DNA from: Candidatus Nomurabacteria bacterium
GTDB taxonomy: Bacteria; Patescibacteriota; Patescibacteriia; HK-STAS-PATE-3
Direction: 5' to 3'
Assembly (NCBI GenBank): GCA_023898465.1
Contig: CP060223.1
Location: forward strand, 288,001 to 352,000
Length of the DNA stretch: 64,000 nucleotides
This document shows positions 1-64,000 of the stretch, in pieces. Positions within the stretch are counted from its first letter, which is position 1, and every line of letters begins with the position of its first letter. The notes under the pieces are model-generated. The model was not told where the DNA came from, did no database searches, and saw only the letters and a list, made by a program, of their open reading frames with translations. Both the position numbers and the translations under genes were made by a program.

Positions 1-893
1 GCGCTCGTGACTTCCTGGTGCCGTCGCGATTACAAGCTGGTAAATTTTTTGCCCTACCGCAGTCTCCTCAACAGTATAAGCAGCTTTTGATGGTAGCCGG
101 CTTTGAGCGCTATTTCCAAATCGCTCCATGCTTCCGCGATGAAGATGCTCGAGTCGATCGAGCGCCGGGCGACTTTTATCAAATTGATATGGAGTTGTCG
201 TTTGTGACCCAGGATGAAATCCTTCGCTTGACTGAGGAAATGTTCACCAAGCTAATCGCTGAAGTATTTCCAGAAAAGAAAATCCTGCAATCGCCCTGGC
301 CGCGGCTCACACACGCTGAGGTGATGGAGAAATACGGCACGGACAAACCTGATTTGCGTAAGAATAAAGACGACGATAATGAGCTGGCTTTTGCCTGGGT
401 GCTTGATTTCCCGCTTTTTGTCACGCAGTCTGAGGAAGATTTCTTTCACGGTTCTGGGAAATCTCGTTACGCGCCTTCGCACCACATGTTCACCGCGCCC
501 AAGGAAGAGGATATTCCTATGCTCGACAGCGATCCTGGCAAAGTGCGCTCATACCAGCATGATTTAGTGCTGAATGGCTTTGAAGTCGGTGGGGGAAGTA
601 TGCGTATTCATCAACCAGAGATTCAGGAAAAAGTGTTTGACATCATTGGTTTTACCAAGGAGCAAAAAAAAGAATTCCGTCACTTACTCACTGCGTTTAA
701 ATACGGCGTGCCTCCGCACGGTGGTATTGCTCCAGGCTTTGATCGCTTACTTTTCCGTTTATTGGGCGAGACAAGCATTCGGGAAATTATTCCTTTCCCG
801 CTCACGTCAGATGGCCGTGATCCAATGATGGGATCGCCTTCAAAAGTCGCTCCAAATCAACTTCGCGATTTACATATTCGTGTAGAGAAGTAA
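1..893 (+). CDS. aspS: aspartyl-tRNA synthetase, C-terminal part (5' end lies outside the window)
   Basis: Class II aaRS motifs match AspRS closely: FRDED motif 2, GGGSMRIH, HGGIAPGFDRL motif 3. The open frame runs to the window edge. Confidence 0.85.
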   Translation, partial: ARDFLVPSRLQAGKFFALPQSPQQYKQLLMVAGFERYFQIAPCFRDEDARVDRAPGDFYQIDMELSFVTQDEILRLTEEMFTKLIAEVFPEKKILQSPWPRLTHAEVMEKYGTDKPDLRKNKDDDNELAFAWVLDFPLFVTQSEEDFFHGSGKSRYAPSHHMFTAPKEEDIPMLDSDPGKVRSYQHDLVLNGFEVGGGSMRIHQPEIQEKVFDIIGFTKEQKKEFRHLLTAFKYGVPPHGGIAPGFDRLLFRLLGETSIREIIPFPLTSDGRDPMMGSPSKVAPNQLRDLHIRVEK

Positions 894-895
894 GT

Positions 896-1228
896 ATGGG
901 CCTCTCGCGCCTGCAGAAATATATCCTGAGGGAATTGGCGCAGACTCGACAAAAACAGGTGCCGAGCCAGCAGTTTCGTAAGTATTACACGAAGCAGTCA
1001 GCCAAGCCCAAGCAGAACGACATCGTTTCCATTGTCAGCACTTCCATTGAGCGTTTAATTGAGAGGGGGCTAGTCGTTGGCTACGGACGTCGCACCAAAG
1101 AGAAGTGGTTTATTGAAACGATTAGTCTGACTCCGAACGGTCGACATATCGCCAGAGCCTTACTCGGTCAACAACAGCGCTTGCCGCTCTTCCGCAGAAA
1201 AAAACATTCATCATCTTCCCATGCCTAA
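896..1228 (+). CDS. hypothetical small basic protein, possibly winged-helix
   Basis: 110-aa ORF tightly packed between aspS and the next gene. No motif recognised. Confidence 0.4.
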   Translation: MGLSRLQKYILRELAQTRQKQVPSQQFRKYYTKQSAKPKQNDIVSIVSTSIERLIERGLVVGYGRRTKEKWFIETISLTPNGRHIARALLGQQQRLPLFRRKKHSSSSHA

Positions 1229-1814
1229 AAAAACTCCAAAGATTCCTCCCAAAGTAGATCGTTACCTTAGCCAAGCTGAATATCGCTTCGAGGCTTTTGT
1301 ACACCGAACGGTTTTTACGGCCTATGATTTAGCGCAGACCCTGAAATTTCCTTTAGAGAAAATCGCGAAAGTATTGCTGGTGCGGGCTGATAAGGACTTC
1401 GCGCTTATTGTGGTGGCAGCTAAGCGACGCCTGGACATGGCCAAAATCAAGAAGGCGCTCAAAGTAAAAAGCGTGAAAATTGCCAGCGAGAAAGATATGG
1501 TGAAGTACTTTAAGGTAAAAGCCGGTGCGATGACTGCCTTTGCCAAACTGCACGGCATTACCATGGCGCTGGATCGCGGATTAGCCAAAGAGTCGCAGGT
1601 GCTTTTCCCCAGTGGTGATTTTCAAATCGCCTTGCGGCTTTCTCCTAAGCAAGTGGTGAAGAATGAAGAGGCTATCCTGGCTGATTTGAGCGTTGCCACT
1701 AATCTGAAACTGCAGACACCCAAAAAGCCTCAGAAGAAATCCCGCCCAAAGAAAAAGGCGCGTCCCAGCAAAAAGAAAGTTTCATCGCCTAAACGGAAGA
1801 AGGGGAAGCGCTAG
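1221..1814 (+). CDS. YbaK/ProX-like aminoacyl-tRNA deacylase with a Lys-rich C-terminal tail
   Basis: Sequence pattern resembles YbaK-family trans-editing domains. The last ~45 residues are polybasic (KKPQKKSRPKKKARPSKKK). Confidence 0.5.
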   Translation: MPKKTPKIPPKVDRYLSQAEYRFEAFVHRTVFTAYDLAQTLKFPLEKIAKVLLVRADKDFALIVVAAKRRLDMAKIKKALKVKSVKIASEKDMVKYFKVKAGAMTAFAKLHGITMALDRGLAKESQVLFPSGDFQIALRLSPKQVVKNEEAILADLSVATNLKLQTPKKPQKKSRPKKKARPSKKKVSSPKRKKGKR

Positions 1815-2533
1815 TGTATCAAATCAAGCTGCAGCAATTTGAAGGGCCGCTTGATCTGCTTTTGCGTTTGATTGAGCAGAATCAGCTGGATATTTCTCAA
1901 TTAGCCCTGGCGGAAGTCACCGAGCAGTTTATTGCAGAGATTGAAGCGGCTGAGTATATGAGTCCGGAGGAGCTGGCTGACTTCTTAGTCGTGGCTGCTA
2001 AACTGCTCTACATCAAGTCAAAAATACTCTTACCGCGTGATGAAGAGGATGAGGAAGAAGACCCGGGCATTTCCTTAGAGCAGCAGCTACGTCTTTACCG
2101 AGCCTACATTGATGCAGCCAAGCATATTGCCGAGCGCTGGCAAAAAGGCGATCGTATGTTTGTGCGCGAGCAGGCTAGTTTGCCTGAATCAATTTTCTTA
2201 CCACCACCGGGTGTGACACCAACCTTGCTCCAAGAGTTACTCTTGCACGTGATTGCCGGTATTGAGCCGATTGTGAATGTGAACGAAGGTGTGGTGCGCG
2301 CCACCGTAAACATCCGCGAAAAAATTACGCAAATTCGCGACATGCTGACTGCACAGCCCGACATTCGCTTCAATTCCTTGCTCGAAAAAATTACCACCAA
2401 GACTGAACTCGTTGTTACCTTCTTAGCCATGCTGGAGTTGGTCAAGCAGCGTTCAGTATTGCTGCACCAAGAAGATAATTTTTCCGACATTGTTATTTCC
2501 AGTTATAATGAAAGTCCTAACGAAAACGTATGA
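1814..2533 (+). CDS. scpA: segregation and condensation protein A
   Basis: N-terminal FEGPLDLLLRLI motif typical of ScpA. Followed directly by scpB. Confidence 0.8.
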   Translation: MYQIKLQQFEGPLDLLLRLIEQNQLDISQLALAEVTEQFIAEIEAAEYMSPEELADFLVVAAKLLYIKSKILLPRDEEDEEEDPGISLEQQLRLYRAYIDAAKHIAERWQKGDRMFVREQASLPESIFLPPPGVTPTLLQELLLHVIAGIEPIVNVNEGVVRATVNIREKITQIRDMLTAQPDIRFNSLLEKITTKTELVVTFLAMLELVKQRSVLLHQEDNFSDIVISSYNESPNENV

Positions 2534-3237
2534 CACTTGAAGCCCAAATCGAAGCATTACTTTTTGCCAGCGCCCGATCTATCAGCCTGAAAAAAATCAG
2601 CGAGCTTACGCAGCAAGACACTGAGAAGGTGCAAAGCGCGGTAGAGCAGCTTATTGAAAAATATCGCAGCGAAGAGCGAGGGATTCGACTTATTCGTCAG
2701 GCGCAATCCGTCCAAATGGCCACCAGCGCTGAGGCCAGCGACATTGTCACCGCTCTGGTAAAGGATGATCAGCGGGCTGAGCTGACCAAACCGGCCCTGG
2801 AAACACTCACCATCATTGCTTACCGTGGACCGATTACCAAGGCAGAGCTCGACACTATCCGTGGTGTGAACTGCAGTTTGATTCTCCGCAACCTGATGAT
2901 TAAGGGCTTGGTGGAAACAGCGGAACGCGGACAAAAAATAATGACGAGCTATCAAGTGACCAATGATTTTCTGAGCTTCCTTGGATTGGAAAATATTGAT
3001 CAACTGCCTGACTATGCTACCTTGCATAGTGAAGAGCACATGAATAAGCTCCTGGAAAACGACGCAAAAGCCGCTACAGAAGCAGAAAAGACTGCTGAGG
3101 AAGGCGAGGACAAGCCTCAGGAGCAGTCTGAAGAGCCGACTCAAGCTATAGAGGACGAGACAAGCTCCAGTGAACATGCTTCATCAGATGGAAACGATGA
3201 GGCGAGCGAAGGGGAACATGATCAAAACACCAACTGA
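2530..3237 (+). CDS. scpB: segregation and condensation protein B with an acidic C-terminal tail
   Basis: ALLFAS...ETLTIIAYRGPITKAELDTIRGV winged-helix motifs of ScpB. 4-bp overlap with scpA. Confidence 0.8.
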   Translation: MTLEAQIEALLFASARSISLKKISELTQQDTEKVQSAVEQLIEKYRSEERGIRLIRQAQSVQMATSAEASDIVTALVKDDQRAELTKPALETLTIIAYRGPITKAELDTIRGVNCSLILRNLMIKGLVETAERGQKIMTSYQVTNDFLSFLGLENIDQLPDYATLHSEEHMNKLLENDAKAATEAEKTAEEGEDKPQEQSEEPTQAIEDETSSSEHASSDGNDEASEGEHDQNTN

Positions 3238-4051
3238 ATTTACCAAGCGCAATGAGCCCTTCTTTGTGTTGGGCAATTGGAAAATGCATTTACGCGCCAG
3301 TGAGAGTGCGCGCATAGCCAAGGGTTTGGTGAGCACGGCCAAGCGCGTGCAGGGCAAGGTGACGACGGTGGTCTTCCCTAGCTTTCCCGCATTAGAGAAG
3401 GTCCACACCCAGGTAAAAAAGAGCGCGGTGCAGCTGGGAGCGCAAAATATGTCTTGGGAACTAGATGCCAGTGATACTGGTGAGGTTTCGGCTGAGCAGA
3501 TTAAGGAATTTGGTGCGTCCTGGGTTATTATTGGCCATTCTGAACGGCGCTTAAAACTGGCTGAGTCAGATGAAATGATAGAGCGTAAATTGGCTGCAGC
3601 GCTTTTGCGCGGGTTGCAGCCGGTCTTATGCGTGGGCGAGTCTGCACTTGAGCGTAACCAAGGCAGGGGATTATTGCATATCATGCATCAAGTTGAATCA
3701 GCCATGCGTTACGTGCAGCCGCAAAAAGATCAGGTGATTACCATTGCCTATGAGCCAATCTGGGCTATTTCACCTGGTAAACCCTGCGAGCCGGCTGATG
3801 CTGATGAAATGACGCAAAATATCCGACAAGTTCTCATTGACCGCTACGGGGTAAAACCAGCCTACCAACATTTCCGGATTCTCTATGGCGGGAGCGTCGA
3901 TGCCAACAATATTGCCTCGTATTTACGCTTAGATGAAGTTTCCGGCGTACTTGTCGGCAGCGCCTCGCTGAAAATTCCTTCATTTCGTGCTATGCTAGTG
4001 AAAGCTGCTCAGCTTCGGCAGTCGTTAGTAAAGAAGCGCACTCATTCCTAA
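3218..4051 (+). CDS. tpiA: triosephosphate isomerase
   Basis: GNWKMH, IIGHSERR, YEPIWAI, ILYGGSV motifs. Start placed at the internal ATG after the scpB stop. Confidence 0.85.
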   Translation: MIKTPTEFTKRNEPFFVLGNWKMHLRASESARIAKGLVSTAKRVQGKVTTVVFPSFPALEKVHTQVKKSAVQLGAQNMSWELDASDTGEVSAEQIKEFGASWVIIGHSERRLKLAESDEMIERKLAAALLRGLQPVLCVGESALERNQGRGLLHIMHQVESAMRYVQPQKDQVITIAYEPIWAISPGKPCEPADADEMTQNIRQVLIDRYGVKPAYQHFRILYGGSVDANNIASYLRLDEVSGVLVGSASLKIPSFRAMLVKAAQLRQSLVKKRTHS

Positions 4052-4064
4052 TACTCCCGTATCC

Positions 4065-5090
4065 ATGCCACGTAAGACTTCTGCAAAACGACGACTCGCC
4101 ATTAACGGATTTGGCCGAATTGGACGAGCTGCTTTTAAAATTGCTTTAGAAAGTAAAAAGTTTGATATTGTCGCGATTAACGACCTGACTGATACCGAAA
4201 GTCTGGCCATGCTCCTGAAGCATGATTCGGTGTATCGCAACTTCAATCACAAGGTTGGCTTTACCAAGGATTCCCTTATTGTGGATGGTAAAAAAATTCG
4301 CATTCTGGCTGAAAAAGATCCGGCTATGTTGCCTTGGAAGCGTCTGAAGATTGACGTGGTGCTCGAATGTACTGGCCGCTTTGTGAAGGATGGCGCTGCC
4401 CGGGCCCATATCAAAGCAGGTGCCAAAGCAGCTGTCGTTTCTGCGCCAACCAAGGGCGGAGACATCCCAACAGCCTTACTCGGTGTGCGTCAACCAAAGC
4501 CCGGCGAGCAGGTCGTTTCTAACGCTTCTTGCACTACGAATAACGTCGCACCGGTCACTCGAGTGATTATGGAGAATTTCGGCGTGTTGCGAGCAGCCAT
4601 GACCACGATTCACTCCTACACGGCTGAGCAAAACTTGGTTGACGGCCCACCGCCACCATTGCACCGCGATTTACGACGTATGCGAGCTGCTGCGGTTAAC
4701 CTCGTACCAACCACTTCTGGCGCGGCTATTGCCACGACCGAGGTGATTCCTGAGCTTAAGGGCTCCTTTGATGGTTTTGCTATTCGCGTGCCAACACCAG
4801 TGGTGTCCTTGTCTGACTTCACTTTCCTGGTAAAGAAAAAGACCACTATCGAAGAAGTAAACCGAGCCATGAAAAAGGCGGCTGAGGATCCTTCCTACAA
4901 AAATGTGCTGGCCGTAAATGAAGAACCACGCGTCTCTAGCGACTTTATTGGCGACCCACATTCTGCAATAGTTGACTTACCGCTCACGAATGTGATAGGT
5001 GGCGACCTTGTCAAAATCGTGGCTTGGTATGATAATGAATGGGGATATTCAACGCGGCTGGTAGAGATGGCACAGAAAGTGCATATCTAA
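4065..5090 (+). CDS. gap: glyceraldehyde-3-phosphate dehydrogenase
   Basis: INGFGRIGR Rossmann motif and SNASCTTN active-site Cys motif. Confidence 0.9.
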   Translation: MPRKTSAKRRLAINGFGRIGRAAFKIALESKKFDIVAINDLTDTESLAMLLKHDSVYRNFNHKVGFTKDSLIVDGKKIRILAEKDPAMLPWKRLKIDVVLECTGRFVKDGAARAHIKAGAKAAVVSAPTKGGDIPTALLGVRQPKPGEQVVSNASCTTNNVAPVTRVIMENFGVLRAAMTTIHSYTAEQNLVDGPPPPLHRDLRRMRAAAVNLVPTTSGAAIATTEVIPELKGSFDGFAIRVPTPVVSLSDFTFLVKKKTTIEEVNRAMKKAAEDPSYKNVLAVNEEPRVSSDFIGDPHSAIVDLPLTNVIGGDLVKIVAWYDNEWGYSTRLVEMAQKVHI

Positions 5091-5126
5091 AAGCACGCAA
5101 AAAACGAAAGGGGGTGTATTCCGTAC

Positions 5127-5312
5127 ATGTTACAGCTTAATTCATCAATGCTCGCCAGAGCCTTTCTCTGGTTCGGCCTCGTTTGTGGGTTGTTTGCCGT
5201 ATTAACCCAGCTGTCTGGTAAGACTTTCTTTGCCAGCTCGTTTTTCTATCTACAGGCCGGTATTTTAGGCGTCTTAGCCAGCATTGCCGTCCGAATGGAT
5301 AAGAATAAGTAG
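5127..5312 (+). CDS. small two-TM membrane protein (hypothetical)
   Basis: 61-aa ORF with two hydrophobic segments. Good RBS (AAGGGGGTG) 8 nt upstream. Confidence 0.35.
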   Translation: MLQLNSSMLARAFLWFGLVCGLFAVLTQLSGKTFFASSFFYLQAGILGVLASIAVRMDKNK

Positions 5313-5381
5313 TTTGAGCAGGGCCATAATGAAGGGCTTGGCGAATTGCGTAGTTTTTGTTACCCTACGCTGGTATTTCGG

Positions 5382-5456
5382 GGCCCTATCGTCTAGTGGC
5401 TAGGACGCATGGTTCTCATCCATGTAACAGGGGTTCGATTCCCCTTAGGGCTACCA
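5382..5456 (+). tRNA. tRNA-Glu (anticodon CTC), CCA encoded
   Basis: Cloverleaf folded by hand: acceptor GGCCCTA/TAGGGCT, D-arm GTCTAGTGGCTAGGAC (near-identical to E. coli tRNA-Glu), anticodon stem CATGG/CCATG with loop TTCTCAT, T-arm AGGGGTTCGATTCCCCT, discriminator A, CCA. Confidence 0.9.
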
Positions 5457-5612
5457 GCCCGCTTAGCGGGCTCTGCTGATAAGGATAGAAGAAAGTAAAA
5501 GTGGAATGTTTAGCATGTTGTTTTATAAGTTAAGGAATCGAACGGGCGAGGACGTCTGCCAGCGGCAGGCGACCGCAAGCCCCGGCCTGAAGTCCCGATA
5601 GGGACGGAATGG

Positions 5613-5634
5613 TCGATTCCCCTTAGGGCTACCA
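5613..5634 (+). repeat. 22-bp direct repeat identical to the tRNA-Glu 3' end (TCGATTCCCCTTAGGGCTACCA); att-like remnant
   Basis: Exact 22-nt match to 5435-5456, located 157 bp downstream of the complete tRNA. Confidence 0.8.
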
Positions 5635-5927
5635 CGGGCCATTGCGCCGTGCGGACTGCGTCCGACCAGGTCGGACTCCGCCCTTACGGCGCATGTCCCT
5701 TTCCCCATTGCAAACAGTCCCTCTCGGCAGCCTCGAGGTCCTTGGTTTGCAACGGGGGCCCCGATAAGAGTGCGGGCCCAAGTGCTCGGCATTACAAAGC
5801 GTCCCAGAAAAAATGCCAGACACAAGTCTTCGGCATTTAATGAGAAGAAGACGTAGGTCAACTTCAGAGTGAGTCACCACAAACATCGTCGCTGCGCTAG
5901 AGGCAGCATAATTCAGGAGGAAAAAAT

Positions 5928-6467
5928 ATGTCACGTAGCGTACTCATTTTCATCGTACTCCTCGTTATCCTCGCAGTAGGCGGTGGAATTGTTTGGTGGA
6001 TGGTCACCAACCCAAGCGAAAATAGCAACACAAATAATGCCGTTGTCGCGAATACCAACACTGAGGTGAATGCAAATGCTGCACCGAATATTGATGTACA
6101 GGCCGGTGCGGTGGATGTAGGACGAGAAGCCTTGCTGACCAGTGCGAACTTCCGCGCCAGCTCAGCTTCATTGCTCAGCGAATTTGACGGCCTAAGCGCC
6201 GCTGAAGATAAAAGCTACCTGGTTGTCTATTACATGTTGACGCCTTACGAAGGATCAAGCGAAAACGTGCCAAATCTGAACGATCAAAACGTTTCAGTCA
6301 GCAGCGGTGACACTTCCTATACACTGCAAGCAATTGGCACCACCCAGAGCGAAACTGATGGCGAAGAACTTGGCTATCTGCGTTTCGAAGTGCCTGTTGA
6401 CGCAAGCGGATTTGTCCTAACGATTTTAGACGGCGACATAGAGCAGACGATTGATCTGGGCTTTTAA
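5928..6467 (+). CDS. N-terminally membrane-anchored Asn/Thr-rich secreted protein (hypothetical)
   Basis: Single N-terminal TM helix then a low-complexity linker. AGGAGG RBS. Confidence 0.55.
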   Translation: MSRSVLIFIVLLVILAVGGGIVWWMVTNPSENSNTNNAVVANTNTEVNANAAPNIDVQAGAVDVGREALLTSANFRASSASLLSEFDGLSAAEDKSYLVVYYMLTPYEGSSENVPNLNDQNVSVSSGDTSYTLQAIGTTQSETDGEELGYLRFEVPVDASGFVLTILDGDIEQTIDLGF

Positions 6468-6520
6468 CCTATTGAGTGCCGGGTGAGTAACGGGGGATTG
6501 GCATTAGCGCAGGAGATGGC

Positions 6521-7633
6521 ATGAAGATTGGCATAGTTACGCAGAGCTTTTTCCCCATTCGCGGAGGTGTCGCAGAACACGTCTATCATACAGCGCATGC
6601 TTTAGAGCGGCGCGGACACGAGGTCGTTATTATTACGGCCAATTTTAGTCGTTTTGATGAGGATAGGGGATGTCGGGTCGAGCGCATCGGCCGCGATTTA
6701 ACCATTCCCTTTAATCAGGCTTTTGTAAACCTGACCATTAGCTGGAATATCCCGCAGGAGTTACGCCACCTAGAGCGCAAGTACGGCTTCGACGTGGTGC
6801 ATATTCACGGACCCTACGAACCATTTTTACCTGCCCTGGCGCTGAAGAATATCGAGTGCCCAAAGGTTGGCACTTTTCATGCCTTTAACGCGCATCCCTC
6901 GTTGGGCTATCGCGTGTTTGAAAATTACATCCGAACCTTTAAGGATCGTTTGTCAGCCCGCATCGCGGTTTCGCAAGCCGCTAAGGACTTTATCTCGCAT
7001 CATTTCCCGGATGATTATGAAATCATCCCAAACGGCGTGGATGTGCAGCGCTTTAGTCCGCAGGTCAAACCCTTCCCTTGGTATAACCCAGAGAAATTCA
7101 CCATCCTCTTTGTCGGTCGTATGGATCCGCGCAAAGGTTTGAAATATCTCTTACGCGCCTTCACCATGATCGCGTCCGAGTTCCCGCAGGCCGAGGTGGT
7201 GGTTGTCGGCAATGGTATATTGCGTCGCTATTACGAAACCTTTTTAGAGCCGAGCCTGAAAGATCGCGTGCGTTTCGAGGGCTTTGTCTCGGCTGCAGAT
7301 TTACCGCGCTACTATGCCTCCAGCGATGTGTATGTGTCGCCAGCCACCGGCAATGAGAGTTTCGGCATTGTCTTGCTCGAGGGTATGGCCAGCGGCAAGC
7401 CGGTGATTGCGTCGGATATTGACGGGTATCGGGATGTGATTCGCCATGGCCAGGATGGGATTTTGGTGCCAAAATCTGACCCAGCCGCCCTAGCCCAGGC
7501 TCTCCGCACCCTGGCCCGTGACCCGCAAGAAAGAGCAAAATACCAGCAGGCCGGCCGTCAGCGGGCTGAGGAATTCTCCTGGGAGTCTATTACTGACCGC
7601 TTGGAGGAGGTGTATAGGAGGGTGGTGTATTGA
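6521..7633 (+). CDS. GT4-family glycosyltransferase
   Basis: Glycos_transf_1-like C-terminus with EGMASGKPVIASDIDGYRDVI (E-x7-E) motif. Confidence 0.75.
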   Translation: MKIGIVTQSFFPIRGGVAEHVYHTAHALERRGHEVVIITANFSRFDEDRGCRVERIGRDLTIPFNQAFVNLTISWNIPQELRHLERKYGFDVVHIHGPYEPFLPALALKNIECPKVGTFHAFNAHPSLGYRVFENYIRTFKDRLSARIAVSQAAKDFISHHFPDDYEIIPNGVDVQRFSPQVKPFPWYNPEKFTILFVGRMDPRKGLKYLLRAFTMIASEFPQAEVVVVGNGILRRYYETFLEPSLKDRVRFEGFVSAADLPRYYASSDVYVSPATGNESFGIVLLEGMASGKPVIASDIDGYRDVIRHGQDGILVPKSDPAALAQALRTLARDPQERAKYQQAGRQRAEEFSWESITDRLEEVYRRVVY

Positions 7634-7666
7634 ACGTAGCAATGGAAGAATTATTAAAGTAAAAGA

Positions 7667-10600
7667 ATGGACTCTGCCCCATTAACACTACAAACGAAGA
7701 CACTGCAGAGGTCTTCCGATCTAAATAATTACAGACTCTATCGCGCAGCTCTTGAATGGGAGTTGATTGATCCTATTGTCATAGAAGACCGGGATGACAT
7801 GCATTCCGAAAGTAGTTGGCGTGATCGTCTTGAGCCGTATCATCATCAAGTAACTAACCTAATAACTTTTTGTCGTCGCCTACCTGTTACTTTACTGGCG
7901 GATGATGTCGGGTTAGGAAAAACAATTAGTGCTGGCCTAGTTTTAAGCGAGTTAATTTCGCGCGGGAGAATTTCAAAAATATTAATAGTTTGCCCAAAAA
8001 TACTTCGAGATCAGTGGAAAGAAGAATTGGAAATAAAGTTCCGAATTCCGTCCACAATTGTGACAGGAAGAGAATTAATTACGGCAAAGCCTCCTGAAGA
8101 ACCAGGAGCGGTAATTACCACATACAATACGGCCAGACTGTATTTAGATAGAATTGACCAGAATGGTTTTGAAATATTGATACTTGATGAGGCGCATAAA
8201 TTGCGGAATCTATATGGTGTTGACCCAACACCTCAAGTTGCAATTAAATTCCGTAAAGCTCTGGCTGACCGGATGTTTAAGTACGTATTAATGTTAACTG
8301 CAACGCCGATCCAGAACAGACTATGGGATCTCTACTCGTTGGTTGACTTATTAACCGTTGCACGCGGCCATGAAAATCCCTTTGGAACGCCAGGTATTTT
8401 TGCGAGAAAATTTATTGCAGATAGTCGCACACAAGCGCGTCAGCTTAATCCGGAGATGCGGGATGAGTTTCGCTCAATTATTTACGGTTATATGTCTCGG
8501 GTTCGTCGTGGAGATGCAAAACTCCACTTCCCAGAGCGGGTAGTACAGTTGCATAAAGTTGACCCAACACCAGAAGAATTGCAGTTGATCGGTGTGGTCG
8601 GAAAATCTATACAACAACTGAATGCGCTTACACAAATTGTAATCCTCCAAGCTTTGGTGAGTAGTCCAGAAGCGCTAATAAAGATGTTAGAAGGAATGGC
8701 TAAAAAAGGAACCGTACCGCGTGAGGTGTTGGCGAACGTTAAGGAATCAGCCAAAGAAATTCAAATCACTACAAAACTAAAAGGTTTGGGCGCGTTAGTT
8801 GAAAAACTTAGAAAGGAGCAACCCAATACTTGGCGGGTGGTAGTTTTTACAAGATGGCGAGAAACTCAAACAACTATCGAAACTTTTCTTGAAAAGCAAG
8901 GAGTAAAATGCGGCTTGATAAATGGCGATTCAAGTAAGCGAAATCAGGAAACAATCCAAAGATTTAAAAAAGACTTACCAGACATTAATGTAATTATTTC
9001 TACTGAAGCAGGTTCGGAGGGCGTTAACCTTCAGGCCGCTAATGTTTTGGTTAATTACGATCTCCCCTGGAATCCAATGATAGTGGAACAAAGAATAGGT
9101 CGTATTCAAAGACTTGCTTCTAATTATGCAAATGTTTCTATTTTTAATATTGTTTTGCAAAATACCTTTGAAGAATATATTGTAGGGCGCTTGATGGAAA
9201 AGTTGCAGATGGCTTCTCATGCAATTGGGGATATTGAAGCACTATTGGAAGCATCCGGCATTGATGAAGGTGAAGAAAATGGCTCAAGTGGTTTTGAAGA
9301 AAAAATTCGCCAGTTAGTAGTTGCATCTTTAGCTGGAAAAGATGTTGAGCAGGCAACTCGTAAAGCTGAACAGAGTATTTCAGAAGCTAAAACAGAATTA
9401 GACCATGAAGAAAAGAACATTAATGCTTTACTTGGGGGGATGAGTGATTCTCTAGATTCTGGTCCAAGATGTCCGAAGCTTCCTCAAACTACTAAGTCGA
9501 TGGATGTCCGTGATTTTACTACGGCTGCTCTTATGAGCTTAGGCGCGGAACTACATCCAAAAAAGGATGGTTTATTAGTTTCACAACTTGCTGGGAAAAA
9601 AGAATTAATCCGATTTGATAATAACACTCTGAGCAGTGAAGAGGAGAGTGTCTTATATGCACCGGGAACTTCAACTTTTGAACGCTTAGTCCATAAAGTT
9701 GCAAATGTAGGAAAACACATTGTTGAAGACCTTGATAAAAACCCCCAACAGCAAATTGAGAAAGTAAGTCGTCAATGGGTCGAAAGTTTTGGCGGAGACT
9801 TCGAAAATGTAACGGTAGAGGACGTTTCTCGATGTTTTGCAGGAGTAGCAATAATTCGTGCAAGATCAACAGTAGCTCACGATAGTTATGAGCGTCTCAT
9901 TGAGGTTTCGTGCGCTCCCACTGAGCATTTCAGTTTTGTGACAAGAACGGGATTGGAACCCATCGGAGACTATATTGAAAATCCGACATCTGTTGGTGCG
10001 CTTTCAGAAAAATTAATTGAAAAAGCCAGCCAAGACTCGAGTATTCTTGAGTTCTGTAGATTTTATTTAGAACGAAGATCTCAAGAAATTGCCTCCGCAG
10101 GAAATGACGAAAGAAAAAAGAAAAAGCTTGAGGATGAGTTTACGCCCCGTCTTGAATTTTCCCTAGTCGGTCTTGAGGGCAAGGTTCATCGGATAGTTAA
10201 AAATCAGGTCTCTTATAGAATTGAACGTGAGGGCCAATACAAAAGTACCCTCATGATAACCCCCTCTTCTGGGCAAGTTGATATGCCGGGGATGGGACAA
10301 TGCATGAAAACAGGTAAGACTGTACCGAGCGATTGCTTAGCAAAGTGCGAAATAAGCGGACTTATAGTATTGCGGCATTTTCTTGATCAATCAGAGATCA
10401 GTAATCGACTGGCGCTCCCTGAGCACATCGTTTTATGTACGTTAAGCAACAAGCGAGTGCTAGCGGACGAAGCTATAAAATCAGATGTTACGGGCAAACT
10501 AGTCGCAAAGAAGTTTTTAAAAACATCTTCTCTGAGTGGCAAATTCGCTGAACCACAGTTCATTAACACTTGTGAGTTTACAAAAACAGAAGTTCTGGAA

Positions 10601-11194
10601 AGCGAAATTGCGGTCAGCCAGATTTCAGGAAAAAGATATCGCATTGATGAGCAACTTAAATCCGCAGTTTCAGGAAAACTAGGCCATCGACAAGAATTTG
10701 TAGCAAGTAGTATTTCATCAGCCCCACTTCTTGAAGAAGAAGCCATTCGTTCGGTCACTGGAAAATTTTGTGCACCAATGGAAGCGAGGCCCTGCACTTG
10801 GAGTGGTCGAAAGTGTCACCCCGAAGACCTTAGGACTTGCGAGTTGACCGGAGTCCAAATTCATTCAGAGTACGTAACGCTCGAACCACCAATTCGTTTA
10901 GAAACCCTAAATAATCTTTTGAATGGCACGAGGAGCAAATCTGACAAATTGGAAGTATGGCCTTCACTTTCAAATAGCGTTACAGCTTTATTAAAAGCAA
11001 AACGTTGTAAAATTGAAACAGCAGAAGTTTCACCTAGTGACGATATTTTGGCCGCTTCTATAGAGCTTCGAACTTTTCTAGGCCTGCGCGTGAGTCACAT
11101 TGGCGTACTTTATTCAATAAAGGATGGATCCGTAGTCGGGCGTGTTGCTAGAGGCAAGCGTGGTGATAAGGGCTGGAATCAAACTAAGAACTAA
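7667..11194 (+). CDS. SNF2-family DEAD-like helicase (1175 aa) with a long uncharacterised C-terminal extension containing 15-aa tandem repeats
   Basis: Motif I ADDVGLGKT, motif II LILDEAHKLRN, motif III LTATPIQN, helicase-C STEAGSEGVNLQ and motif VI DLPWNPMIVEQRIGRIQR. About 600 aa after the helicase core have no recognised domain. Low-GC region. Confidence 0.85.
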   Translation: MDSAPLTLQTKTLQRSSDLNNYRLYRAALEWELIDPIVIEDRDDMHSESSWRDRLEPYHHQVTNLITFCRRLPVTLLADDVGLGKTISAGLVLSELISRGRISKILIVCPKILRDQWKEELEIKFRIPSTIVTGRELITAKPPEEPGAVITTYNTARLYLDRIDQNGFEILILDEAHKLRNLYGVDPTPQVAIKFRKALADRMFKYVLMLTATPIQNRLWDLYSLVDLLTVARGHENPFGTPGIFARKFIADSRTQARQLNPEMRDEFRSIIYGYMSRVRRGDAKLHFPERVVQLHKVDPTPEELQLIGVVGKSIQQLNALTQIVILQALVSSPEALIKMLEGMAKKGTVPREVLANVKESAKEIQITTKLKGLGALVEKLRKEQPNTWRVVVFTRWRETQTTIETFLEKQGVKCGLINGDSSKRNQETIQRFKKDLPDINVIISTEAGSEGVNLQAANVLVNYDLPWNPMIVEQRIGRIQRLASNYANVSIFNIVLQNTFEEYIVGRLMEKLQMASHAIGDIEALLEASGIDEGEENGSSGFEEKIRQLVVASLAGKDVEQATRKAEQSISEAKTELDHEEKNINALLGGMSDSLDSGPRCPKLPQTTKSMDVRDFTTAALMSLGAELHPKKDGLLVSQLAGKKELIRFDNNTLSSEEESVLYAPGTSTFERLVHKVANVGKHIVEDLDKNPQQQIEKVSRQWVESFGGDFENVTVEDVSRCFAGVAIIRARSTVAHDSYERLIEVSCAPTEHFSFVTRTGLEPIGDYIENPTSVGALSEKLIEKASQDSSILEFCRFYLERRSQEIASAGNDERKKKKLEDEFTPRLEFSLVGLEGKVHRIVKNQVSYRIEREGQYKSTLMITPSSGQVDMPGMGQCMKTGKTVPSDCLAKCEISGLIVLRHFLDQSEISNRLALPEHIVLCTLSNKRVLADEAIKSDVTGKLVAKKFLKTSSLSGKFAEPQFINTCEFTKTEVLESEIAVSQISGKRYRIDEQLKSAVSGKLGHRQEFVASSISSAPLLEEEAIRSVTGKFCAPMEARPCTWSGRKCHPEDLRTCELTGVQIHSEYVTLEPPIRLETLNNLLNGTRSKSDKLEVWPSLSNSVTALLKAKRCKIETAEVSPSDDILAASIELRTFLGLRVSHIGVLYSIKDGSVVGRVARGKRGDKGWNQTKN
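10301..10893 (+). repeat. about 12 tandem degenerate 15-codon repeats encoding [CS]-x-h-[ST]-G-[KR]-x8 within the helicase C-terminal region
   Basis: Protein-level periodicity: CEISG, CTLSNK, SDVTGK, SSLSGK, CEFTKT, SQISGK, SAVSGK, SSISSA, SVTGK, CTWSGR, CELTGV at 15-residue spacing. Confidence 0.7.
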
Positions 11195-11195
11195 T

Positions 11196-12686
11196 ATGAA
11201 CCCTCTACTTACAAAAACCGATTATCTTCTTTACCGGGAATGCCCAAAGAATGTTTGGTATAAAATCCAAAAACCTGAATTGTATGCTACATCGGAGCTA
11301 ACAGAGTTTGAAAAATCGATAATGGAAACAGGTAATGAGGTTGAAAAGATTGCAAGGCAACTTTTTCCAAACGGGGTGTTAGTAACTTATCGTGATGCGC
11401 GCGGTCAAGCTGAGACACAAAAGCTATTGGCGGAGAACAAGGATGTGATTTTTCAGCCAGTTTTTGTCAAAAATAACTTTTTGGCTGCTATTGATGTTCT
11501 ACAAAAAGAAAAGAATGGCAAGGGCTACAATGTTTACGAAATAAAATCGACTAGTGATGTAGATAAGAAAACACATTTTCACGACCTAGCATTTCAAGTA
11601 AACGTTCTCAGAATGACAGGCCTGGGAATTAATAAATCATTTGTCATTCATCTAAACTCTGAATATATTCGAAAGGGAGAAATTGAGCTGGATCAGTTAT
11701 TTAAAGTATCAGATGTGACGGATGAAGTAGAAAGTCTTTTACCGGATGTTGCGACTGAGGCGGAAGAAGCATTGAAGTATATTAGCCAAACTTCTGAACC
11801 AGAGGGGTACTGCTGCTGTATTTATAAAGGTCGATCAAGGCATTGTTCAACCTTTCAGCTAGCGAACCCCGAAGTACCCGAATATAGTGTCCACGATATT
11901 TCTAGGATAGGGGTAAGCAAGGCTAAATTAAAAGAGCTAATTGACGGAAGTATTTTTCACCTGGACAAGATTCCGCCACACATTAAATTAAGCGAAATTC
12001 AACAAGGTCAAGTTGAAACCTATAAATTGAATAAGGTATTAGTAGATAAGGAAAGAATTGCGGAAGAATTTAGTGGTCTCACATTCCCACTTTATTTTCT
12101 TGATTATGAAACATTTCCATCAGCAATACCAAGATATGATGGCTTTTCACCATATAAACAAATTCCGTTCCAGTATTCTGTTTACAAACTAGATTCAGTC
12201 GAGAGTGAGCCAACTCATTTTGATTTTTTGTACTCTGGTCCCGAAGACCCCAGCAAGCACTTTGCCGAGTCTTTAAGGGAACATATCGGGGATAAAGGCT
12301 CGATCATCGTTTGGCATAAAGACTTCGAGTGTGGCAGAAATAATGAAATAGGTAGTCGAATTCCTACTTCGAAGGCTTTTTTTGACTCTGTTAATCAGCG
12401 AGTATACGATCTCGAAGACATTTTCAAGAAACAATACCACGTTCATCGAGATTATAAGGGAAGCACATCTATTAAAAACGTATTGCCTGTTTTAGTGCCA
12501 GAATTAACGTATAAAGACCTTGAAATTCGTGATGGTGGCAGTGCAGCGGATAGTTGGGACAAAATAATTAGTGGTGTATATAACGAGACAGAGAAAGAAA
12601 AGGTAATAAAAGATTTAAAGATTTATTGTGGTCTTGATACATTTGCAATGTATGCTATTTGGAATTGCTTGAACAAGCTACTCTAA
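11196..12686 (+). CDS. Cas4/RecB-like PD-(D/E)xK nuclease with Cys cluster fused to a DEDD-like 3'-5' exonuclease domain (DUF2779-like architecture)
   Basis: N-terminal Cys (YRECPKN), D...EIK nuclease motifs, QxxxY-like motif, CCC-x8-C cluster, then FLDYETF (Exo I-like DxE) and YDLEDIF...H motifs. Start is 1 nt after the helicase stop, so translationally coupled. Confidence 0.6.
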   Translation: MNPLLTKTDYLLYRECPKNVWYKIQKPELYATSELTEFEKSIMETGNEVEKIARQLFPNGVLVTYRDARGQAETQKLLAENKDVIFQPVFVKNNFLAAIDVLQKEKNGKGYNVYEIKSTSDVDKKTHFHDLAFQVNVLRMTGLGINKSFVIHLNSEYIRKGEIELDQLFKVSDVTDEVESLLPDVATEAEEALKYISQTSEPEGYCCCIYKGRSRHCSTFQLANPEVPEYSVHDISRIGVSKAKLKELIDGSIFHLDKIPPHIKLSEIQQGQVETYKLNKVLVDKERIAEEFSGLTFPLYFLDYETFPSAIPRYDGFSPYKQIPFQYSVYKLDSVESEPTHFDFLYSGPEDPSKHFAESLREHIGDKGSIIVWHKDFECGRNNEIGSRIPTSKAFFDSVNQRVYDLEDIFKKQYHVHRDYKGSTSIKNVLPVLVPELTYKDLEIRDGGSAADSWDKIISGVYNETEKEKVIKDLKIYCGLDTFAMYAIWNCLNKLL

Positions 12687-12690
12687 ACCT

Positions 12691-13392
12691 ATGAGCTTTC
12701 TTAAGATTTTTAGTGATGATTCTAAAGACAAGCCAAAAGAAAATGATAGTCGGAAACCTGAATGTCCATACTGTCAGGGCGTTTTAGTTAAAATTCCTGC
12801 TAGAAAAACAAAATGTTTTCACTGTGGGAAATATATTTTTGTACGAACACAGACAAAGGACAGAAAGCTCGTTTTGGTTACTGAAGAAAATTCGGCCGCG
12901 ATAGACTCTGAATGGGAGTCAAAACAAGCCGCTACGATCACTTCATTGGTGGAGAAAGTAGATTTTACAAAGAAAAAAGAAGGTCTGCGCGAAGGGTTTG
13001 GGGACAAGGAACCCTCCGTTAGTGACATAAAGTGGGGCTTGTGGAACAAGAGGCTTCAGGAAGCAATGAAACGCAATGATTTTTCAGAACTTTCAGGAAT
13101 ATATTTTCAAATGGCTCTGCGCTTGCACGAAAGTGGAAAAGACAGCTTTAAACTTCAGGGCCAGGCTCAAAAAATGTTTTTGTTTAAAGAAAAGCAAAGC
13201 GGTGTTGTTTCTAGCGTAGAGGTTTTTTCTAGAGATGGCTGTGAAGAATGTAAGAAAATAAACGGAAAGAAATTTGTTATTTTTGAAGCACTAAAACTCA
13301 TGCCACTACCCGTTCAATCCTGCACAAACAAACTGAATAAGAATGCGCCCAATGGTTGGTGTCGATGCACTTTTCTTCCTTTTATAGATTAA
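12691..13392 (+). CDS. double zinc-ribbon protein (hypothetical)
   Basis: N-terminal CPYC-x18-CFHC and C-terminal CEEC...C-x3-C...CRC motifs. Begins 4 nt after the nuclease stop. Confidence 0.5.
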   Translation: MSFLKIFSDDSKDKPKENDSRKPECPYCQGVLVKIPARKTKCFHCGKYIFVRTQTKDRKLVLVTEENSAAIDSEWESKQAATITSLVEKVDFTKKKEGLREGFGDKEPSVSDIKWGLWNKRLQEAMKRNDFSELSGIYFQMALRLHESGKDSFKLQGQAQKMFLFKEKQSGVVSSVEVFSRDGCEECKKINGKKFVIFEALKLMPLPVQSCTNKLNKNAPNGWCRCTFLPFID

Positions 13393-13545
13393 GACTTTGC
13401 CACCAATACTTTTGTTTCGGTCGCTGAGCATCCACCCTTTTTATCCCCCTCTGCCGATCTTCTAAAAAGAAACGGGAATTTAATCACGTAAAAAATAAAG
13501 AGGACCCATTATAACCCCTTGCCTCCGTCATTCGCGAACGACGGG

Positions 13546-13574
13546 GTTGACAGGGCTTTTTTGTTATACTATTC
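13546..13574 (+). promoter_or_regulatory. sigma70-like promoter of the hrcA operon (TTGACA-17-TATTCT)
   Basis: Consensus -35 hexamer, 17-nt spacer, reasonable -10, immediately upstream of CIRCE. Confidence 0.55.
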
Positions 13575-13579
13575 TTGTT

Positions 13580-13606
13580 TTAGCACTCAAATATTGAGAG
13601 TGCTAA
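13580..13606 (+). promoter_or_regulatory. CIRCE operator (TTAGCACTC-N9-GAGTGCTAA), HrcA binding site
   Basis: Perfect 9-9-9 inverted repeat matching the CIRCE consensus, 10 nt upstream of hrcA. Confidence 0.9.
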
Positions 13607-13615
13607 TTCAAGCCC

Positions 13616-14341
13616 ATGAAGCTCTCAGAACGACAACAACACATATTACAGGCCGTGATTCAAGAACACCTGGTGCAGGGGAAGCCGGTTGGTTCGCAGC
13701 AACTGGTGACGGCCGGTGGATTCGACGTGTCGAGCGCGACTATGCGCAATGAAATGGCTGAATTAGAGGAAAAGGGCTTTTTAACGCATCCCCACACCTC
13801 AGCCGGTCGGATTCCGACGGAGCAGGGTTGGCGCTACTACCTCGACCATATCATTGAAAAAAAAGAGCTAAGTAAAAAGGAAGAAAGCTATCTGCAGCAG
13901 CAAGTGAAAAGCAGCGAGCCAGCTGGTCCGCAAAAAGTGAAAACCTTAGCCAAAGCACTGGCTGAGCTGTCAGAAGAAGCCATCATGATCGGTTTCGCGC
14001 CAAATGATGTGTACTACACCGGCTTGCGTAACCTTTTCTCTAAACCGGAATTCCAGGATTTTGCCGTGGTGACGCAGTTGTCTGAAGTGATTGACCATTT
14101 GGACGAGGCCTTGTCTCGCTTATTTCTACGAAAAGAAAAGTCCCAGCAGGATGTAACAGTATTAGTGGGACAGGAGCATCCTTTTGGCGCTGACTGCAGT
14201 GTCATTATGACGCAGATTCCGGTGGCCAAGGGGAATGCGACCGGTATACTCGGTATCCTGGGCCCGATGCGGCAGCAATATGCAGACAACATTGCTCGAT
14301 TAGATTATTCTCGTCATTTACTTACTGAATTATTTTCCTAA
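13616..14341 (+). CDS. hrcA: heat-inducible transcription repressor HrcA
   Basis: N-terminal winged helix (ILQAVIQEHL...PVGSQQL) and context: CIRCE upstream, grpE-dnaK downstream. Confidence 0.8.
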   Translation: MKLSERQQHILQAVIQEHLVQGKPVGSQQLVTAGGFDVSSATMRNEMAELEEKGFLTHPHTSAGRIPTEQGWRYYLDHIIEKKELSKKEESYLQQQVKSSEPAGPQKVKTLAKALAELSEEAIMIGFAPNDVYYTGLRNLFSKPEFQDFAVVTQLSEVIDHLDEALSRLFLRKEKSQQDVTVLVGQEHPFGADCSVIMTQIPVAKGNATGILGILGPMRQQYADNIARLDYSRHLLTELFS

Positions 14342-14344
14342 AGC

Positions 14345-14848
14345 ATGAGCACGAACGAAAACGAAGTCCAAGAAGACACTTCACCTGAAATGAGCACCCT
14401 GCAAAAGAAGGCGGAAGAGTACCTAGCCGGCTGGCAGCGCGCCAAGGCAGACTATCAAAACCTGAAGCGTCAGAATGAAAAAGAGCGCGAAGAGCTCATG
14501 AGTATGACCACTGGTGCGCTCATCCTCGACCTCCTGCCCGTGAAAACCAACTTTGACCTAGCCTGGCAACATCTGCCAGAGGATCTGAAAGACCACGCCT
14601 GGGTAAAGGGCATGGAACACGTGCAAAAGCAGTTTACCGAATTTTTACAAACCCTGGGTATTAGTTCCTATCAACCATCACATGAAGCCTTTGACCCCAG
14701 TAGCATGGAAGCGATCGAGCACACGGCTGACGCAGAAGTGCCCGAGGGTCAGGTGATCCGCACCACTGAGCCAGGCTATCGGATGCGCGACAAAGTCATC
14801 CGTCCGGCCAAAGTGGTGGTCAGCTCAGGTCCTAGTCAAGAATCGTAA
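14345..14848 (+). CDS. grpE: nucleotide exchange factor GrpE
   Basis: Size, coiled-coil N-terminus, AGWQRAKADYQN motif, position between hrcA and dnaK. Confidence 0.8.
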   Translation: MSTNENEVQEDTSPEMSTLQKKAEEYLAGWQRAKADYQNLKRQNEKEREELMSMTTGALILDLLPVKTNFDLAWQHLPEDLKDHAWVKGMEHVQKQFTEFLQTLGISSYQPSHEAFDPSSMEAIEHTADAEVPEGQVIRTTEPGYRMRDKVIRPAKVVVSSGPSQES

Positions 14849-14883
14849 TCTTCTCTCAACATTAACCCTTAAGGAGAAACACT

Positions 14884-15294
14884 ATGGCAATTATCAAATG
14901 GAGTCCTTTTGCAGACATGCTTGGCGAAGATTTCTTCGAAGACATGCCGCTGGCTCGTAATTATCGCTTTGTCCCGGCCCTCGACATTTATGAGGATAAG
15001 GACAACATCGTAGTAGAAACCCCACTCTCGGGCATTGATCCAAACAAAGTAAATATTGAGATCGAGGACAACATCCTCAAAATCTCTGGATCAACCGAAA
15101 AGAAATCCGAAGTGGATGAAAAAAACTACTACCGCAAAGAAGTCCGCAGTGGACAATTCTTCCGCTCGGTTGCCCTGCCAAAAGCAGTGGATGCAGATAA
15201 GGCTGATGCGCAATATCACGACGGTATCCTGAAAATCACCGTGCCAAAGCGCGAAGAAGCCAAGCCAAAGACTATTTCCGTTCAAGTAAAGTAA
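14884..15294 (+). CDS. Hsp20/alpha-crystallin small heat-shock protein
   Basis: Alpha-crystallin domain pattern (PALDIYEDKDNIVVETPLSGIDPNKVNIEIEDNILKISG). AGGAG RBS. Confidence 0.8.
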   Translation: MAIIKWSPFADMLGEDFFEDMPLARNYRFVPALDIYEDKDNIVVETPLSGIDPNKVNIEIEDNILKISGSTEKKSEVDEKNYYRKEVRSGQFFRSVALPKAVDADKADAQYHDGILKITVPKREEAKPKTISVQVK

Positions 15295-15358
15295 ATTCGC
15301 CGTTTGAGCAGCCCCGCCTACGCTAAAAGCTTTGGCGGGGAACTGAGACGAGGAACCT

Positions 15359-15715
15359 ATGTCACAACAACGTATACCAGCCCCGCAATTTAATAACCCG
15401 CTCCTGCGGATGAATGGTCGCTGTCCGGTCTGCAATAGTTTGTACGACGTTCAGCAGCTGCGCATCCTGGCTGAAAAAGAGCAGTCTATCCTGGCGCACC
15501 TCGAGTGCAGCAACTGCTCAACCGCGGTGCTGTCTTATCTGCAGTTGAGCGGCATGGGCTTATCCAATCACGCATTGATTACGGATTTAACTCCGGATGA
15601 GGTGCACGATCGGATGGGAAGCTCGCCGCCTATTTCCAGCGATGACATCATTCTCTTCCACAGCTATCTGGAGAATGAGGTCAAGGCGACTGATCTCTAC
15701 AGTGAAGATAGCTAA
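15359..15715 (+). CDS. hypothetical zinc-ribbon protein within the heat-shock operon
   Basis: CPVC...CSNC motif. No other similarity recognised. Confidence 0.4.
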   Translation: MSQQRIPAPQFNNPLLRMNGRCPVCNSLYDVQQLRILAEKEQSILAHLECSNCSTAVLSYLQLSGMGLSNHALITDLTPDEVHDRMGSSPPISSDDIILFHSYLENEVKATDLYSEDS

Positions 15716-15751
15716 CACTTATTTGTAAATCTCTTTAATCTCAACACACCT

Positions 15752-17686
15752 ATGGCAAAAATTCTCGGAATCGATCTCGGTACGACCAACTCAGCAATGG
15801 CTGTAGTGGAGGGTGGTGAACCGAAAATCATTGAAAACAACGAAGGCAATCGCACGACACCTTCTATGGTGGCGATGGCCAAAAACGGCGAGCGCTTAGC
15901 TGGACAGCTGGCCAAGCGACAAGCGGTTACCAATCCAGAAAACACAATTTTCTCGGTCAAGCGTTTAATTGGACGCCACTGGGATGATGCAGAAGTGCAG
16001 CGTGATGTAAAAACCATGCCCTACAAGATTACTCAGGGCGGTGAAGGCGTGAAAGTGAAGCTGGGTGATAAGGAATACACCCCGCAGGAAATTTCCGCCA
16101 TGATCCTGCAGAAGTTAAAGGCAGACGCTGAGGAGCGCTTGGGCGAAAAAATCACTGAAGCGGTCATTACGGTTCCAGCCTACTTTGATGACAGTCAGCG
16201 CCAAGCTACCAAAGACGCGGGTCGCATTGCCGGCTTTGACGTGAAGCGCATTATTAACGAGCCAACTGCTGCAGCCTTGGCCTATGGCTTTAACAAGAAA
16301 AAGGATGAGAAGATCGCCGTGTATGACCTTGGCGGCGGTACTTTTGACATCTCTATTCTCGAAGTGTCAGCTGACACGGTGGAAGTGAAATCCACCAATG
16401 GTGACACGCACTTGGGCGGTGATGACTTTGACCAAGTGATTATTCACTGGATCATTGATGAGTTTAAGAAACTGGAAGGCATTGATCTGTCTAAGGACAC
16501 CCAAGCGCTCCAACGCTTAAAGGATTCAGCAGAAAAAGCCAAGCATGAGCTTTCCACTGCTATGGAAACAGAAATCAGTCAGCCTTTCATCACCACTGAT
16601 GCCAGCGGTCCAAAGCACTTGAGCTTGAAATTGACCCGGGCCAAACTCGAAGGCCTGGTAGGCGAGCTGGTTGAAAAAACCCTGGTGCCGGTCAAGCAGG
16701 CGCTGAAGGATGCCGGCCTAGAAGCCAGCGATATCAATGAAGTCATTATGGTTGGTGGACAGACACGCATGCCTTTGGTGCAAAAAACCGTTGAGCAATT
16801 CTTTGGCAAGAAACCACACCTGGGCGTGAACCCTGACGAAGTGGTCGCCCTCGGTGCTGCAGTGCAGGCCGGCGTGCTCCAAGGTGATGTGAAAGACGTG
16901 CTGCTACTCGACGTCACACCTTTGACCCTTGGCTTAGAAACCCTGGGCGGTGTAGCGACTCCTTTAATCGAGCGTAACACGACTGTGCCGACCTCGAAGT
17001 CGCAAACCTTCTCCACCGCAGCTGATAATCAGACCTCAGTGGAAATCCATGTGCTGCAGGGTGAGCGACCAATGGCCAGCGATAACAAGACCTTAGGCAA
17101 ATTTATCCTCTCTGGTATTCCACCAGCTCCTCGAGGTGTGCCGCAGGTTGAAGTGACCTTTGATATTGACGCCAATGGTATCCTGAACGTGAAGGCAAAA
17201 GATAAGGCCTCGGGCAAAGAGCAGTCGATTACCATTACTGCTTCCACGCAGCTCTCCAAAGATGAAATTGAGCGCATGCGTACCGAAGCTGAGTCACATG
17301 CGGAAGAGGATAAGAAAAAGCGCGAGTCAATTGAGCTGAAGAACCAGGCTGAAACCCTTATCTACACGGCTGAGAAAGCGCTCAAAGACGCTGGCGATAA
17401 AGTTACTGATGATGTGAAAAAAGAAGTGCAAGAGAAGATTGATGCCCTGAAGAAGGCGCAAGAAAGTGATGACGCCGCGCAAATCCAGCCAGCCCTTGAT
17501 GTGCTCAATCAAAGCATGCAAAAAATCGGCCAAGCCATGTACGGCCAGCAGCAGCCAGGTCAGCCCGGCGCTGAACAAGCTGGTCAAGATGCTGGAGCAG
17601 CCGGTCAGGCCTCTGAAGAACCCAAAACTGATAACGCCAAAGATAGCGATACGGTAGAGGGGAACTACGAGGAAGTAAAAAAATAA
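15752..17686 (+). CDS. dnaK: molecular chaperone DnaK (Hsp70)
   Basis: [17 protein letters not shown] and other Hsp70 signatures, 644 aa. Confidence 0.95.
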
Positions 17687-17755
17687 GCGCACTAACCCCG
17701 CCGTGTCTGCAAAGGCACGGCGGGATCGCAAATAATCTTCATAACTAGGAATACT

Positions 17756-18085
17756 ATGGCCAACAATTACAATATGCCCCCACAACAACAACGCCCGCAG
17801 ATTCAGATTAAGATTGCTGATGAGCAATTAAAAGGTGCTTACACCAACTCGGTGGCAGTTTTTCACTCCAAAGAGGAGTTTGTGCTTGATTTCATGAACG
17901 TGTATCCACCGCAAGGCATGGGCACGGTTGTCAGTCGCGTGATCACCAGCCCGGGACACATGAAGCGCCTCCTGGCAGCTCTGCAGGACAATATTGCCAA
18001 ATATGAGAAGCAACATGGTAAAATAGAAGAGGCAAAAACGCCTGACGCATCATTTGGCTTTAATACCGAAGAAAAGGATAAATAA
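17756..18085 (+). CDS. DUF3467-like protein
   Basis: YTNSVAVFHSKEEFVLDF motif characteristic of DUF3467. Located between dnaK and dnaJ. Confidence 0.5.
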   Translation: MANNYNMPPQQQRPQIQIKIADEQLKGAYTNSVAVFHSKEEFVLDFMNVYPPQGMGTVVSRVITSPGHMKRLLAALQDNIAKYEKQHGKIEEAKTPDASFGFNTEEKDK

Positions 18086-18337
18086 ATGGAAGAAGATAGT
18101 GAAAATAAATTAGTAAGCTGGAAAATAAAATTTATTTTTGGAGCCGTGATCGTGTCACTTTTTGCGGTTGAGGTAGGTGCTTTGTATGAACATGCGCCGA
18201 TGAATGATCATACAGGACCATGTAAGGTTATTGATTGCCATCAGGATCATACTGAAGAGTCTATATTTAACGGGGCAGTAAGTGGTATTTCTCCGTCAGG
18301 AACCATGGATTATACTGACCTTAACATTCCAAGCTAG
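18086..18337 (+). CDS. hypothetical small membrane protein
   Basis: 83-aa ORF with one TM segment. Start is adjacent to the previous stop. Confidence 0.35.
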   Translation: MEEDSENKLVSWKIKFIFGAVIVSLFAVEVGALYEHAPMNDHTGPCKVIDCHQDHTEESIFNGAVSGISPSGTMDYTDLNIPS

Positions 18338-18351
18338 TAGTTATAGTTATT

Positions 18352-19419
18352 ATGGCCTCGAAGCAAAACAAAAAAAAGAAAGAAGAGCCAGTCGCGCCTT
18401 TGCAATACCATCAGCGTAATCGTTTGATAGGGATATACGCCTTTGCGATTCTTGCTTGGGCAGGCTTTTGGTGGCTCATCCGGACGGCCTTTGCTGCAGA
18501 GATGCTACTTAGCGCAGAAACGCTTTGGCTCGTCAGTGGTGCTTTTGTGCTGTTTGGGCTTTCCCTTGGACTCTTTGGCTTGATGGCGGCAGTTGTTCGC
18601 ATACCGCGTTGGGGCGTTCTCTATGCCGCCGGAGCTGGGCTATTGCCGATCGCGTTTTTCCCTTTGAACCTTTTTACTTTGGCCGGAGCTTTACTGCTCA
18701 TGGCAGTGTGGTTTCGCTATTGGGCCATGGTAACGGAGGAGTCTGAGCATCGCATTCGCTTCAATCTAGTAAAAAGTGTTACCCACGGACTTGGTACGAT
18801 AATTTACCTGACCGTATTAAGTGTGGCCGTGTTTTATCTGGCCGTGACCAGTCAGTCGAATCAAACAAGCACGACATTTATTGATAACGTAACAAACTCC
18901 GCCTCTGATGCCGTCTTAGCAGTGCTGGATAATCAGCTGCCGGAATTTGATGCACAAATGACTTTGGATGCATTTATTACGCAGTATAGCGACCAGGATA
19001 TCACCGCCCTTTTACCTGAAAACTTTTTACCGGAAGACGTAAATAAATCCTTATTGGAAGAAAACACGCAGCAGAATATTGAAAACCTGGACGAAACCGC
19101 GCGGCAAGCAGCTATTGAAGAAGCGCGTACGCAGTTATTGCAAGCCTTGAATATTCACGCTGAGGGTAGTGACAGTATGGAAACGGTGGTGCGTCGCTTA
19201 GTGGAAGATAAACTGCAGCCGTTACTTGAGCGTTATGATACTGTTATCCCGCCAGTGCTCGCCTTAGCACTTTTCTCAGTCCTTTCCATCCTGGGCCTGG
19301 TGTATTTCTGGTGGATCGTGTTGTGGGCTTTCATTTGCTATGGTATCCTGCGAATTCTTCGCTGGGTGGAATTTGTTGAACATACGCAGACCGTCACCCG
19401 CGCGGAAATAAAGAACTGA
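18352..19419 (+). CDS. hypothetical polytopic membrane protein
   Basis: 355 aa with multiple hydrophobic helices and an acidic central region. Confidence 0.5.
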
Positions 19420-19423
19420 AGCT

Positions 19424-20530
19424 ATGGCTAGAGATTATTACGAAATCCTCGGCGTCAGCCGCAACGCCTCGCAGGATGATATTAAAAAAGCATATCGCAA
19501 ATTAGCGCATCAACACCACCCAGATAAAAAGGGCGGGGATGAGGCAAAGTTTAAAGAGGTAAACGAGGCCTACCAGGTATTAGGCAACGCGGACAAACGG
19601 GCCAAGTACGATCAATTTGGCAGTGCTGTGTTCCAAGGTGGCGGAGCAGGCCCGGGCGGCGCCCAGTGGTCTGATTTCGCGCGCGGTGGTGGTTTCGGCG
19701 GCGGACAAGCCTATGGCAATGTTGATTTTGGTGACCTGGGAGATATTTTTGGCGACATTTTTGGTTTTGGTGGGCAGCGAGGCGGCCGCGGGAGTCGTCA
19801 GCAGCGCGGGAATGACGTGGAAACTGAAGTCCATATCTCCTTGAAAGACGCTGCTTTTGGTGTAAGTAAGTCTTTAGAGCTGACACAAGATTTGCCTTGC
19901 AGCACCTGTAAAGGAAACGGCGCTAAGCCAGGCTCAAAAGTGGATACCTGCTCGACCTGCGGAGGCAGCGGGCAAGTCGCTCAAGTGCGTAACACCTTAT
20001 TCGGTGCTATGCAGACCGTGGGTGCCTGTCCAAATTGCCAGGGCGAGGGGACTATCGTGAAAGAAGCCTGTACCACCTGCCGAGGCAGTGGAGTTGAGCG
20101 ACGGAAGCGCACACTAAAAGTACAGATCCCGGCCGGAATCGCTGATGGGCAGAGTATACGTTTGAACGGCGAAGGACAGGCAGGCAAGCGGGGAGTCGCA
20201 CCTGGAGATTTATATGTCCGAGTACGCGTTGATATGGATGCGAGTTTCGAGCGACAAGGCGATGATCTCTACATGCGCGTTCCCGTGTCGGTTTCCCAAG
20301 CTGCCTTAGGCGATAGCATTCAGATTGCCACCATCGATGGAGAAGTGAAGCTTGATATCCCGTCCGGTACGCAGCCAAATAGCAAGATACGCCTGAAGGG
20401 TAAGGGTATGACTCATCTGCGCTCCCGCGGCCGCGGCGATCTTTACGTTGTGGTGAAAGTGGAGATTCCAAAGAAGCTGAGCAAGGAAGCGAAAAAGGCG
20501 CTGGAGGTGTTGCGCGGCGAGGGGGTTTAG
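19424..20530 (+). CDS. dnaJ: chaperone DnaJ
   Basis: J-domain (YYEILGV...HPDKK), Gly/Phe-rich linker, four CxxCxGxG zinc-finger repeats. Confidence 0.9.
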
Positions 20531-20537
20531 TTTCATA

Positions 20538-20569
20538 GACAAGGCGTCCCGGCCTTGTCGTAGTTTTTT
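20538..20569 (+). terminator. rho-independent terminator after dnaJ
   Basis: GACAAGGC-loop-GCCTTGTC 8-bp stem followed by TAGTTTTTTG. Confidence 0.6.
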
Positions 20570-20757
20570 GTTATTCCATCCCGCCCTCACCGTGTTGTTA
20601 TAAGTAACTGCTCAAAGTACCACCTTTGAGCAGTAGTAGCGCTCCTCCCTGAACGTGGTAGTTCATGGAGTTGGGTAGTTCTTGCGTGAAGGTATGCGCT
20701 CTGCTACCATACGGGCGTTTTCACGTTCCTTAGGAGTGAATCAAGAGGAGGGAGCAC

Positions 20758-21081
20758 ATGTCCTGCACTTTTACCTTTCCCGTACCCAAGGGCGTCACGG
20801 AGTTTCGGATCACCACACCCAATTCTGAGAAACTGGCCGGCACCGGACCTCGCTGGGTGGAGGTCAAGGAAGGCTGGACCAGATCCTACAAGCCGATCGA
20901 GGGTGGGCCTGGTACCATCAGAGTGACCAAGGTTGGTCAGGTGCGAGGCGGACACCGTATGGTGACCGTCGAGCTGGTCGACATGACCGCCACCTACGAG
21001 GCGGTGCTGCACTGCAAGCCGGCACCGAGCCAGGCAGTGCAGGAGGCCAGACAGGAGGTCCCGGTCGCCCAAGCATCCTAG
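20758..21081 (+). CDS. GC-rich small protein (107 aa), probably horizontally acquired
   Basis: About 62% GC with strong GC3 bias in a ~47% GC genome. GGAGGG RBS and its own downstream terminator. Confidence 0.5.
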   Translation: MSCTFTFPVPKGVTEFRITTPNSEKLAGTGPRWVEVKEGWTRSYKPIEGGPGTIRVTKVGQVRGGHRMVTVELVDMTATYEAVLHCKPAPSQAVQEARQEVPVAQAS

Positions 21082-21103
21082 CTTCTCGACGCGCATAGTC
21101 CAC

Positions 21104-21137
21104 AACGGCCTAGTATTGCACTGGGCCGTTTTCTTTT
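21104..21137 (+). terminator. rho-independent terminator after the GC-rich ORF
   Basis: AACGGCC-loop-GGCCGTT stem followed by TTCTTTT. Confidence 0.55.
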
Positions 21138-21199
21138 ACGCGTTCATTGCAGCAGATTCGCGATTGTGGTATAATGCAAATAGATAAACACATACACAC

Positions 21200-21745
21200 A
21201 TGGGGGAAGCACAACAATTTGTCGCAAATATTGACTGGGCCACGCCTACTTGGGATTTATTCATCATCCTCTTCTTTGTGGTGGCTGGTTTGCTCTATGG
21301 TTTGAGTCTTGGTCGCGATCGCATTGTGGTTATCTTGGTGTCGATTTATATGGCTATGGCAGTGGCAACTACCGCGCCCTATATTGGCGAGTTAAATGCG
21401 CAAATCGGCATTCAGAATGTGTTTGTGTTCCAAATCTCCGCCTTCCTCGTTGCCTTTATTGCGCTTTTTCTGCTCTTGTCGCGCTCAGCCTTGCTCAAAA
21501 CAATTGCTGTTGGTGATGCGCAAGGCAGCTGGTGGCAGGTGCTGGTCTTCAGCATTCTCCATGTTGGCTTATTGGTGAGCATTACTTTGTCCTTTTTGCC
21601 GCCTGAAGCAGCTGAGGGTCTGTCACCACTCACACGTCAAATGTTTGCCTCCGAGGGCGCTCGCTTTGGCTGGATTATTGCGCCGATTATCTTAATGGTG
21701 CTCTTGCGCACGGATAACAAAAAGAAGTTTAAGTACGATATGTAG
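21200..21745 (+). CDS. CvpA-like small membrane protein (hypothetical)
   Basis: 181 aa with four predicted TM helices. Size and topology resemble the CvpA family. Confidence 0.35.
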   Translation: MGEAQQFVANIDWATPTWDLFIILFFVVAGLLYGLSLGRDRIVVILVSIYMAMAVATTAPYIGELNAQIGIQNVFVFQISAFLVAFIALFLLLSRSALLKTIAVGDAQGSWWQVLVFSILHVGLLVSITLSFLPPEAAEGLSPLTRQMFASEGARFGWIIAPIILMVLLRTDNKKKFKYDM

Positions 21746-21829
21746 GAGAAATTCGAAATACTAATTTCGAAAATCAAAACAAATACTAAATCCGAATAAT
21801 ACAGAAGGAGGAATTGAGTCCCTAGAAAT

Positions 21830-22828
21830 TTATTTTTCCACTGCTGTGACCTCCTGCGGGAGGATTTTTTCTATTTGCTCAACTGATTCCACTTGTACGA
21901 GTTTTTGACGCAAGGCAGAGGCGCCTTCGATTCCGCGGATGTACCAGGTGAGATGCTTGCGAATTTCAAACATGCCGCGGCGTCCTTTTCGTTCATAGAG
22001 TAGTTCAGCATGTCGGAGCATGAGCGCGCGGATTTCCGGCCAGCTGATTGGATCGTAGGATCCACTTTCTAAATACTGACGCGTTTGACGGAAAATCCAC
22101 GCCTGTCCCTGGCTGCCACGGGCAATACCCACTCCATCAGCACCAGTTTGCTCGAGCATGCGTTTTGTATCCTCAGGTGTTTTAATACCCCCGTTCGCGA
22201 GTACTAATCCTTTGAAACGCTGCTTCACTGCTTGAATCATTTCAGTGTCTACTTCGCCACTATGACCCATTTCATATGAACGTCCGTGGATCATGATAGT
22301 GCTGACCGGGAGATCTTCAATTGCCTCGACGAGATCTAGGGCAGTATAACGCTCTTGGCATCCCGGGTCTTCTTCCTTACTTCGCTTGCGTATACTCGAA
22401 CGCACTTTAATAGAGAGGGGGATGGATACGCTGCCTAAAACAGATTCAATAAGCGCACGACAATAGGCTGGTTTGCGAAGCAGTGCCGCGCCAGAGCCGT
22501 GGCCCACCACCTTACGAGCCGGGCAGCCAAAGTTAATATCAATGCCGGAAAATCCGCGCGCCTCCACCTCTTTAGCTGCTTTTGCAAAAGCCTCGATGTC
22601 GTGTCCAAAGATTTGACAGACCACCGGTTGCTCAGCCGGATCAAAATCCATTTTCGCCAAAGCGGTGCGACCGCGATGTGCGATTGCGTCAGAAGAAATA
22701 AATTCGGTATATGCAACGGCAGCTCCTTGTTCGCGACAAAGCTGACGAAATGCCGAATCAGTCACGCCCTCCATGGGTGCCAGGGCGATAATCGGCTGCT
22801 TGAGTTGTGTCCAAAAGTTAGTAGCCAT
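21830..22828 (-). CDS. dusB: tRNA-dihydrouridine synthase
   Basis: ALAPMEGVTD, IDINFGCP motifs of the Dus family TIM barrel. Confidence 0.85.
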   Translation of the reverse strand: MATNFWTQLKQPIIALAPMEGVTDSAFRQLCREQGAAVAYTEFISSDAIAHRGRTALAKMDFDPAEQPVVCQIFGHDIEAFAKAAKEVEARGFSGIDINFGCPARKVVGHGSGAALLRKPAYCRALIESVLGSVSIPLSIKVRSSIRKRSKEEDPGCQERYTALDLVEAIEDLPVSTIMIHGRSYEMGHSGEVDTEMIQAVKQRFKGLVLANGGIKTPEDTKRMLEQTGADGVGIARGSQGQAWIFRQTRQYLESGSYDPISWPEIRALMLRHAELLYERKGRRGMFEIRKHLTWYIRGIEGASALRQKLVQVESVEQIEKILPQEVTAVEK

Positions 22829-22949
22829 ACGCAGATGCCCACTTTTCCTACCACGTTTTTGCTCTGCCGGTCAATACAAAGCGTGTGTGTCATTGACTTT
22901 TCGCTTGAGGCGAGTTAGCGTTTTGTTAGACCTTTACAGGGAGGGAAGT

Positions 22950-23216
22950 ATGGCTTCACTGCAGGTTTTTGTGCAAGAGGGCTCCAGGAAGCTCGTGCCT
23001 TTGGAAATCGTACTGGACGGAGGGCGTTTGACCTTCCGGGTGATTACCTCGCTCGGAGAAATGGGGGATACTGAGGCGCGCAGTGTGCTTGCCTCCTTGG
23101 TGGAGACCTGCCAAGGCGAGGGCTTGGCGTATACTCCAGAGTGCATTCGGGATGGAGATCGGCATGTGATCGACATGCTCTTTTTTACCCTGAATGCAAA
23201 GCCCACCACCTCGTGA
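22950..23216 (+). CDS. GC-rich small hypothetical protein (88 aa)
   Basis: Internal ATG preceded by an AGGGAGGGA RBS. About 55% GC. Confidence 0.35.
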   Translation: MASLQVFVQEGSRKLVPLEIVLDGGRLTFRVITSLGEMGDTEARSVLASLVETCQGEGLAYTPECIRDGDRHVIDMLFFTLNAKPTTS

Positions 23217-23264
23217 GTGGAGGAGATGATCAGAAACGTCTCGGTTATACCGGGGCGTTTTCCT

Positions 23265-24362
23265 TTAGACGTCGCGTACTCGGAATGACTTCCAGGCCAG
23301 TAAGAAGGACAGGAGAATCCAGCCACCCAGGATGCTGAACTCATAACCGAAGTCACTTATTGGGCTGCCATTTACTGCTACGCCACGTAAGACCTTGAGC
23401 AGTGAAGTGAGTGGCAAGAAGTCAACAATCCGTTCCACAGCTGGTGGTAACATGTCAGGCGAGAAAAAGACGCCAGACAAGAACATCATCGGCGTGGTGA
23501 AAGCATTAGACATTGCCTCAGCAGTATTCACTGTTTTTGCTTGTCCAGCCACAAAGAATCCGATGTTGAGGAAGACGATTGTGCCAATAAGTGTAACCAG
23601 AGTAAGCAGTAACAAGCTGCCGTGAATTTCGACACCAAAGACTAAGCGGGCCACGCTGAGAATTACCGTGATCTGCATTAAAGACAGCACGAGATAAGAT
23701 CCAACCTCAGCCACTAAGAAATTTCGTACCTTAATCGGCGTAGCTAATAAACGCTTGAGGATTTTTCGTTCACGATAGCGCGTAATGCCCACAGCAATAC
23801 CAATGATGGCCGAGAACATGATAGCCATGCCCAGGATGCCCGGGGTAAGGAAATCGAGGTATTTCACATCTTGACCCTGCACACCCTCGGTTGCCACGGT
23901 GAAAATAGGTTGGGCGCCCGCGATTTGCAGATTTACCTTATTTAAAAAGTCATTAAGCACGCTGACGATAATACCGCTCTGCTGATTTGTTTCATCCAGT
24001 ATAACGGTGAAGTTGAGCGGCTCAGTTACTTCATTTTGGGGGACTTGGCCATAGGCGTCTGGGATAACAATAATCCCATCGAGCTCACCATCTTTCATGC
24101 TTTGCACCGCCTCATCCTTATTCGTAATATCGGATTCAGTGAAAATTTCTAAGGAGAACATTTGCTCGCGCAGCATTTGAGAGGATTCAGTTTGTGCCTC
24201 ATCAATCACTGCAATATCAAAGGAGGCTGGAGCATCAAAATTAAATAAGCCAAAAATAACTAGGAAGAGCAGGGGAAAGACCAGCGACCAAAAGAGAGAC
24301 TGCCGGTCGCGAAACAGCATTTTGAGGTTGGAAAGGAAAAGCCTCCAGGTAGGGTTATTCAC
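23265..24362 (-). CDS. ABC-2 type transporter permease
   Basis: 365 aa: N-terminal TM, large extracytoplasmic loop, then a 5-TM ABC-2 membrane domain. Overlaps the ATPase gene. Confidence 0.7.
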   Translation of the reverse strand: MNNPTWRLFLSNLKMLFRDRQSLFWSLVFPLLFLVIFGLFNFDAPASFDIAVIDEAQTESSQMLREQMFSLEIFTESDITNKDEAVQSMKDGELDGIIVIPDAYGQVPQNEVTEPLNFTVILDETNQQSGIIVSVLNDFLNKVNLQIAGAQPIFTVATEGVQGQDVKYLDFLTPGILGMAIMFSAIIGIAVGITRYRERKILKRLLATPIKVRNFLVAEVGSYLVLSLMQITVILSVARLVFGVEIHGSLLLLTLVTLIGTIVFLNIGFFVAGQAKTVNTAEAMSNAFTTPMMFLSGVFFSPDMLPPAVERIVDFLPLTSLLKVLRGVAVNGSPISDFGYEFSILGGWILLSFLLAWKSFRVRDV

Positions 24363-25320
24363 GGAGTTTGCTCCCGGTTAAGTGCAAGAAGACATCCTCC
24401 AAGGTTGCTCGAGTGACTTCAATATCTTCCAAGTGCATTTGATGCTGCTCAGCCCAACGGATGAGTGGAGGGAGTACGGCTGAGGCGTGAGTTATTTGTA
24501 ATCGGTATGAGTTTGGCTCACCGTTCATTTCAGCTTTGATGACACCTTCCATGTTAGTGAATTCACTCACTTCTACAGCCTGCGGTGTTTTAAAAGCAAG
24601 ATGGGCAGACGCGTCCAGCTGATCAATCAGTGCCTTAGGCGTATCCAAAGCTACAATCTTACCGTGATCTATGACGCCAATACGATCACAAAGCTCCTCA
24701 GCTTCTTCCATATAGTGGGTGGTGAGGACGACGGTCTTGCCTTGTTCCTTAATCTTGCGAATGAATTGCCACATATGCCGACGCGCCTGTGGGTCCAGAC
24801 CAGTGGTCGGCTCATCCAAGAATACAATCTCCGGATCATTCACTAGGCTAACGGCAATTGAGAAACGTTGCTGCTGACCGCCGGATAATTCCTTTACCAG
24901 TGCTTTTCGCTTTTCGTAGAGGTCAACAATCTTCAGTAGCTCCTCAGCATTTTTTTGCTTTGGGTAAAAAGTGCCAAACAGTTTCAAAATTTCTTCCAGT
25001 GACAGGTAATCGTAAAAAGATGATGACTGTAGTTGGATACCAATGCGTTGCTTTACTTTTTCTACCTCGTGATGAGAATCAAAGCCAAGCACCTTGGCTG
25101 AGCCTCGGGTGGGTACTTGCAGGCCTTCAATTATTTCCAGTGTGGTGGTTTTCCCGGCGCCATTAGGACCCAGGAAGCCAAAAATTTCACCTTGGGCCAC
25201 TTGGAAACTAATGCCGTCCACTGCAGTAAGTTTGCCTGAGCCTTTACCCGGGAGAGGAAATTCTTTGACTAGTTCTTGTACTTCGATGACAGACATAAAG
25301 CAAAGGGGAGTGTAGTACAT
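24355..25320 (-). CDS. ABC transporter ATP-binding protein
   Basis: Walker A GPNGAGKTT, signature LSGGQQQR, Walker B LDEPTTGLD. Confidence 0.9.
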   Translation of the reverse strand: MYYTPLCFMSVIEVQELVKEFPLPGKGSGKLTAVDGISFQVAQGEIFGFLGPNGAGKTTTLEIIEGLQVPTRGSAKVLGFDSHHEVEKVKQRIGIQLQSSSFYDYLSLEEILKLFGTFYPKQKNAEELLKIVDLYEKRKALVKELSGGQQQRFSIAVSLVNDPEIVFLDEPTTGLDPQARRHMWQFIRKIKEQGKTVVLTTHYMEEAEELCDRIGVIDHGKIVALDTPKALIDQLDASAHLAFKTPQAVEVSEFTNMEGVIKAEMNGEPNSYRLQITHASAVLPPLIRWAEQHQMHLEDIEVTRATLEDVFLHLTGSKLRE

Positions 25321-25871
25321 TCAAATGTGGGTGTAAAGGGAGCATTTGACATATTTTCATATTGTTTTATCCTTAGTCAGGATCTTTCGAAGAAATCAAT
25401 AGAGATGGCCTAACCCGCTCTTGGGGTTGAAGTCAACGTTGTTGCATTTCTCGGGTCCCTTTGGGACTCATGCAACCGATCGACAAACTGTTCTTCGGAA
25501 CAGGGGTCTGAGCCAAAACCAGTGTCGTGTACGTTGTACGACGTTGCGACTCTGGGGTTGTGGGGCATGCAGTAGAGTTCCGTACAGAAACTCATCGAGT
25601 AAGAAAATCGAGGGTTGAGAAGCCCCACGATCTCGACTAGCATGTACCCTGGACTTCGGTCCGCTGGGTGTTCGTCCCTTCGTGGTATATCGGCCTTCAT
25701 GGTCGAGCGCACATCCATGGCTAAACAATAGAAAGATCCTTTTGACCAGGACCTAGTCCTGTGCTCTCGAGGGGTGACACCACGTGTGCTCACCCCTCTC
25801 TTTCTTGCTTGTTTTCTGCTTCTCGCCTAGACTGACCATAGCTCTTTTGTTTCGTCGATCGAGGAGGGACC

Positions 25872-26051
25872 ATGAGGTTGTTTCTTCTTTGTGTCACCAT
25901 CGTCGCCCTGCCAAGCATGTTTGGCTATGCGGTGCTATGGGCGAGTGCTCGAGGAGCAAAGGCCATCGAGGATGAGCTCCCTGACGACAGGGAAGGGCGG
26001 CGGGCAGCTCATTTGGCCAGATCGCTTGATCCACCTTTTCCTGACTACTAA
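25872..26051 (+). CDS. small secreted/membrane peptide (59 aa) not in the supplied ORF track
   Basis: ATG preceded by a GAGGAGGGA RBS. Hydrophobic N-terminus (MRLFLLCVTIVALPSMFGYAVLWASA). GC-rich. Followed by a terminator. Confidence 0.4.
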   Translation: MRLFLLCVTIVALPSMFGYAVLWASARGAKAIEDELPDDREGRRAAHLARSLDPPFPDY

Positions 26052-26070
26052 GTCAGGTGCATTCCATTGA

Positions 26071-26097
26071 GACGACTTTGCCCGGAGTCGTCTTTTC
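26071..26097 (+). terminator. rho-independent terminator
   Basis: GACGACT-loop-AGTCGTC stem followed by TTTTC. Confidence 0.55.
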
Positions 26098-26147
26098 ATA
26101 GCGTCTTTTCGAGAAAATTGCTATAGTGGAAGCTGAATTACGGGGGT

Positions 26148-27980
26148 ATGACGCAAAAATTTTCTTCATTAGAAAAAATAGCTGCCCAGCTTCGTTATGA
26201 TGTGCTCACCATGACGTCGCGGGCCGGATCAGGTCATCCATCATCTTGCTTATCCGCAGTCGAGATAATGACTGCTTTGTTTTTTGGAGGAGTATTTCAC
26301 GCTGATCTGACGAAGCCGGAGTATGCGAATAACGACCGACTTATTTTTTCAAAAGGTCATGCTGCTCCATTGCTCTATGCGCTCTACGCAAGTGCAGGTC
26401 AAGTAACGGAAAAAGAGCTGCTGAGTTTGCGTGCGTTCCAAAGTCCGCTGGAGGGGCACCCTAGTCGCGCTTTTCCTTACACTGAGGTGCCGACCGGATC
26501 GCTAGGACAAGGTTTATCCAATGGCATAGGTATGGCTGAGTACGCACACCGTCATCGTTTGTCGTATCACACCTATGTGCTTCTTGGTGACAGTGAAATG
26601 AGTGAAGGTTCAAACTGGGAGGCAATGGAGTATGCGGCCTCGCATAAGTTGAGTGCACTCGTGGCGCTTATTGACCTGAATGATTTAGGTCAAAGCATGC
26701 GCACTCTGCCACTCGCTAAGGCGGAACAATTAGCTGCTCGGATAAAGTCATTTGGATGGCAAGTCTATGTTGTTGATGGGCATACTATCCCACAACTCTT
26801 GTCCGTGTTGAGTAAGGCAAAAAAGAGTCTCCAAAAACCCGTAGCGATTATTGCTCGGACGGTAAAAGGGAAAGGCGTCTCTTTTATCGAGGGGCGTCAA
26901 GGCTGGCATGGAAAAGCGCTGAGCAATGAAGAGCTGGAAAAAGCTTTAAAAGAAATTCCGTATCCAAAAAATAGAGTGCGAGGAAAGCTAGCCCAGCCGC
27001 AGAAAAAATCCCTGCCAGAATCAACAGCACGTCCAGTGCCGAATTGCCAGTACCGTAAGAGCACTTCAGTTTCCACTCGACGGGCGGCTGCCCATGCACT
27101 TGTCCGATTGGCGCCAAAGTATCCGGAGCTGCTTGTCCTAGACACTGAGGTAGGAAACTCAACGCATACGGAAGACTTTGCCGAAGTGTATCCTGAGCGT
27201 TTTTTGCAGTGTGGCATAGCTGAACAAAATGCCGTTGGCATGGTTAATGGCTTAGCGCGTCGCGGCGCTTTACCAGTCTACGCTACCTTTAGCGCCTTTC
27301 TCACACGAGCCTTTGATCAGCTGCGCATGAATCAATACAGCGACACGCGTCAGGTGTATATTGGTACGCATTCGGGTGTTTCTATTGGCGCGGATGGTCC
27401 ATCGCAAATGGGTCTGCAGGACATTGCCATGTTTCGTTCGCTGGAAAAAAGCGTGGTGCTTTATCCATCTGATGCCTTTGCAGCTGAGCGCTTAGTTGAG
27501 GAGGCTATGAAGCAGAGCGGTATGGTCTATATCCGCGCGACCCGGCCTCGAGTACCTATACTGTACAGCGCAGGGACAAAGTTTATTGTCGGCGGCAGTC
27601 AGACTTTGCGTCAAAGTACAAATGATAAACTCACCATTCTCGCCGCTGGCATCACTGTGTTTGAGGCATTAAAAGCTGCTGATGCATTAGCTGGCAGGGG
27701 CGTTAAGGTGCGAGTGATCGACCTCTATAGTGTGAAGCCGCTTGATGTGTCAACCTTACGCAAGGCGGCTAAGCAAACGAAAGCCTTCATCGTTGTAGAG
27801 GATCATAACCCTGAGGGCGGTATTGCCGAAGCAGTGCGTAGTGCTTTTATCCAATGCCCAGTACCCATCTATAGCCTAGCGGTGCAAAAACGACCCAAGA
27901 GCGGAACGCCAGAAGAACTTTTAAAATATTGCAATATTGATGCCAGTGCCATACTTCGTAAAGCGCAGACACTCATATGA
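26148..27980 (+). CDS. tkt: transketolase (single-chain)
   Basis: N-terminal TPP-binding domain (SGHPSS..., GDSEMSEG), pyrimidine-binding and C-terminal domains. Confidence 0.85.
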   Translation: MTQKFSSLEKIAAQLRYDVLTMTSRAGSGHPSSCLSAVEIMTALFFGGVFHADLTKPEYANNDRLIFSKGHAAPLLYALYASAGQVTEKELLSLRAFQSPLEGHPSRAFPYTEVPTGSLGQGLSNGIGMAEYAHRHRLSYHTYVLLGDSEMSEGSNWEAMEYAASHKLSALVALIDLNDLGQSMRTLPLAKAEQLAARIKSFGWQVYVVDGHTIPQLLSVLSKAKKSLQKPVAIIARTVKGKGVSFIEGRQGWHGKALSNEELEKALKEIPYPKNRVRGKLAQPQKKSLPESTARPVPNCQYRKSTSVSTRRAAAHALVRLAPKYPELLVLDTEVGNSTHTEDFAEVYPERFLQCGIAEQNAVGMVNGLARRGALPVYATFSAFLTRAFDQLRMNQYSDTRQVYIGTHSGVSIGADGPSQMGLQDIAMFRSLEKSVVLYPSDAFAAERLVEEAMKQSGMVYIRATRPRVPILYSAGTKFIVGGSQTLRQSTNDKLTILAAGITVFEALKAADALAGRGVKVRVIDLYSVKPLDVSTLRKAAKQTKAFIVVEDHNPEGGIAEAVRSAFIQCPVPIYSLAVQKRPKSGTPEELLKYCNIDASAILRKAQTLI

Positions 27981-28807
27981 ATATAGTTTTTGACATTGGT
28001 GGTACAAACATTCGCATTGCGCGAGTAAAAGGCACTCGCCTTGATCGAATTGAGAAATTTTCCACTCCCTCAAAGCCACAAGCTGCATTTACCTTGATGG
28101 TAAAGCACATTGATGCGCTTCGAGGTGAGGAAAAAGTCACACGGATTATCGGTGGCGTACCCGGGTCAGTGGATAGTACACGTCAACAGTTAGTCCGGGC
28201 AGCTAATTTAACGCAATGGAAAAAATTCGCCCTGGGAAAAAAACTTGCCCAGCATTATTCCGCTCGTGTACAACTTTATAATGATGCTGATCTCGCAGGA
28301 TTAGGTGAAGCATATTATGGCGCGGGAAAAGGCAAAGAAGTGTTTGCTTACCTTACCCTGAGCACCGGCATCGGCGGCACGAGAATCGTGAAAGGGAAAA
28401 TTGACCAGGCAAGTGGAACATTTGAACCTGGACACCACGTGATAGATGCTGCAACTGTCCTTCGGAAGGGCCCACGGTCAGAAGGCTATTGGGAAAAATT
28501 CGTTTCTGGTTCAGCTCTGCAGCGCCGCTTCCATAACCCAGCTGAAAAAATACATGATGCCAAAGTGTGGCAGGAATTTCATGCATATATTGCCCTGGGT
28601 TTGGTCAACGTCAGTATTTTTTGGTCACCGGAGGCCATAGTCTTAGGTGGCGCGCTTATGCAGAATACGCACGTTTCCATATCCCGTTTGCAAAAACTTT
28701 TACAAAAGTATTATTACATTTCCAGTCCTACACCCAAGCTCATCCGAGGCAAGTTAGGGGATAGAGCGGGCTTGTATGGCGCAATGAGTTTACTTCGTCA
28801 TATTTAA
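27977..28807 (+). CDS. ROK-family sugar kinase (glucokinase-like)
   Basis: N-terminal FDIGGTNIRIA ATPase motif. ROK-like size. Confidence 0.6.
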   Translation: MNIVFDIGGTNIRIARVKGTRLDRIEKFSTPSKPQAAFTLMVKHIDALRGEEKVTRIIGGVPGSVDSTRQQLVRAANLTQWKKFALGKKLAQHYSARVQLYNDADLAGLGEAYYGAGKGKEVFAYLTLSTGIGGTRIVKGKIDQASGTFEPGHHVIDAATVLRKGPRSEGYWEKFVSGSALQRRFHNPAEKIHDAKVWQEFHAYIALGLVNVSIFWSPEAIVLGGALMQNTHVSISRLQKLLQKYYYISSPTPKLIRGKLGDRAGLYGAMSLLRHI

Positions 28808-28816
28808 GGAGCGTAT

Positions 28817-29251
28817 ATGCTTTATCTCGCATCCGACCACGGTGGATATCAACTCAAAGAGAAGTTAAAAAAACAATTAGGCAAGGCAAATATTTCTTTT
28901 GTCGACTTGGGTGCAAAAACAGTGAAGCCGGATGATGATTATCCCATCATTACCAAGCAGCTGGCCGAGGCGGTGGCAAAGTCCTCGAAGCATCAGGGCA
29001 TACTGGTCTGTCGATCTGGTACTGGGGTGTGCATTGCCGCGAATAAGATGAAAAAGATTCGAGCAGTGGCAGCGGGCGATGCGTGGACAGCCAGACGCGG
29101 CAAACGCGATGAAAATGCAAACGTGCTTTGTCTAGGATCTGAGCATCCTAATGCGGCCCAGAGCTGGAGCATTGTCCAGGCTTGGTTAAAGCAAGCATTT
29201 CGTAATAGCACTCGGGATAAGCGTCGCCTCATTCAGATAAGTACTTTGTAA
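28817..29251 (+). CDS. rpiB: ribose-5-phosphate isomerase B
   Basis: DHGGY...CRSGTGVCIAANK motifs of RpiB/LacAB. Confidence 0.85.
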   Translation: MLYLASDHGGYQLKEKLKKQLGKANISFVDLGAKTVKPDDDYPIITKQLAEAVAKSSKHQGILVCRSGTGVCIAANKMKKIRAVAAGDAWTARRGKRDENANVLCLGSEHPNAAQSWSIVQAWLKQAFRNSTRDKRRLIQISTL

Positions 29252-29890
29252 ATGGCGAAGGTCCTGCTTACTCCATCAATTCTCACTGCCTCGATCGCGG
29301 TTGCGCAAAAGCAAGTAAAACTTTTTCATAGCTTTTGCCCTCGACTGCACTTGGATTTAATGGACGGCGTCTTTGTTGCGCAGCGATCATTCAGTCCGAA
29401 GCAGCTCATGAAGCTGCGTTTGCCGCGGCAGACAAGTGCGCATTTAATGGTGCATGATCCCAGCGAATGGATGAGCCAAGGGGTGCAGGCGGGGATTCGT
29501 AGTTTTATCTTACATACCAGCTCTGACTTCACTCCAGTCTTGTTACGCGAGTTGTCTGCGCAATATACATTGCGTCTGGCTGTCCGGCCGGGCGTTTCCT
29601 TGAGCGAGGTGAAGAAGCTGGCCAAGTATGCAAAAGGTCTACATGTGATGACAGTTGAGCCGGGCCGTCAGGGTGGACCCTTTTTGCCTGCTCAGATAAG
29701 CGTGCTGAGGCGTTTGCGTAAGCTTTATCCGCGCATGTCGATCAGCGTAGATGGACACATGAATGCTGATACCATACCACTCGCCGTTGAGGCAGGGGCA
29801 AACGAGATCATTTTAGGTTCAGTATTGACTCGGTCTCGTGAGCCAAAGAAAGTGTTTCACGCTTTGCAAAAAATAGCCCAGGCAGTTTAG
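29252..29890 (+). CDS. rpe: ribulose-phosphate 3-epimerase-like
   Basis: PSILTASI...HLDLMDG motifs of the Rpe TIM barrel. Pentose-phosphate gene context. Confidence 0.7.
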   Translation: MAKVLLTPSILTASIAVAQKQVKLFHSFCPRLHLDLMDGVFVAQRSFSPKQLMKLRLPRQTSAHLMVHDPSEWMSQGVQAGIRSFILHTSSDFTPVLLRELSAQYTLRLAVRPGVSLSEVKKLAKYAKGLHVMTVEPGRQGGPFLPAQISVLRRLRKLYPRMSISVDGHMNADTIPLAVEAGANEIILGSVLTRSREPKKVFHALQKIAQAV

Positions 29891-29932
29891 GAGATTGCGC
29901 CGCCGGCAGACTTCCAGTATAGTAGCCACTGT

Positions 29933-31807
29933 ATGAACGCCCAGTCTATTCGTAAGGAATTTCTAGAATATTTTGCGTCCAAAGGTCACGCGGTAGTGCC
30001 CTCATCTTCGCTCATACCAGATAATGATGCGTCAGTATTGCTGACCACGGCTGGAATGCAACAGTTTAAGCCATACTTCTTAGGGCAGCGTGATCCTAAA
30101 GAAGACTTTGGTGCGAATCGTCTTTGCTCGGTACAGAAGTGTTATCGCACGAGTGATATTGAGCCGGTCGGCGATGCCTCGCATCACACCTTTTTTGAAA
30201 TGCTGGGTAACTTCGCCATGCATGATTATTTTAAACCCGAAGCAATTGCTTTTGCCTGGGAGTTTCTGACCAAGAAAATGCACCTCCACAAGGATCGACT
30301 TTGGGCAACCTATTATGCCGGAGACGAGTTGGTGGGTGAGGATAGTGAGGCGGCAAAGCTATGGGAAGAGTATTTACCAAAAGAACGCATCCAGGGCTTT
30401 GGTCGCGATGCCAACTGGTGGGGTCCACCAGGTAATACCGGGTCTTGCGGTCCTTGCGCTGAGCTGCACTATGACATGACGGAAAAGGCCTGTGCCCTGG
30501 GAGAACAGTGTAAGCCAAACTGTGCCTGCGGTCGTTTCGTAGAGCTCTGGAATCTTGTGTTCACGGAGTACGAAAAAAATGAGAAAGGCGAATTCACTCC
30601 TTTGCCAACCAAGAATATTGATACCGGCATGGGTTTAGAGCGCCTGGCGACCGTTGTCCAAAAAAAGCAGAGCAACTACGAAACAGATTTATTTGCACCA
30701 ATTTTCGAGTTTCTAGAAAAAGACGAACACTTTGGTCAATTGGAATTTGCTTCAGAGAATTTGAAGCGCATGCGTATTGTGGCTGATCATATTCGAGGCG
30801 CGGTTTTCTTATTAGCTGATGGTGTGCGCTTTAGTAATAAGGATCGGGGATATGTGTTGCGTCGTGTGGTCCGTCGAGCAATTGATCAGTATGCATCGCT
30901 TGAACTTACTTTTGCCGGCATTGTTGAAACGATAGTGAGCATGTACGAAATGCCATATCCGTACTTGCGAGAGCATCAGTCAGAAATAGTGAGCTTGTTG
31001 GAAAAAGAGCTCGAAGGCTACCGTCGAGTATTAAAAGCTGATGTCACGGTGGTGTATAAGAAAGTGCAGAAGCAGCTTGGGTCGCAAGAGCTTGAAGAAA
31101 TGACAGAGCGGACACCGAGCGAACGGGACATAAGTGCTGAAGAAGCTTTTCGACTATTTACTAGCTACGGCTTTTCACCTGATCGATTAAAGAAAGAGGG
31201 CTATCGTTTTGATGAGGCAGCCTTCCAAGAGTTTCTCAAGCAGCATCAGGATGTTTCACGATCGCAGTCAGGGAAGGTGACTGGATTCCATGGAGGTTTA
31301 GCAGACACCAAGCCAAACACTGTGCGCGGGCATACTGCAACACACTTACTCCAAGCGGCTTTGCGTGAAGTGCTGGGGAATCATGTGGCACAAAAGGGAA
31401 GTAATATCACTACTGAACGCGTGCGTTTTGACTTCCTGCATCCTGATAAAATGACACCTGAGCAGATTCAGCAAGTTGAGCAGATTGTGAATGAAAAGAT
31501 CAAGGCGGATTTACCGGTCTATAAGAAGTGGTACACGGTAGCTGAAGCCAAAGAGATTGGCGCCTTAGGTTTATTTGAAGAGCGCTACGGCGATAAGGTG
31601 TCAGTATATTTAATGGGAAGTGAAGATCCGGCAAAAGTTTTTTCAAAAGAGTTTTGTGGAGGCCCTCACGTTGCGCACACCGGCTTAATCGGCAGCTTTA
31701 AAATAAGCAAGGAAGAATCTTCTAGTGCTGGGGTGCGCCGTATTAAAGCCTTGGTGGGGGAGAGTCTTGACCCTTCTTTGGCTGGAAAAGAAATCGAAAC
31801 GCTCTAA
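29933..31807 (+). CDS. alaS: alanyl-tRNA synthetase, short form lacking the C-Ala/DHHA1 domain
   Basis: AlaRS catalytic N-terminus (LLTTAGMQQFKP), editing-domain HTATHLL and CGGPHV motifs. Only 624 aa. Confidence 0.85.
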   Translation: MNAQSIRKEFLEYFASKGHAVVPSSSLIPDNDASVLLTTAGMQQFKPYFLGQRDPKEDFGANRLCSVQKCYRTSDIEPVGDASHHTFFEMLGNFAMHDYFKPEAIAFAWEFLTKKMHLHKDRLWATYYAGDELVGEDSEAAKLWEEYLPKERIQGFGRDANWWGPPGNTGSCGPCAELHYDMTEKACALGEQCKPNCACGRFVELWNLVFTEYEKNEKGEFTPLPTKNIDTGMGLERLATVVQKKQSNYETDLFAPIFEFLEKDEHFGQLEFASENLKRMRIVADHIRGAVFLLADGVRFSNKDRGYVLRRVVRRAIDQYASLELTFAGIVETIVSMYEMPYPYLREHQSEIVSLLEKELEGYRRVLKADVTVVYKKVQKQLGSQELEEMTERTPSERDISAEEAFRLFTSYGFSPDRLKKEGYRFDEAAFQEFLKQHQDVSRSQSGKVTGFHGGLADTKPNTVRGHTATHLLQAALREVLGNHVAQKGSNITTERVRFDFLHPDKMTPEQIQQVEQIVNEKIKADLPVYKKWYTVAEAKEIGALGLFEERYGDKVSVYLMGSEDPAKVFSKEFCGGPHVAHTGLIGSFKISKEESSSAGVRRIKALVGESLDPSLAGKEIETL

Positions 31808-31828
31808 ATTTTTTCTTAAGAAAAAGTA

Positions 31829-31849
31829 AGCCCTCCCAAGGGCTTTTTT
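31829..31849 (+). terminator. rho-independent terminator after alaS
   Basis: AGCCCT-CCCA-AGGGCT hairpin followed by TTTTTT. Confidence 0.7.
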
Positions 31850-31893
31850 GTATTGACGAAACCATTTTAAGTGATAAAATACTTGCGTAATAA

Positions 31894-32005
31894 GCCGTCG
31901 CATATAAAGCGCGACGGCGCACAAAAAAGAAATATTCGCTCTCTTACAAAGTTCTCAAAACATTTATTACAAAATCCGCGCCGTCGCAATGTGAGCGCCG
32001 TCGCA
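31894..32005 (+). promoter_or_regulatory. array of GCCGTCGC motifs upstream of ssb (one palindromic pair plus two direct copies 17 bp apart)
   Basis: GCCGTCGC-ATATAAAGC-GCGACGGC palindrome at 31894-31918. GCGCCGTCGCA direct repeats at 31978-31988 and 31995-32005. Confidence 0.5.
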
Positions 32006-32070
32006 GGTGAATGTGGAAAAGTATTTTTTCTTTCAACGCATACGACAAAGGTGGCATGAAAGGAGTTCAC

Positions 32071-32481
32071 ATGGACGTGAACAAAGTAACTTTGATCGGG
32101 AATTTAGTCCGCGATCCCGAGGCGAGAAATTTACCGAGCGGACAGGCGATTAGCACTTTTTCACTCGCCACAAACTATAGCTGGCGAGACATTAAAACAA
32201 AGAGTCGCAAGGAGTCAACTGAATTTCATGACATTGTTGCCTGGGGAAAATTGGGCGAAATCATCCAGCAGTACGTGAAAAAGGGCAGCAAAGTATATAT
32301 CGAAGGTCGCCTCCACCGTCGTTCTTGGGAAGATAAGGCAAAACAAAAGCATTATCGAACCGAGGTAGTTGCAGAAAATTTGGTCATGCTAGGTCATCGT
32401 AGTGCAAAGACAAAAGAAGTTGAACCAACCGAGTTACCAAAAGATGAGGTCAGTGTAGAAGAAATCCCCGTTACCGCTTAA
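32071..32481 (+). CDS. ssb: single-stranded DNA-binding protein
   Basis: OB-fold N-terminus (VNKVTLIGNLVRDPE...), acidic C-terminal tail. Confidence 0.85.
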   Translation: MDVNKVTLIGNLVRDPEARNLPSGQAISTFSLATNYSWRDIKTKSRKESTEFHDIVAWGKLGEIIQQYVKKGSKVYIEGRLHRRSWEDKAKQKHYRTEVVAENLVMLGHRSAKTKEVEPTELPKDEVSVEEIPVTA

Positions 32482-32769
32482 GCTCTTTACACTCGAGAAG
32501 TTTGAACAAGCGTTCAGGCTTCTCGTCCGCTCAGCATGTGCGATCACTTGATGGTTCCTTTAAATTTTGATCGCCACCAAAATTTGTCTGCTATCAAGCG
32601 GCTGCTATGTTGAGTGGACGAGAGGTTAATTCTCTTCTTATGCAAATCATTTACTCCATCATTTCTATACTTATTCTCTGTGTTTTGGGAATCATTTTCC
32701 GAGTGCTTACTTGGACAGAGGAAGAAAACTAATTGTCTTTGTTGTAAGACTTTAGGTGTCTGTAGAAAA

Positions 32770-32961
32770 ATGAACAAAGCTACACTAATAAAAGGATTAC
32801 TACGTTTTGGTGCGAGCAGCTTATTACTCTCAGGGTATTATTTTCATATTTTTTCTACCGATAGCATATTGGTTGACTTAGTCGTTCCTCTTGCTACTTT
32901 TATCTTTGCCGTCTTTTTGATTGATAAAGGTGTAGATAGAGCTTTCAGAAAACTCAACTAA
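32770..32961 (+). CDS. hypothetical small membrane protein (AT-rich region)
   Basis: Internal ATG with two hydrophobic helices. Weak evidence. Confidence 0.2.
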   Translation: MNKATLIKGLLRFGASSLLLSGYYFHIFSTDSILVDLVVPLATFIFAVFLIDKGVDRAFRKLN

Positions 32962-33095
32962 AAATGGGGGAAAGAACGCCTAAGCGTTTCTTCCCCACAC
33001 TCCAATAGAGAGAATGCTGCAGCGCGGTTGCTACGTCAACGCCTGATTTTTAGCTTGGAAAAGTTAGAAAAAAATGGTATACTAAGATCGAAGAA

Positions 33096-34280
33096 ATGAA
33101 ACTTCGATCTCATCGACAAGCAAAATATAAAGACAAGGTCGTGCTCTATCGCGCGACCTATGATATTACCCTAGCAAAACGAGGAAACGCCTGGGTGGTG
33201 CCGGATGATACCCGCATTCGGGAAACTTTGCCGTCTTTGCGTTGGATATTGAAGCAAAAACCCCGGGCAGTGGTAATTCTCACCTGGCTGGGTCGCCCAA
33301 AACGAAGCGGCGACCCGCAATATAAGCTTGATCCTGTAGCAAAGCGCTTAAGCTCACTGCTACATAAGCCAGTGAAGAAACTTGATCAGACCGTGGGTCC
33401 AAAGGTGCAAGAAGTCATTGAAGACGCAAAAGCGGGCAGTATACTTATGCTTGAAAATGTGCGCTTTGAAAAAGGTGAGGAAAATAATTCAACTGCCTTT
33501 GCAAAGGCGCTCGCCGCTAACGCCGATATAATGGTAAATGATGCTTTTGGTCAGTGTCATCGCAATGTGCCTTCCATTGTCGGCGTGCAAAAGTATTTAC
33601 CCTCATTTGCCGGACCTTTGCTTGAAAAAGAGGTAGAAATGCTTGACCTAGTGCGTAAAAAACCGAAGCGCCCACTGGTGGCGATTATGGGCGGTGTAAA
33701 AATTGGTACACGCATCGGGTTAATTAAATATTATCTTAAGCACGTTGATTACTTGTTGCTTGGTGGCGCCTTATCAAACACAATCCTGGCCGTGAAGGGT
33801 GTGCAGATTGGTAAATCTGTACAGGAGCCAGGCGTTCGTTCCGTGGTGCGTGGCCTCAATCTCATGAACAAAAAACTATATATTCCAATTGATGTGGTAA
33901 CCTCTACTGACGCAAAAGGAAAGGGATCTTTGCATCGACGACCAGTTGGCCGGGTAAGTAAGAATGAGTACATACTTGATATTGGTCCTGATACCGTAGC
34001 GCTTTTTTCTTCTATTATTCGAAAAGCTCGAATGATAGTATGGAATGGACCTCTTGGTTATACTGAAAATAAGCGCTTTGCGTACGGTACACGTTCGATA
34101 GCGCTAGAAATGGCAAAAGGTAAGGGCGAAACAATTGTAGGCGGAGGCGACACGCTTGCCATCTTGTCTCAGTCTCATCTTTTATCAAAATACGATCATG
34201 TCTGCACGGCTGGAGGGGCCATGCTGACTTACCTTGAATACGGGACACTCCCGGGTCTTAAACCACTTTTTACTCGTTAA
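33096..34280 (+). CDS. pgk: phosphoglycerate kinase
   Basis: PGK motifs (LENVRFEKGEE, GGGDT). TG-extended -10 (TGGTATACT) upstream. Confidence 0.9.
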   Translation: MKLRSHRQAKYKDKVVLYRATYDITLAKRGNAWVVPDDTRIRETLPSLRWILKQKPRAVVILTWLGRPKRSGDPQYKLDPVAKRLSSLLHKPVKKLDQTVGPKVQEVIEDAKAGSILMLENVRFEKGEENNSTAFAKALAANADIMVNDAFGQCHRNVPSIVGVQKYLPSFAGPLLEKEVEMLDLVRKKPKRPLVAIMGGVKIGTRIGLIKYYLKHVDYLLLGGALSNTILAVKGVQIGKSVQEPGVRSVVRGLNLMNKKLYIPIDVVTSTDAKGKGSLHRRPVGRVSKNEYILDIGPDTVALFSSIIRKARMIVWNGPLGYTENKRFAYGTRSIALEMAKGKGETIVGGGDTLAILSQSHLLSKYDHVCTAGGAMLTYLEYGTLPGLKPLFTR

Positions 34281-34293
34281 TATTTTCTCCTTC

Positions 34294-35568
34294 ATGCCTA
34301 CACCAAGCATCTCCAAAGTTACTGCACTAGAAATTCTTGATTCACGTGGCAATCCTACCGTGATGGCAAAGGTTGAATTAAGCAATGGTATGGAAGCGCG
34401 AGCGGGGGTGCCATCCGGAGCTTCTACCGGACGTTTTGAAGCATTGGAGTTGCGCGATAATGACATTAATCGATACCGCGGCCGGGGCACTCGTAAAGCA
34501 GTAGATAATATTAAGACGGTTATTCACCAAGCGCTAAAAGGTAAAAGTGTTGATGATAGCTCGCAGATTGATCGCATCATGATTGATTTGGACGGTACAG
34601 AATACAAATCCAAGTTGGGGGCAAATGCCATCCTGGCGGTTTCATTAGCCTGCGCGCGCTTAGCCGCAAAAGTCTCAGGTAAACCACTCTATCAGTACAT
34701 TCATGAGCATTATGGTTTTTCTGATCAGCCGCTCCGCTTACCCGAACCCATGATGAACATTATGAATGGAGGTAAACACAGCGACTCTGGCTTATCGATC
34801 CAAGAATTTATGGTTGTACCGCACGCGCCGTCCTTCCATGAACGAGTACGCATCGGCGCAGAAATTTTTATGGCTCTCGGAGATCTCCTTCATCAGCAGC
34901 GGCTCTCAAAGTTGGTCGGAGATGAGGGTGGCTATGCACCACGCTTAGATGCAAACACAAAAGCTTTTGAGATGATTCTCGAAGCAATTCATCAGACAAA
35001 TTACAAACCAATCGATGATGTGACTTTGGCTATCGATGCCGCAGCAACGGTCTTTTATGAAGCTGATCTGAATCAATATCGTCTTATGCCAGAGGATTCA
35101 ACTTACTCGGCTGATAAGTTAGTTGATCTCTATAAAGAATGGACAGAAAAATATTTCCTTCGCTCGGTTGAAGATGGATTGCGTGAAGATGACTGGAACG
35201 GTTGGAAGATGATGACAAAGAAGTTAGGAGGAAAAGCTATGGTGGTAGGTGACGATCTCTTTGTAACGAATCCATCGCGCTTACGAGAAGGTATAAAGAA
35301 AAATGCTGCCAACGCTATCATTATCAAGCCGAACCAGATAGGCACAATGACTGAGGCAATTGAGGCGACAAAACTGGCTCAGCAAAATCATTACGCGGTG
35401 ATTGTGGCGCATCGCTCTGGTGAAACTATTGATGATTTTATTGCTGACTTAGCTGTTGGCGTGAACGCAGATTATATTAAGACTGGCTCCTTGTCTCGTG
35501 GCGAGCGTATGGCAAAATACAATCGCTTGTTGGAAATCGAAATGGAATTGAGTGAGTGGAAGAAATAA
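34294..35568 (+). CDS. eno: enolase
   Basis: ILDSRGNPTV, SGASTG, IKPNQIGT motifs. Start at the ATG after the pgk stop. Confidence 0.9.
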   Translation: MPTPSISKVTALEILDSRGNPTVMAKVELSNGMEARAGVPSGASTGRFEALELRDNDINRYRGRGTRKAVDNIKTVIHQALKGKSVDDSSQIDRIMIDLDGTEYKSKLGANAILAVSLACARLAAKVSGKPLYQYIHEHYGFSDQPLRLPEPMMNIMNGGKHSDSGLSIQEFMVVPHAPSFHERVRIGAEIFMALGDLLHQQRLSKLVGDEGGYAPRLDANTKAFEMILEAIHQTNYKPIDDVTLAIDAAATVFYEADLNQYRLMPEDSTYSADKLVDLYKEWTEKYFLRSVEDGLREDDWNGWKMMTKKLGGKAMVVGDDLFVTNPSRLREGIKKNAANAIIIKPNQIGTMTEAIEATKLAQQNHYAVIVAHRSGETIDDFIADLAVGVNADYIKTGSLSRGERMAKYNRLLEIEMELSEWKK

Positions 35569-35577
35569 ACAGCTACT

Positions 35578-37158
35578 ATGGCAACGAAAAAAGGGACTAG
35601 CACAAAAACTTCTCGAGAAGCACATCTTTGGCCCGCAGTATTGTTAGTCATTGATGGCTTTGGTCACGCGCCAGCCGGCCCAGGGAATGCTGTTACCCTG
35701 GCCAAGACGCCGAACCTAACAAAAATTATGAAAGAAAATCCCTGGACCCTACTTGACGCATCTGGTCCAGCAGTTGGTTTACCCCCGGGTCAGGCAGGAA
35801 ACTCCGAAGCTGGCCATATGAACATCGGGGCAGGTCGAGTTGTATTGCAAGATAGCGTGCATATCACGAAAGAAATTGAAGATGGCCGCTTCTTTAAAAA
35901 TGCCGCATTCCTAGATGCTATCCACCACTGTCAAAAACGCAACAGCCGTGTGCATTTGATGGGGTTACTTTCTAACGAACAGAGTGGGCATAGTAATCCG
36001 GGTCATTTGCAAGCACTCTTAAAGCTCATGCGGCAAAAAAAAGTGAAAGAAGTCTATTTACATCTTTTCACTGATGGTCGCGATACACCTCCCCGTAGCG
36101 GCCTCGGCATGCTTCATAAGTTAGAAAAAACTTTGCGACCAAATGAGCGGGTTGTCAGCATCGCCGGACGTCTATGGGCAATGGATCGTAAGAAAAATTG
36201 GCAGCGAACAGATGCCTCATATCATATGCTTATTGAGGGACAAGGTCATCAAGTAAAATCCGCCTCAGAAGCCATCAGTCAAGGCTATGCGCATGGTACG
36301 ACTGATGAATTTATCGAACCCTCTGTCATATTTGAGAAAGATAAGCCGGTCGGTCGAATCGAGGACGGTGATGCAGTCATTTACTTTAATTTACGTTCTG
36401 ATCGCGCCCGGCAGCTTACCAAGCCTTTTGTGCAGGATAACTTCAAAGAATTCCGTCGCCGCAAAGTCATGCACGACTTAGCCTTTGTGGCTATGACCGA
36501 CTTTGGCCCAGACTTGAATCATTTATTGACTGCGTATCCAAGCGTTGATATTCAGGGCACTTTGCCGATGGCCCTAAAAGGGAAGCGGCAAATGTATATT
36601 GCAGAGAATGAAAAATTCGCCCATGTAACGTATTTCTTAAACGGTGGCTATGCTAACCCGGTGGCAAATGAAGATCGCATTATGATTCCTTCACCTGCGG
36701 TTGCCCATTATGATGAGGTGCCTGGGATGTCCACCCCGGGGATTACCTTGCGTACACTTTCCGTTTTGCAAAAAAAGCAGTACGACTTTATTGGCATGAA
36801 CTTTGCCAATTGCGATATGGTAGGGCATACCGGAAATCTCAAAGCCGCCATCACTGCTGTCGAAACCGTTGATGAGGCGATTGGAACTTTATACAAAGAA
36901 ATCCAAAAGCAGGATGGGTTACTTTTTATAACTGCCGATCATGGCAATGTAGAAAGTATGCTCTTCCCAGAAACCGGTGAGGCCGATACTGAACATTCGC
37001 AAAACCCGGTTCCATTCATTATCGCTGGCAAAGTTCCGAAGCAGTTTAACATTTTGAAAAAAGATGGCGTGTTGGGTCAGGTAGCTCCGACCGTGCTTGA
37101 TACTTTGGGGATCCCCATACCGACAGAAATGAAACTCAGTTCACTATGGCAAAAGTAA
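35578..37158 (+). CDS. gpmI: 2,3-bisphosphoglycerate-independent phosphoglycerate mutase (copy 1)
   Basis: iPGM motifs (LVIDGFG, NSEAGHMNIGAGR, TADHGN). Confidence 0.85.
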   Translation: MATKKGTSTKTSREAHLWPAVLLVIDGFGHAPAGPGNAVTLAKTPNLTKIMKENPWTLLDASGPAVGLPPGQAGNSEAGHMNIGAGRVVLQDSVHITKEIEDGRFFKNAAFLDAIHHCQKRNSRVHLMGLLSNEQSGHSNPGHLQALLKLMRQKKVKEVYLHLFTDGRDTPPRSGLGMLHKLEKTLRPNERVVSIAGRLWAMDRKKNWQRTDASYHMLIEGQGHQVKSASEAISQGYAHGTTDEFIEPSVIFEKDKPVGRIEDGDAVIYFNLRSDRARQLTKPFVQDNFKEFRRRKVMHDLAFVAMTDFGPDLNHLLTAYPSVDIQGTLPMALKGKRQMYIAENEKFAHVTYFLNGGYANPVANEDRIMIPSPAVAHYDEVPGMSTPGITLRTLSVLQKKQYDFIGMNFANCDMVGHTGNLKAAITAVETVDEAIGTLYKEIQKQDGLLFITADHGNVESMLFPETGEADTEHSQNPVPFIIAGKVPKQFNILKKDGVLGQVAPTVLDTLGIPIPTEMKLSSLWQK

Positions 37159-38744
37159 GCTCCTCAGTTTATCGACCCGTCGTGCTTGTTGTCTACGATG
37201 GTTTTGGTGTCGCACCAGCTTCTCGCGGCAATGCCATTAGCTTAGCCAAGACACCACACTTTGACGATATACTCCGGCATTACCCGGCAATTACCCTACA
37301 AGCTTCTGGCGAGGCGGTTGGTTCGCTCTGGGGGGAGTTGGGGAATTCAGAAGTCGGACACATGAATATGGGCGCCGGCCGCATCGTTTATCAGGATTTG
37401 CCGAGAATCACCAAGGCAGTTGCCGACGGCAGTATCATGAAAAATCCAGCCTTGCTTGATGCGGTAAAGCACGTGAAGGAGAAGGGGAGCAGTCTCCATA
37501 TTATGGGATTGATGAGCTCAGGAGGTGTGCATAGTTTTAATGAGCACGCCTATGCTTTACTCGAATTTGCCAAGCATGAAAAAATCGACAAAGTATTTAT
37601 TCATGCCTTCTTAGACGGTCGCGATACGCCGCATAATAGCGCAGAGCGTTTTATTACCAAACTTCAAGCGACAATACAGAGTTTAGGCGTAGGGAAGATT
37701 GCCTCACTCTCTGGACGCTACTGGGCCATGGATCGAGATAATCGTTGGGATAGGATTGAAAAAGCGTATCGCGTATTAGTTGACGGCAATGCAGAACAAA
37801 GCGCAACTGATCCGATGCAAGCAATTCACGACAGCTATGCAAAGAAAGTATACGATGAGGAATTTATACCTACAGTTATCACTGATGCGGCCGGCGCCCC
37901 GATTGGGAAGATAAACAATAACGACGCAGTCATTTTCTTTAATTTCCGACCAGATCGCGCTCGCCAGTTAACCAAGGCATTTGTGCTGCCAGGTTTTGAA
38001 AAGTTTTCTCGTGTCTACATGCCAGATCTCTTTTTTGTGACAATGACTGAGTACGAAAAGGATTTGCCGGTGAGTATTGCCTTCCCACCTGAGCATGTGG
38101 CAGAGCCTCTAGCAAAAGTCCTCTCTGACGCCGGCAAGACACAACTCCATATTGCCGAGACGGAAAAGTATGCCCATGTCACTTTCTTCTTTAACGGAGG
38201 CCGAGAAAAAGCCTATCCGCAAGAGGACCGCATACTTATTCCTTCACCGGCAGTGAATTCCTATGATCAGAAGCCGGACATGAGCGCTCGTGAAATAACC
38301 GATCGCGTGATTGAAGAAATTCAGAGCATGAAGTATGACTTGATTGTTATTAATTACGCAAACGCAGATATGGTGGGTCACACCGGCAAATTGCCAGCGA
38401 CGATTGAGGCAATTGAAATGTTGGATGAGATGACAGCCCGGCTCAAAGAAATTGTCGAGGAGGTAAACGGTGTGTTGCTACTAACTGCTGATCACGGCAA
38501 TGCTGAGGATATGATTAATTTACAAACCGGCTTTTTACAAAAAGAGCACACGACAAATCCTGTCCCATGTATTTTGGTAGGAAAGGCTTTTCGTTCAACG
38601 AAAGATAAAGACACCATGTCGCTCGATCTTTCTTTGCAGACGCCACGAGGATTACTTTCTGATGTTGCACCAACTATTCTCGAGCTGATGGGAGTTGCCA
38701 AACCAAAATCCATGACTGGAAAGAGTTTGCTCCATGTGTTTTAG
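37146..38744 (+). CDS. iPGM paralog (copy 2), tandem to copy 1
   Basis: Same motif set (VVYDGFG, NSEVGHMNMGAGR, TADHGN), same length. Overlaps copy 1 by 13 nt. Confidence 0.85.
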   Translation: MAKVSSSVYRPVVLVVYDGFGVAPASRGNAISLAKTPHFDDILRHYPAITLQASGEAVGSLWGELGNSEVGHMNMGAGRIVYQDLPRITKAVADGSIMKNPALLDAVKHVKEKGSSLHIMGLMSSGGVHSFNEHAYALLEFAKHEKIDKVFIHAFLDGRDTPHNSAERFITKLQATIQSLGVGKIASLSGRYWAMDRDNRWDRIEKAYRVLVDGNAEQSATDPMQAIHDSYAKKVYDEEFIPTVITDAAGAPIGKINNNDAVIFFNFRPDRARQLTKAFVLPGFEKFSRVYMPDLFFVTMTEYEKDLPVSIAFPPEHVAEPLAKVLSDAGKTQLHIAETEKYAHVTFFFNGGREKAYPQEDRILIPSPAVNSYDQKPDMSAREITDRVIEEIQSMKYDLIVINYANADMVGHTGKLPATIEAIEMLDEMTARLKEIVEEVNGVLLLTADHGNAEDMINLQTGFLQKEHTTNPVPCILVGKAFRSTKDKDTMSLDLSLQTPRGLLSDVAPTILELMGVAKPKSMTGKSLLHVF

Positions 38745-38774
38745 TTACTCCTTGTTGTGATATACTAAATATCT

Positions 38775-39398
38775 ATGGAAGGTTTCACTGTCCCCGTAGA
38801 AGTTTCCGCGCGACATCTCCACGTAACTGAGGAGACTTTTCATATCTTATTTGGAGCTGAAGCGAATTTGAGTATTGAGAAAAATATTTCTCAGCCAAAT
38901 CAGTTTATAGCAAAAGAGCGGGTAAAAGTAATCGGACCAAAAGGTTCATTTTCATCTGTTGGTATTGTTGGTCCTTATCGTGCATATACCCAGCTTGAAC
39001 TGGCTAAGAGCGACGCGCGTCACATCGGCGTAGATGCTGCGTTAACCGTGTCTGGCACAGAGGTAGAAAATACCGTGCCAGTGACACTGGAGGGTCCCCT
39101 AGGCTCTGTAACGATTCATAAAGATGTCATTATTGCCGCGCGACATCTCCACTGCGATCCAGCAACGGCAGCTAAGTATGGCCTGAAACATCTGGATAAG
39201 GTAAAAGCGCGAATCACTGGCCCCCGTGGCTTAGCATTTGATCAGGTGGTAGTACGGGCGAGAGAAGGCAAAGACGCATTAGCGCTGCATCTCGATACTG
39301 ATGAAGGGAATGCGGCAGGGGTAGAGCCCGGGACGACTGCGGAACTCATACTAGAAGATATTTCCGACGTGCCGCAGCCTGAATTAACTCTCGACTAG
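38775..39398 (+). CDS. pduL: PduL-type phosphate acyltransferase
   Basis: Two-repeat architecture with duplicated ARHLH motifs (SARHLHV... and AARHLHC...). Confidence 0.7.
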   Translation: MEGFTVPVEVSARHLHVTEETFHILFGAEANLSIEKNISQPNQFIAKERVKVIGPKGSFSSVGIVGPYRAYTQLELAKSDARHIGVDAALTVSGTEVENTVPVTLEGPLGSVTIHKDVIIAARHLHCDPATAAKYGLKHLDKVKARITGPRGLAFDQVVVRAREGKDALALHLDTDEGNAAGVEPGTTAELILEDISDVPQPELTLD

Positions 39399-39399
39399 T

Positions 39400-40545
39400 A
39401 TGTACACTCTTTCCGTGAATGTAGGCAGCTCAAGTATGAAGTTTGCCGTTTTTGCTCGTGATGAAAAGGTGCTACTGCGGGGTGTGCTCGATGGTATGAA
39501 GCGCGTTAATGTTGTTGTGCATTTGCAGTACGGTAACAAGAAGCGAACCTATGATGTGCGCGGGCCAATTCGTTTGGCTAAGGCGTTTCAATTACTTCGC
39601 AGCGCATTAACCGAGGCGGGGATTGATCAGGCAGAAGTATCAAGCGTGGGTCATCGAGTTGTACACGGGGGAAAGTTTGGTCATGCGGTGAAAATTACCC
39701 CGGCAGTATTACGCGAGTTAAAAAAGTACATTCCACTGGCGCCTCTGCATCAAGGTCAAGATATTGAGGCTATACGTACTGCCCAAAAAGTTTTTCCTGA
39801 GGCGCAGCATATAGCGGTTTTTGACACCTCATTCTTTACGCACTTACCTGAAAAAGCAAAATACTACGCGTTACCGCGAGCGATCATGAAGAAATACCAG
39901 CTGCGCCGGGCAGGTTTCCACGGCCCTTCGCACCAGCACGCTGCCCAGTACGCCGCCCAGAAACTCGGCCGGCCTTTGCGTAAACTTAATCTCATCAGCA
40001 TACACCTAGGTTCAGGCTGTAGCATGACGGCAATTCAGCACGGTAAGCCAGTTGATACCTCTATGGGTTTCACTCCATTGGAAGGCTTAGTCATGTCTAC
40101 TCGTTCTGGTGATATTGATCCTGGCCTGATGCTCTTTCTTTTACGACAGGGATGGAACGTTTCCATGATTGATCGATTACTTCATACGCAATCCGGCTGG
40201 TACGGCCTAAGCGGATTTGTAGATTTTCGTGATGTACTTAAAGCATCTGGTTATCCCGTACCAAATTGGAAATTGCCGCATAAAGTAAATACACAACAAA
40301 AGGCCGAGTGTCGGGCGACAGTCGATACTGTGCTGTATCGACTGACCAAGTATCTTGGTGCGTACTGGGCAGTGCTTGGTGAAGTTGATGCAGTTATTTG
40401 TACCGGCGCAATGGGAGCGAAGAATGTCTGGTTTCGGAAGGCTCTGAAATCCTCCTCGCCTTTGTTTCATCATGCGAAGTGGTTAGCGGTGGAATCAGAC
40501 GAAGAGTTATTAATTGCTCGAGCAGTCCATACTACAGTGAAATAA
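39400..40545 (+). CDS. ackA: acetate (propionate) kinase
   Basis: ASKHA-fold motifs: VNVGSSSMKF, VHGG, IHLGSGCS, STRSGDIDPG. Confidence 0.85.
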   Translation: MYTLSVNVGSSSMKFAVFARDEKVLLRGVLDGMKRVNVVVHLQYGNKKRTYDVRGPIRLAKAFQLLRSALTEAGIDQAEVSSVGHRVVHGGKFGHAVKITPAVLRELKKYIPLAPLHQGQDIEAIRTAQKVFPEAQHIAVFDTSFFTHLPEKAKYYALPRAIMKKYQLRRAGFHGPSHQHAAQYAAQKLGRPLRKLNLISIHLGSGCSMTAIQHGKPVDTSMGFTPLEGLVMSTRSGDIDPGLMLFLLRQGWNVSMIDRLLHTQSGWYGLSGFVDFRDVLKASGYPVPNWKLPHKVNTQQKAECRATVDTVLYRLTKYLGAYWAVLGEVDAVICTGAMGAKNVWFRKALKSSSPLFHHAKWLAVESDEELLIARAVHTTVK

Positions 40546-40547
40546 CT

Positions 40548-41045
40548 ATGTGGTTTACGCCTAGTGAATGGATTGAGCTACTCATCTTGTTTTTTGCTAC
40601 CTTACTTATCCCGACCTTTAATTTCGTCTCACCTTTCCGTCCAATCCTTCTCATTATCGCTTTTGCCACTCATATCCACTTTCTTGTTGTTGGTGTGGTG
40701 GCTTCGGTGGGGGCAACGCTCGGCACTTTGCCACTTTACTACGTTGGACGAAAAACGCAGGAAATGGAAAAGGTGCAAACATGGCTGCAGCATCACTCAA
40801 AATGGAAGCGCTTACTTGAGAGAGTAGAACACAGCACATTTCTTGTCCTTTTGCTTTTACTTTGGACACCCTTACCTGATCAACTCGTTGGACTCTATGG
40901 CGGATTTGAGCGCTATACTATGAAAAAGTTTCTCCTAGCAAATTTTATTGGGCGAGCCGTATGGTACATCCCTCTCGCTTTTGCTGCGACAATATTTGAT
41001 GATCCATTAAGTGGCTTATGGCATTGGCTAACCGGGTGGCTATAA
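40548..41045 (+). CDS. hypothetical 4-TM membrane protein
   Basis: Internal ATG right after the ackA stop. Hydrophobic helices. Confidence 0.45.
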   Translation: MWFTPSEWIELLILFFATLLIPTFNFVSPFRPILLIIAFATHIHFLVVGVVASVGATLGTLPLYYVGRKTQEMEKVQTWLQHHSKWKRLLERVEHSTFLVLLLLLWTPLPDQLVGLYGGFERYTMKKFLLANFIGRAVWYIPLAFAATIFDDPLSGLWHWLTGWL

Positions 41046-41086
41046 GTTGCGTGAAAGTAGAAAAATTCGTATACTAGTGGAACGTC

Positions 41087-42832
41087 ATGGAGGAAATAAC
41101 ACTGAAAATTGGGGGTATCGCCGGGGCGGGAATTAAATCTACCGGCGAGATATTTGCAAAAATCTGCTTGCGCTCAGGCTGGCATGTCTTTGATTACACT
41201 GAATATCCCTCACTTATTCGCGGAGGACATAACACCTATCACGTGCGAGCAGCCACGGAGCCAATCTGGAGCACGGTGCAGTATATACACATCCTTATCG
41301 CACTAAATGAGGAGGCCGTACGACTTCATTTGGAGCACGTGATTGAGGGTGGAGTAGTGGTGTACGATCCTTCGGTCGTGGATGCTGAAAAACTTGGTCG
41401 AGGTCGTAGTGATGTGCGCTTTTGTGCAGTACCTTTTGCTGAATTGGCCATTTCCTCAGGCGGTATTGAAAAGATGGGAAATATGGTTTCCATTGGTGCG
41501 GTGGTTGGACTCTTACACGGCTCGCTGAAAATTACCAAGTCAGTTATTGCCGATATTTTTGCCACTAAGGGTGAGCAAATTGTTTCACAGAATGAAGTAG
41601 CGGCTGAGGCTGGCTATGAATATGTGCAAGAGCATTTTTCTGAACCTTTTGCATGGACTTTGCATGAGTTGGATGCGCCTGAACAGATGCTCGTAGCAGG
41701 AAACGAAGCATTAGGCTTTGGCGCTTTAGCCGGCGGCGTGCAATTTTATGCGGGATATCCCATGACACCATCCTCATCCATCCTGCATTTCATGGCCAAA
41801 TACGGGCCAAAGCAGGGCGTGGTAGTGAAGCACGCTAGCGATGAAATTGGTGCAGTAAATATGTGCATTGGCGCTGGATTTGCGGGAGCGCGAGCCATGA
41901 CCGCCAGTTCGGGTGGGGGTTTTTCTCTCATGGTGGAATCACTTGGTCTAGCTGGGATTACCGAAACGCCAATTGTTATTACCGAAGTGCAGCGTGGTGG
42001 TCCAGCCACCGGCCTACCAACCTGGACCGAGCAAGCCGACCTTCGCTTTGTTGCTCATGCCTCACAGGGTGAATTTCCTCGCGTGCTTTTGGCACCTGCT
42101 TCGGTCGAGGAATGCTTTACCCATGCGGCACTGGCACTTAATCTAGCAGAAATCGCACAAACCCCAGTGCTTATCTTGTCTGATAAATTATTGGCAGAGA
42201 GTCAGAAGAGTACAGAGCCTTTCACCTCCAAACACGTTGCTATTGATCGAGGTAAGCTCATGACCACTCGGGAGGCAAATAGACAAAAAGACTACCACCG
42301 TTATGAAATCACAGAGGATGGTATTTCACCTCGAGCTGTACCAGGCCTGCCCAATACACTTTTCCTAGCTAATAGCGATGAGCATGACACCTATGGCTAT
42401 AGTGAAGAGAACGCAGAGAATCGCACCGCAATGGTTGATAAGCGAGCTCGTAAGCTTGAGCAGATTAAGGATTTACTGCCAAAGCCGATAATAATCGGAC
42501 CAAAGCAAGCTGACTACACTTTTATTACCTGGGGATCCACTATGGGCCCGGTGCTTGATGCAATGCGTATCCTCGAGGCTGAGGGACATAGCGTGCAGAT
42601 GTATCGCTTGCCAGTGATACTTCCGTTCCCAAGCGAAGAGGTAACACAATTTCTAGAAACTACCACGCAAACTATTTTAGTAGAGAATAACAGCGAAGGT
42701 CAGCTTGGTGGTTTGATTCGCGAAAAAACTGGTTACGAATTAGATGTGCACATGTTGAAATATGATGGCCGGCCCTTTTTCCCAGAGGAAATTGTACAAA
42801 ACTTTTTAGCAATGATTGAAGAAGCGCATTAA
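41087..42832 (+). CDS. korA: 2-oxoacid:ferredoxin oxidoreductase, fused gamma-alpha subunit
   Basis: Gamma-domain N-terminus (GGIAGAGIKSTGEIFA) followed by the alpha-subunit core. Paired with a TPP-binding beta subunit. Confidence 0.8.
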   Translation: MEEITLKIGGIAGAGIKSTGEIFAKICLRSGWHVFDYTEYPSLIRGGHNTYHVRAATEPIWSTVQYIHILIALNEEAVRLHLEHVIEGGVVVYDPSVVDAEKLGRGRSDVRFCAVPFAELAISSGGIEKMGNMVSIGAVVGLLHGSLKITKSVIADIFATKGEQIVSQNEVAAEAGYEYVQEHFSEPFAWTLHELDAPEQMLVAGNEALGFGALAGGVQFYAGYPMTPSSSILHFMAKYGPKQGVVVKHASDEIGAVNMCIGAGFAGARAMTASSGGGFSLMVESLGLAGITETPIVITEVQRGGPATGLPTWTEQADLRFVAHASQGEFPRVLLAPASVEECFTHAALALNLAEIAQTPVLILSDKLLAESQKSTEPFTSKHVAIDRGKLMTTREANRQKDYHRYEITEDGISPRAVPGLPNTLFLANSDEHDTYGYSEENAENRTAMVDKRARKLEQIKDLLPKPIIIGPKQADYTFITWGSTMGPVLDAMRILEAEGHSVQMYRLPVILPFPSEEVTQFLETTTQTILVENNSEGQLGGLIREKTGYELDVHMLKYDGRPFFPEEIVQNFLAMIEEAH

Positions 42833-42834
42833 GC

Positions 42835-43704
42835 ATGGCCAAAGCAATCGAAAAAAAAGATAAGTTTCACACTGATAAGTCGCCAACTTGGTGCCCGGGC
42901 TGCGGCGATTTCAGTATTTGGATGGCGCTGAAAGAAGCGTTGGAGAAGTTGCAGCTAGAACCAGAAAAAGTTGTGATTGTGTACGGCATTGGTTGTTCTG
43001 GCAATATGGCGAATTATGTCCGCACCTATGGCTTCCACGGCCTGCACGGAAGAGCCTTACCAGTAGGTGAGGCGGTGAAGATGATTAATCCAGGCATGAC
43101 CGTGATCGTAGTCGGTGGAGATGGTGATGGTTTGGGCGAGGGGATCGGCCATTTCTTGCACTCAGTGCGTGGCAATCATGATCTCACGTATATTATTCAT
43201 GATAACCAGGTGTATGGCCTAACCACTGGGCAGACCGCGCCAACCTCAGCTAAGGGTTTTGTTACAAAATCTACTCCCTTCGGCGTCTTGGAAGAGCCGG
43301 TGAACGCCGCAGCACTAGCTTTAGCAGCTGGCGGGCACTTTGTGGCGCGTGGTTTTGCTGGCGAGCAAATGCATTTGGTTGATACTTTGGTTCGAGCTAT
43401 TCAGCACCCTGGCTTCTCGCTTGTAGATGTACTCCAGCCTTGTGTCACTTTTAATGACTTAAATACCTACGCCTGGTTTTTTGAGCGTATTTACAAACTG
43501 GAAGAGAGTGAGTATGCTCCGAATGACCGAATGCAGGCGATGGTAAAAGCAATGGAAAGCGCCACGCTGCCGATTGGTGTGATGTATGAAGGTGAAAGTA
43601 CGCCATATCATTTGGGTGTTGAGGGTCTGGATATTAGTAAGCCTTTAGCTGAGCAAAAGTTGAAGCCGAGAAATATTTCTACGATTGTCGAGCACTACCT
43701 CTAA
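42835..43704 (+). CDS. korB: 2-oxoacid:ferredoxin oxidoreductase beta subunit (TPP-binding)
   Basis: WCPGCGD motif and TPP-binding GDG...N motif. Confidence 0.8.
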   Translation: MAKAIEKKDKFHTDKSPTWCPGCGDFSIWMALKEALEKLQLEPEKVVIVYGIGCSGNMANYVRTYGFHGLHGRALPVGEAVKMINPGMTVIVVGGDGDGLGEGIGHFLHSVRGNHDLTYIIHDNQVYGLTTGQTAPTSAKGFVTKSTPFGVLEEPVNAAALALAAGGHFVARGFAGEQMHLVDTLVRAIQHPGFSLVDVLQPCVTFNDLNTYAWFFERIYKLEESEYAPNDRMQAMVKAMESATLPIGVMYEGESTPYHLGVEGLDISKPLAEQKLKPRNISTIVEHYL

Positions 43705-45496
43705 GATGAGCACCACAACTCAGGAACAGTTTCGGGAGGGGCCGAGCACGTCACGGGCGCGTTGGCTTTTTCGTAACCCAGTCGCCGAAAGCTTTGCCGC
43801 CAGCTTCCCTGAACATAGCGCGGTTATGCTGCAGCTATTGCAGGCACGGGGCTTAGAAAAGCAAACGCAAATTGATGAATTTTTGCAGCCTGATTATGGC
43901 AGCGACGTGCATGACCCTTTCCTTTTTCGTGATATGCACAAAGCGGTTGATCGCATTATTGATGGCGTGAAAAAAAATGAACGCATTGTTGTGTATGGCG
44001 ACTATGATGCTGATGGCGTGTGTGGCGCTTCTGTGCTCTGGTCTACTCTACATGCCCTCGGTGCCAACCCAGGAGTGTATTTACCTGATCGGCAGAGTGA
44101 GGGTTATGGTTTAAATGAAAAAGCCCTAGAGTCGCTTCACTCGCAGGGTTACACTCTCGTAATCACGGTTGATTGCGGTGTGACGAGCGTGGGGGAAGTA
44201 AAGAAGGCAAATGAGTTAGGCATCGACGTTATTATCACTGACCACCATAGCGAGCCGCCGGAGCTACCTGCCGCTTTTGCTATTCTCAACCCAAAACTCG
44301 CTGAAGAAACATATCCATTTCGTGAATTAGCCGGTACTGCTGTAGGTTTTAAACTAGCTCATGCGCTTTTACTTAAAAGTGAGTATGGGAAATCCTTTAA
44401 TCGTGAGCCCCTCGTGCAAGGTTGGGAAAAATGGCTACTTGATTTAGTGGCAATAGCCACTGTAGCAGACATGATGCCGATGTTAGGTGAGAATCGCACG
44501 TTAACCATGTATGGCTTGAAGGTGTTGCAAAAAACCCGCCGCCTGGGATTACGTTCACTTTTCTCTGTCATGCATAATGATCTCGCGAAAGCGGATACCG
44601 AGACTATCGGCTTCATGATAGCTCCACGCTTAAATGCAGCTGGTCGCCTTGATCATGCAAACACTGCTTTTCGTTTACTTGTTACTGAGGACGCCGCTGA
44701 AGCATTCGCACTGGCTGACGATTTAGAACGGACCAATACAGCTCGCCAGGCAGAGACAGAGCGAATCGTTGATGCAGCTATTGAGCAAATTGGATCTGAG
44801 CCCGAGCAACCGATTGTCGGTGCGTATCATCCAGACTGGCAAGTTGGCGTACTGGGATTAGCGGCCGGCCGCCTGGTGCATCGCTATGGACGTCCGGCTA
44901 TTGTTATGGCTAAGGTGCGTGGTCTGGTAACGGGATCAGGACGTTCTATACCTGCGCTAAATCTCATGGAAGCACTTGACCCGCTTCGTCCAAATTTTGA
45001 AAAGTTCGGTGGGCATCCGCAGGCATGTGGCTTCACATTGAAGGCAAATTACACACCAGAGGAATTTGTTATAGATTTTGCCGCGCGCGCCGGAGAGCTG
45101 CTGAAGGGGAGGGAGTTAGCACCGGAATTACTTATTGACGCGGAACTAGTTTTGCATGATGTGAATTGGGATTTACTTGAACAAATTGAGCAACTGGCAC
45201 CTTTTGGACAGAATGCGCGACGTCCAATTTTCGCAGTCCGCAATGTACAGGTCGTTGAAGCGCGCCAGGTAGGCAAGAAAAATCAACACCTCAGCCTTAC
45301 CATTCGTTCTGCGCAGGGGACTGAACATCGTAGCATCGGCTTTACCTGGGGAGAGGAGCACAGTAAACTACCAGTAGGCAAAAATATTGATTTAGCTTTT
45401 GAGCTCAGTGCAGACGAATGGAATGGTGAACGTCGCCTGCAGCTCAAAATACTTGATATTCATTACAGCGATGAAACAGATAATACTTCGATCTGA
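43685..45496 (+). CDS. recJ: single-stranded-DNA-specific exonuclease RecJ
   Basis: DHH motifs (VVYGDYDADGV, ITDHH) and DHHA1 region (GGHPQACG). Confidence 0.85.
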   Translation: MSSTTSKMSTTTQEQFREGPSTSRARWLFRNPVAESFAASFPEHSAVMLQLLQARGLEKQTQIDEFLQPDYGSDVHDPFLFRDMHKAVDRIIDGVKKNERIVVYGDYDADGVCGASVLWSTLHALGANPGVYLPDRQSEGYGLNEKALESLHSQGYTLVITVDCGVTSVGEVKKANELGIDVIITDHHSEPPELPAAFAILNPKLAEETYPFRELAGTAVGFKLAHALLLKSEYGKSFNREPLVQGWEKWLLDLVAIATVADMMPMLGENRTLTMYGLKVLQKTRRLGLRSLFSVMHNDLAKADTETIGFMIAPRLNAAGRLDHANTAFRLLVTEDAAEAFALADDLERTNTARQAETERIVDAAIEQIGSEPEQPIVGAYHPDWQVGVLGLAAGRLVHRYGRPAIVMAKVRGLVTGSGRSIPALNLMEALDPLRPNFEKFGGHPQACGFTLKANYTPEEFVIDFAARAGELLKGRELAPELLIDAELVLHDVNWDLLEQIEQLAPFGQNARRPIFAVRNVQVVEARQVGKKNQHLSLTIRSAQGTEHRSIGFTWGEEHSKLPVGKNIDLAFELSADEWNGERRLQLKILDIHYSDETDNTSI

Positions 45497-45881
45497 CGGC
45501 GGCGCGCGGGGCAACCCAGGTCCAGCCGGTATTGGCGTGGTCCTAGAGGCTGATGGGCAAATCGTAGCAGAAATCAGCGAGTATATTGGTGAAGCGACGA
45601 ACAATGTTGCTGAGTACTCAGCCTTGATTGCTGGTCTGAAAAAAGCTAAAGAATTAGCCGCTACAACCGTGCAGTGCTTTCTCGATAGTCAGTTGATTGT
45701 TGAGCAGATGAATTTACGCTACAAAGTAAAAAATCCAGACTTGGGTAAACTTTTCTTGCAAGCGCAAAACCTGGCACACACTTTTAGTAAAGTGACCTAT
45801 CAGCATGTACCGCGCGAATTAAATAAAGCCGCTGATGCGCTGGTGAATAAGGCGATTGATAGTGCGGTGGGCGCTAGCTAA
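45474..45881 (+). CDS. rnhA: RNase H type I-like protein
   Basis: DGGARGNPGPAG...NNVAEYSAL motifs, as in actinobacterial RNase H domains. Confidence 0.7.
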   Translation, partial: KQIILRSDGGARGNPGPAGIGVVLEADGQIVAEISEYIGEATNNVAEYSALIAGLKKAKELAATTVQCFLDSQLIVEQMNLRYKVKNPDLGKLFLQAQNLAHTFSKVTYQHVPRELNKAADALVNKAIDSAVGAS

Positions 45882-45891
45882 CTTTATTCGC

Positions 45892-46281
45892 ATGCACAAG
45901 GACATTGAATTATATAACAGGGCTTTAACGGCAAAAGAAAAAGCCATTTGCACAACGCTTGCTCACAGCATTGACGAGAGTCTTAAGTTGGCAGAAAGTA
46001 AAATATGGCACGCCCATCCGGTTTGGTTCTTAGCCGGTAATCCCATTGTCGGGTATAGTAAAATGAAGGAAGGTGTTCGGATACTTTTTTGGAGCGGCCA
46101 ATCCTTTGATGAGGAAAAGTTACAACCCGAAGGAAGTTTTAAAGCAGCTGAAGCCAGATATACTAATGTGAAGCAAATGAATAAAACTGACCTTAAAAGG
46201 TGGCTAAAAAAGGCAAAAGAAATTCAGTGGGACTACAAAAATATAGTCAAGCGAAAAGGACGACTTGAGAGGTTGAAATAG
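45892..46281 (+). CDS. hypothetical protein, DUF1801/YdhG-like
   Basis: HPVWFLAGNPIVGY...ILFWSG pattern. Low confidence in the family assignment. Confidence 0.35.
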   Translation: MHKDIELYNRALTAKEKAICTTLAHSIDESLKLAESKIWHAHPVWFLAGNPIVGYSKMKEGVRILFWSGQSFDEEKLQPEGSFKAAEARYTNVKQMNKTDLKRWLKKAKEIQWDYKNIVKRKGRLERLK

Positions 46282-46330
46282 CGTTGTGTTAACTAGACGG
46301 TTCTTGATGGTGAGTTTTTTTATTTAAACA

Positions 46331-46546
46331 AAGAAAAAGACCCCCCATCAGATGTGCTAATGGGGGGTAGGGACGGGTCTCGGCGGCACCTTAGGGCACC
46401 AGGGGTCCGCTCTGTTCTACGGTCAACTTTTTCACGTCTCAAGGGACGTGCCAAAGAGTGCTGAACAATCACAGACCGCGTTGGCCACTGTATGCACTCG
46501 CTCACCATCCCGTGTGCAGAAGCTAACAAAAACTACCTTTTGCGTC
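46331..46546 (-). ncRNA. candidate small RNA on the minus strand, ending at a canonical rho-independent terminator
   Basis: Minus-strand hairpin ACCCCCCAT-11nt-ATGGGGGGT followed by TCTTTTTCTTT at 46331-46368. GC-rich structured body. Putative TTGCAA-18-CATACT promoter at 46554-46583. No convincing protein-like ORF. Confidence 0.4.
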
Positions 46547-46629
46547 AATAGAGAGTATGACAATTACCAACTTTCCTTGCAAAAAAGGTCATTTTCAGGC
46601 ACTATTAGCCCGTACTTAACCACACACCT

Positions 46630-49386
46630 ATGCGCATGCGACGATGGATTCTCACAATAGTAGCAGTAGTTTTTGTGCTCAGTGCTTTAATTGCAGCTTT
46701 AGCGAACACCATAACAGATTGGTGGTGGTTTCAATCGATTCAGCAGACTGATCTCTTCCTCACGCCATTGTATACACAACTACTCTTAGGTTTCGGAGTA
46801 GGCTTATTTGTGGCTCTACTTTTCTTTTTTAATACCTATTTAGTTGGTCGTTTCGCGCGTACGCCATCAAAGACTTTTCAATGGTCACAACGAAAAGGGG
46901 ATGCTGTAGAAATTAAGTCGGTAGCGGTGGCGCCATTTGCTCGCAAGATAAGCATGGTCTTTGCCTTGCTCCTTGGGTTAATTTTTGGATTTACTGCGGC
47001 TAGTCACTGGGAAACCGTGCAACTATTCCTTCATCGTGTGGCTGTTGGACAGACCGATCCATTATTTGGGCGTGATGTGAGTTATTACTTTTTCACGCTG
47101 CCTTTTGTAAAGATTGTGGTACAGACGGCTTTTGCGGCCATGTTACTACTCACCATAACGACCATTGTTTTGTATTTTGTGCATGGTGCCTTAGAAGTTG
47201 GTCGTCGCATTATGGGGCGGGATCGACTGGGTATGAAGACTTTAGTAAGCGCCGCACGTCAGCATCTGTCCATTATCAGCGCGATTCTTTTCGCCTTAGT
47301 CGCTGTTCAGCTTTATTTCATCGCAGTTCCGGATTTAGTGTATAGCGCTACTGGTCCAATCACTGGAGCGAGTTATACCGATGTCCACATCCGCTTGCCC
47401 ATCCTTTATATCGGCACGGGTATTGCGATTCTTCTAGCCGTCAGTCTACTTGCCCACAGTATTAAATCCTCTACACGTTGGGTGGCTGGATTTGCCGGAG
47501 CTTTTCTAGTTCTCTTCATTGTCGGTGGTTGGTTAGTGCCTGATTTGTTGCAGCGCTTCGTTGTTTTACCGAACGAATTAGATAAAGAGTCGGAGTATAT
47601 CACCCGTCATCTCGAGGCTACTCGGCAAGCCTATGGTTTAGATACCATTGAGAAACGTGATCTATCCGGTGACACCGCACTAACCCGGAGTGATATTGAT
47701 GCGAATCCTGGCACAATTAAAAATGTTCGCTTGTGGGATCGCGATCCACTTCTTGATACCTTTAGCCAGATTCAGGAAATTCGCACCTACTATGAGTTTA
47801 ATTCGATCGATAATGATCGCTATACCATCAATGGTGATTATCGTCAGGTGCTATTGTCACCCCGTGAATTGGAGGCTGGGAATCTCCCTCAGCGTAATTT
47901 TATTAACGAGCATCTAACCTTCACCCACGGATATGGACTTACCTTGGGTCCTGTGAACGAAGTCACACCAGAAGGTTTACCAGTGCTATTTGTGCAGGAT
48001 ATTCCACCAAGCTCTTCCACTAATGTTGAGGTGAAGCGTCCGGAAATTTACTTCGGTGAATTAGCAAATGATTACGTCGTAGTAGATAGCGGTGCGAAAG
48101 AGTTTGATTATCCATCCGGTGAGGAAAATGTCTTCAGTGATTACAGTGGAGATGGGGGAGTGCAGGTGAACTCTCTATTCCGTAAGTTGCTCTACGCTAT
48201 TCGCTTCCAATCAAGTAAATTCCTGTTCTCCTCAGATATCAAAGGCGACTCACGCGTCATGTACTACCGTGATATTCAGGATCGAGTGCAGCGTACCTTG
48301 CCGTTTTTACGCTTTGATGGTGACCCATATCTCGTGGTGCGTGATGATGGTTCCTTGACTTGGATCTACGACGCGTATACCACCTCGAATGCGTATCCAT
48401 ATGCCGAGCGAGTCTCTGATGCACTCCTACAGCATAATAGCGGTGGGCTCTATGGTCAGATTAACTACATTCGCAATGCGGTAAAAGTGAGCATTGATGG
48501 ATATACAGGCGCCATGACCTTCTATGTCGCGGACGCTAATGATGCAATTATTCAGGCATATCAGGGCGTTTTCCCGGCTAGCTTCACCTCAATGAATGAA
48601 ATGCCGGATGATTTGCGTTCACATATCCGCTTCCCAGAAGATATGTTCCAGTATTTGACCAACATCTACTCGATCTATCACATGGAGGATGCGCAAATCT
48701 TCTATAACCGCGAGGACCAGTGGTCGATTCCAACCCGGCCAAATGAAAGCTCTGATCCCTTCATGCGACATATGATTATGCGCTTGCCAGAAGAGGAAAA
48801 AGAGGAATACATCCTCATGCTTCCTTTCACGCCTAGGGGTAAAGATAATCTCTCAGCCTGGATGGTTGCCCGAAATGACGGCCAACACTACGGTCAATTG
48901 GTTGTGTATCGATTCCCGAAACAAAAGTTAGTGTATGGCCCAATCCAGATCATCAATCGTATTAACCAGGATCCGGATATTTCGCGACAAATTTCACTTT
49001 GGGATCAGCGCGGCTCAGAGGTTATTCGTGGTAACTTGTTGGTTATCCCGATTGAGTCATCCTTGCTTTATGTGCAGCCAATTTATCTCCGTGCCGAAGG
49101 AGGACGCATCCCAGAGTTGAAGCGCGTCATTGTAGCGCATGAAAACAAGATCGCCATGGAGGAAACGCTTGATCAAGCCTTGATTCGACTTTTCCCTCGT
49201 GATGGAGAGGCGCCAGCACCGAGCAATACCACCGATGAAGAGACTGATACCACGGACGCAAGTGTGGCGCAGCAGGCCAGCGATGCATACCAGCGAGCCT
49301 TAGATGCGCAGCGGAATGGCGACTGGACGACCTATGGCGAGGAGATACAGCGTCTCGGTGAGTTGCTTGGGCAGCTAAACCAATAG
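46630..49386 (+). CDS. UPF0182-family large membrane protein
   Basis: 918 aa with N-terminal multi-TM region carrying a WWWF motif, and a large extracytoplasmic domain, as in actinobacterial UPF0182 proteins. Confidence 0.65.
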   Translation: MRMRRWILTIVAVVFVLSALIAALANTITDWWWFQSIQQTDLFLTPLYTQLLLGFGVGLFVALLFFFNTYLVGRFARTPSKTFQWSQRKGDAVEIKSVAVAPFARKISMVFALLLGLIFGFTAASHWETVQLFLHRVAVGQTDPLFGRDVSYYFFTLPFVKIVVQTAFAAMLLLTITTIVLYFVHGALEVGRRIMGRDRLGMKTLVSAARQHLSIISAILFALVAVQLYFIAVPDLVYSATGPITGASYTDVHIRLPILYIGTGIAILLAVSLLAHSIKSSTRWVAGFAGAFLVLFIVGGWLVPDLLQRFVVLPNELDKESEYITRHLEATRQAYGLDTIEKRDLSGDTALTRSDIDANPGTIKNVRLWDRDPLLDTFSQIQEIRTYYEFNSIDNDRYTINGDYRQVLLSPRELEAGNLPQRNFINEHLTFTHGYGLTLGPVNEVTPEGLPVLFVQDIPPSSSTNVEVKRPEIYFGELANDYVVVDSGAKEFDYPSGEENVFSDYSGDGGVQVNSLFRKLLYAIRFQSSKFLFSSDIKGDSRVMYYRDIQDRVQRTLPFLRFDGDPYLVVRDDGSLTWIYDAYTTSNAYPYAERVSDALLQHNSGGLYGQINYIRNAVKVSIDGYTGAMTFYVADANDAIIQAYQGVFPASFTSMNEMPDDLRSHIRFPEDMFQYLTNIYSIYHMEDAQIFYNREDQWSIPTRPNESSDPFMRHMIMRLPEEEKEEYILMLPFTPRGKDNLSAWMVARNDGQHYGQLVVYRFPKQKLVYGPIQIINRINQDPDISRQISLWDQRGSEVIRGNLLVIPIESSLLYVQPIYLRAEGGRIPELKRVIVAHENKIAMEETLDQALIRLFPRDGEAPAPSNTTDEETDTTDASVAQQASDAYQRALDAQRNGDWTTYGEEIQRLGELLGQLNQ

Positions 49387-49387
49387 C

Positions 49388-49954
49388 ATGAAACGGGGGA
49401 TCAAGGTACTGCTTATTTCCGACGCTTGGATTAATCTTGCCTTAGGCATGATAGGTCCGATTTACGCTATTTTTGTGGAAGACATTGGCGGGGACCTCCT
49501 GGACGCGAGCTGGGCGTATTCCGTTTACATGATCACTGCTGGAGTTGTGATGTTTTTGCTTGGTAAGTGGGAGGATCGCGCCAAACACAAGGAAAAGTTT
49601 GTGGTTATTGGTTATGCGCTTATTAGCCTAGCGTGTTTCATGTATATTTTTGTGAATAGTCAGATTATGCTTTTGTTCACGCAGGCAGTACTTGGACTTT
49701 CTCTCGCCGTGCTCAGTCCGTCATTTGATGCCATTTATTCACATTTTGTGAAGCGTAAAGAAGAGGCCTCAAATTGGGGTATTTGGGAAGCGATGAGTTA
49801 TGTAGTGACCGCCATTGCCGCGATCATTGGAGGCTATGTCGCGGACGGTTTCGGTTTCCGCACCCTTTTCATTGTCATGTTTGTTATTTCCTTATTTGGT
49901 ACAAGTTATAGCATGCATTTGTATCGAGGTAAGAAGTATTTGAATCGGGGATGA
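49388..49954 (+). CDS. 6-TM MFS-like half-transporter (possible gene fragment)
   Basis: 188 aa, about 6 hydrophobic helices. GGYVADGFGFR resembles the MFS motif-A loop. Confidence 0.4.
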   Translation: MKRGIKVLLISDAWINLALGMIGPIYAIFVEDIGGDLLDASWAYSVYMITAGVVMFLLGKWEDRAKHKEKFVVIGYALISLACFMYIFVNSQIMLLFTQAVLGLSLAVLSPSFDAIYSHFVKRKEEASNWGIWEAMSYVVTAIAAIIGGYVADGFGFRTLFIVMFVISLFGTSYSMHLYRGKKYLNRG

Positions 49955-49971
49955 TTCGAATGAATATGAGA

Positions 49972-50010
49972 AGAACAGGGACCACGCGAAGGCATAGTCC
50001 CTGTGTTCTG
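49972..50010 (-). terminator. hairpin terminator downstream of the minus-strand secreted-protein gene
   Basis: GAACAGGGAC / GTCCCTG(TG)TTC stem just past the stop codon on the minus strand. Confidence 0.4.
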
Positions 50011-50490
50011 CTATTCACCGCTTGATCCGGCGCCGATCGAGGCTCCAAACACCGTCACTCCGTCGCGTTGTCCGATCATCAAGTCAACCGGTGGGAGTTG
50101 GATGAACTTCATCACATAAGGGTTCAGATACTGCAGTACCCGGAAGTGGGCAGCGTATCCGAGTATCGGGTCAAATCCGTCCGAAGGTTGGAAGCCAAGC
50201 GTTGCTGATACACCGAGGAAAGGAAGCGGTTGCACATGGACATGGCCGCCCAACATCCAGAGGATTTCCTTGTCCTCGACCTGCAGGCAGACTTGGGGTC
50301 CGACCGAGAGGTGGCTGAGAGGAAAAAGTCGATGGTACTGACCGTCGAGACGCAGTTCGTCTTCTTCATCGACTCTGGTGTCGCCACCAACGATGATTGC
50401 TCCGAACTTGGGATGAGTATCGTCGTCAGCCAGGCTTGTCCCAGCCATCAAGCCTAGCAGTAACAGTGAAAAAAGAACGCACACTTTCAT
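50011..50490 (-). CDS. GC-rich secreted protein with a signal peptide (hypothetical)
   Basis: Start at MKVCVLFSLLLLGLMAGTSLA (signal peptide) with a GGAGGG RBS. About 56% GC versus ~47% in flanking DNA. Confidence 0.5.
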   Translation of the reverse strand: MKVCVLFSLLLLGLMAGTSLADDDTHPKFGAIIVGGDTRVDEEDELRLDGQYHRLFPLSHLSVGPQVCLQVEDKEILWMLGGHVHVQPLPFLGVSATLGFQPSDGFDPILGYAAHFRVLQYLNPYVMKFIQLPPVDLMIGQRDGVTVFGASIGAGSSGE

Positions 50491-50578
50491 GGCACACCCT
50501 CCGTATGCATAGTGGAAACTGACGCTTACTATGGTACTCCAGGAGGGACTATCTCGCAAAAAGTGGAGAAATAGCAAC

Positions 50579-50607
50579 TTGACAAACAGGCGCTTTTTCG
50601 GTATGTT
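50579..50607 (+). promoter_or_regulatory. sigma70-like promoter of rnpB (TTGACA-17-TATGTT)
   Basis: Consensus -35, 17-nt spacer, -10 positioned 6 nt before the predicted RNA 5' end. Confidence 0.6.
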
Positions 50608-50612
50608 CGCAT

Positions 50613-51031
50613 GTGCTGACGTGCGCCGGATGACTGCTCCGCCTTAGGTGGAGAGGAAAGTCCGAACACCCCCCAAGCCCCCCATTTTTGAGAGGTTTGT
50701 GGAAGTAGGTCGTTCCGAAAGGGAACCGAGCAATTGGTTGTAAGCTTTCGGCCGAATAACCAATGGTTTAGGGAAAGTGTCACAGAGACAATACTGCCGA
50801 TGATCTCGCTTAGCGGGATACAGGTAATAGGTGAAAAGTAAGGGCCTAAGAATCCTTTCTCTTCATAGGTGACTATGAGGAGTGAAAAACCCGACCTGGT
50901 GCAAGATCGCATAGGTCTAGTCATTCGACTGGACGGGTAGATCGCATGATCCCGACGGCGACGTCGGGGCTAGAGAGATAGTCATCCCTCATTATGAGGA
51001 CAGAATTCGGCTTATAGGTGTGCGTCAGCAC
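50613..51031 (+). ncRNA. rnpB: RNase P RNA, bacterial type A
   Basis: Conserved blocks GAGGAAAGTCCGAACAC (P4), ACAGAGACAA, GGTAATAGGTGAAAAG, GACAGAATTCGGCTTAT (3' P4 strand). P1 helix GTGCTGACG/CGTCAGCAC closes the molecule. About 420 nt. Confidence 0.85.
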
Positions 51032-51043
51032 CTAAGAGAATTT

Positions 51044-52432
51044 ATGAAAAAGCTTGAATTGGTAATTAGCGCAATTCTTGTACCGATCGACTGGCTTATG
51101 ATCGTTGCTGCTGGTTTGGCTTCGTATTACCTACGTTTCACCAGTTTTGCTGAATTGCGACCGGTTATTTATGAAATGCCATTTGATGAGTACGTTAATA
51201 TCGTGCTCGGAGTGGCAGTGTTATGGCTGCTTATTTTTGCCATGAGCGGTCTCTATAGCTTAGGTGGTCGTGTCCGATGGGTTGATGAATTCGCAAAGGT
51301 CTTTTTTGCCTGTTCAACCGGAGTTATGCTCCTGATTATTTTGATTTTCTTCCAGCGTGAACTTTTTTCTTCACGTTTTATTATTGTATCCGGCTGGGTG
51401 CTTAGCATACTTTTTGTGGCCCTAGCCCGCATTGTGGTTCGCGTTGTACAACATTCCTTATATGTGAAAGGTGTGGGTGTGCATCGTTTAGCTCTGGTAG
51501 GTAATAGTGGATCTCAGCATGAATTACAGAATCACATTAGCAATCATCCTGGGTTAGGCATGCGTGTGGTGCATACCTATGGGCAAGCAGATGAAAGCGT
51601 TCTTCCTCAGCTGGAAACGCTTATGCAACAGCGTGCCATTGACGAGCTAGTGGTCACTGATGCACGGATGCCAAAAGAAGCTATGTTGAAGTTGATCGAA
51701 TTGGCAAATGATTATCATGTAAATTTTAAATATGCGGCAGATCGTTTTGAGACCATGGCGTCAAGTATTAGTACGCAAACGCTGGGTGGTATACCGATCA
51801 TTGAATTGTGCCGCACACCGCTCGATGGTTGGGGTAAGATATTGAAACGCAGCTTCGATATTTTTGGCGCGGTGATAGGTCTCATCATTCTTATTCCAGT
51901 CGGCGCAATAGTCGCCTTAGCTATCTCCATAGACAATCCAGGTCCGATCTTTGTTCGACTTGAGCGGATAGGTAAAGCAAATAAACGATTCCATCTTTAT
52001 AAGTTTCGTTCCATGGTGCCAAATGCGCATGCTATGAAGCCACAACTCATGCAAATGAATGAGCGAAATGATGGACCCCTCTTTAAAATGAAAAACGATC
52101 CACGCATTACGCGAGTTGGTCGCTTCCTCCGGGTTTCCAGTATTGATGAGCTACCGCAGCTATGGAACGTGTTAAAAGGTGAAATGAGTTTAGTGGGCCC
52201 TCGTCCACATGAGCCAGAAGAGGTGGCAAAGTATTCGCGCAACGATCGCAGCCTGCTGACTGTGAAGCCGGGGATTACCGGCCTGGCACAGATTTCCGGT
52301 CGTTCTACACTTAGCTTTGAGGAAGAGGTGCGCTTGGATCTCTATTACATTGAGCATTGGTCGCTTCGTCTAGATCTGCATATACTCGTAAAAACACCCG
52401 CAGTCGTGTTGTCGACTCGTTCCGCCGCATGA
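51044..52432 (+). CDS. polyprenyl-phosphate sugar phosphotransferase (WbaP/WcaJ-like initiating transferase)
   Basis: Five N-terminal TM helices and the C-terminal bacterial sugar-transferase domain (DIFGAVIGL...KFRSM...DELPQLWNVLKGEMSLVGPRP). Start set at the ATG downstream of rnpB. Confidence 0.8.
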   Translation: MKKLELVISAILVPIDWLMIVAAGLASYYLRFTSFAELRPVIYEMPFDEYVNIVLGVAVLWLLIFAMSGLYSLGGRVRWVDEFAKVFFACSTGVMLLIILIFFQRELFSSRFIIVSGWVLSILFVALARIVVRVVQHSLYVKGVGVHRLALVGNSGSQHELQNHISNHPGLGMRVVHTYGQADESVLPQLETLMQQRAIDELVVTDARMPKEAMLKLIELANDYHVNFKYAADRFETMASSISTQTLGGIPIIELCRTPLDGWGKILKRSFDIFGAVIGLIILIPVGAIVALAISIDNPGPIFVRLERIGKANKRFHLYKFRSMVPNAHAMKPQLMQMNERNDGPLFKMKNDPRITRVGRFLRVSSIDELPQLWNVLKGEMSLVGPRPHEPEEVAKYSRNDRSLLTVKPGITGLAQISGRSTLSFEEEVRLDLYYIEHWSLRLDLHILVKTPAVVLSTRSAA

Positions 52433-53565
52433 AAAAACCACGCATCGCTTTAGTTCATGAGCACTTAGCCCAGGACGGGGGAGCAGAAAAAGTGCTGAAA
52501 GTGTTTCAGGAAATGTTTCCTGAGGCGCCTACCTATACCTTGGTATTTGATAAACGCAAAACGAATCGGGCCTTTTTAGGAAAGGATATTCGCACGTCTT
52601 TTATTCAAAAGTTGCCTTTCGGGGTACGTCATTATCAAATGTATTTGCCACTTATGCCATCGGCGGTTGAGCAATTCAACTTAGGTGACTACGATATTGT
52701 GCTCTCTTCCAGTTCTGCTTTATCAAAGGGCGTGCTCACGCTTCCAGAGACTCTTCACATTTGTTACTGCCATTCACCAACGCGCTATCTGTGGAGTGAT
52801 ACGCATCGTTACGTGCAGGAGCTACCCTACAATCGTCTGATCAAAAAGTTTGTTCCGATGCTGCTTAATCGCATTCGCATGTGGGACCGTTTAGCGGCTG
52901 AGCGAGTTGATACTTTTATTGCAAATTCATACGCTATCCGACGTCGCATTCAGAAATATTATCAGCGCGACAGTCAGGTTATTTATCCGCCGGTTGATGC
53001 ACAGTCATTTAGTATTAGCCCGACTATTGGCAATTACTATTTGATCGGTGGTCGCTTAGTTGCGTACAAGCGCTATGACCTGGCGGTGATGGCCTTTAAT
53101 CGCCTTGGTATTCCTTTGAAGATATTTGGCGATGGGCCGGAACTTAAAAACCTCAAAAGCATTGCTAAGTCTAATATTGAGTTTGTCGGCAAAGTTTCGC
53201 CGGATGAATTAAAAAAGCTGTATCGTGAGTGCGTGGCTTTTCTTCACCCACAAGAAGAAGACTTTGGCATCACTGCAATTGAGGCAATGGCGTCTGGTCG
53301 TCCTGTTATTGCGTATGCGGCTGGTGGTGCGCTGGAAACAGTAATACCCGGAAAAACAGGCGAGCTTTTTGATGATCAAAATTGGGAAACCTTAGCAGAC
53401 ACAATAGTCCGTTTCCATCCCGAACAGTATTCACCAGAAGAAATTCGTGCGCACGCTTTGCAGTTTGATACCGAAGTGTTTAAGAAGCGGGTGCACGACT
53501 TTGTCGATCAAAAATACGCTGAGCATTCAACTATTCGTAATTCATCACATCCCTATGGAGCTTGA
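52429..53565 (+). CDS. GT4-family glycosyltransferase
   Basis: GT4 fold with EAMASGRPVIAYAAGGALE motif. ATGA overlap with the upstream gene. Confidence 0.75.
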   Translation: MKKPRIALVHEHLAQDGGAEKVLKVFQEMFPEAPTYTLVFDKRKTNRAFLGKDIRTSFIQKLPFGVRHYQMYLPLMPSAVEQFNLGDYDIVLSSSSALSKGVLTLPETLHICYCHSPTRYLWSDTHRYVQELPYNRLIKKFVPMLLNRIRMWDRLAAERVDTFIANSYAIRRRIQKYYQRDSQVIYPPVDAQSFSISPTIGNYYLIGGRLVAYKRYDLAVMAFNRLGIPLKIFGDGPELKNLKSIAKSNIEFVGKVSPDELKKLYRECVAFLHPQEEDFGITAIEAMASGRPVIAYAAGGALETVIPGKTGELFDDQNWETLADTIVRFHPEQYSPEEIRAHALQFDTEVFKKRVHDFVDQKYAEHSTIRNSSHPYGA

Positions 53566-54178
53566 CGGATACCTACGGGCCACATTGCGCCGCCGCACTT
53601 TGGTCATCTCACTTACCTTACTCGGCGGTATTATTGCCTTTGTCTTAAGTTATCTGACGCCGGTGCGCTATGATGTGGCAGTCGCCTCAACTATCCAGCG
53701 TGTGAATGGTCAGAACACTGAACAGTTTCAGTACGATGAGTATTATGCACTGCAGTCGGTTGACCTCGTGGCGCAAACTATCGTGAGCTGGTTTGCCACC
53801 CCATCTTTTGTGGTAGCGGTGTACGAGGAAGCTGGGTTTGATCCGGCAGTCCAATCAGTCAACGAATTAAGTCGTCGCTTTGAAGCACGGAAGTATTCCG
53901 GCCAAAACGTGGTAATAAACTTCACTCAAGAATCGCGAGACAGCGCTGAAAAACTTGCCCAGGGTATTATTGCTTTAGTTGGTGAGCGAGTACCGCAGCT
54001 TGTCCAAGATGCTAATGATACTGGTGCCTTTGCAATTGATTTTGATGCGCCGGTTATTTCCGAGCGAAAAGCAAATCAATTACTCGATACGATACTCGGA
54101 TTATTGGTAGGACTTTTTGTTGCCCTGTTTATTGCCGCTGCGCAAGAAGCCTTAAGCCGGGACACGCAAAGTGTCTGA
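53555..54178 (+). CDS. Wzz/chain-length-determinant-like bitopic membrane protein
   Basis: About 207 aa with N- and C-terminal TM helices flanking a periplasmic domain. Polysaccharide cluster context. Confidence 0.4.
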   Translation: MELDGYLRATLRRRTLVISLTLLGGIIAFVLSYLTPVRYDVAVASTIQRVNGQNTEQFQYDEYYALQSVDLVAQTIVSWFATPSFVVAVYEEAGFDPAVQSVNELSRRFEARKYSGQNVVINFTQESRDSAEKLAQGIIALVGERVPQLVQDANDTGAFAIDFDAPVISERKANQLLDTILGLLVGLFVALFIAAAQEALSRDTQSV

Positions 54179-55307
54179 GAAACGAGTTGGCATTGATGCA
54201 CGTTTCTTTGGACCAGGGGGTAAGGGCTTAGGTCGCTACACCGAGCGTTTGATTAAACACTTGGAGGCACTCGACTTGCCATTTGAGCTGGTAGTTTTTT
54301 TGCGCGAAGAAAATTGGGAAGAGTATCAGCCAAGTAATCCCAAAGTGAAGAAAGTCTTAGCTCCGTATCGCTGGTATTCACTTGCCGAGCAGCTGTATTT
54401 TCCACGCTTGATACGCGCGCAAAAACTTGACCTCACCCACTACGCACACTTTAATGTGCCACTCTTTGCGCCAAAGCGTTTCATCGTCACTATTCACGAT
54501 CTCATCTTAACAAAGTTTCCCACCGAGCGGGCGAGCACACTAGGCCCCTTACGCTATTGGGTGAAACATGCCGGGTCGCAGTTGGTCTTGCAGCAGGCCG
54601 TGAAGCGCGCAGAGAAGGTGATTACAGTATCTCAGTACTCAGCCGAGCAAATCGCTCAAACGCTCCATGTGCCAAAAGAGAAAATTCAAGTAATTCTCGA
54701 GGGTTGTGAACCATTAGCAAACACAGATCCAGTGAGGCCACAGAGCTTAACCCAAGTAGAAGATGGCTATGTGCTCTACGTTGGTAACGCGTATCCGCAT
54801 AAGAATCTAGAATATCTGCTAGAAGTTTGGGAAAAGATGAGAGCCTCTGGACGTGATGAGACGCTCGTCTTAGTGGGTAAGATGGATTATTTTTATTCTC
54901 GGCTTCGTGAGCGCGCCAAGCAAAAGGGTTTACTCGAAGGAAAATCACCAGTTGTCTTTGCTGGAGGTTTGAGCGATGCCGAGCTGCAATGGGCTTATGC
55001 ACACAGCGGTCTCTATGTATTTCCATCTCTTATGGAAGGTTTTGGTCTGCCTCCGCTTGAAGCAATGCGCGCCGGCGTGCCTGTGGTGGCTGCTCGTGCT
55101 TCTTGCCTCCCTGAAATTTTGGGCCCGGCTGCTGAGTATTTTGATCCACATTCACAGGAAGACCTCCAGCGCGCTATGTTGGCTGTTTTAGATAACCCCG
55201 CACTTCGGGAAAAGTACATCTCCTTAGGCTATGAGCAGATAGGGCGCTATCGTTGGGAGGAAATGGCAAAGCAGACCGCCCAACTTTATCAAGAACTGCT
55301 ATACTAG
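54171..55307 (+). CDS. GT4-family glycosyltransferase
   Basis: EGFGLPPLEAMRAGVPVVAARAS motif. Confidence 0.75.
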   Translation: MSEKRVGIDARFFGPGGKGLGRYTERLIKHLEALDLPFELVVFLREENWEEYQPSNPKVKKVLAPYRWYSLAEQLYFPRLIRAQKLDLTHYAHFNVPLFAPKRFIVTIHDLILTKFPTERASTLGPLRYWVKHAGSQLVLQQAVKRAEKVITVSQYSAEQIAQTLHVPKEKIQVILEGCEPLANTDPVRPQSLTQVEDGYVLYVGNAYPHKNLEYLLEVWEKMRASGRDETLVLVGKMDYFYSRLRERAKQKGLLEGKSPVVFAGGLSDAELQWAYAHSGLYVFPSLMEGFGLPPLEAMRAGVPVVAARASCLPEILGPAAEYFDPHSQEDLQRAMLAVLDNPALREKYISLGYEQIGRYRWEEMAKQTAQLYQELLY

Positions 55308-55326
55308 GGTGATAGAGGATTGACCC

Positions 55327-57531
55327 ATGCTACACTCATCCAAATCTAACTCGACCGAAGGCGTCCCACAACAAAATGTGCTTGATTTGCGCAAAATGTT
55401 GCAGCGGCCAAAACCAGCGCCAGAAGTAAAGAAAAAACCTGTTCAGAAAATAGTGAAAGAGCAGCTTTCTTCTCTTCGCCCGACTCATTTCTCAATTGAA
55501 AAACCAAAGGTGAGCATGCGCTTACCTCAGGTTTCTTTTGTATATTTCCGTCGCCTACCTGGACATTGGCGAAGTGTGCTGGTCTTTGCGGCGATTGCGT
55601 TACTTTTACTCAGTCCTATGCTCCTAAGCGGGCCTGTACGTCGTTTACATACAGCGAAAGGTGAAGTTTTAGCTGCCTCCACTCAAGCCTATGCGTTTTT
55701 ACAAACAGCCGGTGATGAGGCGAGTCAATTTGAGTTTAGCAAGGCTGAGGATGCTTTTAACCAGGCGCTCAGTCAATTTCAAGATGCGCAAAATTCTTTT
55801 GATGGTATTGGTGGCTCATTAAAGACGATTTTGCGGATTATGCCTTTTACCGGCTCCTCAGTCACTACTGGTGAAGCGTTGCTGACGGCTGGTCAGTCAA
55901 TCGCCCGAGCTGGTCAACGCTTTAGCCAGGCGGCGCAGGTGCTGACCGAGCAAACGAGTCAACTTGATCCAAATGTAGAGCAGGGCACAAATTTACAAGA
56001 AATTTTTCAAGTACTTCCCCCGGCTTTAGATGATATTAGCAGTGACATCGATGTTGCGCTGGCAGCAATTAAAAAGGTTGATCCAAAGCAGGTACCAGAA
56101 TCATATCGAGATGCGCTTGAGCAAGTGCGAAGTCAGCTGCCGAGTTTTTATGTAGCATTCCATCGAGTTCAATCAAGTGTTCATGTGCTATCTACACTCT
56201 TCTCTAGCGGCGAAGAAAAGCAATACGCTCTCGTCTTTCAAAATAGTAATGAGCTACGCCCGACCGGTGGCTTCATGGGGAGCTGGGCGCTTATCAGTGT
56301 ACGGGATGGCCGAGTAAAGGTGCTTGAAGTGCCAGGGCGGGGTTTCCTCGACTTAAATTTTGGAAGCGATGCACCGTATGTGCCACCTGAGCCTCTCCAG
56401 CTCGTTAATCCGACTTGGCAAATTCAAGACGCGAATTGGTGGCCAGATTTTCCTAGCTCGGCCGAGAAAATTAATTGGTTCTACGAGCGGGCAAGAGGAT
56501 ACCAGCTTGATGGCATTATTGCCATGACACCAGCAGTCGTAGAGGATTTACTTAGCTTAACCGGCTCAATTGAGTTACCTGACTATGATTTGCAGGTTGA
56601 TGCCGAGAGCTTCCGCACCGGTTTACAAGAGGCAGTTGAAGTGACCTATGATAAGGAGTTGAACCAGCCGAAGCAAGTTGTTGGAGCATTATTGCCCAAG
56701 CTGCTTGAATCAGTTTTTGCGCTGCCAACCAAGGATTTACTACAGGTCGCATCAGTCTTAACCGATTCATTGGCTCATCGAGATATTTTACTTTATAGCA
56801 AAGATGTTGACTTACAGAACGAAATTCGCGACTTAGGTTGGGCTGGGGAGGTGTTATCGGCGCCGCATGATTATCTTCAAGTGGTCGAAGCGAACATCGG
56901 GGGTGGCAAGACCGATGGCATGATGCAGCAAGATATTTCCCATGAAGTAAGTATCCAATCTGATGGAAGTCTAGAAGTGCACCTAACCTTGCACCGGCGT
57001 AATCTCGGCGATCCAAATGACGAGTGGACTGGTGTGAAAAATGTCTCGTACTTGCGTTTCTATGTGCCAGAGGGAAGTCGTTTCTTAAGCGCTGAGGGAT
57101 TTACTGCGATTGGTCCAGGGCGTCAGCAACGCGTACCCTCTGATGCACAAAGCGATCCGACGAGTGCTGGGCTCGAGCAAATTGATGCAGAGGATGCGCT
57201 TTCCCATACGCAGATAAGTCATGGCTTTGCTAAGACAATATTTGGTAATTGGCTTGAATTAGGCCCTGGTGAAGAAGTAACTGCAACAATAAGCTATCAA
57301 CTACCGTTTACTTGGGATGATGTGCGTAAGGATGGATATAGCCTCTATGTTCAACAACAAGCCGGGACGAGTCAGCGTACATTACTAAGTAGTTTTAGTT
57401 TTCCTGAATCATTTACTCCAAACTGGTCTAGTCCGACCGGTGGAGAGGTATATCGCCTCGGAAATTCGGTGCGCTTTTCTGCTCCTTTAGTAATGGATCA
57501 GAGTTATGCGCTTTCTTTTACTAAGCGCTAG
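55327..57531 (+). CDS. DUF4012-domain protein (N-terminal TM anchor)
   Basis: LRPTGGFMGSWALISV motif characteristic of DUF4012. Typical polysaccharide-cluster neighbour. Confidence 0.6.
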   Translation: MLHSSKSNSTEGVPQQNVLDLRKMLQRPKPAPEVKKKPVQKIVKEQLSSLRPTHFSIEKPKVSMRLPQVSFVYFRRLPGHWRSVLVFAAIALLLLSPMLLSGPVRRLHTAKGEVLAASTQAYAFLQTAGDEASQFEFSKAEDAFNQALSQFQDAQNSFDGIGGSLKTILRIMPFTGSSVTTGEALLTAGQSIARAGQRFSQAAQVLTEQTSQLDPNVEQGTNLQEIFQVLPPALDDISSDIDVALAAIKKVDPKQVPESYRDALEQVRSQLPSFYVAFHRVQSSVHVLSTLFSSGEEKQYALVFQNSNELRPTGGFMGSWALISVRDGRVKVLEVPGRGFLDLNFGSDAPYVPPEPLQLVNPTWQIQDANWWPDFPSSAEKINWFYERARGYQLDGIIAMTPAVVEDLLSLTGSIELPDYDLQVDAESFRTGLQEAVEVTYDKELNQPKQVVGALLPKLLESVFALPTKDLLQVASVLTDSLAHRDILLYSKDVDLQNEIRDLGWAGEVLSAPHDYLQVVEANIGGGKTDGMMQQDISHEVSIQSDGSLEVHLTLHRRNLGDPNDEWTGVKNVSYLRFYVPEGSRFLSAEGFTAIGPGRQQRVPSDAQSDPTSAGLEQIDAEDALSHTQISHGFAKTIFGNWLELGPGEEVTATISYQLPFTWDDVRKDGYSLYVQQQAGTSQRTLLSSFSFPESFTPNWSSPTGGEVYRLGNSVRFSAPLVMDQSYALSFTKR

Positions 57532-57545
57532 TAGAATAGCATTTT

Positions 57546-59177
57546 ATGAGTGGTCGCTGGCAACGAATTCAAACATCACTAACTGGCGGAGCCTTGCTGA
57601 TTGCAGCGGCTTCTTTAGTGAGTAAGGTATTAGGCTTTGTTCGTGACAGGCTTTTGGCTGCTCAATTTGGCGCAGGTGATACGCTTGATGCGTACTATGC
57701 AGCGTTTAAGCTTCCGGACTTAATATTTAATGTGCTGGTGCTCGGCGCCTTATCAGCAGCTTTCATCCCTGTTTTTATCGAGCGTTGGCAAAAATGTCAG
57801 ACCGAAGAAGAAAAACAGCAAGCGTGGCATATTGCAAATTCGGTTTTAAATATTTTGCTGATTATTCTGGCGGTCCTTAGCGTGCTCTTGATACTTTTCG
57901 CGCCGTGGTTAGTACCGTTTTTGGCTCCTGGATTTCCTGAAGAGAAGATGCGTCTAACTGTGCAGCTGACGCAGATCATGCTCGGTTCGATTCTTTTCTT
58001 CGGGGTGAGTAATGTGTTTAGCGGCCTATTAAACGCTTTTCGACGATTTGCTGCGTATGCTATGGCGCCGATTTTTTACAACGTCGGCATCATCGTCGGT
58101 ATCACCGCGTTTTATAGCTGGTGGGGCATCCCAGGTTTAGCCTGGGGGGTTGTGTTAGGTGCGGCATTGCACATGCTTGTACAAATTCCGGCCGTCTTTC
58201 ACACGGGTTATCGCTATTCCACCGCACTTGATATGCGCGATCCAGCAGTGAAAAAAATAATGCGCCTTATTTTGCCGCGAACTTTAGGCCTAGCAGTAAA
58301 CCAATTGAACAATGTTGTCATTACCATCATTGGGTCAACTCTGGCAGCGGGCTCGGTCGCCATTTTTAATTTTGCAAACAATTTACAAAGCTTTCCCATT
58401 GGCTTAGTCGGAGTTTCGCTTGCTGTGGCGGCCTTCCCATATTTTTCCGAAGCTTTTTCTCAGCAGGATAAAGAGAAGTTTGTGACGCATTTTTCTATAA
58501 CCCTACGTCGGATCGTCTTCTTTATCGTGCCGGCCGCTGTCCTCATCCTCTTACTACGTGCGCATATTGTTCGTGTTGTCTTGGGGGCAGGGGAGTTTGA
58601 TTGGGAGGCAACATATTTAACTGCGCAGACGCTGGGGTATTTCGCAGTCTCACTAGTAGCCCAAAGTTTATTACCAATGTTAGCTCGGTCTTTTTATGCT
58701 GATCAGGATACAAGCACTCCGGTAAAAATCGCTGTGGTCAGTCTCTTGGTCAACGTCGCTTTATCGATCTGGTTGGCGCCTCAGCACGGAATACTTGGTT
58801 TGGCTGCTGCATTTTCCGTAGCCAATGTGGTGAATATGCTGCTCTTATTGGCAGTGCTTCGGGTACGGCATGGAAATCTCGATGACGAGAGAATAATCCG
58901 ATCGACTATTAATATTTTACTCGCCTCAGCAGTGATGGCCTTGGTTACCTGGATAAGTTTGCGCGCATTTTTACCTGGAATTAACAATCGGACCTTTATC
59001 GGCATCTTCTTGCAAGGGGCAATAGCGGGCAGTATTGGTATTCTTGTATATTTGGGAATTGCCATCACTTTCCGTTTTGATGAGGTGCATCTTGTCACAA
59101 CACGTCTGCAGCGGATTTGGCAACAATTGAGAGCTGTGCTAAGAAACGGTGGTAAGTGGAAACAGGGAGCAGAATAA
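57546..59177 (+). CDS. murJ: lipid II flippase MurJ
   Basis: 14-TM MOP-superfamily protein with an MviN-like N-terminus (LVSKVLGFVRDRLLAAQFGAGDTLDAYYAAFKLPD). Confidence 0.85.
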   Translation: MSGRWQRIQTSLTGGALLIAAASLVSKVLGFVRDRLLAAQFGAGDTLDAYYAAFKLPDLIFNVLVLGALSAAFIPVFIERWQKCQTEEEKQQAWHIANSVLNILLIILAVLSVLLILFAPWLVPFLAPGFPEEKMRLTVQLTQIMLGSILFFGVSNVFSGLLNAFRRFAAYAMAPIFYNVGIIVGITAFYSWWGIPGLAWGVVLGAALHMLVQIPAVFHTGYRYSTALDMRDPAVKKIMRLILPRTLGLAVNQLNNVVITIIGSTLAAGSVAIFNFANNLQSFPIGLVGVSLAVAAFPYFSEAFSQQDKEKFVTHFSITLRRIVFFIVPAAVLILLLRAHIVRVVLGAGEFDWEATYLTAQTLGYFAVSLVAQSLLPMLARSFYADQDTSTPVKIAVVSLLVNVALSIWLAPQHGILGLAAAFSVANVVNMLLLLAVLRVRHGNLDDERIIRSTINILLASAVMALVTWISLRAFLPGINNRTFIGIFLQGAIAGSIGILVYLGIAITFRFDEVHLVTTRLQRIWQQLRAVLRNGGKWKQGAE

Positions 59178-59185
59178 GCCCGTCT

Positions 59186-59290
59186 ATGCATCAACACATC
59201 CGTAATTTCAGCATCATTGCCCATATTGATCATCCCGCTACCACTCTGTTTTTTTATCTACTAAGTAGGCGGGACGGGACTCGGTAATCT
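59186..59290 (+). pseudogene. remnant 5' fragment of lepA (encodes MHQHIRNFSIIAHIDH...), synonymously recoded relative to the real lepA start
   Basis: The 12-aa stretch IRNFSIIAHIDH is encoded at 59201-59236 and again in lepA at 59314-59349 with about nine synonymous differences. The fragment ORF then diverges and stops. Confidence 0.55.
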
Positions 59291-59292
59291 CT

Positions 59293-61074
59293 ATGAATTC
59301 CGCTGATAAGCAAATTCGAAATTTTAGTATTATCGCTCATATCGATCATGGGAAGTCGACTTTAGCCGATCGATTCTTGGAGTTGACAGGTACAGTAGAT
59401 GCTCGGCATATGCGAGCTCAGTATCTCGACCGGATGGATTTAGAGCGTGAACGGGGTATTACGATCAAGCTCAAGCCAATTCAGATGCAGTATAAGGGCT
59501 ATACCCTGAACTTGATTGATACACCAGGTCATGTGGATTTTACCTATGAGGTATCACGTTCCTTAGCAGCTGTTGAGGGGGTAATTCTCATTGTCGATGC
59601 GACGCAAGGTGTCGAGGCGCAGACAGTCGCCAATCTTTACTTAGCTTTGCAACAGGATCTACAGATCATTCCGGTTATGAACAAAATTGATCTGCCGAAT
59701 GCTGATGTGCCGCGGGTGAGGCAGGAATTAGCCCAACTCATCGGTGTGGACCCCGAGTCAATTTTAGCTGTTTCTGCCAAGACGGGGGAAGGTGTCGAAG
59801 CAGTACTTGAGCGAATTATTGCTGAAGTGCCAGCACCCAAAGGTACGCTTGATGCACCAACCCAGGCGCTTATTTTTGACTCCTACTTTGATGACTATCG
59901 AGGAGTGATTAGCTCGGTGCGAGTGGTCAACGGCGCAATTCGCAGCAATGAGGATATCCGTTTTCTTGCTACCAAAACGCAAACCAAAGCGCTCGAGGTT
60001 GGTCACTTTGGCATGGAGTTTCAACCAAAGCCTGAAATAAAAGCCGGCGAGATTGGATATATCGTGACCGGACTGCGTGACATTGAAAAGGCAAAAGTGG
60101 GTGATACGATAAGCACCACGAAAAGCGTTGCCACAGCACTGCCGGGATATCAGGCAATGAAGCCAATGGTTTTTGCCGCACTCTATTGCCAATCGGGCGA
60201 TGAGTTTGAGCGATTGCGCGAAGGAATTGAAAAGTTAAAATTGAACGACGCTGCCTTAGACTACATTCCTGAGCATTCGCCAGCACTAGGTTTTGGTTTT
60301 CGCTGTGGTTTCTTAGGCATGCTGCATATGGAAGTGGTAGAGCAGCGTCTGAAGCGAGAATTTGGTATCAGTGTTATTGTGAGCGCCCCATCAGTGGCCT
60401 ATCGAATCACTACAACAAACAAAGAAACAAAGGATTATGCAAATCCGATGGATTGGCCGGAAGCGAATCACATAGTGAAAGTTGAGGAGCCGTGGATGAG
60501 TGTAACCGTCGTCAGTCCAAACGACTGGATAGGCCCGGTCATGCAGGCAGTGACTGATCGGCGCGGGGTGTACAAGACTACCGAGTATCTCGAAGGAGGT
60601 CGCTTAGTGTTGCATTATGAAGTGCCTTTATCCTCGTTGATCAGCGATTTTCATGATACACTGAAGAGCGTATCGCAGGGTTATGCTTCTTTAAATTACG
60701 ATTATTTAGGCTTCCGAGAGGCAGACGTGACTCGATTGGATATCCACGTTGCCGAAGAGATGGTTGATGCGCTCACCATGATTGTGAATAGCGATGAGGC
60801 GTATCGAGAAGGTCGACGCGTGGTTGATACCCTCAAGGACATCCTTCCTCGTCAACAGTTTGAACTCAAAATCCAAGCCTTGATTGGCGGTAAGGTGATT
60901 GCCTCCAGCCGAATCGCTCCATTGCGCAAAGATGTCACGGCAAAACTCTATGGAGGCGATGTCACTCGTAAGCGTAAACTCTTGGAAAAGCAGAAAAAGG
61001 GAAAGAAGCGCATGAAAACCATGGGGCGCGTTTCTATCCCGGCTGATGCTTATATTAAACTGTTGCGGCGTTAA
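59293..61074 (+). CDS. lepA: elongation factor 4 (LepA)
   Basis: IRNFSIIAHIDHGKSTL G1 motif, DTPGHVDF, NKID and the LepA-specific C-terminal domain. Confidence 0.9.
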   Translation: MNSADKQIRNFSIIAHIDHGKSTLADRFLELTGTVDARHMRAQYLDRMDLERERGITIKLKPIQMQYKGYTLNLIDTPGHVDFTYEVSRSLAAVEGVILIVDATQGVEAQTVANLYLALQQDLQIIPVMNKIDLPNADVPRVRQELAQLIGVDPESILAVSAKTGEGVEAVLERIIAEVPAPKGTLDAPTQALIFDSYFDDYRGVISSVRVVNGAIRSNEDIRFLATKTQTKALEVGHFGMEFQPKPEIKAGEIGYIVTGLRDIEKAKVGDTISTTKSVATALPGYQAMKPMVFAALYCQSGDEFERLREGIEKLKLNDAALDYIPEHSPALGFGFRCGFLGMLHMEVVEQRLKREFGISVIVSAPSVAYRITTTNKETKDYANPMDWPEANHIVKVEEPWMSVTVVSPNDWIGPVMQAVTDRRGVYKTTEYLEGGRLVLHYEVPLSSLISDFHDTLKSVSQGYASLNYDYLGFREADVTRLDIHVAEEMVDALTMIVNSDEAYREGRRVVDTLKDILPRQQFELKIQALIGGKVIASSRIAPLRKDVTAKLYGGDVTRKRKLLEKQKKGKKRMKTMGRVSIPADAYIKLLRR

Positions 61075-61182
61075 TTCCCTTATCTAGCTGAAAAACGGTG
61101 ATATCGTAAAGAGTATCATTGCTGCCAGCATGATGATGGAAACAACCAGCCAAATCTTGTGTGCGGTTTTCTTACGTGCCAT

Positions 61183-61731
61183 ATGCTCGATTCGTATATT
61201 AGCAAAAATTTAAAAGATGGAGAAACGGTCTTGCGGATAGTGAAGCAATTTCCCTTTATGGTGGCATTTCGACTTTCTCTGCTGGGCATTGTGCTGCTGC
61301 TCGATTTCTTCTTTTTAACCTTTTTTATACAAAGAGGCACCTGGGGCTTTCTTCTCTTTTGCTTGGTGCTTTTAGCGGTGATTTTTTTCTCATGGCGTCA
61401 ATGGTACATGTGGTCAATGAATGTTCTGCTCATTACCAACCAGAGGATTGTTGATATTGATCAAAGAGGCTTTTTTGATCGTACGGTTTCTGAGACCACC
61501 TATCGACGTATTCAAGATGTGAGTTATTCAAGCTCAGGTATCTTTGCCACACTTTTTCACTATGGCAGGATTGTTATTCAAACTGCAGGCACGCAGACGA
61601 GGATTGAATTGGCCTATATTAAGAATCCAGAGCACGTGCAAGATCTGATTACGCATCTTCAGGATGAGAGCGCGCTGACTGATCGAGCAAAAAGTCAGCC
61701 AGAGGAGGGGAACCATGCCCAGGAAATCTAA
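61183..61731 (+). CDS. membrane protein with bacterial PH-like domain (DUF304/YdbT-like)
   Basis: Two TM helices followed by a bPH-like region (VLLITNQRIVDID...GRIVIQTAG). Confidence 0.5.
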   Translation: MLDSYISKNLKDGETVLRIVKQFPFMVAFRLSLLGIVLLLDFFFLTFFIQRGTWGFLLFCLVLLAVIFFSWRQWYMWSMNVLLITNQRIVDIDQRGFFDRTVSETTYRRIQDVSYSSSGIFATLFHYGRIVIQTAGTQTRIELAYIKNPEHVQDLITHLQDESALTDRAKSQPEEGNHAQEI

Positions 61732-62137
61732 AAAGCGCCAAACGCAACAAAATCCCTTAGCCAAAACTCGCTTTGTGCTAGCTCTTGCTTTACTCGTTCT
61801 CGCCGTAATCAGTACCTCAATTGTAAAAGAGCTTATCCGGCGTCACGATGTACATAGTGAGTTATCTGGTTTATCAGAGGAAATTGCAGCCCTAGAGTCA
61901 CGCAATACTGAGCTGGGCTCGCTTCTGACATATTTGCAAAGCTCGACCTACCATGAACAAGAAGCTCGTCTTAAACTTGGCCTCCAGGGTCAGGGCGAGC
62001 GAGTACTTATTGTGCCAGGCTCCGAAAAAACTTTGCCTGACAACGTAAATGTAGAGAATGCAAAAGGTACAGATCCCCAAAAAGTGCAGGGTAATCCAAA
62101 CAAATGGTGGAAGTGGCTTTTCTTGGCAAAAGATTGA
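61715..62137 (+). CDS. FtsB/DivIC-like septum formation protein
   Basis: N-terminal TM helix, then a coiled coil (EIAALESRNTELGSL) and HEQEARLKLGL motif typical of FtsB/DivIC. Confidence 0.55.
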   Translation: MPRKSKKRQTQQNPLAKTRFVLALALLVLAVISTSIVKELIRRHDVHSELSGLSEEIAALESRNTELGSLLTYLQSSTYHEQEARLKLGLQGQGERVLIVPGSEKTLPDNVNVENAKGTDPQKVQGNPNKWWKWLFLAKD

Positions 62138-62190
62138 CGGAAAAGGCCTAATTCCGTACACTTCTAGAGTACTATCTTTATCTCAATCCC

Positions 62191-63243
62191 ATGCCTCAGA
62201 CACAACCAAGTCAAGAAAGTCCTGCCGCTGCTCCTACGCCGGCGCCAGTAATGCCAGATGCTCAAGCTAAAATGAAAAAGCCGCAACTCAACAATCTCTA
62301 TGTCAAAGTTATCGGAGGCGTCCTCGGACTCTTTGTCTTGTTATTGATTGTGGTTGGTCTTGGTTTGTACGTGTTTGACTGGAAGGTAAATGTAGTCACT
62401 AATGTGGCAAAAACACTTCGCTATCCTATTGTCTTTGCGAATAGTCAGCCAATTTCCTACACCGCAATGCTGGAGGATAAGGCGACATTAAGTCATTACT
62501 ACAAAGCGCAATCAGACCTAAGTCCTGATCTCTTCCCAGAACCAAGTGACGAGGAGTTAACTGCAATTGTGTTAAATAAGCTGCTTAGCGACGCAATGAC
62601 AAATCAAATTGCGCATGATCAGGGTGTGAAGGTGAGTAACGCTGATGTGGAGTCAGAATACCAAAGCGTTGTTAGTCAATCAGGTAATGTTGAGACTGTA
62701 GAGCAAAATATTCGCGATCTATATAATTGGGACGTTGCCACCTTTAAAGAAAAGGTAATTCGACCCTTCCTCGTTCGCTCAGCAATTCAAGAGAAACTGG
62801 CGAATAATAACGATGAAAATGCACAAAAGCGTGAGTTAGCTGATGCGGTTTTGGCCAGAGTAAAAAATGGCAATGAAGATTTTGGCGAAGTTGCCAAGCA
62901 GTTTAGCGAAGATGAATCAACTGCCAGCAATGGCGGTGAGCTAGGCTTCTTTGGTCAGGGAGAAATGGTGCAGCCATTTGAAGACGCAGTGAGTCAACTT
63001 GAGCCAGGTGAAGTCAGCGACATCGTTGAAACGAGCTTTGGCTATCACATCATTCAACTCGAGGAAAAAGCTACGGACGATGATGGTAATCCAACTTATC
63101 GAGCCCGCCATATCCTCATCCGCACAAAGAGCGTGGACGACCTCATTGATGAGCGTCTAAAAGATGCCTCAGTATGGTTGCTTGCCAAGGGCTTTGTATG
63201 GAGCAAGGATGATGTCCAGGTATTGCCAGAAAGCGCACTATAG
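62191..63243 (+). CDS. parvulin-type peptidyl-prolyl cis-trans isomerase (SurA/PrsA-like), membrane-anchored
   Basis: N-terminal TM helix and a C-terminal PpiC domain (GGELGFFGQGEMVQPFEDA...FGYHIIQ). Confidence 0.75.
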   Translation: MPQTQPSQESPAAAPTPAPVMPDAQAKMKKPQLNNLYVKVIGGVLGLFVLLLIVVGLGLYVFDWKVNVVTNVAKTLRYPIVFANSQPISYTAMLEDKATLSHYYKAQSDLSPDLFPEPSDEELTAIVLNKLLSDAMTNQIAHDQGVKVSNADVESEYQSVVSQSGNVETVEQNIRDLYNWDVATFKEKVIRPFLVRSAIQEKLANNNDENAQKRELADAVLARVKNGNEDFGEVAKQFSEDESTASNGGELGFFGQGEMVQPFEDAVSQLEPGEVSDIVETSFGYHIIQLEEKATDDDGNPTYRARHILIRTKSVDDLIDERLKDASVWLLAKGFVWSKDDVQVLPESAL

Positions 63244-63283
63244 GGATGCTAAAAAGTAGCTTCGCACAGTACGATGCGGAGCG

Positions 63284-63359
63284 TGGAGCCGAAGGGGGGA
63301 GTCGAACCCCCGACCTCTGCTTTACGAAAGCATTGCTCTACCAACTGAGCTACTTCGGC
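63284..63359 (-). tRNA. tRNA-Thr (anticodon CGT), CCA encoded
   Basis: Reverse complement folds as GCCGAAG acceptor, GCTCAGTTGGTAGAGC D-arm, anticodon loop TTCGTAA, T-arm GGGGGTTCGACTCCCCC, discriminator T, CCA. Confidence 0.85.
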
Positions 63360-63424
63360 GAGTTATTATTGTCCGATTTTCAGAGCAAGGGAAGAATAGC
63401 GAAGACAGGGGAGTAACGTCAAGA

Positions 63425-64000
63425 AATGGCCTATCCGATTCATCCAAAAGCAGGCGATTACTTTTTACAGGGAGGTCGCTTTGGGGTATTGCTTACTCAT
63501 GGCTTTTCTGGCTCTGCCTATGACCTGCGCGAGTTGGCCGAAGAGCTGCATACTCAAGGCTGGACCGTCTTAGTGAAGAGGTTAGCTGGCCACGGCACTG
63601 ATCCGCGTGATTTAGCGCAGAATGGGATAGCCGAGTGGCGAGCCTCGCTCGATGAAGCGCTTCATACACTACAAGAACATTGTGACAAAATCGCAGTTAT
63701 TGGCAATTCATTTGGCGGTAATCTTTTGACTGACCTGGCTCTGCGCCACCCAGGACAAGTATCCGGCATTGGGCTTTTATCAACGCCGATTTTTACCTAT
63801 GGTGAATGGTGGAAGCGTTTAGTGCTTCCTATGCTTATGCGTATTAAGTTTTCAGTGAAAAAGGCCTGGGTGCGCTACGAGGGTAAGGCTGATTATCTGG
63901 CTCGAGGTTCATACATTGAAATTCCGTTGCGTGCCTATAAGCAGTTTCTCGATTTTCTTAAGATCAGCCGCACTGAATTTTCACAGGTGCAGATCCCAGT
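63425..64000 (+). CDS. alpha/beta-hydrolase (esterase/lipase-like), 3' end outside the window
   Basis: GNSFGG nucleophile elbow (GxSxG) and HGFSGS oxyanion-hole region. Frame open to the window end. Confidence 0.6.

What the first reader, a model, noticed from the sequence alone, without database searches (positions are those of the whole stretch)
20580..21137. High-GC, GC3-biased small gene cassette (107 aa) with its own RBS and terminator, likely from a high-GC donor
The ORF 20758-21081 is about 62% GC with G/C at most third codon positions, while surrounding genes are ~45-50% GC. It has a strong GGAGGG RBS (many native genes here lack an obvious Shine-Dalgarno) and a clean intrinsic terminator at 21104-21137. 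The product (MSCTFTFPVPKGVTEFRITTP...) has no recognised family. It may be a compact acquired cassette. The donor could be a high-GC lineage such as Actinobacteria, which would be notable if this organism is an epibiont of such hosts.
Basis: partly seen in the sequence, partly recalled or inferred. Interest (0 to 1): 0.55.

Follow-up and report, generated by a model that had tools for sequence, protein, structure and literature searches.

The report
GC-rich orphan small-protein gene
This is a real 107-amino-acid gene from a tiny, uncharacterised protein family found so far only in Patescibacteria, and its high GC content is a built-in trait of that family in every host, not a sign of import from a high-GC donor such as Actinobacteria.

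Summary
ORF 20758-21081 is 62% GC (GC3 0.75) in a 47% GC Ca. Nomurabacteria genome. It is the GC-richest 324 nt of the window, and none of 13,130 host 107-codon windows reaches its GC3. It has a perfect Shine-Dalgarno in a genome that rarely uses one, and its own terminator.

It is a genuine protein gene (dN/dS 0.12-0.19 against its closest homolog). About 13 relatives exist among ~15 billion proteins. The named ones are Patescibacteria and none comes from a high-GC taxon. There is no match in Pfam, NCBIfam, PHROGs, PADLOC, Rfam or the PDB. The AlphaFold model (pLDDT 83) is a six-stranded all-beta fold with no structural neighbour.

In all 12 family loci the gene is 9-20 GC points above its host. 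Gene GC tracks host GC (r=0.92). The excess stops at the CDS boundaries and persists across about one synonymous substitution per site in vertically inherited Komeilibacteria copies.

So GC-richness is a family trait, not a donor footprint. The gene does look like a lineage-specific insertion into the conserved dnaJ/membrane-protein junction. Its function, and the cause of the synonymous GC excess, remain unknown.

The parts
20538..20559 (+). Intrinsic terminator of dnaJ (8-bp stem plus T-run). It marks the upstream limit of the unit and the end of the heat-shock operon.
   Evidence: the dnaJ ORF is 19424-20530
20560..20757 (+). 198-nt upstream region (promoter and/or leader) with host-like composition. 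In the predicted fold CCCGCCCUC (20580-20588) pairs with the Shine-Dalgarno. This region is not conserved in other family loci.
   Evidence: fold z = -2.75; 5' flank GC 0.50; no shared upstream motif beyond shuffles; no similarity to L001 upstream
20607..20634 (.). Perfect 11-bp inverted repeat with a 6-nt spacer (ACTGCTCAAAG-TACCAC-CTTTGAGCAGT). It occurs once in the window and is not CIRCE. Its role is unknown; it could be an operator or an RNA hairpin.
20682..20710 (+). Weak candidate sigma-70 promoter, TTGCGT-17 nt-TACCAT, read by eye. It falls below the scanner's threshold. It would give a 5'UTR of about 45-50 nt, similar to other family loci.
   Evidence: sequence; not reported; sense-strand TTGACA promoter-like sites at comparable distance in L091, L095 and L096
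20746..20752 (+). Shine-Dalgarno AGGAGGG, 6 nt after the AGGAGG core to the ATG.
   Evidence: SD rarity in this genome; strong SDs in all family members
20758..21081 (+). Coding sequence of the 107-aa orphan protein (NCBI H6760_01485). The predicted fold is six beta-strands with a disordered C-terminal tail. Invariant residues are P10, G30, G39, G49-G50-P51, V56 and C86.
   Evidence: (dN/dS 0.12-0.19; differences by codon position 27/19/53)
21104..21130 (+). Intrinsic terminator of the gene (11-bp stem, 6 G-C pairs, 5-nt loop, then TTCTTTT).
21147..21175 (+). Probable promoter of the downstream conserved 181-aa membrane-protein gene (TTGCAG-17 nt-TATAAT preceded by TGg), read by eye. It marks the downstream limit of the inserted unit.
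   Evidence: sequence; not reported by the scanner because the -35 matches only 3 of 6; the p181 gene at 21200-21745 is conserved next to dnaJ in relatives

Best explanation
SHOWN
- ORF 20758-21081 is a genuine, selectively constrained protein-coding gene.
- It belongs to a very small, undescribed protein family of 87-107 aa, seen so far only on Patescibacteria-type contigs (Nomurabacteria, Komeilibacteria, unclassified marine and groundwater Patescibacteria).
- It is a monocistronic unit: a strong SD and its own terminator, preceded by the dnaJ terminator.
- It sits inside the otherwise conserved dnaJ -> 181-aa membrane-protein junction at the end of a CIRCE/HrcA heat-shock operon.
- Its GC-richness is a property of the family's coding sequence. 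About half comes from a Gly/Pro/Ala/Arg/Val/Thr-rich amino-acid composition. About half is a synonymous GC3 excess.
- The excess recurs in every host, tracks host GC with a constant offset of about +14 points, stops at the start and stop codons, and survives about one synonymous substitution per site of vertical descent.

INFERRED
- The excess is maintained by a constraint acting on the coding sequence itself. It is not a fading imprint of a foreign donor.
- The copy here entered the junction in the ancestry of this lineage, most likely from another Patescibacterium or by relocation within the genome.
- The product is a soluble (no signal peptide or TM segment) six-stranded beta protein, probably made in quantity given the consensus-like expression signals.
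- Its one chemically reactive conserved residue is a Cys at or near the C-terminus. It may act with a small membrane partner in some lineages.
- The biochemical function is unknown.
For: Coding:
- Against the closest homolog (57% identity) dN/dS is 0.19 overall and 0.12 in the core, with differences by codon position 27/19/53. Other family pairs give 0.16-0.43.
- There is no Rfam hit, no excess RNA structure in the CDS (z = -1.4), and no conserved structure or covariation in the family alignment.

Family:
- The exhaustive scan gave 12 hits. Profile searches added a few more.
- Named sources are Patescibacteria and Komeilibacteria.

GC is a family trait:
- Gene GC versus rest of contig in the six loci.620/.472.565/.471.500/.382.469/.341.544/.391.610/.505. 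The remaining loci give +14 to +20 points.
- r = 0.92, p = 1.3e-4, offset +0.139 +/- 0.027.
- Synonymous resampling gives z = 5.5, 5.4, 2.2, 4.0 and 3.5 in five hosts.
- Mean offsets from host GC are 5' flank -0.076, CDS +0.138 and 3' flank +0.048. GC3 is lowest in the first third of the CDS in most loci.

Stable residence:
- In Komeilibacteria the gene sits between def and an 86-aa gene on 24 or more contigs from many samples. It is GC 0.495 / GC3 0.49, while all neighbours are 0.33-0.36 / 0.27-0.34.
- The syntenic trio L008/L091/L093 keeps GC3 at 0.41-0.58 against 0.23-0.33 in the flanks, at dS of about 1.

Insertion:
- dnaJ and p181 are directly adjacent in many Patescibacteria, including close relatives L011 and L015. 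L012 and L013 carry unrelated ORFs in the same gap.
- The same strain carries the gene at 99.96-100% identity in three other samples.

Expression signals:
-.

Structure:
- pLDDT 82.8, six strands.
Against: - The cause of the synonymous GC excess is not established. Ordinary expression-linked codon bias looks too weak in this phylum: dnaK exceeds its neighbours by only +0.016 GC3 in 50 loci, against +0.14 to +0.28 for this gene.
- In the syntenic trio the gene's tree conflicts with that of its flanks (Fisher p = 0.0016). Allele exchange therefore occurs, or the short contigs are chimeric. Repeated replacement, or recombination-linked biased gene conversion, could contribute to the excess.
- The nearest genomes available share only 50-57% DnaJ identity. 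The timing and direction of the insertion are therefore unresolved.
- No clear promoter is found in the window copy.
- No expression data were available.
- Function rests on weak context only. Neighbours differ between lineages: dnaJ here, def/fmt in Komeilibacteria, and a 54-57-aa TM protein in two loci.
Confidence: 0.7

Rival explanations
1. The unit was recently imported, with its RBS and terminator, from a high-GC donor such as Actinobacteria and has not yet ameliorated.
For: It is an extreme compositional outlier. It is an extra gene in a conserved junction. It has its own SD and terminator.
Against: - No homolog from any high-GC taxon among ~15 billion proteins, nor in phage or plasmid records.
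- All 12 homologous loci lie on 29-50% GC contigs, and each shows the same positive offset.
- Gene GC tracks host GC, r = 0.92.
- The flanks that carry the expression signals are host-like or more AT-rich.
- The excess persists at dS of about 1 in vertically inherited copies. A simple two-state amelioration model would then need an impossible ancestral GC3 above 1 (inference).
- The closest homolog is only 57% identical and synonymous sites are saturated, so nothing about the copy looks recent.
Confidence: 0.04
2. The gene is a recombination hot spot. Frequent allelic exchange among related Patescibacteria, together with GC-biased gene conversion or repeated replacement from a somewhat GC-richer allele pool, keeps GC3 high. 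Selection on the coding sequence is not involved.
For: The gene tree conflicts with the flanking genes in the syntenic Komeilibacteria-like trio. For the gene, L091-L093 is 87% identical with dS 0.34. For LigB the same pair has dS 2.43, and L008-L093 is the closest pair for both flanking genes (Fisher p = 0.0016). The family's distribution is patchy. Expression-linked bias is too weak to explain the excess.
Against: The excess ends exactly at the CDS boundaries and dips in the first third of the CDS. That is expected for a translation or coding constraint, not for conversion tracts. The conflict rests on three short metagenomic contigs that could be chimeric. No polymorphism data were examined.
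Confidence: 0.15
3. The GC-rich island is a structured non-coding RNA, or the ORF is spurious. In moderate- and low-GC genomes, GC peaks are often RNA genes.
For: It is a GC peak in a 670-nt gap between genes. The upstream leader folds somewhat better than shuffles (z = -2.75).
Against: - No Rfam family at gathering or permissive thresholds.
- No tRNA or tmRNA.
- CDS fold z = -1.4.
- RNAalifold consensus -6.4 kcal/mol with zero covariation.
- Strong codon-position asymmetry and dN/dS well below 1.
- Conserved start, SD and reading frame in all members.
Confidence: 0.02
4. The real gene is the 133-aa ORF on the opposite strand (20704-21105, minus), or an overlapping antisense gene forces the high GC3.
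For: The exactly antisense frame is fully open in the window and in L091 and L093, and nearly so in L005 and L009.
Against: It is interrupted in the other five loci. The antisense translations of the two closest homologs share only a 19-residue match with score 27. That frame is open whenever the sense codons TTA, CTA and TCA are avoided, which follows automatically from high GC3.
Confidence: 0.02
5. The gene is the passenger of a small mobile element, with the flanking hairpins as element ends: an IS200/IS605-derived PATE, a MITE-like element, or an integron cassette.
For: Hairpins lie on both sides, at 20607-20634 and 21104-30. The junction is variable in relatives. A weak Y1 transposase hit lies 1 kb from the family gene in L005.
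Against: - Neither hairpin recurs in the 64 kb.
- There are no flanking direct or terminal inverted repeats.
- The upstream region is not shared with any other family locus.
- The 3' hairpin is an ordinary terminator with a T-run and, by eye, lacks attC core sites.
- There is no hit in viral contigs, phage records or plasmids.
- In Komeilibacteria the gene is a fixed chromosomal resident.
Confidence: 0.04

Closest known systems
Lineage-specific orphan (ORFan) genes inserted at variable intergenic junctions
   Same: It is a single extra gene with its own signals, sitting in a junction that is otherwise conserved (dnaJ -> p181). Relatives have either no insert or unrelated ORFs in the same gap. 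No family or function can be assigned.
   Different: Orphans and recent imports are usually AT-richer than, or similar to, their host, and they ameliorate over time. This gene is GC-richer in every host, the excess is confined to the CDS, and it appears to be maintained.
Ig-like / Calx-beta-type repeats of giant adhesins (Pfam Big_12, LapA, Calx-beta)
   Same: It is all-beta. A strand motif, (T)xxVPxGVTEFxITTP, matches repeats in three giant proteins of 3,100-5,800 aa at 42-75% identity over 16-53 residues.
DsrC/TusE-type sulfur-relay proteins (resemblance recalled from memory; a lead only)
   Same: It is a protein of about 100 aa whose one conserved reactive residue is a Cys at or next to the C-terminus. 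Many members end ...VCS...VCT or ...CKA.
   Different: DsrC/TusE are largely helical. This model is all-beta. There is no sequence or fold match, and there are no sulfur-relay neighbours.
Horizontally transferred genes recognised by atypical composition
   Same: It is a strong outlier in GC and codon usage.
   Different: No donor clade exists. The deviation is shared by all homologs relative to their own hosts, it correlates with host GC, and it does not extend into the flanks.

Membership tests
Recent horizontal acquisition from a high-GC donor | Composition deviates from the host genome | tested here: met
   GC 0.62 vs 0.47; GC3 0.75 vs 0.47; z = 5.5; 0 of 13,130 host windows reach it
Recent horizontal acquisition from a high-GC donor | Homologs exist in the proposed donor group (Actinobacteria or other high-GC taxa) | tested here: not met
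   The exhaustive phmmer scan of 1.84 billion representatives and two profile searches found only small relatives on 29-50% GC contigs, the named ones Patescibacteria. No phage or plasmid hit.
Recent horizontal acquisition from a high-GC donor | Absent from the syntenic site in relatives | tested here: met
   dnaJ and p181 are adjacent, or separated by unrelated ORFs, in relatives. These relatives are distant (50-57% DnaJ identity), so timing is unresolved.
Recent horizontal acquisition from a high-GC donor | The atypical composition covers the whole imported segment, including non-coding flanks and signals | tested here: not met
   Mean offsets from host GC: 5' flank -0.076, 3' flank +0.048, CDS +0.138. 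In the window the flanks are 0.50 and 0.525.
Recent horizontal acquisition from a high-GC donor | The deviation is specific to the recipient; homologs in other hosts do not show the same offset | tested here: not met
   12 of 12 loci show +9 to +20 points; r = 0.92 with host GC
Any Rfam RNA family / structured RNA | Covariance-model match, or conserved secondary structure with covariation | tested here: not met
Any curated protein family (Pfam, NCBIfam, PHROGs, PADLOC) | Profile match at or near the curated threshold | tested here: not met
   PDB sequence profile
Calx-beta / Big_12 Ig-like adhesin repeat | Pfam gathering-score match, or an Ig-like beta-sandwich fold match | tested here: not met
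Non-autonomous mobile element (PATE/MITE) or integron cassette | Repeated copies of the ends; terminal or subterminal repeats; attC core sites | tested here: not met
   The hairpins are unique in the 64 kb and there are no flanking repeats. attC cores were not seen by eye. The rest of the 1.08-Mb genome could not be searched.
HrcA/CIRCE heat-shock regulon member | A CIRCE operator upstream, or co-transcription with the operon | tested here: not met
   The only CIRCE is at 13580-13606, upstream of hrcA. A terminator separates dnaJ from the gene. Read-through cannot be excluded.

The most novel reading that the evidence does not exclude
The family is an undescribed, Patescibacteria-specific small beta protein with no detectable fold relative and a conserved C-terminal cysteine. 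Its coding sequence is held GC-rich at synonymous sites in every host, roughly ten-fold beyond the bias of dnaK. That would imply an unrecognised constraint on the gene's nucleic acid. One possibility is selection for a long-lived or highly translated mRNA in very AT-rich, slow-growing cells. Another is recombination-driven GC-biased conversion at a gene whose alleles are exchanged between lineages.
Probability: 0.2. Interest if true: 0.55.

Novelty: new member of a known kind. Interest (0 to 1): 0.3.

Why it matters
It is mainly a caution about method. An atypically GC-rich gene with its own signals looks like a textbook horizontal transfer. Here the same offset appears in every homolog relative to its own host and stops at the start and stop codons, so composition alone would have given the wrong history and the wrong donor.

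There are two secondary points. First, the gene defines a tiny, uncharacterised protein family that seems restricted to Patescibacteria, has consensus-like expression signals and has no recognisable fold. That makes it a reasonable candidate for an abundant lineage-specific protein in organisms where most biology is inferred from homology. Second, the maintained synonymous GC excess in hosts from 29% to 50% GC is a clean small test case for what shapes synonymous sites in reduced, AT-rich genomes: selection or biased gene conversion.

Tried and rejected
- Structured RNA hidden in the GC peak. Rfam gathering and permissive scans, ARAGORN, single-sequence folding and RNAalifold on nine family genes were all negative.
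- Antisense 133-aa ORF. It is open in only about half the family and is not conserved.
- Mobile-element ends. The two hairpins are unique in the window and there are no flanking repeats.
- Conserved upstream operator or promoter motif. The best shared 7-mer is no better than shuffles. The palindrome at 20607-20634 is not CIRCE.
- Phage, plasmid or defence origin. PHROGs, PADLOC, IMG/VR pattern scans and tblastn against phage and plasmid records were all empty.
- More family loci from JGI metagenome contigs. Two scans found none. The full 11-member alignment was too divergent to seed a scan.
- High expression as the explanation for GC3. In 50 Patescibacteria loci dnaK is only +0.016 above its neighbours, so this is insufficient on its own.
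- A GC12-GC3 coupling artefact. The gene remains 3.3 sd above the regression.
- Alpha/beta-hydrolase as a conserved partner. The two hydrolases next to family genes are barely related, 37% over 43 aa.
- Literature. Two full-text searches found nothing on this family or on GC3 bias in Patescibacteria.
- Script failures. One script timed out and two stopped on an error after partial output. Searches were rerun. The five loci that completed before stopping are used, and L001 was left untested.

Full report
**1. The observation**

The ORF lies at 20758-21081 on the plus strand and encodes 107 aa. It is 62.0% GC, with GC1/2/3 of 0.60/0.51/0.75. The window averages 47.3%, and no other ORF of 100 aa or more exceeds GC3 0.64.

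- It is the GC-richest 324-nt stretch in the 64 kb.
- None of 13,130 sliding 107-codon windows in host genes reaches its GC3; the maximum is 0.682.
- Resampling its synonymous codons from host usage predicts GC3 0.489 +/- 0.047, so z = 5.5.
- After regressing GC3 on GC12 it remains 3.3 sd high, beyond every one of 152 host blocks.

An AGGAGGG Shine-Dalgarno lies at 20746-20752, and 6 nt separate the AGGAGG core from the ATG. Only 17% of the 58 long ORFs have even a 4-mer SD core. An intrinsic terminator follows at 21104-21130.

**2. It is a protein-coding gene, not an RNA or an artefact**

Because GC peaks in gaps between genes are often RNA genes, I tested that first.

- Rfam finds only RNase P RNA and two tRNAs elsewhere in the window. 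A permissive scan of the region gives only hairpin-level noise.
- The CDS does not fold better than shuffles (z = -1.4).
- Nine family genes share no structure; the consensus is -6.4 kcal/mol with no covariation.

By contrast, the closest homolog (P0002, 57% identity) differs mainly at third codon positions (27/19/53). dN/dS is 0.19 overall and 0.12 in the core. Other family pairs give 0.16-0.43.

The fully open antisense frame (20704-21105) is a by-product of avoiding TTA, CTA and TCA. It is interrupted in half the family and is not conserved.

**3. The family**

NCBI lists the protein as hypothetical protein H6760_01485 of a Candidatus Nomurabacteria MAG, on a 1.08-Mb contig. Its lineage is Patescibacteria, Parcubacteria group. 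The same strain, gene included, is seen at 99.96-100% identity in three other samples.

- A word-indexed search of 5.8 billion clusters found one relative.
- An exhaustive phmmer scan of 1.84 billion representatives found six more small proteins, plus giant adhesin-like proteins that share only a repeated strand motif.
- Profile searches brought the total to about 13 clusters of 87-107 aa.

Invariant positions are P10, G30, G39, G49-G50-P51, V56 and C86. Most are turn residues. The Cys lies at or next to the C-terminus in most members.

Nothing matches in Pfam, PHROGs, NCBIfam, PADLOC or PDB sequences.

**4. GC-richness is a property of the family, not of a donor**

In all 12 loci I could fetch, the family gene is 9-20 GC points above the rest of its contig, in hosts from 29% to 50% GC.

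- Across ten non-redundant loci, gene GC tracks host GC: r = 0.92, p = 1.3e-4, slope 0.76, offset +13.9 +/- 2.7 points.
- Amino-acid composition explains about half of the excess. In the window, host coding GC is 0.475, the expectation from the protein sequence under host codon usage is 0.544, and the observed value is 0.626.
- The remainder is a synonymous GC3 excess that is significant in each of five testable hosts (z from 2.2 to 5.5). In the window copy it is spread over all codon classes.
- The excess is confined to the CDS. The 5' flanks are more AT-rich than the host (-7.6 points). The 3' flanks are only +4.8 points, which the terminator stems explain. GC3 is lowest in the first third of the CDS in most loci.

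In Candidatus Komeilibacteria the gene is a fixed chromosomal resident between def and a divergently transcribed 86-aa gene. It was recovered on 24 or more contigs from many samples. It is 49.5% GC with GC3 0.49, while every neighbour is 33-36% GC with GC3 0.27-0.34.

In a syntenic trio (L008, L091, L093) the excess persists at dS of about 1. Under a neutral two-state amelioration model, that much turnover would require an ancestral GC3 above 1. This is my inference from those numbers. The excess is therefore being maintained.

No homolog exists in any high-GC taxon, phage record or plasmid.

**5. What maintains the synonymous excess is unresolved**

I tested expression-linked codon bias. Across 50 Patescibacteria dnaK-dnaJ loci, dnaK exceeds its neighbours by only +0.016 GC3 (p = 0.03). 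The family gene's excess is +0.14 to +0.28. Ordinary translational selection therefore seems too weak on its own.

Two other lines of evidence point in different directions:

- Expression signals. The family genes have strong SDs in all loci and terminators in most. Several have sense-strand promoter-like sites with a perfect TTGACA, although such matches are not rare by chance in AT-rich DNA. These suggest efficient expression.
- Allele exchange. In the syntenic trio the gene's tree conflicts with both flanking genes (Fisher p = 0.0016). This points to allele exchange, and so possibly to recombination-linked GC-biased conversion. Chimeric short contigs cannot be excluded.

The sharp CDS boundaries favour a coding-level constraint. 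I rate selection on the coding sequence as more likely than biased conversion, but neither is shown.

**6. How the gene sits in this genome**

The window carries a canonical HrcA regulon. A perfect CIRCE at 13580-13606, with a TTGACA-17-TATACT promoter, precedes the operon: hrcA, grpE, an Hsp20-like gene, a Cys-rich ORF, dnaK, a DUF3467 gene, two unknown ORFs and dnaJ. A terminator follows at 20538-20559. Next come the 198-nt leader, the gene and its terminator. A probable promoter for the 181-aa membrane-protein gene follows; I read it by eye (TTGCAG-17-TGgTATAAT).

The dnaJ -> p181 adjacency is conserved in many Patescibacteria. The gaps are about 130-175 nt in the close relatives L011 and L015. 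L013 has an unrelated 151-aa ORF in the gap, and L012 has 1.5 kb of other ORFs. The MAG that yields L013 carries its own family gene on a different contig.

The junction is therefore a variable spot, and the gene here is a lineage-specific insertion. The nearest genomes share only 50-57% DnaJ identity, so its age is unknown.

There is no sign of a mobile vehicle. The hairpins are unique, there are no flanking repeats, and nothing matches in viral collections. The leader folds modestly better than chance (z = -2.75), with an upstream CCCGCCCUC pairing to the SD. This is not shared by other loci, and I give it little weight.

**7. Function**

No homology-based assignment is possible. By inspection of the sequence, the protein has no signal peptide or TM segment.

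Neighbourhoods differ between lineages. In two loci the gene is followed 8-15 nt later by a homologous 54-57-aa single-pass membrane protein. In Komeilibacteria-type loci it is paired divergently with the 86-aa gene. Neither partner has a homolog in this window.

My best guess, at low confidence, is an abundant soluble beta protein whose conserved C-terminal Cys is its functional group. The similarity to DsrC/TusE-type C-terminal-Cys carriers is only an analogy recalled from memory. It is contradicted at the fold level.

**8. Verdict**

It is a compact gene unit added at this site, but GC-richness is intrinsic to the family and there is no high-GC donor. Also, from my own knowledge, Saccharibacteria rather than Nomurabacteria are the known epibionts of Actinobacteria.

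It is an uncharacterised orphan gene with an unusual, apparently maintained compositional signature. That makes it of modest interest, with a minority chance of pointing to something new about synonymous-site evolution or an abundant Patescibacteria-specific protein.

Noticed in passing
window 7667-13392: An AT-rich block (GC 0.38-0.42, GC3 0.33-0.35, against 0.47 for the window) lies immediately upstream of the hrcA promoter. It encodes a 1175-aa SNF2-family helicase, a 514-aa DUF2779 protein and a 233-aa unknown protein. On composition it is a better candidate for a horizontally acquired, possibly defence-related island than the finding itself.
   Followed up: partly
window 13540-20560: A canonical HrcA regulon. 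A perfect CIRCE (TTAGCACTC-N9-GAGTGCTAA) lies at 13580-13606 behind a TTGACA-17-TATACT promoter. The operon then runs hrcA, grpE, an Hsp20-like gene (about 14884-15294), a Cys-rich 118-aa ORF (15359-15715), dnaK, a DUF3467 gene, an 83-aa ORF, a 355-aa membrane protein and dnaJ. This is an unusually long heat-shock operon with several unknown passengers.
   Followed up: partly
window 21200-21745, and L011-L083: The 181-aa multi-pass membrane protein downstream has no Pfam or NCBIfam match. Even so, it is conserved directly after dnaJ in many Patescibacteria lineages at 25-63% identity. It is a conserved, uncharacterised partner of the chaperone operon.
   Followed up: no
L012 5100-6650; L013 5100-5760: The dnaJ/p181 junction holds different lineage-specific inserts in close relatives. 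L013 has a 151-aa ORF. L012 has about 1.5 kb with 243-aa and 145-aa ORFs. The site looks like a recurrent insertion hot spot.
   Followed up: partly
L005 1188-1352; L009 3164-3337: A homologous 54-57-aa single-pass membrane ORF (...SDADxLxxLG..NGEA...) follows the family gene by 8-15 nt in two distantly related loci (42% identity over 31 aa, pairwise E = 4e-7). This suggests a translationally coupled two-gene module that is absent from the window.
   Followed up: partly
L008 5519-5779, L091 643-903, L093 672-932, L096 4001-4261: A conserved 86-aa basic protein of unknown function (MQQIADIFK...) is transcribed divergently from the family gene in Komeilibacteria-type genomes. Its GC is host-like (0.30-0.34) and it has no family match. 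It may be a regulator or a partner.
   Followed up: partly
L008, L091, L093 (family gene versus LigB and the 86-aa gene): The trees conflict. The family genes of L091 and L093 are 87% identical (dS 0.34) although their LigB genes have dS 2.4. For both flanking genes L008-L093 is the closest pair (Fisher p = 0.0016). This indicates either allele exchange at this gene or chimeric contigs.
   Followed up: partly
window 50618-51030: Bacterial class A RNase P RNA (164.8 bits), with a 68-nt insertion where the model has an 11-nt segment and several shortened helices.
   Followed up: no
window 5415-5900: A second local GC peak (324-nt GC of 0.58 or more) lies next to tRNA-Glu (5382-5456). It overlaps a 112-aa minus-strand ORF (5523-5861, GC3 0.62) that has no Pfam match. 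It could be another small GC-rich gene or a non-coding element.
   Followed up: no
window 20607-20634: A perfect 11-bp palindrome with a 6-nt spacer lies in the leader of the gene. It is unique in the window and unrelated to CIRCE. It could be an operator or an RNA hairpin.
   Followed up: partly

Follow-up and report, generated by a model that had tools for sequence, protein, structure and literature searches.

A candidate lineage-specific structured RNA of about 430 nt beside a small orphan open reading frame in a Candidatus Nomurabacteria genome

Genes and features of the gap

The window (i.e., the whole 64-kb stretch of DNA that was analyzed) belongs to a genome of the Patescibacteria, or candidate phyla radiation, and is gene dense and tightly packed with housekeeping genes. 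The neighbors of the region described here encode DnaJ, a dihydrouridine synthase, an ABC-2 transporter pair, a transketolase, a ROK kinase, RpiB, Rpe, AlaRS, SSB and PGK. The region itself is the gap between the ABC ATPase gene and the transketolase gene, which are divergently oriented (Table 1). On a crude map of open reading frames (ORFs), the gap before the transketolase gene measures 575 nt without a small ORF of 59 amino acids and 827 nt with it, and it is the largest gap of the window that lacks a long ORF. The stretch of about 1 kb at 52433-53446 is not a real gap; a 402-aa ORF covers it. The genes on either side look complete: the transketolase can be aligned with homologs along almost its entire length, and for each of the two ABC genes there are homologs that match from end to end. 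The earlier note on this DNA had described the region as rich in GC, which is correct relative to the window, but the rise is only modest (0.522 for 25380-25808 vs. 0.473 for the whole window and 0.511 for the RNase P RNA encoded in it).

Table 1. Features in and around the gap, with their positions in the window
Feature	Position	Strand	Description or basis
ABC-2 transporter pair	23265-25296	-	
Weaker promoter candidate	25337-25309	-	would serve the ABC operon; back to back with the + strand candidate
Sigma-70-like promoter candidate	25346-25373	+	TTGACA-16 nt-TATCCT; 10 of 12 consensus matches
Structured element (candidate)	25379-25808	+	about 430 nt; sharp boundaries in fold z-scores
Structured core	25379-25740	+	minimum-free-energy fold, pairing probabilities, z-score
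Closing helix P1	25379-25388 with 25731-25740	+	perfect 10 bp; perfect 10-nt inverted repeat
Arm H2	25391-25451	+	predicted fold
Arm H3	25453-25469	+	predicted fold; GGGTCCC-TTT-GGGACTC
Arm H4	25472-25561	+	bears C(UUCG)G hairpin 25488-25503 and arm 25519-25555
Arm H5	25562-25649	+	bears GAGA (GNRA) tetraloop hairpin 25612-25625
Arm H6	25651-25662	+	second C(UUCG)G hairpin
Arm H7	25663-25721	+	predicted fold
Hairpin H8	25747-25761	+	CAGGAC-CUA-GUCCUG; pairing probability 0.99; includes CTAGTC
Antisense ORF, 127 aa	25410-25793	-	longest ORF in the gap
Weak terminator-like site	25754-25734	-	terminator scan
Terminator-like T1	25769-25822	+	hairpin GAGGGGUGA(CAC..GUG)UCACCCCUC at 25769-25798, then UCUUUCUUGCUUGUUUUCUGCUUC
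Spacer, unstructured	25809-25871	+	63 nt; z = +0.1
Shine-Dalgarno-like site	25862-25868	+	GAGGAGG, four bases from the ATG
ORF of 59 aa, orphan (hypothetical protein H6760_01515)	25872-26051	+	hydrophobic N-terminal segment, charged C-terminus
Terminator-like T2	26070-26097	+	GACGACU-UUGCCCGG-AGUCGUC, then UUUUCAU; sequence and fold
Transketolase gene	26148-27980		
RNase P RNA, class A	50618-51030		Rfam, 164.8 bits

In the predicted fold, the closing helix P1 encloses a multi-way junction from which six arms (H2-H7) emerge. The linkers between the arms are only 0-2 nt long, with the exception of 9 nt (25722-25730) that precede the 3' strand of P1, and the pairing probability exceeds 0.9 for most of the helices. 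Among the 147 pairs in the fold of 25380-25830, 15 are G-U pairs, which become A-C mismatches on the opposite strand. On both strands of the 64-kb window together, only seven UUCG hairpins have a stem of 5 bp or more, and two of these are located here, both on the + strand. The three hairpins singled out in the earlier note are indeed present, i.e., CTGTTC-TTCG-GAACAG at 25488-25503, (T)GGAC-TTCG-GTCC(G) at 25650-25663 and GGGTCCC-TTT-GGGACTC at 25453-25469. The longer helix that it placed at 25524-25550 also exists, but in a slightly different register, in which the minimum-free-energy fold pairs GUCGUG with UGCGAC and ACGUU with GACGU.

The structured stretch is bordered by signals of the kind expected for a transcription unit, all of which (i.e., the promoter and both terminators) were recognized by consensus matches only. 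The + strand promoter candidate ends about 6 nt ahead of P1 and would place the start of transcription near 25379-25381. At the other end, the GC-rich hairpin of T1 has a pairing probability of 1.00, with no competing fold, and is followed directly on its 3' side by the U-rich UCUUUCUUGCUUGUUUUCUG. Given that the U-tract of T1 is interrupted by C and G, termination there may be leaky. A promoter scan found no promoter-like site between T1 and the 59-aa ORF. The second terminator-like site, T2, is cleaner than T1 and lies about 50 nt ahead of the transketolase start, where it would close the unit formed by the RNA and the small ORF. It should be noted that neither site appeared in the output of the terminator scan, although sequence and fold show a candidate at both T1 and T2. 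We attribute the absence of T1 to its bulged apical part of 12 nt, which exceeds the loop limit of 8 nt in the scan, and that of T2 to a stem that can extend into the T-run. The promoter candidate, the RNA, the 59-aa ORF and T2 would thus make up a self-contained unit of about 750 bp.

Strength and strand preference of the predicted fold

The folding energy of 25380-25741 on the + strand was -138.6 kcal/mol, compared to -112.3 +/- 5.5 kcal/mol for 300 dinucleotide shuffles of this core (z = -4.82), and none of the 300 shuffles reached the energy of the native sequence. The - strand of the same segment gave a z-score of -2.43. When the segment was extended to 25380-25870, the + strand scored -3.9 and the - strand -3.3. 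For comparison, the z-score of the RNase P RNA in the same window was -5.21 for its own strand and -1.73 for the opposite one, while 39 background segments of 362 nt had a mean z-score of -0.22 (sd 1.05) and a minimum of -3.07. The fold signal is therefore real, above chance and stronger on the + strand, and a shuffle z-score from one sequence, when one of the background segments reached -3.07, is suggestive and short of proof.

Given that z-scores are near 0 in both flanks (25297-25379 and 25809-25871, the latter at +0.1) and in the 59-aa ORF, the structured element is delimited to 25379-25808. The earlier note had placed it at 25390-25870; the structured stretch is found in that place, but it is slightly shorter than proposed. 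The feature is thus real, well delimited and not an artefact, and it rests on a single sequence. In a composition-corrected scan of 1818 windows, it ranked about 19th to 21st (i.e., within the top 1-2%), beside the RNase P RNA and two other unusual stretches. Other stretches without recognized genes, both in the window and in relatives, were also found to fold well.

An explanation at the level of DNA was considered as well. A replication origin or a cruciform was rejected, because the fold signal differs between the strands and relies on G-U pairs.

Coding potential, known RNA families and relatives

The codon-usage log-likelihood scores used for the ORFs of the region were calibrated on real genes (mean 0.26 +/- 0.11, 5th percentile 0.11) and on wrong frames (mean -0.41, 95th percentile -0.08). 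The ORFs within the structured stretch scored from -0.14 to -0.28, and an ORF at 25784-25975 scored -0.43. The 59-aa ORF scored -0.04, which lies between real genes and wrong frames; its only match among 5.8 billion proteins was itself, and it matched no family in Pfam, PHROG or NCBIfam. The same three collections returned no family at a meaningful level for any of four ORFs of the region.

The 127-aa antisense ORF could be read as a real protein-coding gene on the strength of its length, which is the greatest of any ORF in the gap. The earlier note had judged that it did not look like a protein, and our results bear out that judgment. An exhaustive phmmer search against 1.84 billion representatives returned three hits but no real homologs: two of them, on inspection, proved to derive from translated tandem repeats in DNA, and the remaining one likewise aligns in multiple stretches of a long protein. 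In addition, the ORF belongs to no family, its codon-usage score of -0.16 falls outside the range of real genes, it was passed over by the gene callers, and the strand opposite to it carries the stronger fold signal. We are therefore nearly certain that it is not a gene.

The structured stretch was compared with known RNA families in several ways. The earlier note had proposed a comparison with Rfam. A search of the whole window with Rfam 15 at the gathering threshold returned no match at the structured stretch, and searches at E-values up to 10 with segments of 1001, 441 and 221 nt yielded only two chance hits, each of which covers the terminator hairpin on the - strand; chance hits to other families scored 11-13 bits. 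Hence, no match at the structured stretch was found for group I introns, tmRNA, SRP RNA, RNase P RNA, 6S RNA, GOLLD, ROOL, OLE, raiA or HEARO (the models of the last five are presumably all in Rfam), or for any riboswitch or leader family. In agreement with the earlier inspection by eye, tmRNA, SRP RNA and RNase P RNA are thus excluded. RNase P identity was rejected on two grounds, i.e., the real RNase P RNA is encoded elsewhere in the window (Table 1) and no match was obtained within 25200-26200 at E-values up to 10. For tmRNA, ARAGORN runs with standard settings, with thresholds relaxed to 80-90% and with intron search identified no credible tRNA or tmRNA. The 80% thresholds gave a permuted tmRNA call on the wrong (-) strand, which was judged to be junk and whose tag, ATTLTSTPRAG, corresponds to C-terminal residues of the antisense ORF. 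Neither a GGUUCGAAUCC-type T-loop, a tRNA-like T-arm, an ACCA end nor a plausible tag reading frame was seen in the structured stretch, and tmRNA was rejected on the lack of an Rfam match and of a tRNA-like domain and on the quality of this only call. No rRNA or tmRNA fragments were detected at the structured stretch either. It therefore lies outside every known RNA family of Rfam 15.

The group I introns deserve a separate discussion. The earlier note had pointed to a GACTAG and a CTAGTC whose pairing superficially resembles P7 of a group I intron, while no P/Q elements had been seen. Both motifs are present (25635-25640 and 25753-25758), and GACUAG and CUAGUC resemble the R/S (P7) consensus of these introns. 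A crossing P3-like helix can also be drawn (25562-25570 with 25640-25649), with two hairpins between this "P3" and the "P7" and another hairpin directly after the 3' strand of the "P3". Patescibacteria are rich in group I introns, mostly of subgroup IA; some of the divergent ones are missed by RF00028, and a tRNA-intron model (gpI_bact_tRNA.cm) has been used for the introns of this phylum (PMC13011429). The structured stretch shares with them the phylum, a comparable size, the P7-like GACUA/UAGUC and the drawable P3/P7 crossing topology. It differs from them in that no covariance model scores, even with E-values up to 10 on segments of 221-441 nt, and no host gene is interrupted: ARAGORN with intron search detected no split tRNA in 25001-26400, and the flanking transketolase and ABC genes are apparently uninterrupted. 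Furthermore, no P/Q-like P4 elements were recognized, and the competing local structure is strong, as the 3' strand of the "P7" sits in hairpin H8 with a probability of 0.99 and H8 competes with the pairing to 25635-25640. The "J8/7" would span about 30 nt and pair with the RNA's 5' end, and the GACTA...TAGTC arrangement turns up in 3% of shuffled sequences and equally in 3% of genomic windows. The resemblance is indeed superficial, and a degenerate or free-standing group-I-like ribozyme would be a highly improbable identity for this RNA.

In this region, the window is 100% identical to two further assemblies of the organism, which therefore offer no population variation for comparison. More distant genomes were compared from both flanks. 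On the transketolase side, no homolog exceeded 59% identity; the closest relatives among species representatives were from Candidatus Kerfeldbacteria (56-57% identity), and in the neighborhoods of the five transketolase relatives that were inspected there was no upstream gap able to hold the element. On the ABC side, the permease had closer relatives, at 82, 71 and 65-62% identity, and the space upstream of the ABC ATPase gene was just 105-197 nt in the three lineages with usable contigs (relatives at 62-71%). No relative of the element was found across 20 loci of related bacteria. Multi-pattern degenerate DNA probes derived from translations of the region in two frames detected no relative in the JGI metagenomes (two scans, both frames) or IMG/VR (one scan), and blastn against phages and plasmids gave no match to the region. 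Blastn and nhmmer searches of the window and the related loci, as well as a search of the window and 11 loci with a covariance model of arms H4-H6, recovered only the element itself. As no homolog was found, support from covariation or conservation is impossible to obtain here.

The region is therefore missing from every relative that could be examined. This absence and the lack of an Rfam match are two of the three outcomes that the earlier note had named as speaking against its own idea, the third being a lack of transcription. Being absent at both flanks in relatives, the element is dispensable for the lineage and may have been acquired recently or be in decay. Together, the RNA and the small ORF form an insert that is specific to the lineage and located where synteny breaks, in keeping with DNA that is foreign or of recent origin. 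A recognizable mobile element was rejected, as neither terminal repeats nor target duplications above the level of chance surround the structured stretch and a Pfam scan of the ten neighboring ORFs detected no integrase, transposase, reverse transcriptase or Cas gene. A conserved regulator of a pentose-phosphate operon was likewise rejected, because the relatives checked lack a leader before the transketolase gene and, here, a terminator separates the RNA from this gene.

The main rival to a functional RNA follows from these observations. The region could be a non-functional remnant of foreign or decayed DNA at the synteny break, with a fold that is fortuitous or left over from a former function. 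Such an origin is consistent with a region that is an orphan at both DNA and protein levels and absent at both flanks in relatives, with GC slightly above the genome level and with the atypical codon usage of the 59-aa ORF. Given that other gene-free stretches of the window and of relatives fold well, strong folding may also be a general property of spacers in these genomes. A z-score that equals that of the RNase P RNA and is strongly strand-asymmetric would, however, be unexpected for random or decaying DNA, as would the precise juxtaposition of promoter candidate, closing helix and terminator candidate and the enrichment of stable tetraloops. The lack of flanking repeats and mobile-element genes also argues against a remnant. 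Finally, small genomes of this kind (the contig here is 1.08 Mb) generally tend to shed DNA without a use rapidly. On balance, we regard a non-functional remnant as doubtful.

Possible readings and comparison with known systems

For this region, the earlier note had named three options, i.e., a structured RNA that is as yet unclassified, an extended 5' leader of the small peptide gene and foreign DNA. These options are not mutually exclusive and none of them is proven. A structured RNA is the best reading, because the thermodynamic signal matches that of the RNase P RNA in strength and strand specificity; the sharp boundaries, the stable tetraloops, the lack of a coding signal in the tested frames, the size of the gap in a window so tightly packed and the juxtaposition of a promoter-like site, a perfect closing helix and terminal hairpins also count for it. 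A structured RNA is at the same time inseparable from a leader, and a lineage-specific insert fits foreign DNA. Overall, the stretch of about 430 nt is a credible but unproven lineage-specific RNA gene, and the region probably gives rise to a transcribed, lineage-specific structured RNA that either stands alone or serves as a leader of the small ORF.

Of these two forms we tentatively favor, at slightly short of an even chance, a stand-alone stable non-coding RNA encoded by 25379-25808 (+), from which some transcription would continue into the small ORF. The features of the sequence, its fold statistics and the lack of family matches and homologs are direct observations; from them we infer transcription and its end points, read-through and whatever function the RNA may have, as follows. 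Transcription would start about 6 nt past the TTGACA-16-TATCCT sequence. The first 10 nt of the transcript are predicted, with high pairing probability, to pair with 25731-25740 and so to close a compact core of several helices, whose caps include a GNRA tetraloop and two tetraloops of the C(UUCG)G type. Most transcripts would stop at T1 and yield a stable stand-alone RNA, the 5' end of which would be protected by the closing helix and the 3' end by two hairpins. Some polymerases would read through to produce a transcript of about 720 nt that includes the 59-aa ORF and ends at T2; read-through is proposed because the U-tract of T1 is imperfect and no other promoter precedes the ORF. Such an RNA might act as a scaffold, a protein-binding RNA, a regulator or a ribozyme.

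The same arrangement could be that of a cis-acting 5' leader (riboswitch-like or a protein-binding attenuator) that senses a signal and controls read-through of T1 into the ORF of a 59-aa membrane peptide. The RNA and the small ORF share one orientation, and the T1 hairpin ends 73 nt upstream of the ORF; there is no separate promoter between the two, the ORF has a strong Shine-Dalgarno sequence, and the unit owns a final terminator. An attenuator would, however, be expected to offer alternatives to T1, and the thermodynamic ensemble contains no antiterminator fold that competes with its hairpin. The Shine-Dalgarno sequence is not sequestered and lies in the spacer with a z-score near 0, and the roughly 390 nt that precede the terminator are far above the size of known aptamers. 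Further points against a leader are the lack of a match to any riboswitch or leader family, the orphan status and ambiguous coding statistics of the 59-aa ORF, and the finding that the relatives checked have no conserved leader ahead of the transketolase gene or the ABC operon. It is the terminator without a predicted competitor, the unsequestered Shine-Dalgarno sequence and a body far larger than known sensor domains that lead us to prefer the stand-alone RNA, and we consider a leader unlikely.

The hydrophobic N-terminal segment of the 59-aa ORF raises the question of a type-I-toxin-like or dual-function transcript, in which the folded mRNA would restrain a small hydrophobic peptide, as in hok mRNA or in RNAIII with hld. 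The long, folded upstream RNA and a unit with promoter and terminator candidates of its own are consistent with such a transcript. In contrast, the ORF matches no toxin family, its Shine-Dalgarno region is in an unstructured spacer and unsequestered, and the region contains no convincing gene for an antisense RNA, the - strand signals being only the weak terminator-like site and the promoter candidate of the ABC operon. In addition, type I systems are not known to have a leader as long as the 490 nt seen here. A toxin-like transcript is thus very improbable.

The structured RNA might also be the first member to be seen of a class, new to science, of large non-coding RNAs with extensive structure in Patescibacteria, possibly catalytic or scaffold-forming. 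Such a class could so far be invisible, because its members would have diverged beyond the reach of sequence searches and no covariance-model search of Patescibacteria genomes has been made with this RNA. We would call this rather unlikely.

Patescibacteria genomes are among the smallest and most tightly packed in bacteria, which makes it unlikely that a non-coding element of 430 nt that folds like RNase P RNA is kept in one of them without reason. If it is transcribed and stable, it joins the few large RNAs of bacteria that have no assigned role, in a phylum whose RNA biology has barely been explored past unusual introns. As an orphan of a single genome, it is a target for metatranscriptome mapping and structure-based search and not an established new class.

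Like RNAIII/hld, SgrS/SgrT and hok mRNA, the candidate combines a folded RNA and the ORF of a small peptide in one putative transcription unit. It differs from these systems in that its ORF is located downstream of an internal terminator candidate and outside the folded body, and in that neither homologs of the peptide nor an antisense partner were found. The large RNA classes OLE, GOLLD, ROOL, raiA and HEARO, whose functions are unknown or have only lately begun to emerge, owe their definition to features conserved and covarying in many genomes, whereas the candidate has no detectable relative and is not found beside tRNAs, prophage genes or the other genes typical of those classes. It is similar to them in its several hundred nucleotides, many helices, multi-way junction and lack of coding capacity, in an apparent promoter and terminator of its own and in a function that cannot be assigned from sequence. 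Compared with RNase P RNA and tmRNA, the candidate is distinguished by the presence of RNase P RNA elsewhere in the window and by its lack of a tRNA-like T-arm, an ACCA end and a tag frame. It nevertheless shares with both a length of about 360-430 nt, a 5' end paired to a distal 3' segment, a multi-helix core and stable tetraloops, and in fold z-score it equals the RNase P RNA that the window encodes.

Histories of the two flanks of the orphan RNA candidate

The orphan structured RNA candidate lies between an ABC ATPase gene and a transketolase gene, and the two sides may differ in evolutionary history, judging from sequence comparisons. When window positions 23265-27980 were searched against the protein database, the relatives found for the ABC permease shared 82%, 71% and 65% identity with it, and no relative of the adjacent transketolase exceeded 59% identity in the protein database. 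The genome is labeled Nomurabacteria at NCBI, and the species-representative genomes found to be nearest by transketolase are Kerfeldbacteria. If the flanks do differ in history, this would be consistent with a breakpoint, from rearrangement or from acquisition, at the candidate.

Other structured stretches in the window and in related loci

Several other stretches (see the table) were compared by fold z, which sets fold energy against that of shuffled sequences, and with loci from relatives (L019, L020 and L022), which were picked via ABC permease homologs. The 3'-terminal 24-25 nt of tRNA-Glu(CTC), GGTTCGATTCCCCTTAGGGCTACCA (5432-5456), recur with one T fewer at 5612-5635, ~155 nt downstream, which looks like an att-type duplication from integration into the tRNA. 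The stretch after this second copy (5636-5927) is GC-rich (~0.57), contains no convincing ORF and matches no Rfam family; its fold is very stable for either strand (z = -3.9 and -4.6).

The stretch that follows ssb is strongly structured on the ssb coding strand (overall z = -5.2), including a terminator and a long hairpin at 32482-32613 (z = -6.2), and a 115-aa ORF inside it has no Pfam match. Its equivalent in L022 is also extremely structured (z = -8.9) and is conserved in L020 (nhmmer E = 1e-28). The post-ssb stretch may be a conserved RNA element or a terminator cluster of this lineage.

The spacer between the ABC permease and dihydrouridine synthase genes gives a good fold for the + strand (z = -2.9), and segment 23000-23361 was the strongest outlier (-3.07) among the thirty-nine 362-nt background segments (mean -0.22, sd 1.05). 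Public assemblies call an 88-aa gene within this spacer, the codon usage of which is gene-like (score 0.18); the ORF in its longer, 147-aa form matches no Pfam family.

The apparent gap in L019 probably contains an uncalled infA gene and not an RNA, given its DNA-level match (E = 6e-31) to the infA (IF-1) region of L020 (4625-5019). Judged by eye from their predicted folds, L022 and L020 appear to share an RNA-like element, which has the closing pair GGGCAGAAC...GUUCUGCCC. Its 5' start is GGGCAGAACC(C/A)GGACAUCC and its fold z is ~ -6; it has no Rfam match and is absent from the window.

Coordinates of structured and related features
Feature	Sequence	Position	Strand	Basis
tRNA-Glu partial duplication and structured stretch	Window	5382-5927		Sequence repeat, fold z
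Dihydrouridine synthase/ABC permease spacer	Window	22829-23264	+	Fold z
Structured stretch directly 3' of ssb	Window	32482-33095	+	Fold z
Post-ssb equivalent	L022	4452-4819	-	Position, fold z
Post-ssb equivalent	L020	8130-8370		nhmmer match with L022
Apparent 537-nt gap	L019	1447-1982		DNA-level match to infA region
RNA-like element, Mur ligase/asparaginase spacer	L022	7151-7957	-	Folds, by eye
RNA-like element, Mur ligase/asparaginase spacer	L020	10596-10993	-	Folds, by eye
RNase P RNA, class A	Window	50618-51030		164.8 bits

RNase P RNA of the window

Spurious - strand ORFs overlap the RNase P RNA gene. Near its beginning, the molecule carries an insertion of ~68 nt, compared to 11 nt in the consensus.

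Follow-up and report, generated by a model that had tools for sequence, protein, structure and literature searches.

Introduction

The described RNAs that most resemble the candidate gene analysed here are 6S RNA, SRP RNA (4.5S/ffs) and the Hfq-type trans-acting small RNAs. 6S RNA (RF00013, together with lineage-specific 6S-like RNAs) is a rod with paired ends, is transcribed from its own promoter to its own terminator and has the GC-rich character of a stable RNA. The candidate is predicted to share these features and is of similar size, but it differs in matching no 6S model, in having no large predicted bubble and in lacking conservation among close relatives. Hfq-type small RNAs are transcribed independently from intergenic regions, measure 50–250 nt and end in a terminator hairpin with a U-tail, all of which is predicted for the candidate as well; the candidate, in contrast to them, would be almost entirely double-stranded, with no obvious seed and with no target complementarity found in the neighbouring UPF0182 gene. 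SRP RNA is, like the candidate, one long hairpin of comparable size, and the candidate also adjoins a gene tied to membrane-protein homeostasis. Identity with SRP RNA was nevertheless rejected, as the candidate matches no Rfam SRP model, its terminal stem is capped by the apical loop CCUUGA rather than a GNRA tetraloop, and the AGCA/GGAA motifs of domain IV are absent.

The adjoining gene encodes UPF0182, a widespread membrane protein. In Actinobacteria, UPF0182 has been linked to FtsH-dependent membrane-protein quality control, in a preprint that makes no mention of an RNA (10.1101/2025.11.14.688347).

Here we describe the gap directly 5′ of the UPF0182 gene in a 64-kb stretch of DNA from a Candidatus Nomurabacteria genome (the window, to which coordinates refer unless a contig is named). 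This gap probably holds a real stand-alone non-coding RNA gene. The reading that we favour, with moderate confidence, is that positions 46513-46333 of the minus strand encode a structured RNA of ~181 nt that belongs to no known family. A different-looking RNA gene, supported by covariation, occupies the same position relative to UPF0182 in six other Patescibacteria.

The locus and its flanking genes

The local gene order is RecJ, an RNase H-like gene, DUF1801, a gap of 348 nt, UPF0182, an MFS fragment and RNase P RNA:

43685-45496: RecJ gene
45399-45881: RNase H-like gene
45856-46281, plus strand: DUF1801 gene
46630-49386, plus strand: UPF0182 gene (PF03699, 923 bits; start at 46636 according to NCBI), divergent from the candidate RNA gene
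50618-51030: RNase P RNA

The UPF0182 product is 100% identical to a protein from a Candidatus Nomurabacteria (Patescibacteria/CPR) MAG, encoded on a contig of 1,082,586 bp; among the next relatives, identity drops to 62% at most. In the interval from UPF0182 to RNase P RNA, the match of a 188-aa ORF (49388-49954, plus strand) to the MFS_1 profile covers only 10-166 of its 347 positions, and the ORF looks like a truncated transporter gene or a pseudogene. An apparent 1-kb gene-free gap further on (52433-53446) was discarded as an artefact of ORF filtering, being filled by a 402-aa ORF.

The preliminary description of this locus had proposed an independent transcription unit on the minus strand, and had noted that both flanking genes are on the plus strand. 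DUF1801 and UPF0182 are indeed both plus-strand genes; because neither side has a co-oriented gene, the candidate RNA is neither a 3′ UTR nor a leader. A riboswitch or other 5′ leader was rejected on the same ground, DUF1801 lying downstream on the opposite strand, and no Rfam aptamer was found.

A putative promoter and terminator on the minus strand

Within the gap, the following features can be recognised or predicted:

46582-46553, minus strand: alternative promoter TTGCAA-18-CATACT of the preliminary description (direct reading of the sequence)
46548-46543, minus strand: −35 hexamer TTGACG of the preferred promoter (motif scan)
46528-46520, minus strand: extended −10 element TGT-TAGCTT of the preferred promoter, after a 17-nt spacer
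~46513 (46511-46515), minus strand: predicted transcription start, 7 nt past the −10 (promoter geometry)
46512-46369, minus strand: imperfect rod of 144 nt, with closing helix GGGAUGG/CCGUCCC, middle section and 25-bp terminal stem
46368-46340, minus strand: intrinsic terminator hairpin ACCCCCCATTAGCACATCTGATGGGGGGT, 12-bp stem with 7 G-C pairs and a 5-nt loop
46330-46339, minus strand: U-tract CUUUUUCUUU, with the predicted 3′ end of the RNA near 46333
46529/46508-46320, minus strand: long ORF of 69 codons, shortened to 62 if read from an internal AUG (ORF list)

The canonical minus-strand intrinsic terminator of the preliminary description is present. The hairpin at 46368-46340 has a folding energy of −21.1 kcal/mol and is followed by CTTTTTCTTT, so that 46368-46330 combines a G+C-rich hairpin with a U-tract on the transcribed strand, as an intrinsic terminator should. 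On its plus-strand side the hairpin is flanked by AGGGACGG, which has no U-tract, and the terminator is therefore one-directional. A scan of the window for perfect-stem terminators returned five sites, four of which each stand 3′ of a co-oriented ORF; the one at 46368-46340 is the longest of the five and the sole orphan, with no co-oriented ORF upstream.

A second potential orphan terminator, at 21104, was rejected because it follows a co-oriented ORF. In that region (20704-21130), a strong plus-strand terminator (21104-21130) closely follows the end of a plus-strand ORF of 107 aa (20758-21081), and the longest ORF (20704-21105, minus strand, 133 aa, no Pfam match) is probably spurious.

Upstream of the rod, TTGACG-17-TGT-TAGCTT (46548-46520, minus strand) has the form of a promoter of the sigma-70 type, in which the −35 is close to consensus and the −10 is extended. 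The pattern TTGACR-N16-18-TANNNT occurs seven times on the two strands of the window, against 3.0 expected, and the other six matches are all intergenic, each just 5′ of a gene or RNA with the same orientation; RNase P RNA and tRNA-Thr are among these. There is a further resemblance to a stable-RNA promoter: the 13-mer GTAGTTTTTGTTA (46536-46524) has an exact copy at 5350-5362, in the promoter of tRNA-Glu (chance expectation 0.09 matches), and in both promoters it covers the end of the spacer and the beginning of the −10. In total, the tRNA-Glu promoter TTGGCG-17-TACCCT (5336-5366, plus strand) is identical to 46520-46548 (minus strand) at 21 of 29 promoter positions.

The promoter proposed in the preliminary description, TTGCAA-18-CATACT, does exist at 46582-46553, but the TTGACG promoter is stronger and lies closer in. 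The former matches the consensus at only 4/6 and 4/6 positions, has an 18-nt spacer and was not returned by the consensus scan, and no counterpart of it was found in relatives. Judged by its motifs and spacing, 46548-46520 is the more convincing of the two, and it would start transcription near 46513, 1–2 nt ahead of the closing helix of the rod. With this promoter preferred, the predicted RNA is therefore ~181 nt long rather than the ~215 nt first suggested; the order of promoter, body and terminator in the earlier account stands, and its length does not.

The predicted RNA body is a GC-rich rod

The segment between start and terminator (46369-46512) is GC-rich and hairpin-rich, as had been observed before: its GC content is 59%, compared with 47% for the window, 55–58% for the tRNAs and 51% for RNase P RNA. 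On the minus strand, its minimum free energy (MFE) is −55.5 kcal/mol (z = −2.2), a value that 6 of 200 shuffled sequences equal, and z falls to −2.8 when leader and terminator are added. The complementary plus strand also folds as a rod, at −49.2 kcal/mol (z = −1.3). Folding thus exceeds chance, though only modestly. The minus-strand rod has 48 pairs, eight of them G-U, and the plus strand has six G-U pairs, a small asymmetry between the strands.

In the ensemble, the outer 7-bp helix and the 25-bp terminal stem have high pair probability, and the middle is of low probability and weakly determined; the proposed fold is a single-sequence prediction with a modest z-score and no covariation support of its own. 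The terminator begins 1 nt after the base of the rod. The predicted ~181-nt RNA would thus be a rod with paired ends and a terminator directly after it, in which the first bases of the RNA pair with the bases just 5′ of the terminator and so close the 144-nt rod.

The intergenic slot differs among relatives

We detected no homologue of the candidate by sequence. Neither blastn nor nhmmer found one in any of the fetched loci, and a single-sequence covariance model (R1) returned nothing over 590 kb of UPF0182 loci, nor on the nearest relatives with filters off; in all, none was found in ~640 kb of UPF0182 loci. JGI metagenomes, scanned with a transition-tolerant pattern, gave 0 matches, as did two pattern scans of viral collections, and blastn against plasmids and phages gave no match. 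A metagenome scan in which the search was anchored on the protein returned no relative above 48% identity over the N-terminal part.

Two Logan contigs cover part of the locus itself. One (L011) is identical to the window over 45025-46534 and adds nothing new; an identical contig is present in Logan run SRR23493594. The other (L010, from SRR17818317) is 91.5% identical at the nucleotide level through RNase H and DUF1801 and passes into unrelated DNA right past the DUF1801 stop, in a comparison that extends only to the end of the contig, short of UPF0182. Because unrelated genes follow DUF1801 in L010, the slot between DUF1801 and UPF0182 is a variable region. There are two of them, both small and on the minus strand, at 785-1747 of L010, straight after DUF1801. 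Their products (115 and 95 aa) have no Pfam match, and both genes end in the near-identical terminator GACGACCCGCCAKCAAGAGGTCGTCTTTTTT.

More distant loci agree. In L008, whose UPF0182 is 62% identical, the synteny of RecJ, RNase H, UPF0182 and RNase P RNA is kept and other genes fill the slot; in none of the four closest UPF0182 relatives (L001, L008, L009 and L098; 58–62% identity) was an RNA found in the gap. L008 also has, between RNase H and a metallophosphatase gene, an AT-rich stretch of 820 nt with three copies of the motif AACGTTTCGGCG(Y)RT (7190-7960, minus strand), of which the window has none. The same stretch contains a small ORF on the plus strand that is not among the called genes and has a GGAGG site.

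The neighbouring DUF1801 gene appears to have a history of its own. The nearest homologues of its product are Bacteroidota proteins (Niastella, Pinibacter, Cyclobacteriaceae) at 73–76% identity, far above the identity of any neighbouring gene to any other genome, and DUF1801 is absent from the syntenic L008 locus. This CPR lineage probably obtained the gene by horizontal transfer, and since it adjoins the stretch with the candidate RNA, that stretch could be foreign DNA too. Transfer of the RNA together with DUF1801 was rejected, because the RNA was not found in the Bacteroidota DUF1801 loci examined (L012-L016).

The element might, then, be non-functional or selfish DNA, either a horizontal remnant or a MITE-like palindromic repeat, placed by chance between promoter-like and terminator-like sites. 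An origin of this kind would fit the Bacteroidota-like neighbour, the wholly different slot in L010 and L008, the rod formed by the plus strand and the lack of a homologue in the collections searched. We consider it unlikely, because the marks expected of a mobile element were not seen in the window: there is no second copy of the rod in the 64 kb (~6% of the genome), terminal inverted repeats with a target-site duplication are not visible around it, and no RYYYAAC...GTTRRRY core pair flanks it, which led us to reject an integron attC site. A transcription start at the base of the rod and a terminator 1 nt beyond it would also be hard to obtain accidentally, and the promoter motif otherwise marks real gene or RNA starts in six of six cases.

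Comparison with known RNA families, including 6S RNA

At gathering thresholds, a scan of the whole window with Rfam 15 found no family at the candidate RNA. Relaxing the threshold to E≤10 on 521-nt and 161-nt targets gave only noise, namely PyrR at 21.5 bits (threshold 54) and miRNA and snoRNA models. ARAGORN placed no tRNA or tmRNA there, its only predictions in the window being tRNA-Glu and tRNA-Thr elsewhere, and on this basis both identities were rejected. These results agree with the preliminary description, in which no 6S, SRP or tmRNA motifs had been recognised and the RNA had been left unclassified.

A rival reading is a highly diverged 6S-type RNA; RNAs of this type are rod-shaped, bind and sequester the RNA polymerase holoenzyme and template a product RNA. 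A length of 145–181 nt would fit, as would a closing stem formed by the 5′ and 3′ ends with a long terminal stem beyond it, the promoter resembling those of stable RNAs, and the low-probability middle, on whose 3′ side a GGUGCC-CUAA-GGUGCC hairpin is possible in near-optimal folds. A further point in favour is that, in the literature searched, no paper connects 6S RNA with Patescibacteria (CPR). Against these likenesses, the Rfam 6S models (RF00013 and related 6S-like models) are silent at gathering thresholds and even at E≤10 on either target, and the MFE and centroid folds have only small internal loops (≤4x3) in place of a large central bubble. Absence from close relatives would also be unexpected for a housekeeping RNA. 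On balance a 6S identity seems rather unlikely.

Six further Patescibacteria with an RNA gene head-to-head with UPF0182

Six Patescibacteria have a minus-strand RNA gene divergent from UPF0182, inside the gap of 240–350 nt directly 5′ of that gene, and their UPF0182 proteins are 54–57% identical to that of the window (three further loci are duplicates: L097 = L020, L100 = L101 and L102 = L103). The RNA genes lie at:

L097 7722-7917, minus strand: six-genome RNA
L099 7722-7916, minus strand: six-genome RNA
L100 2725-2919, minus strand: six-genome RNA
L102 2750-2923, minus strand: six-genome RNA
L018 2745-2910, minus strand: six-genome RNA
L019 2742-2911, minus strand: six-genome RNA

In their promoters, a spacer of 17 nt separates TTGACA from a TGn-extended −10 that is mostly TAGnnT (the TGn-TAGnnT form is found in L018, L019, L097 and L102), and at their 3′ ends stands either a U-tract or a terminator hairpin of its own. 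The core is ~90 nt long. Over the six distinct sequences, pairing in its outer helix of 17 bp reaches 96%, with seven compensatory pairs; none of 500 shuffles attains the observed value, and slid controls give 35–59% pairing. A covariance model trained on four members recovered the two left out of the training (51.5 and 34.6 bits). No Rfam 15 family matches these RNAs, which therefore constitute an unclassified, covariation-supported RNA family (models R2 and A6).

The 5′ leaders of the L097, L100 and L102 RNAs contain a second GGAGGG-like string, a possible competitor of the 5′ strand in the closing helix. The gene after the RNA has its own promoter. Where that gene is Dus, the promoter takes the form TGnTATAAT, 6 nt, ATG (~2712-2740 in L018, ~2711-2740 in L019 and ~2717-2745 in L102, all minus strand), which suggests that extended −10 promoters give rise to leaderless Dus mRNAs in these three relatives.

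Terminators upstream of UPF0182 in two other groups of loci were set aside, one belonging to a small protein gene and the other to the lysine riboswitch of dapA. The riboswitch (86–98 bits) occurs in UPF0182 loci from sediment and marine samples (L054 2500-2683 and L071 2432-2615, both minus strand), and the gene 3′ of it in L071 (1326-2360, minus strand, 344 aa) resembles dapA in its sequence. The terminators of these two riboswitches are unrelated to the window RNA.

Is the window RNA a member of the six-genome family?

Several features of the six-genome RNAs recur in the window. The candidate, too, is predicted to be a stand-alone minus-strand gene divergent from UPF0182, with a promoter of the same form and otherwise different surrounding synteny. 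The distance from the −35 to the UPF0182 start codon is 82 nt in the window and 78–85 nt in the six relatives, and the candidate fits a positional description of the family (UPF0182-divergent, TTGACR-17-TGnTAnnnT, −35 ~80–85 nt from the start). Both have a rod-like body whose closing helix begins with GGGRU and ends with (A/G)UCCC, followed by a U-tract or terminator hairpin, and both are absent from Rfam; the closing helices of the window (GGGAUGG/CCGUCCC) and L018 (GGGAUGC/GCAUCCC) are nearly alike.

The differences are as marked. The core is ~90 nt in the family and 144 nt in the window RNA, most family members have a 5′ leader of 30–45 nt that the window RNA lacks, and the conserved family strings CACUYG..., ACGGRCA and YRGGYR are not recognisable in it. 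Neither the family covariance model nor the family HMM matches the window rod, the best score (3.6 bits) falling on the terminator. In the reverse direction, a model derived from the window, run without filters on 69 kb of family loci, gave two matches at E≤10, one of which exactly spans the L019 RNA (8.1 bits, E ~9). The 9-mer GUAGAACAG that the window shares with L019 was treated as chance, as it is not kept within the L019 subgroup, and in a MAFFT/RNAalifold alignment of window and family the 3′ strand of the window is placed ambiguously.

Taking these comparisons together, we put the odds that the window RNA and the six-genome RNA are homologous at about even. The window RNA is not assigned to the family; it may be described as the positional counterpart of the six-genome RNA, and possibly as a highly diverged homologue. 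A search for conservation in homologous intergenic regions has thus yielded no homologue by sequence, and has yielded a different-looking, covariation-supported RNA at the same position beside UPF0182 in six genomes. The conservation of the window RNA would accordingly be one of position.

Discussion

The evidence assembled here partly supports the earlier reading of an independent minus-strand transcription unit, and suggests how the unit might work. Transcription would start near 46513 from the promoter at 46548-46520, and the one-directional terminator (46368-46340) with its U-tract would end the RNA before it could enter DUF1801 in antisense. The product would most likely be a free, stable, protein-bound RNA rather than a seed-pairing small RNA, because it is predicted to be almost fully base-paired, is GC-rich and has a promoter like the stable-RNA promoters of this genome; the predicted fold also leaves little single-stranded seed sequence. 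The back-to-back placement suggests co-regulation with UPF0182, and the RNA is probably expressed in step with that gene through a shared divergent control region. A regulatory duplex with the UPF0182 mRNA was rejected, as in none of seven genomes is the UPF0182 5′ region more complementary to the RNA than to shuffled controls (z −1.6 to +0.9).

The same geometry could mean that the unit acts mainly in cis, with the RNA as a minor product: transcription might insulate or tune the UPF0182 promoter, or run antisense to read-through from DUF1801 into UPF0182. The head-to-head arrangement with UPF0182 is kept in seven genomes despite differing synteny, and no plus-strand terminator was found after DUF1801, so a read-through transcript would be fully complementary to the candidate RNA. 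Even so, we regard a mainly cis role as quite unlikely. The covariation support for the RNA of the relatives argues for selection on the RNA product, the UPF0182 5′ complementarity just described stays within the shuffled controls, and the two divergent promoters probably do not overlap.

A small protein is very improbable, for although the 62- or 69-codon frame covers nearly the whole element, its stop codon (46322-46320) lies past the terminator U-tract and a terminated transcript would therefore be stop-less, its AUG is ~5 nt from the start given by the preferred promoter with no ribosome-binding site, and its Arg/Pro/Ser-rich product has no Pfam match and finds only low-complexity matches, in repetitive long proteins, among 1.84 billion protein representatives; to judge from these features, it is not a credible protein gene.

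We therefore return to a stand-alone RNA gene as the preferred reading. To our knowledge, the non-coding RNAs described for Patescibacteria are, apart from the universal ones, few. The small genomes of these bacteria have little room for non-functional intergenic DNA, and a self-contained RNA gene is for that reason a concrete target for metatranscriptomics. If the window RNA is unrelated to the six-genome RNA, it would be a lineage-specific orphan of modest interest, an interest that the presence of an RNA family beside UPF0182 in six genomes somewhat raises. If the two belong together, they would provide a testable link between an RNA and UPF0182. It is conceivable, if unlikely, that all of these genes represent one ancient, fast-evolving Patescibacteria RNA family, kept head-to-head with UPF0182 through functional coupling to that protein; were this so, the RNA would be a previously unknown component or regulator of the FtsH-dependent pathway in these ultra-small bacteria.
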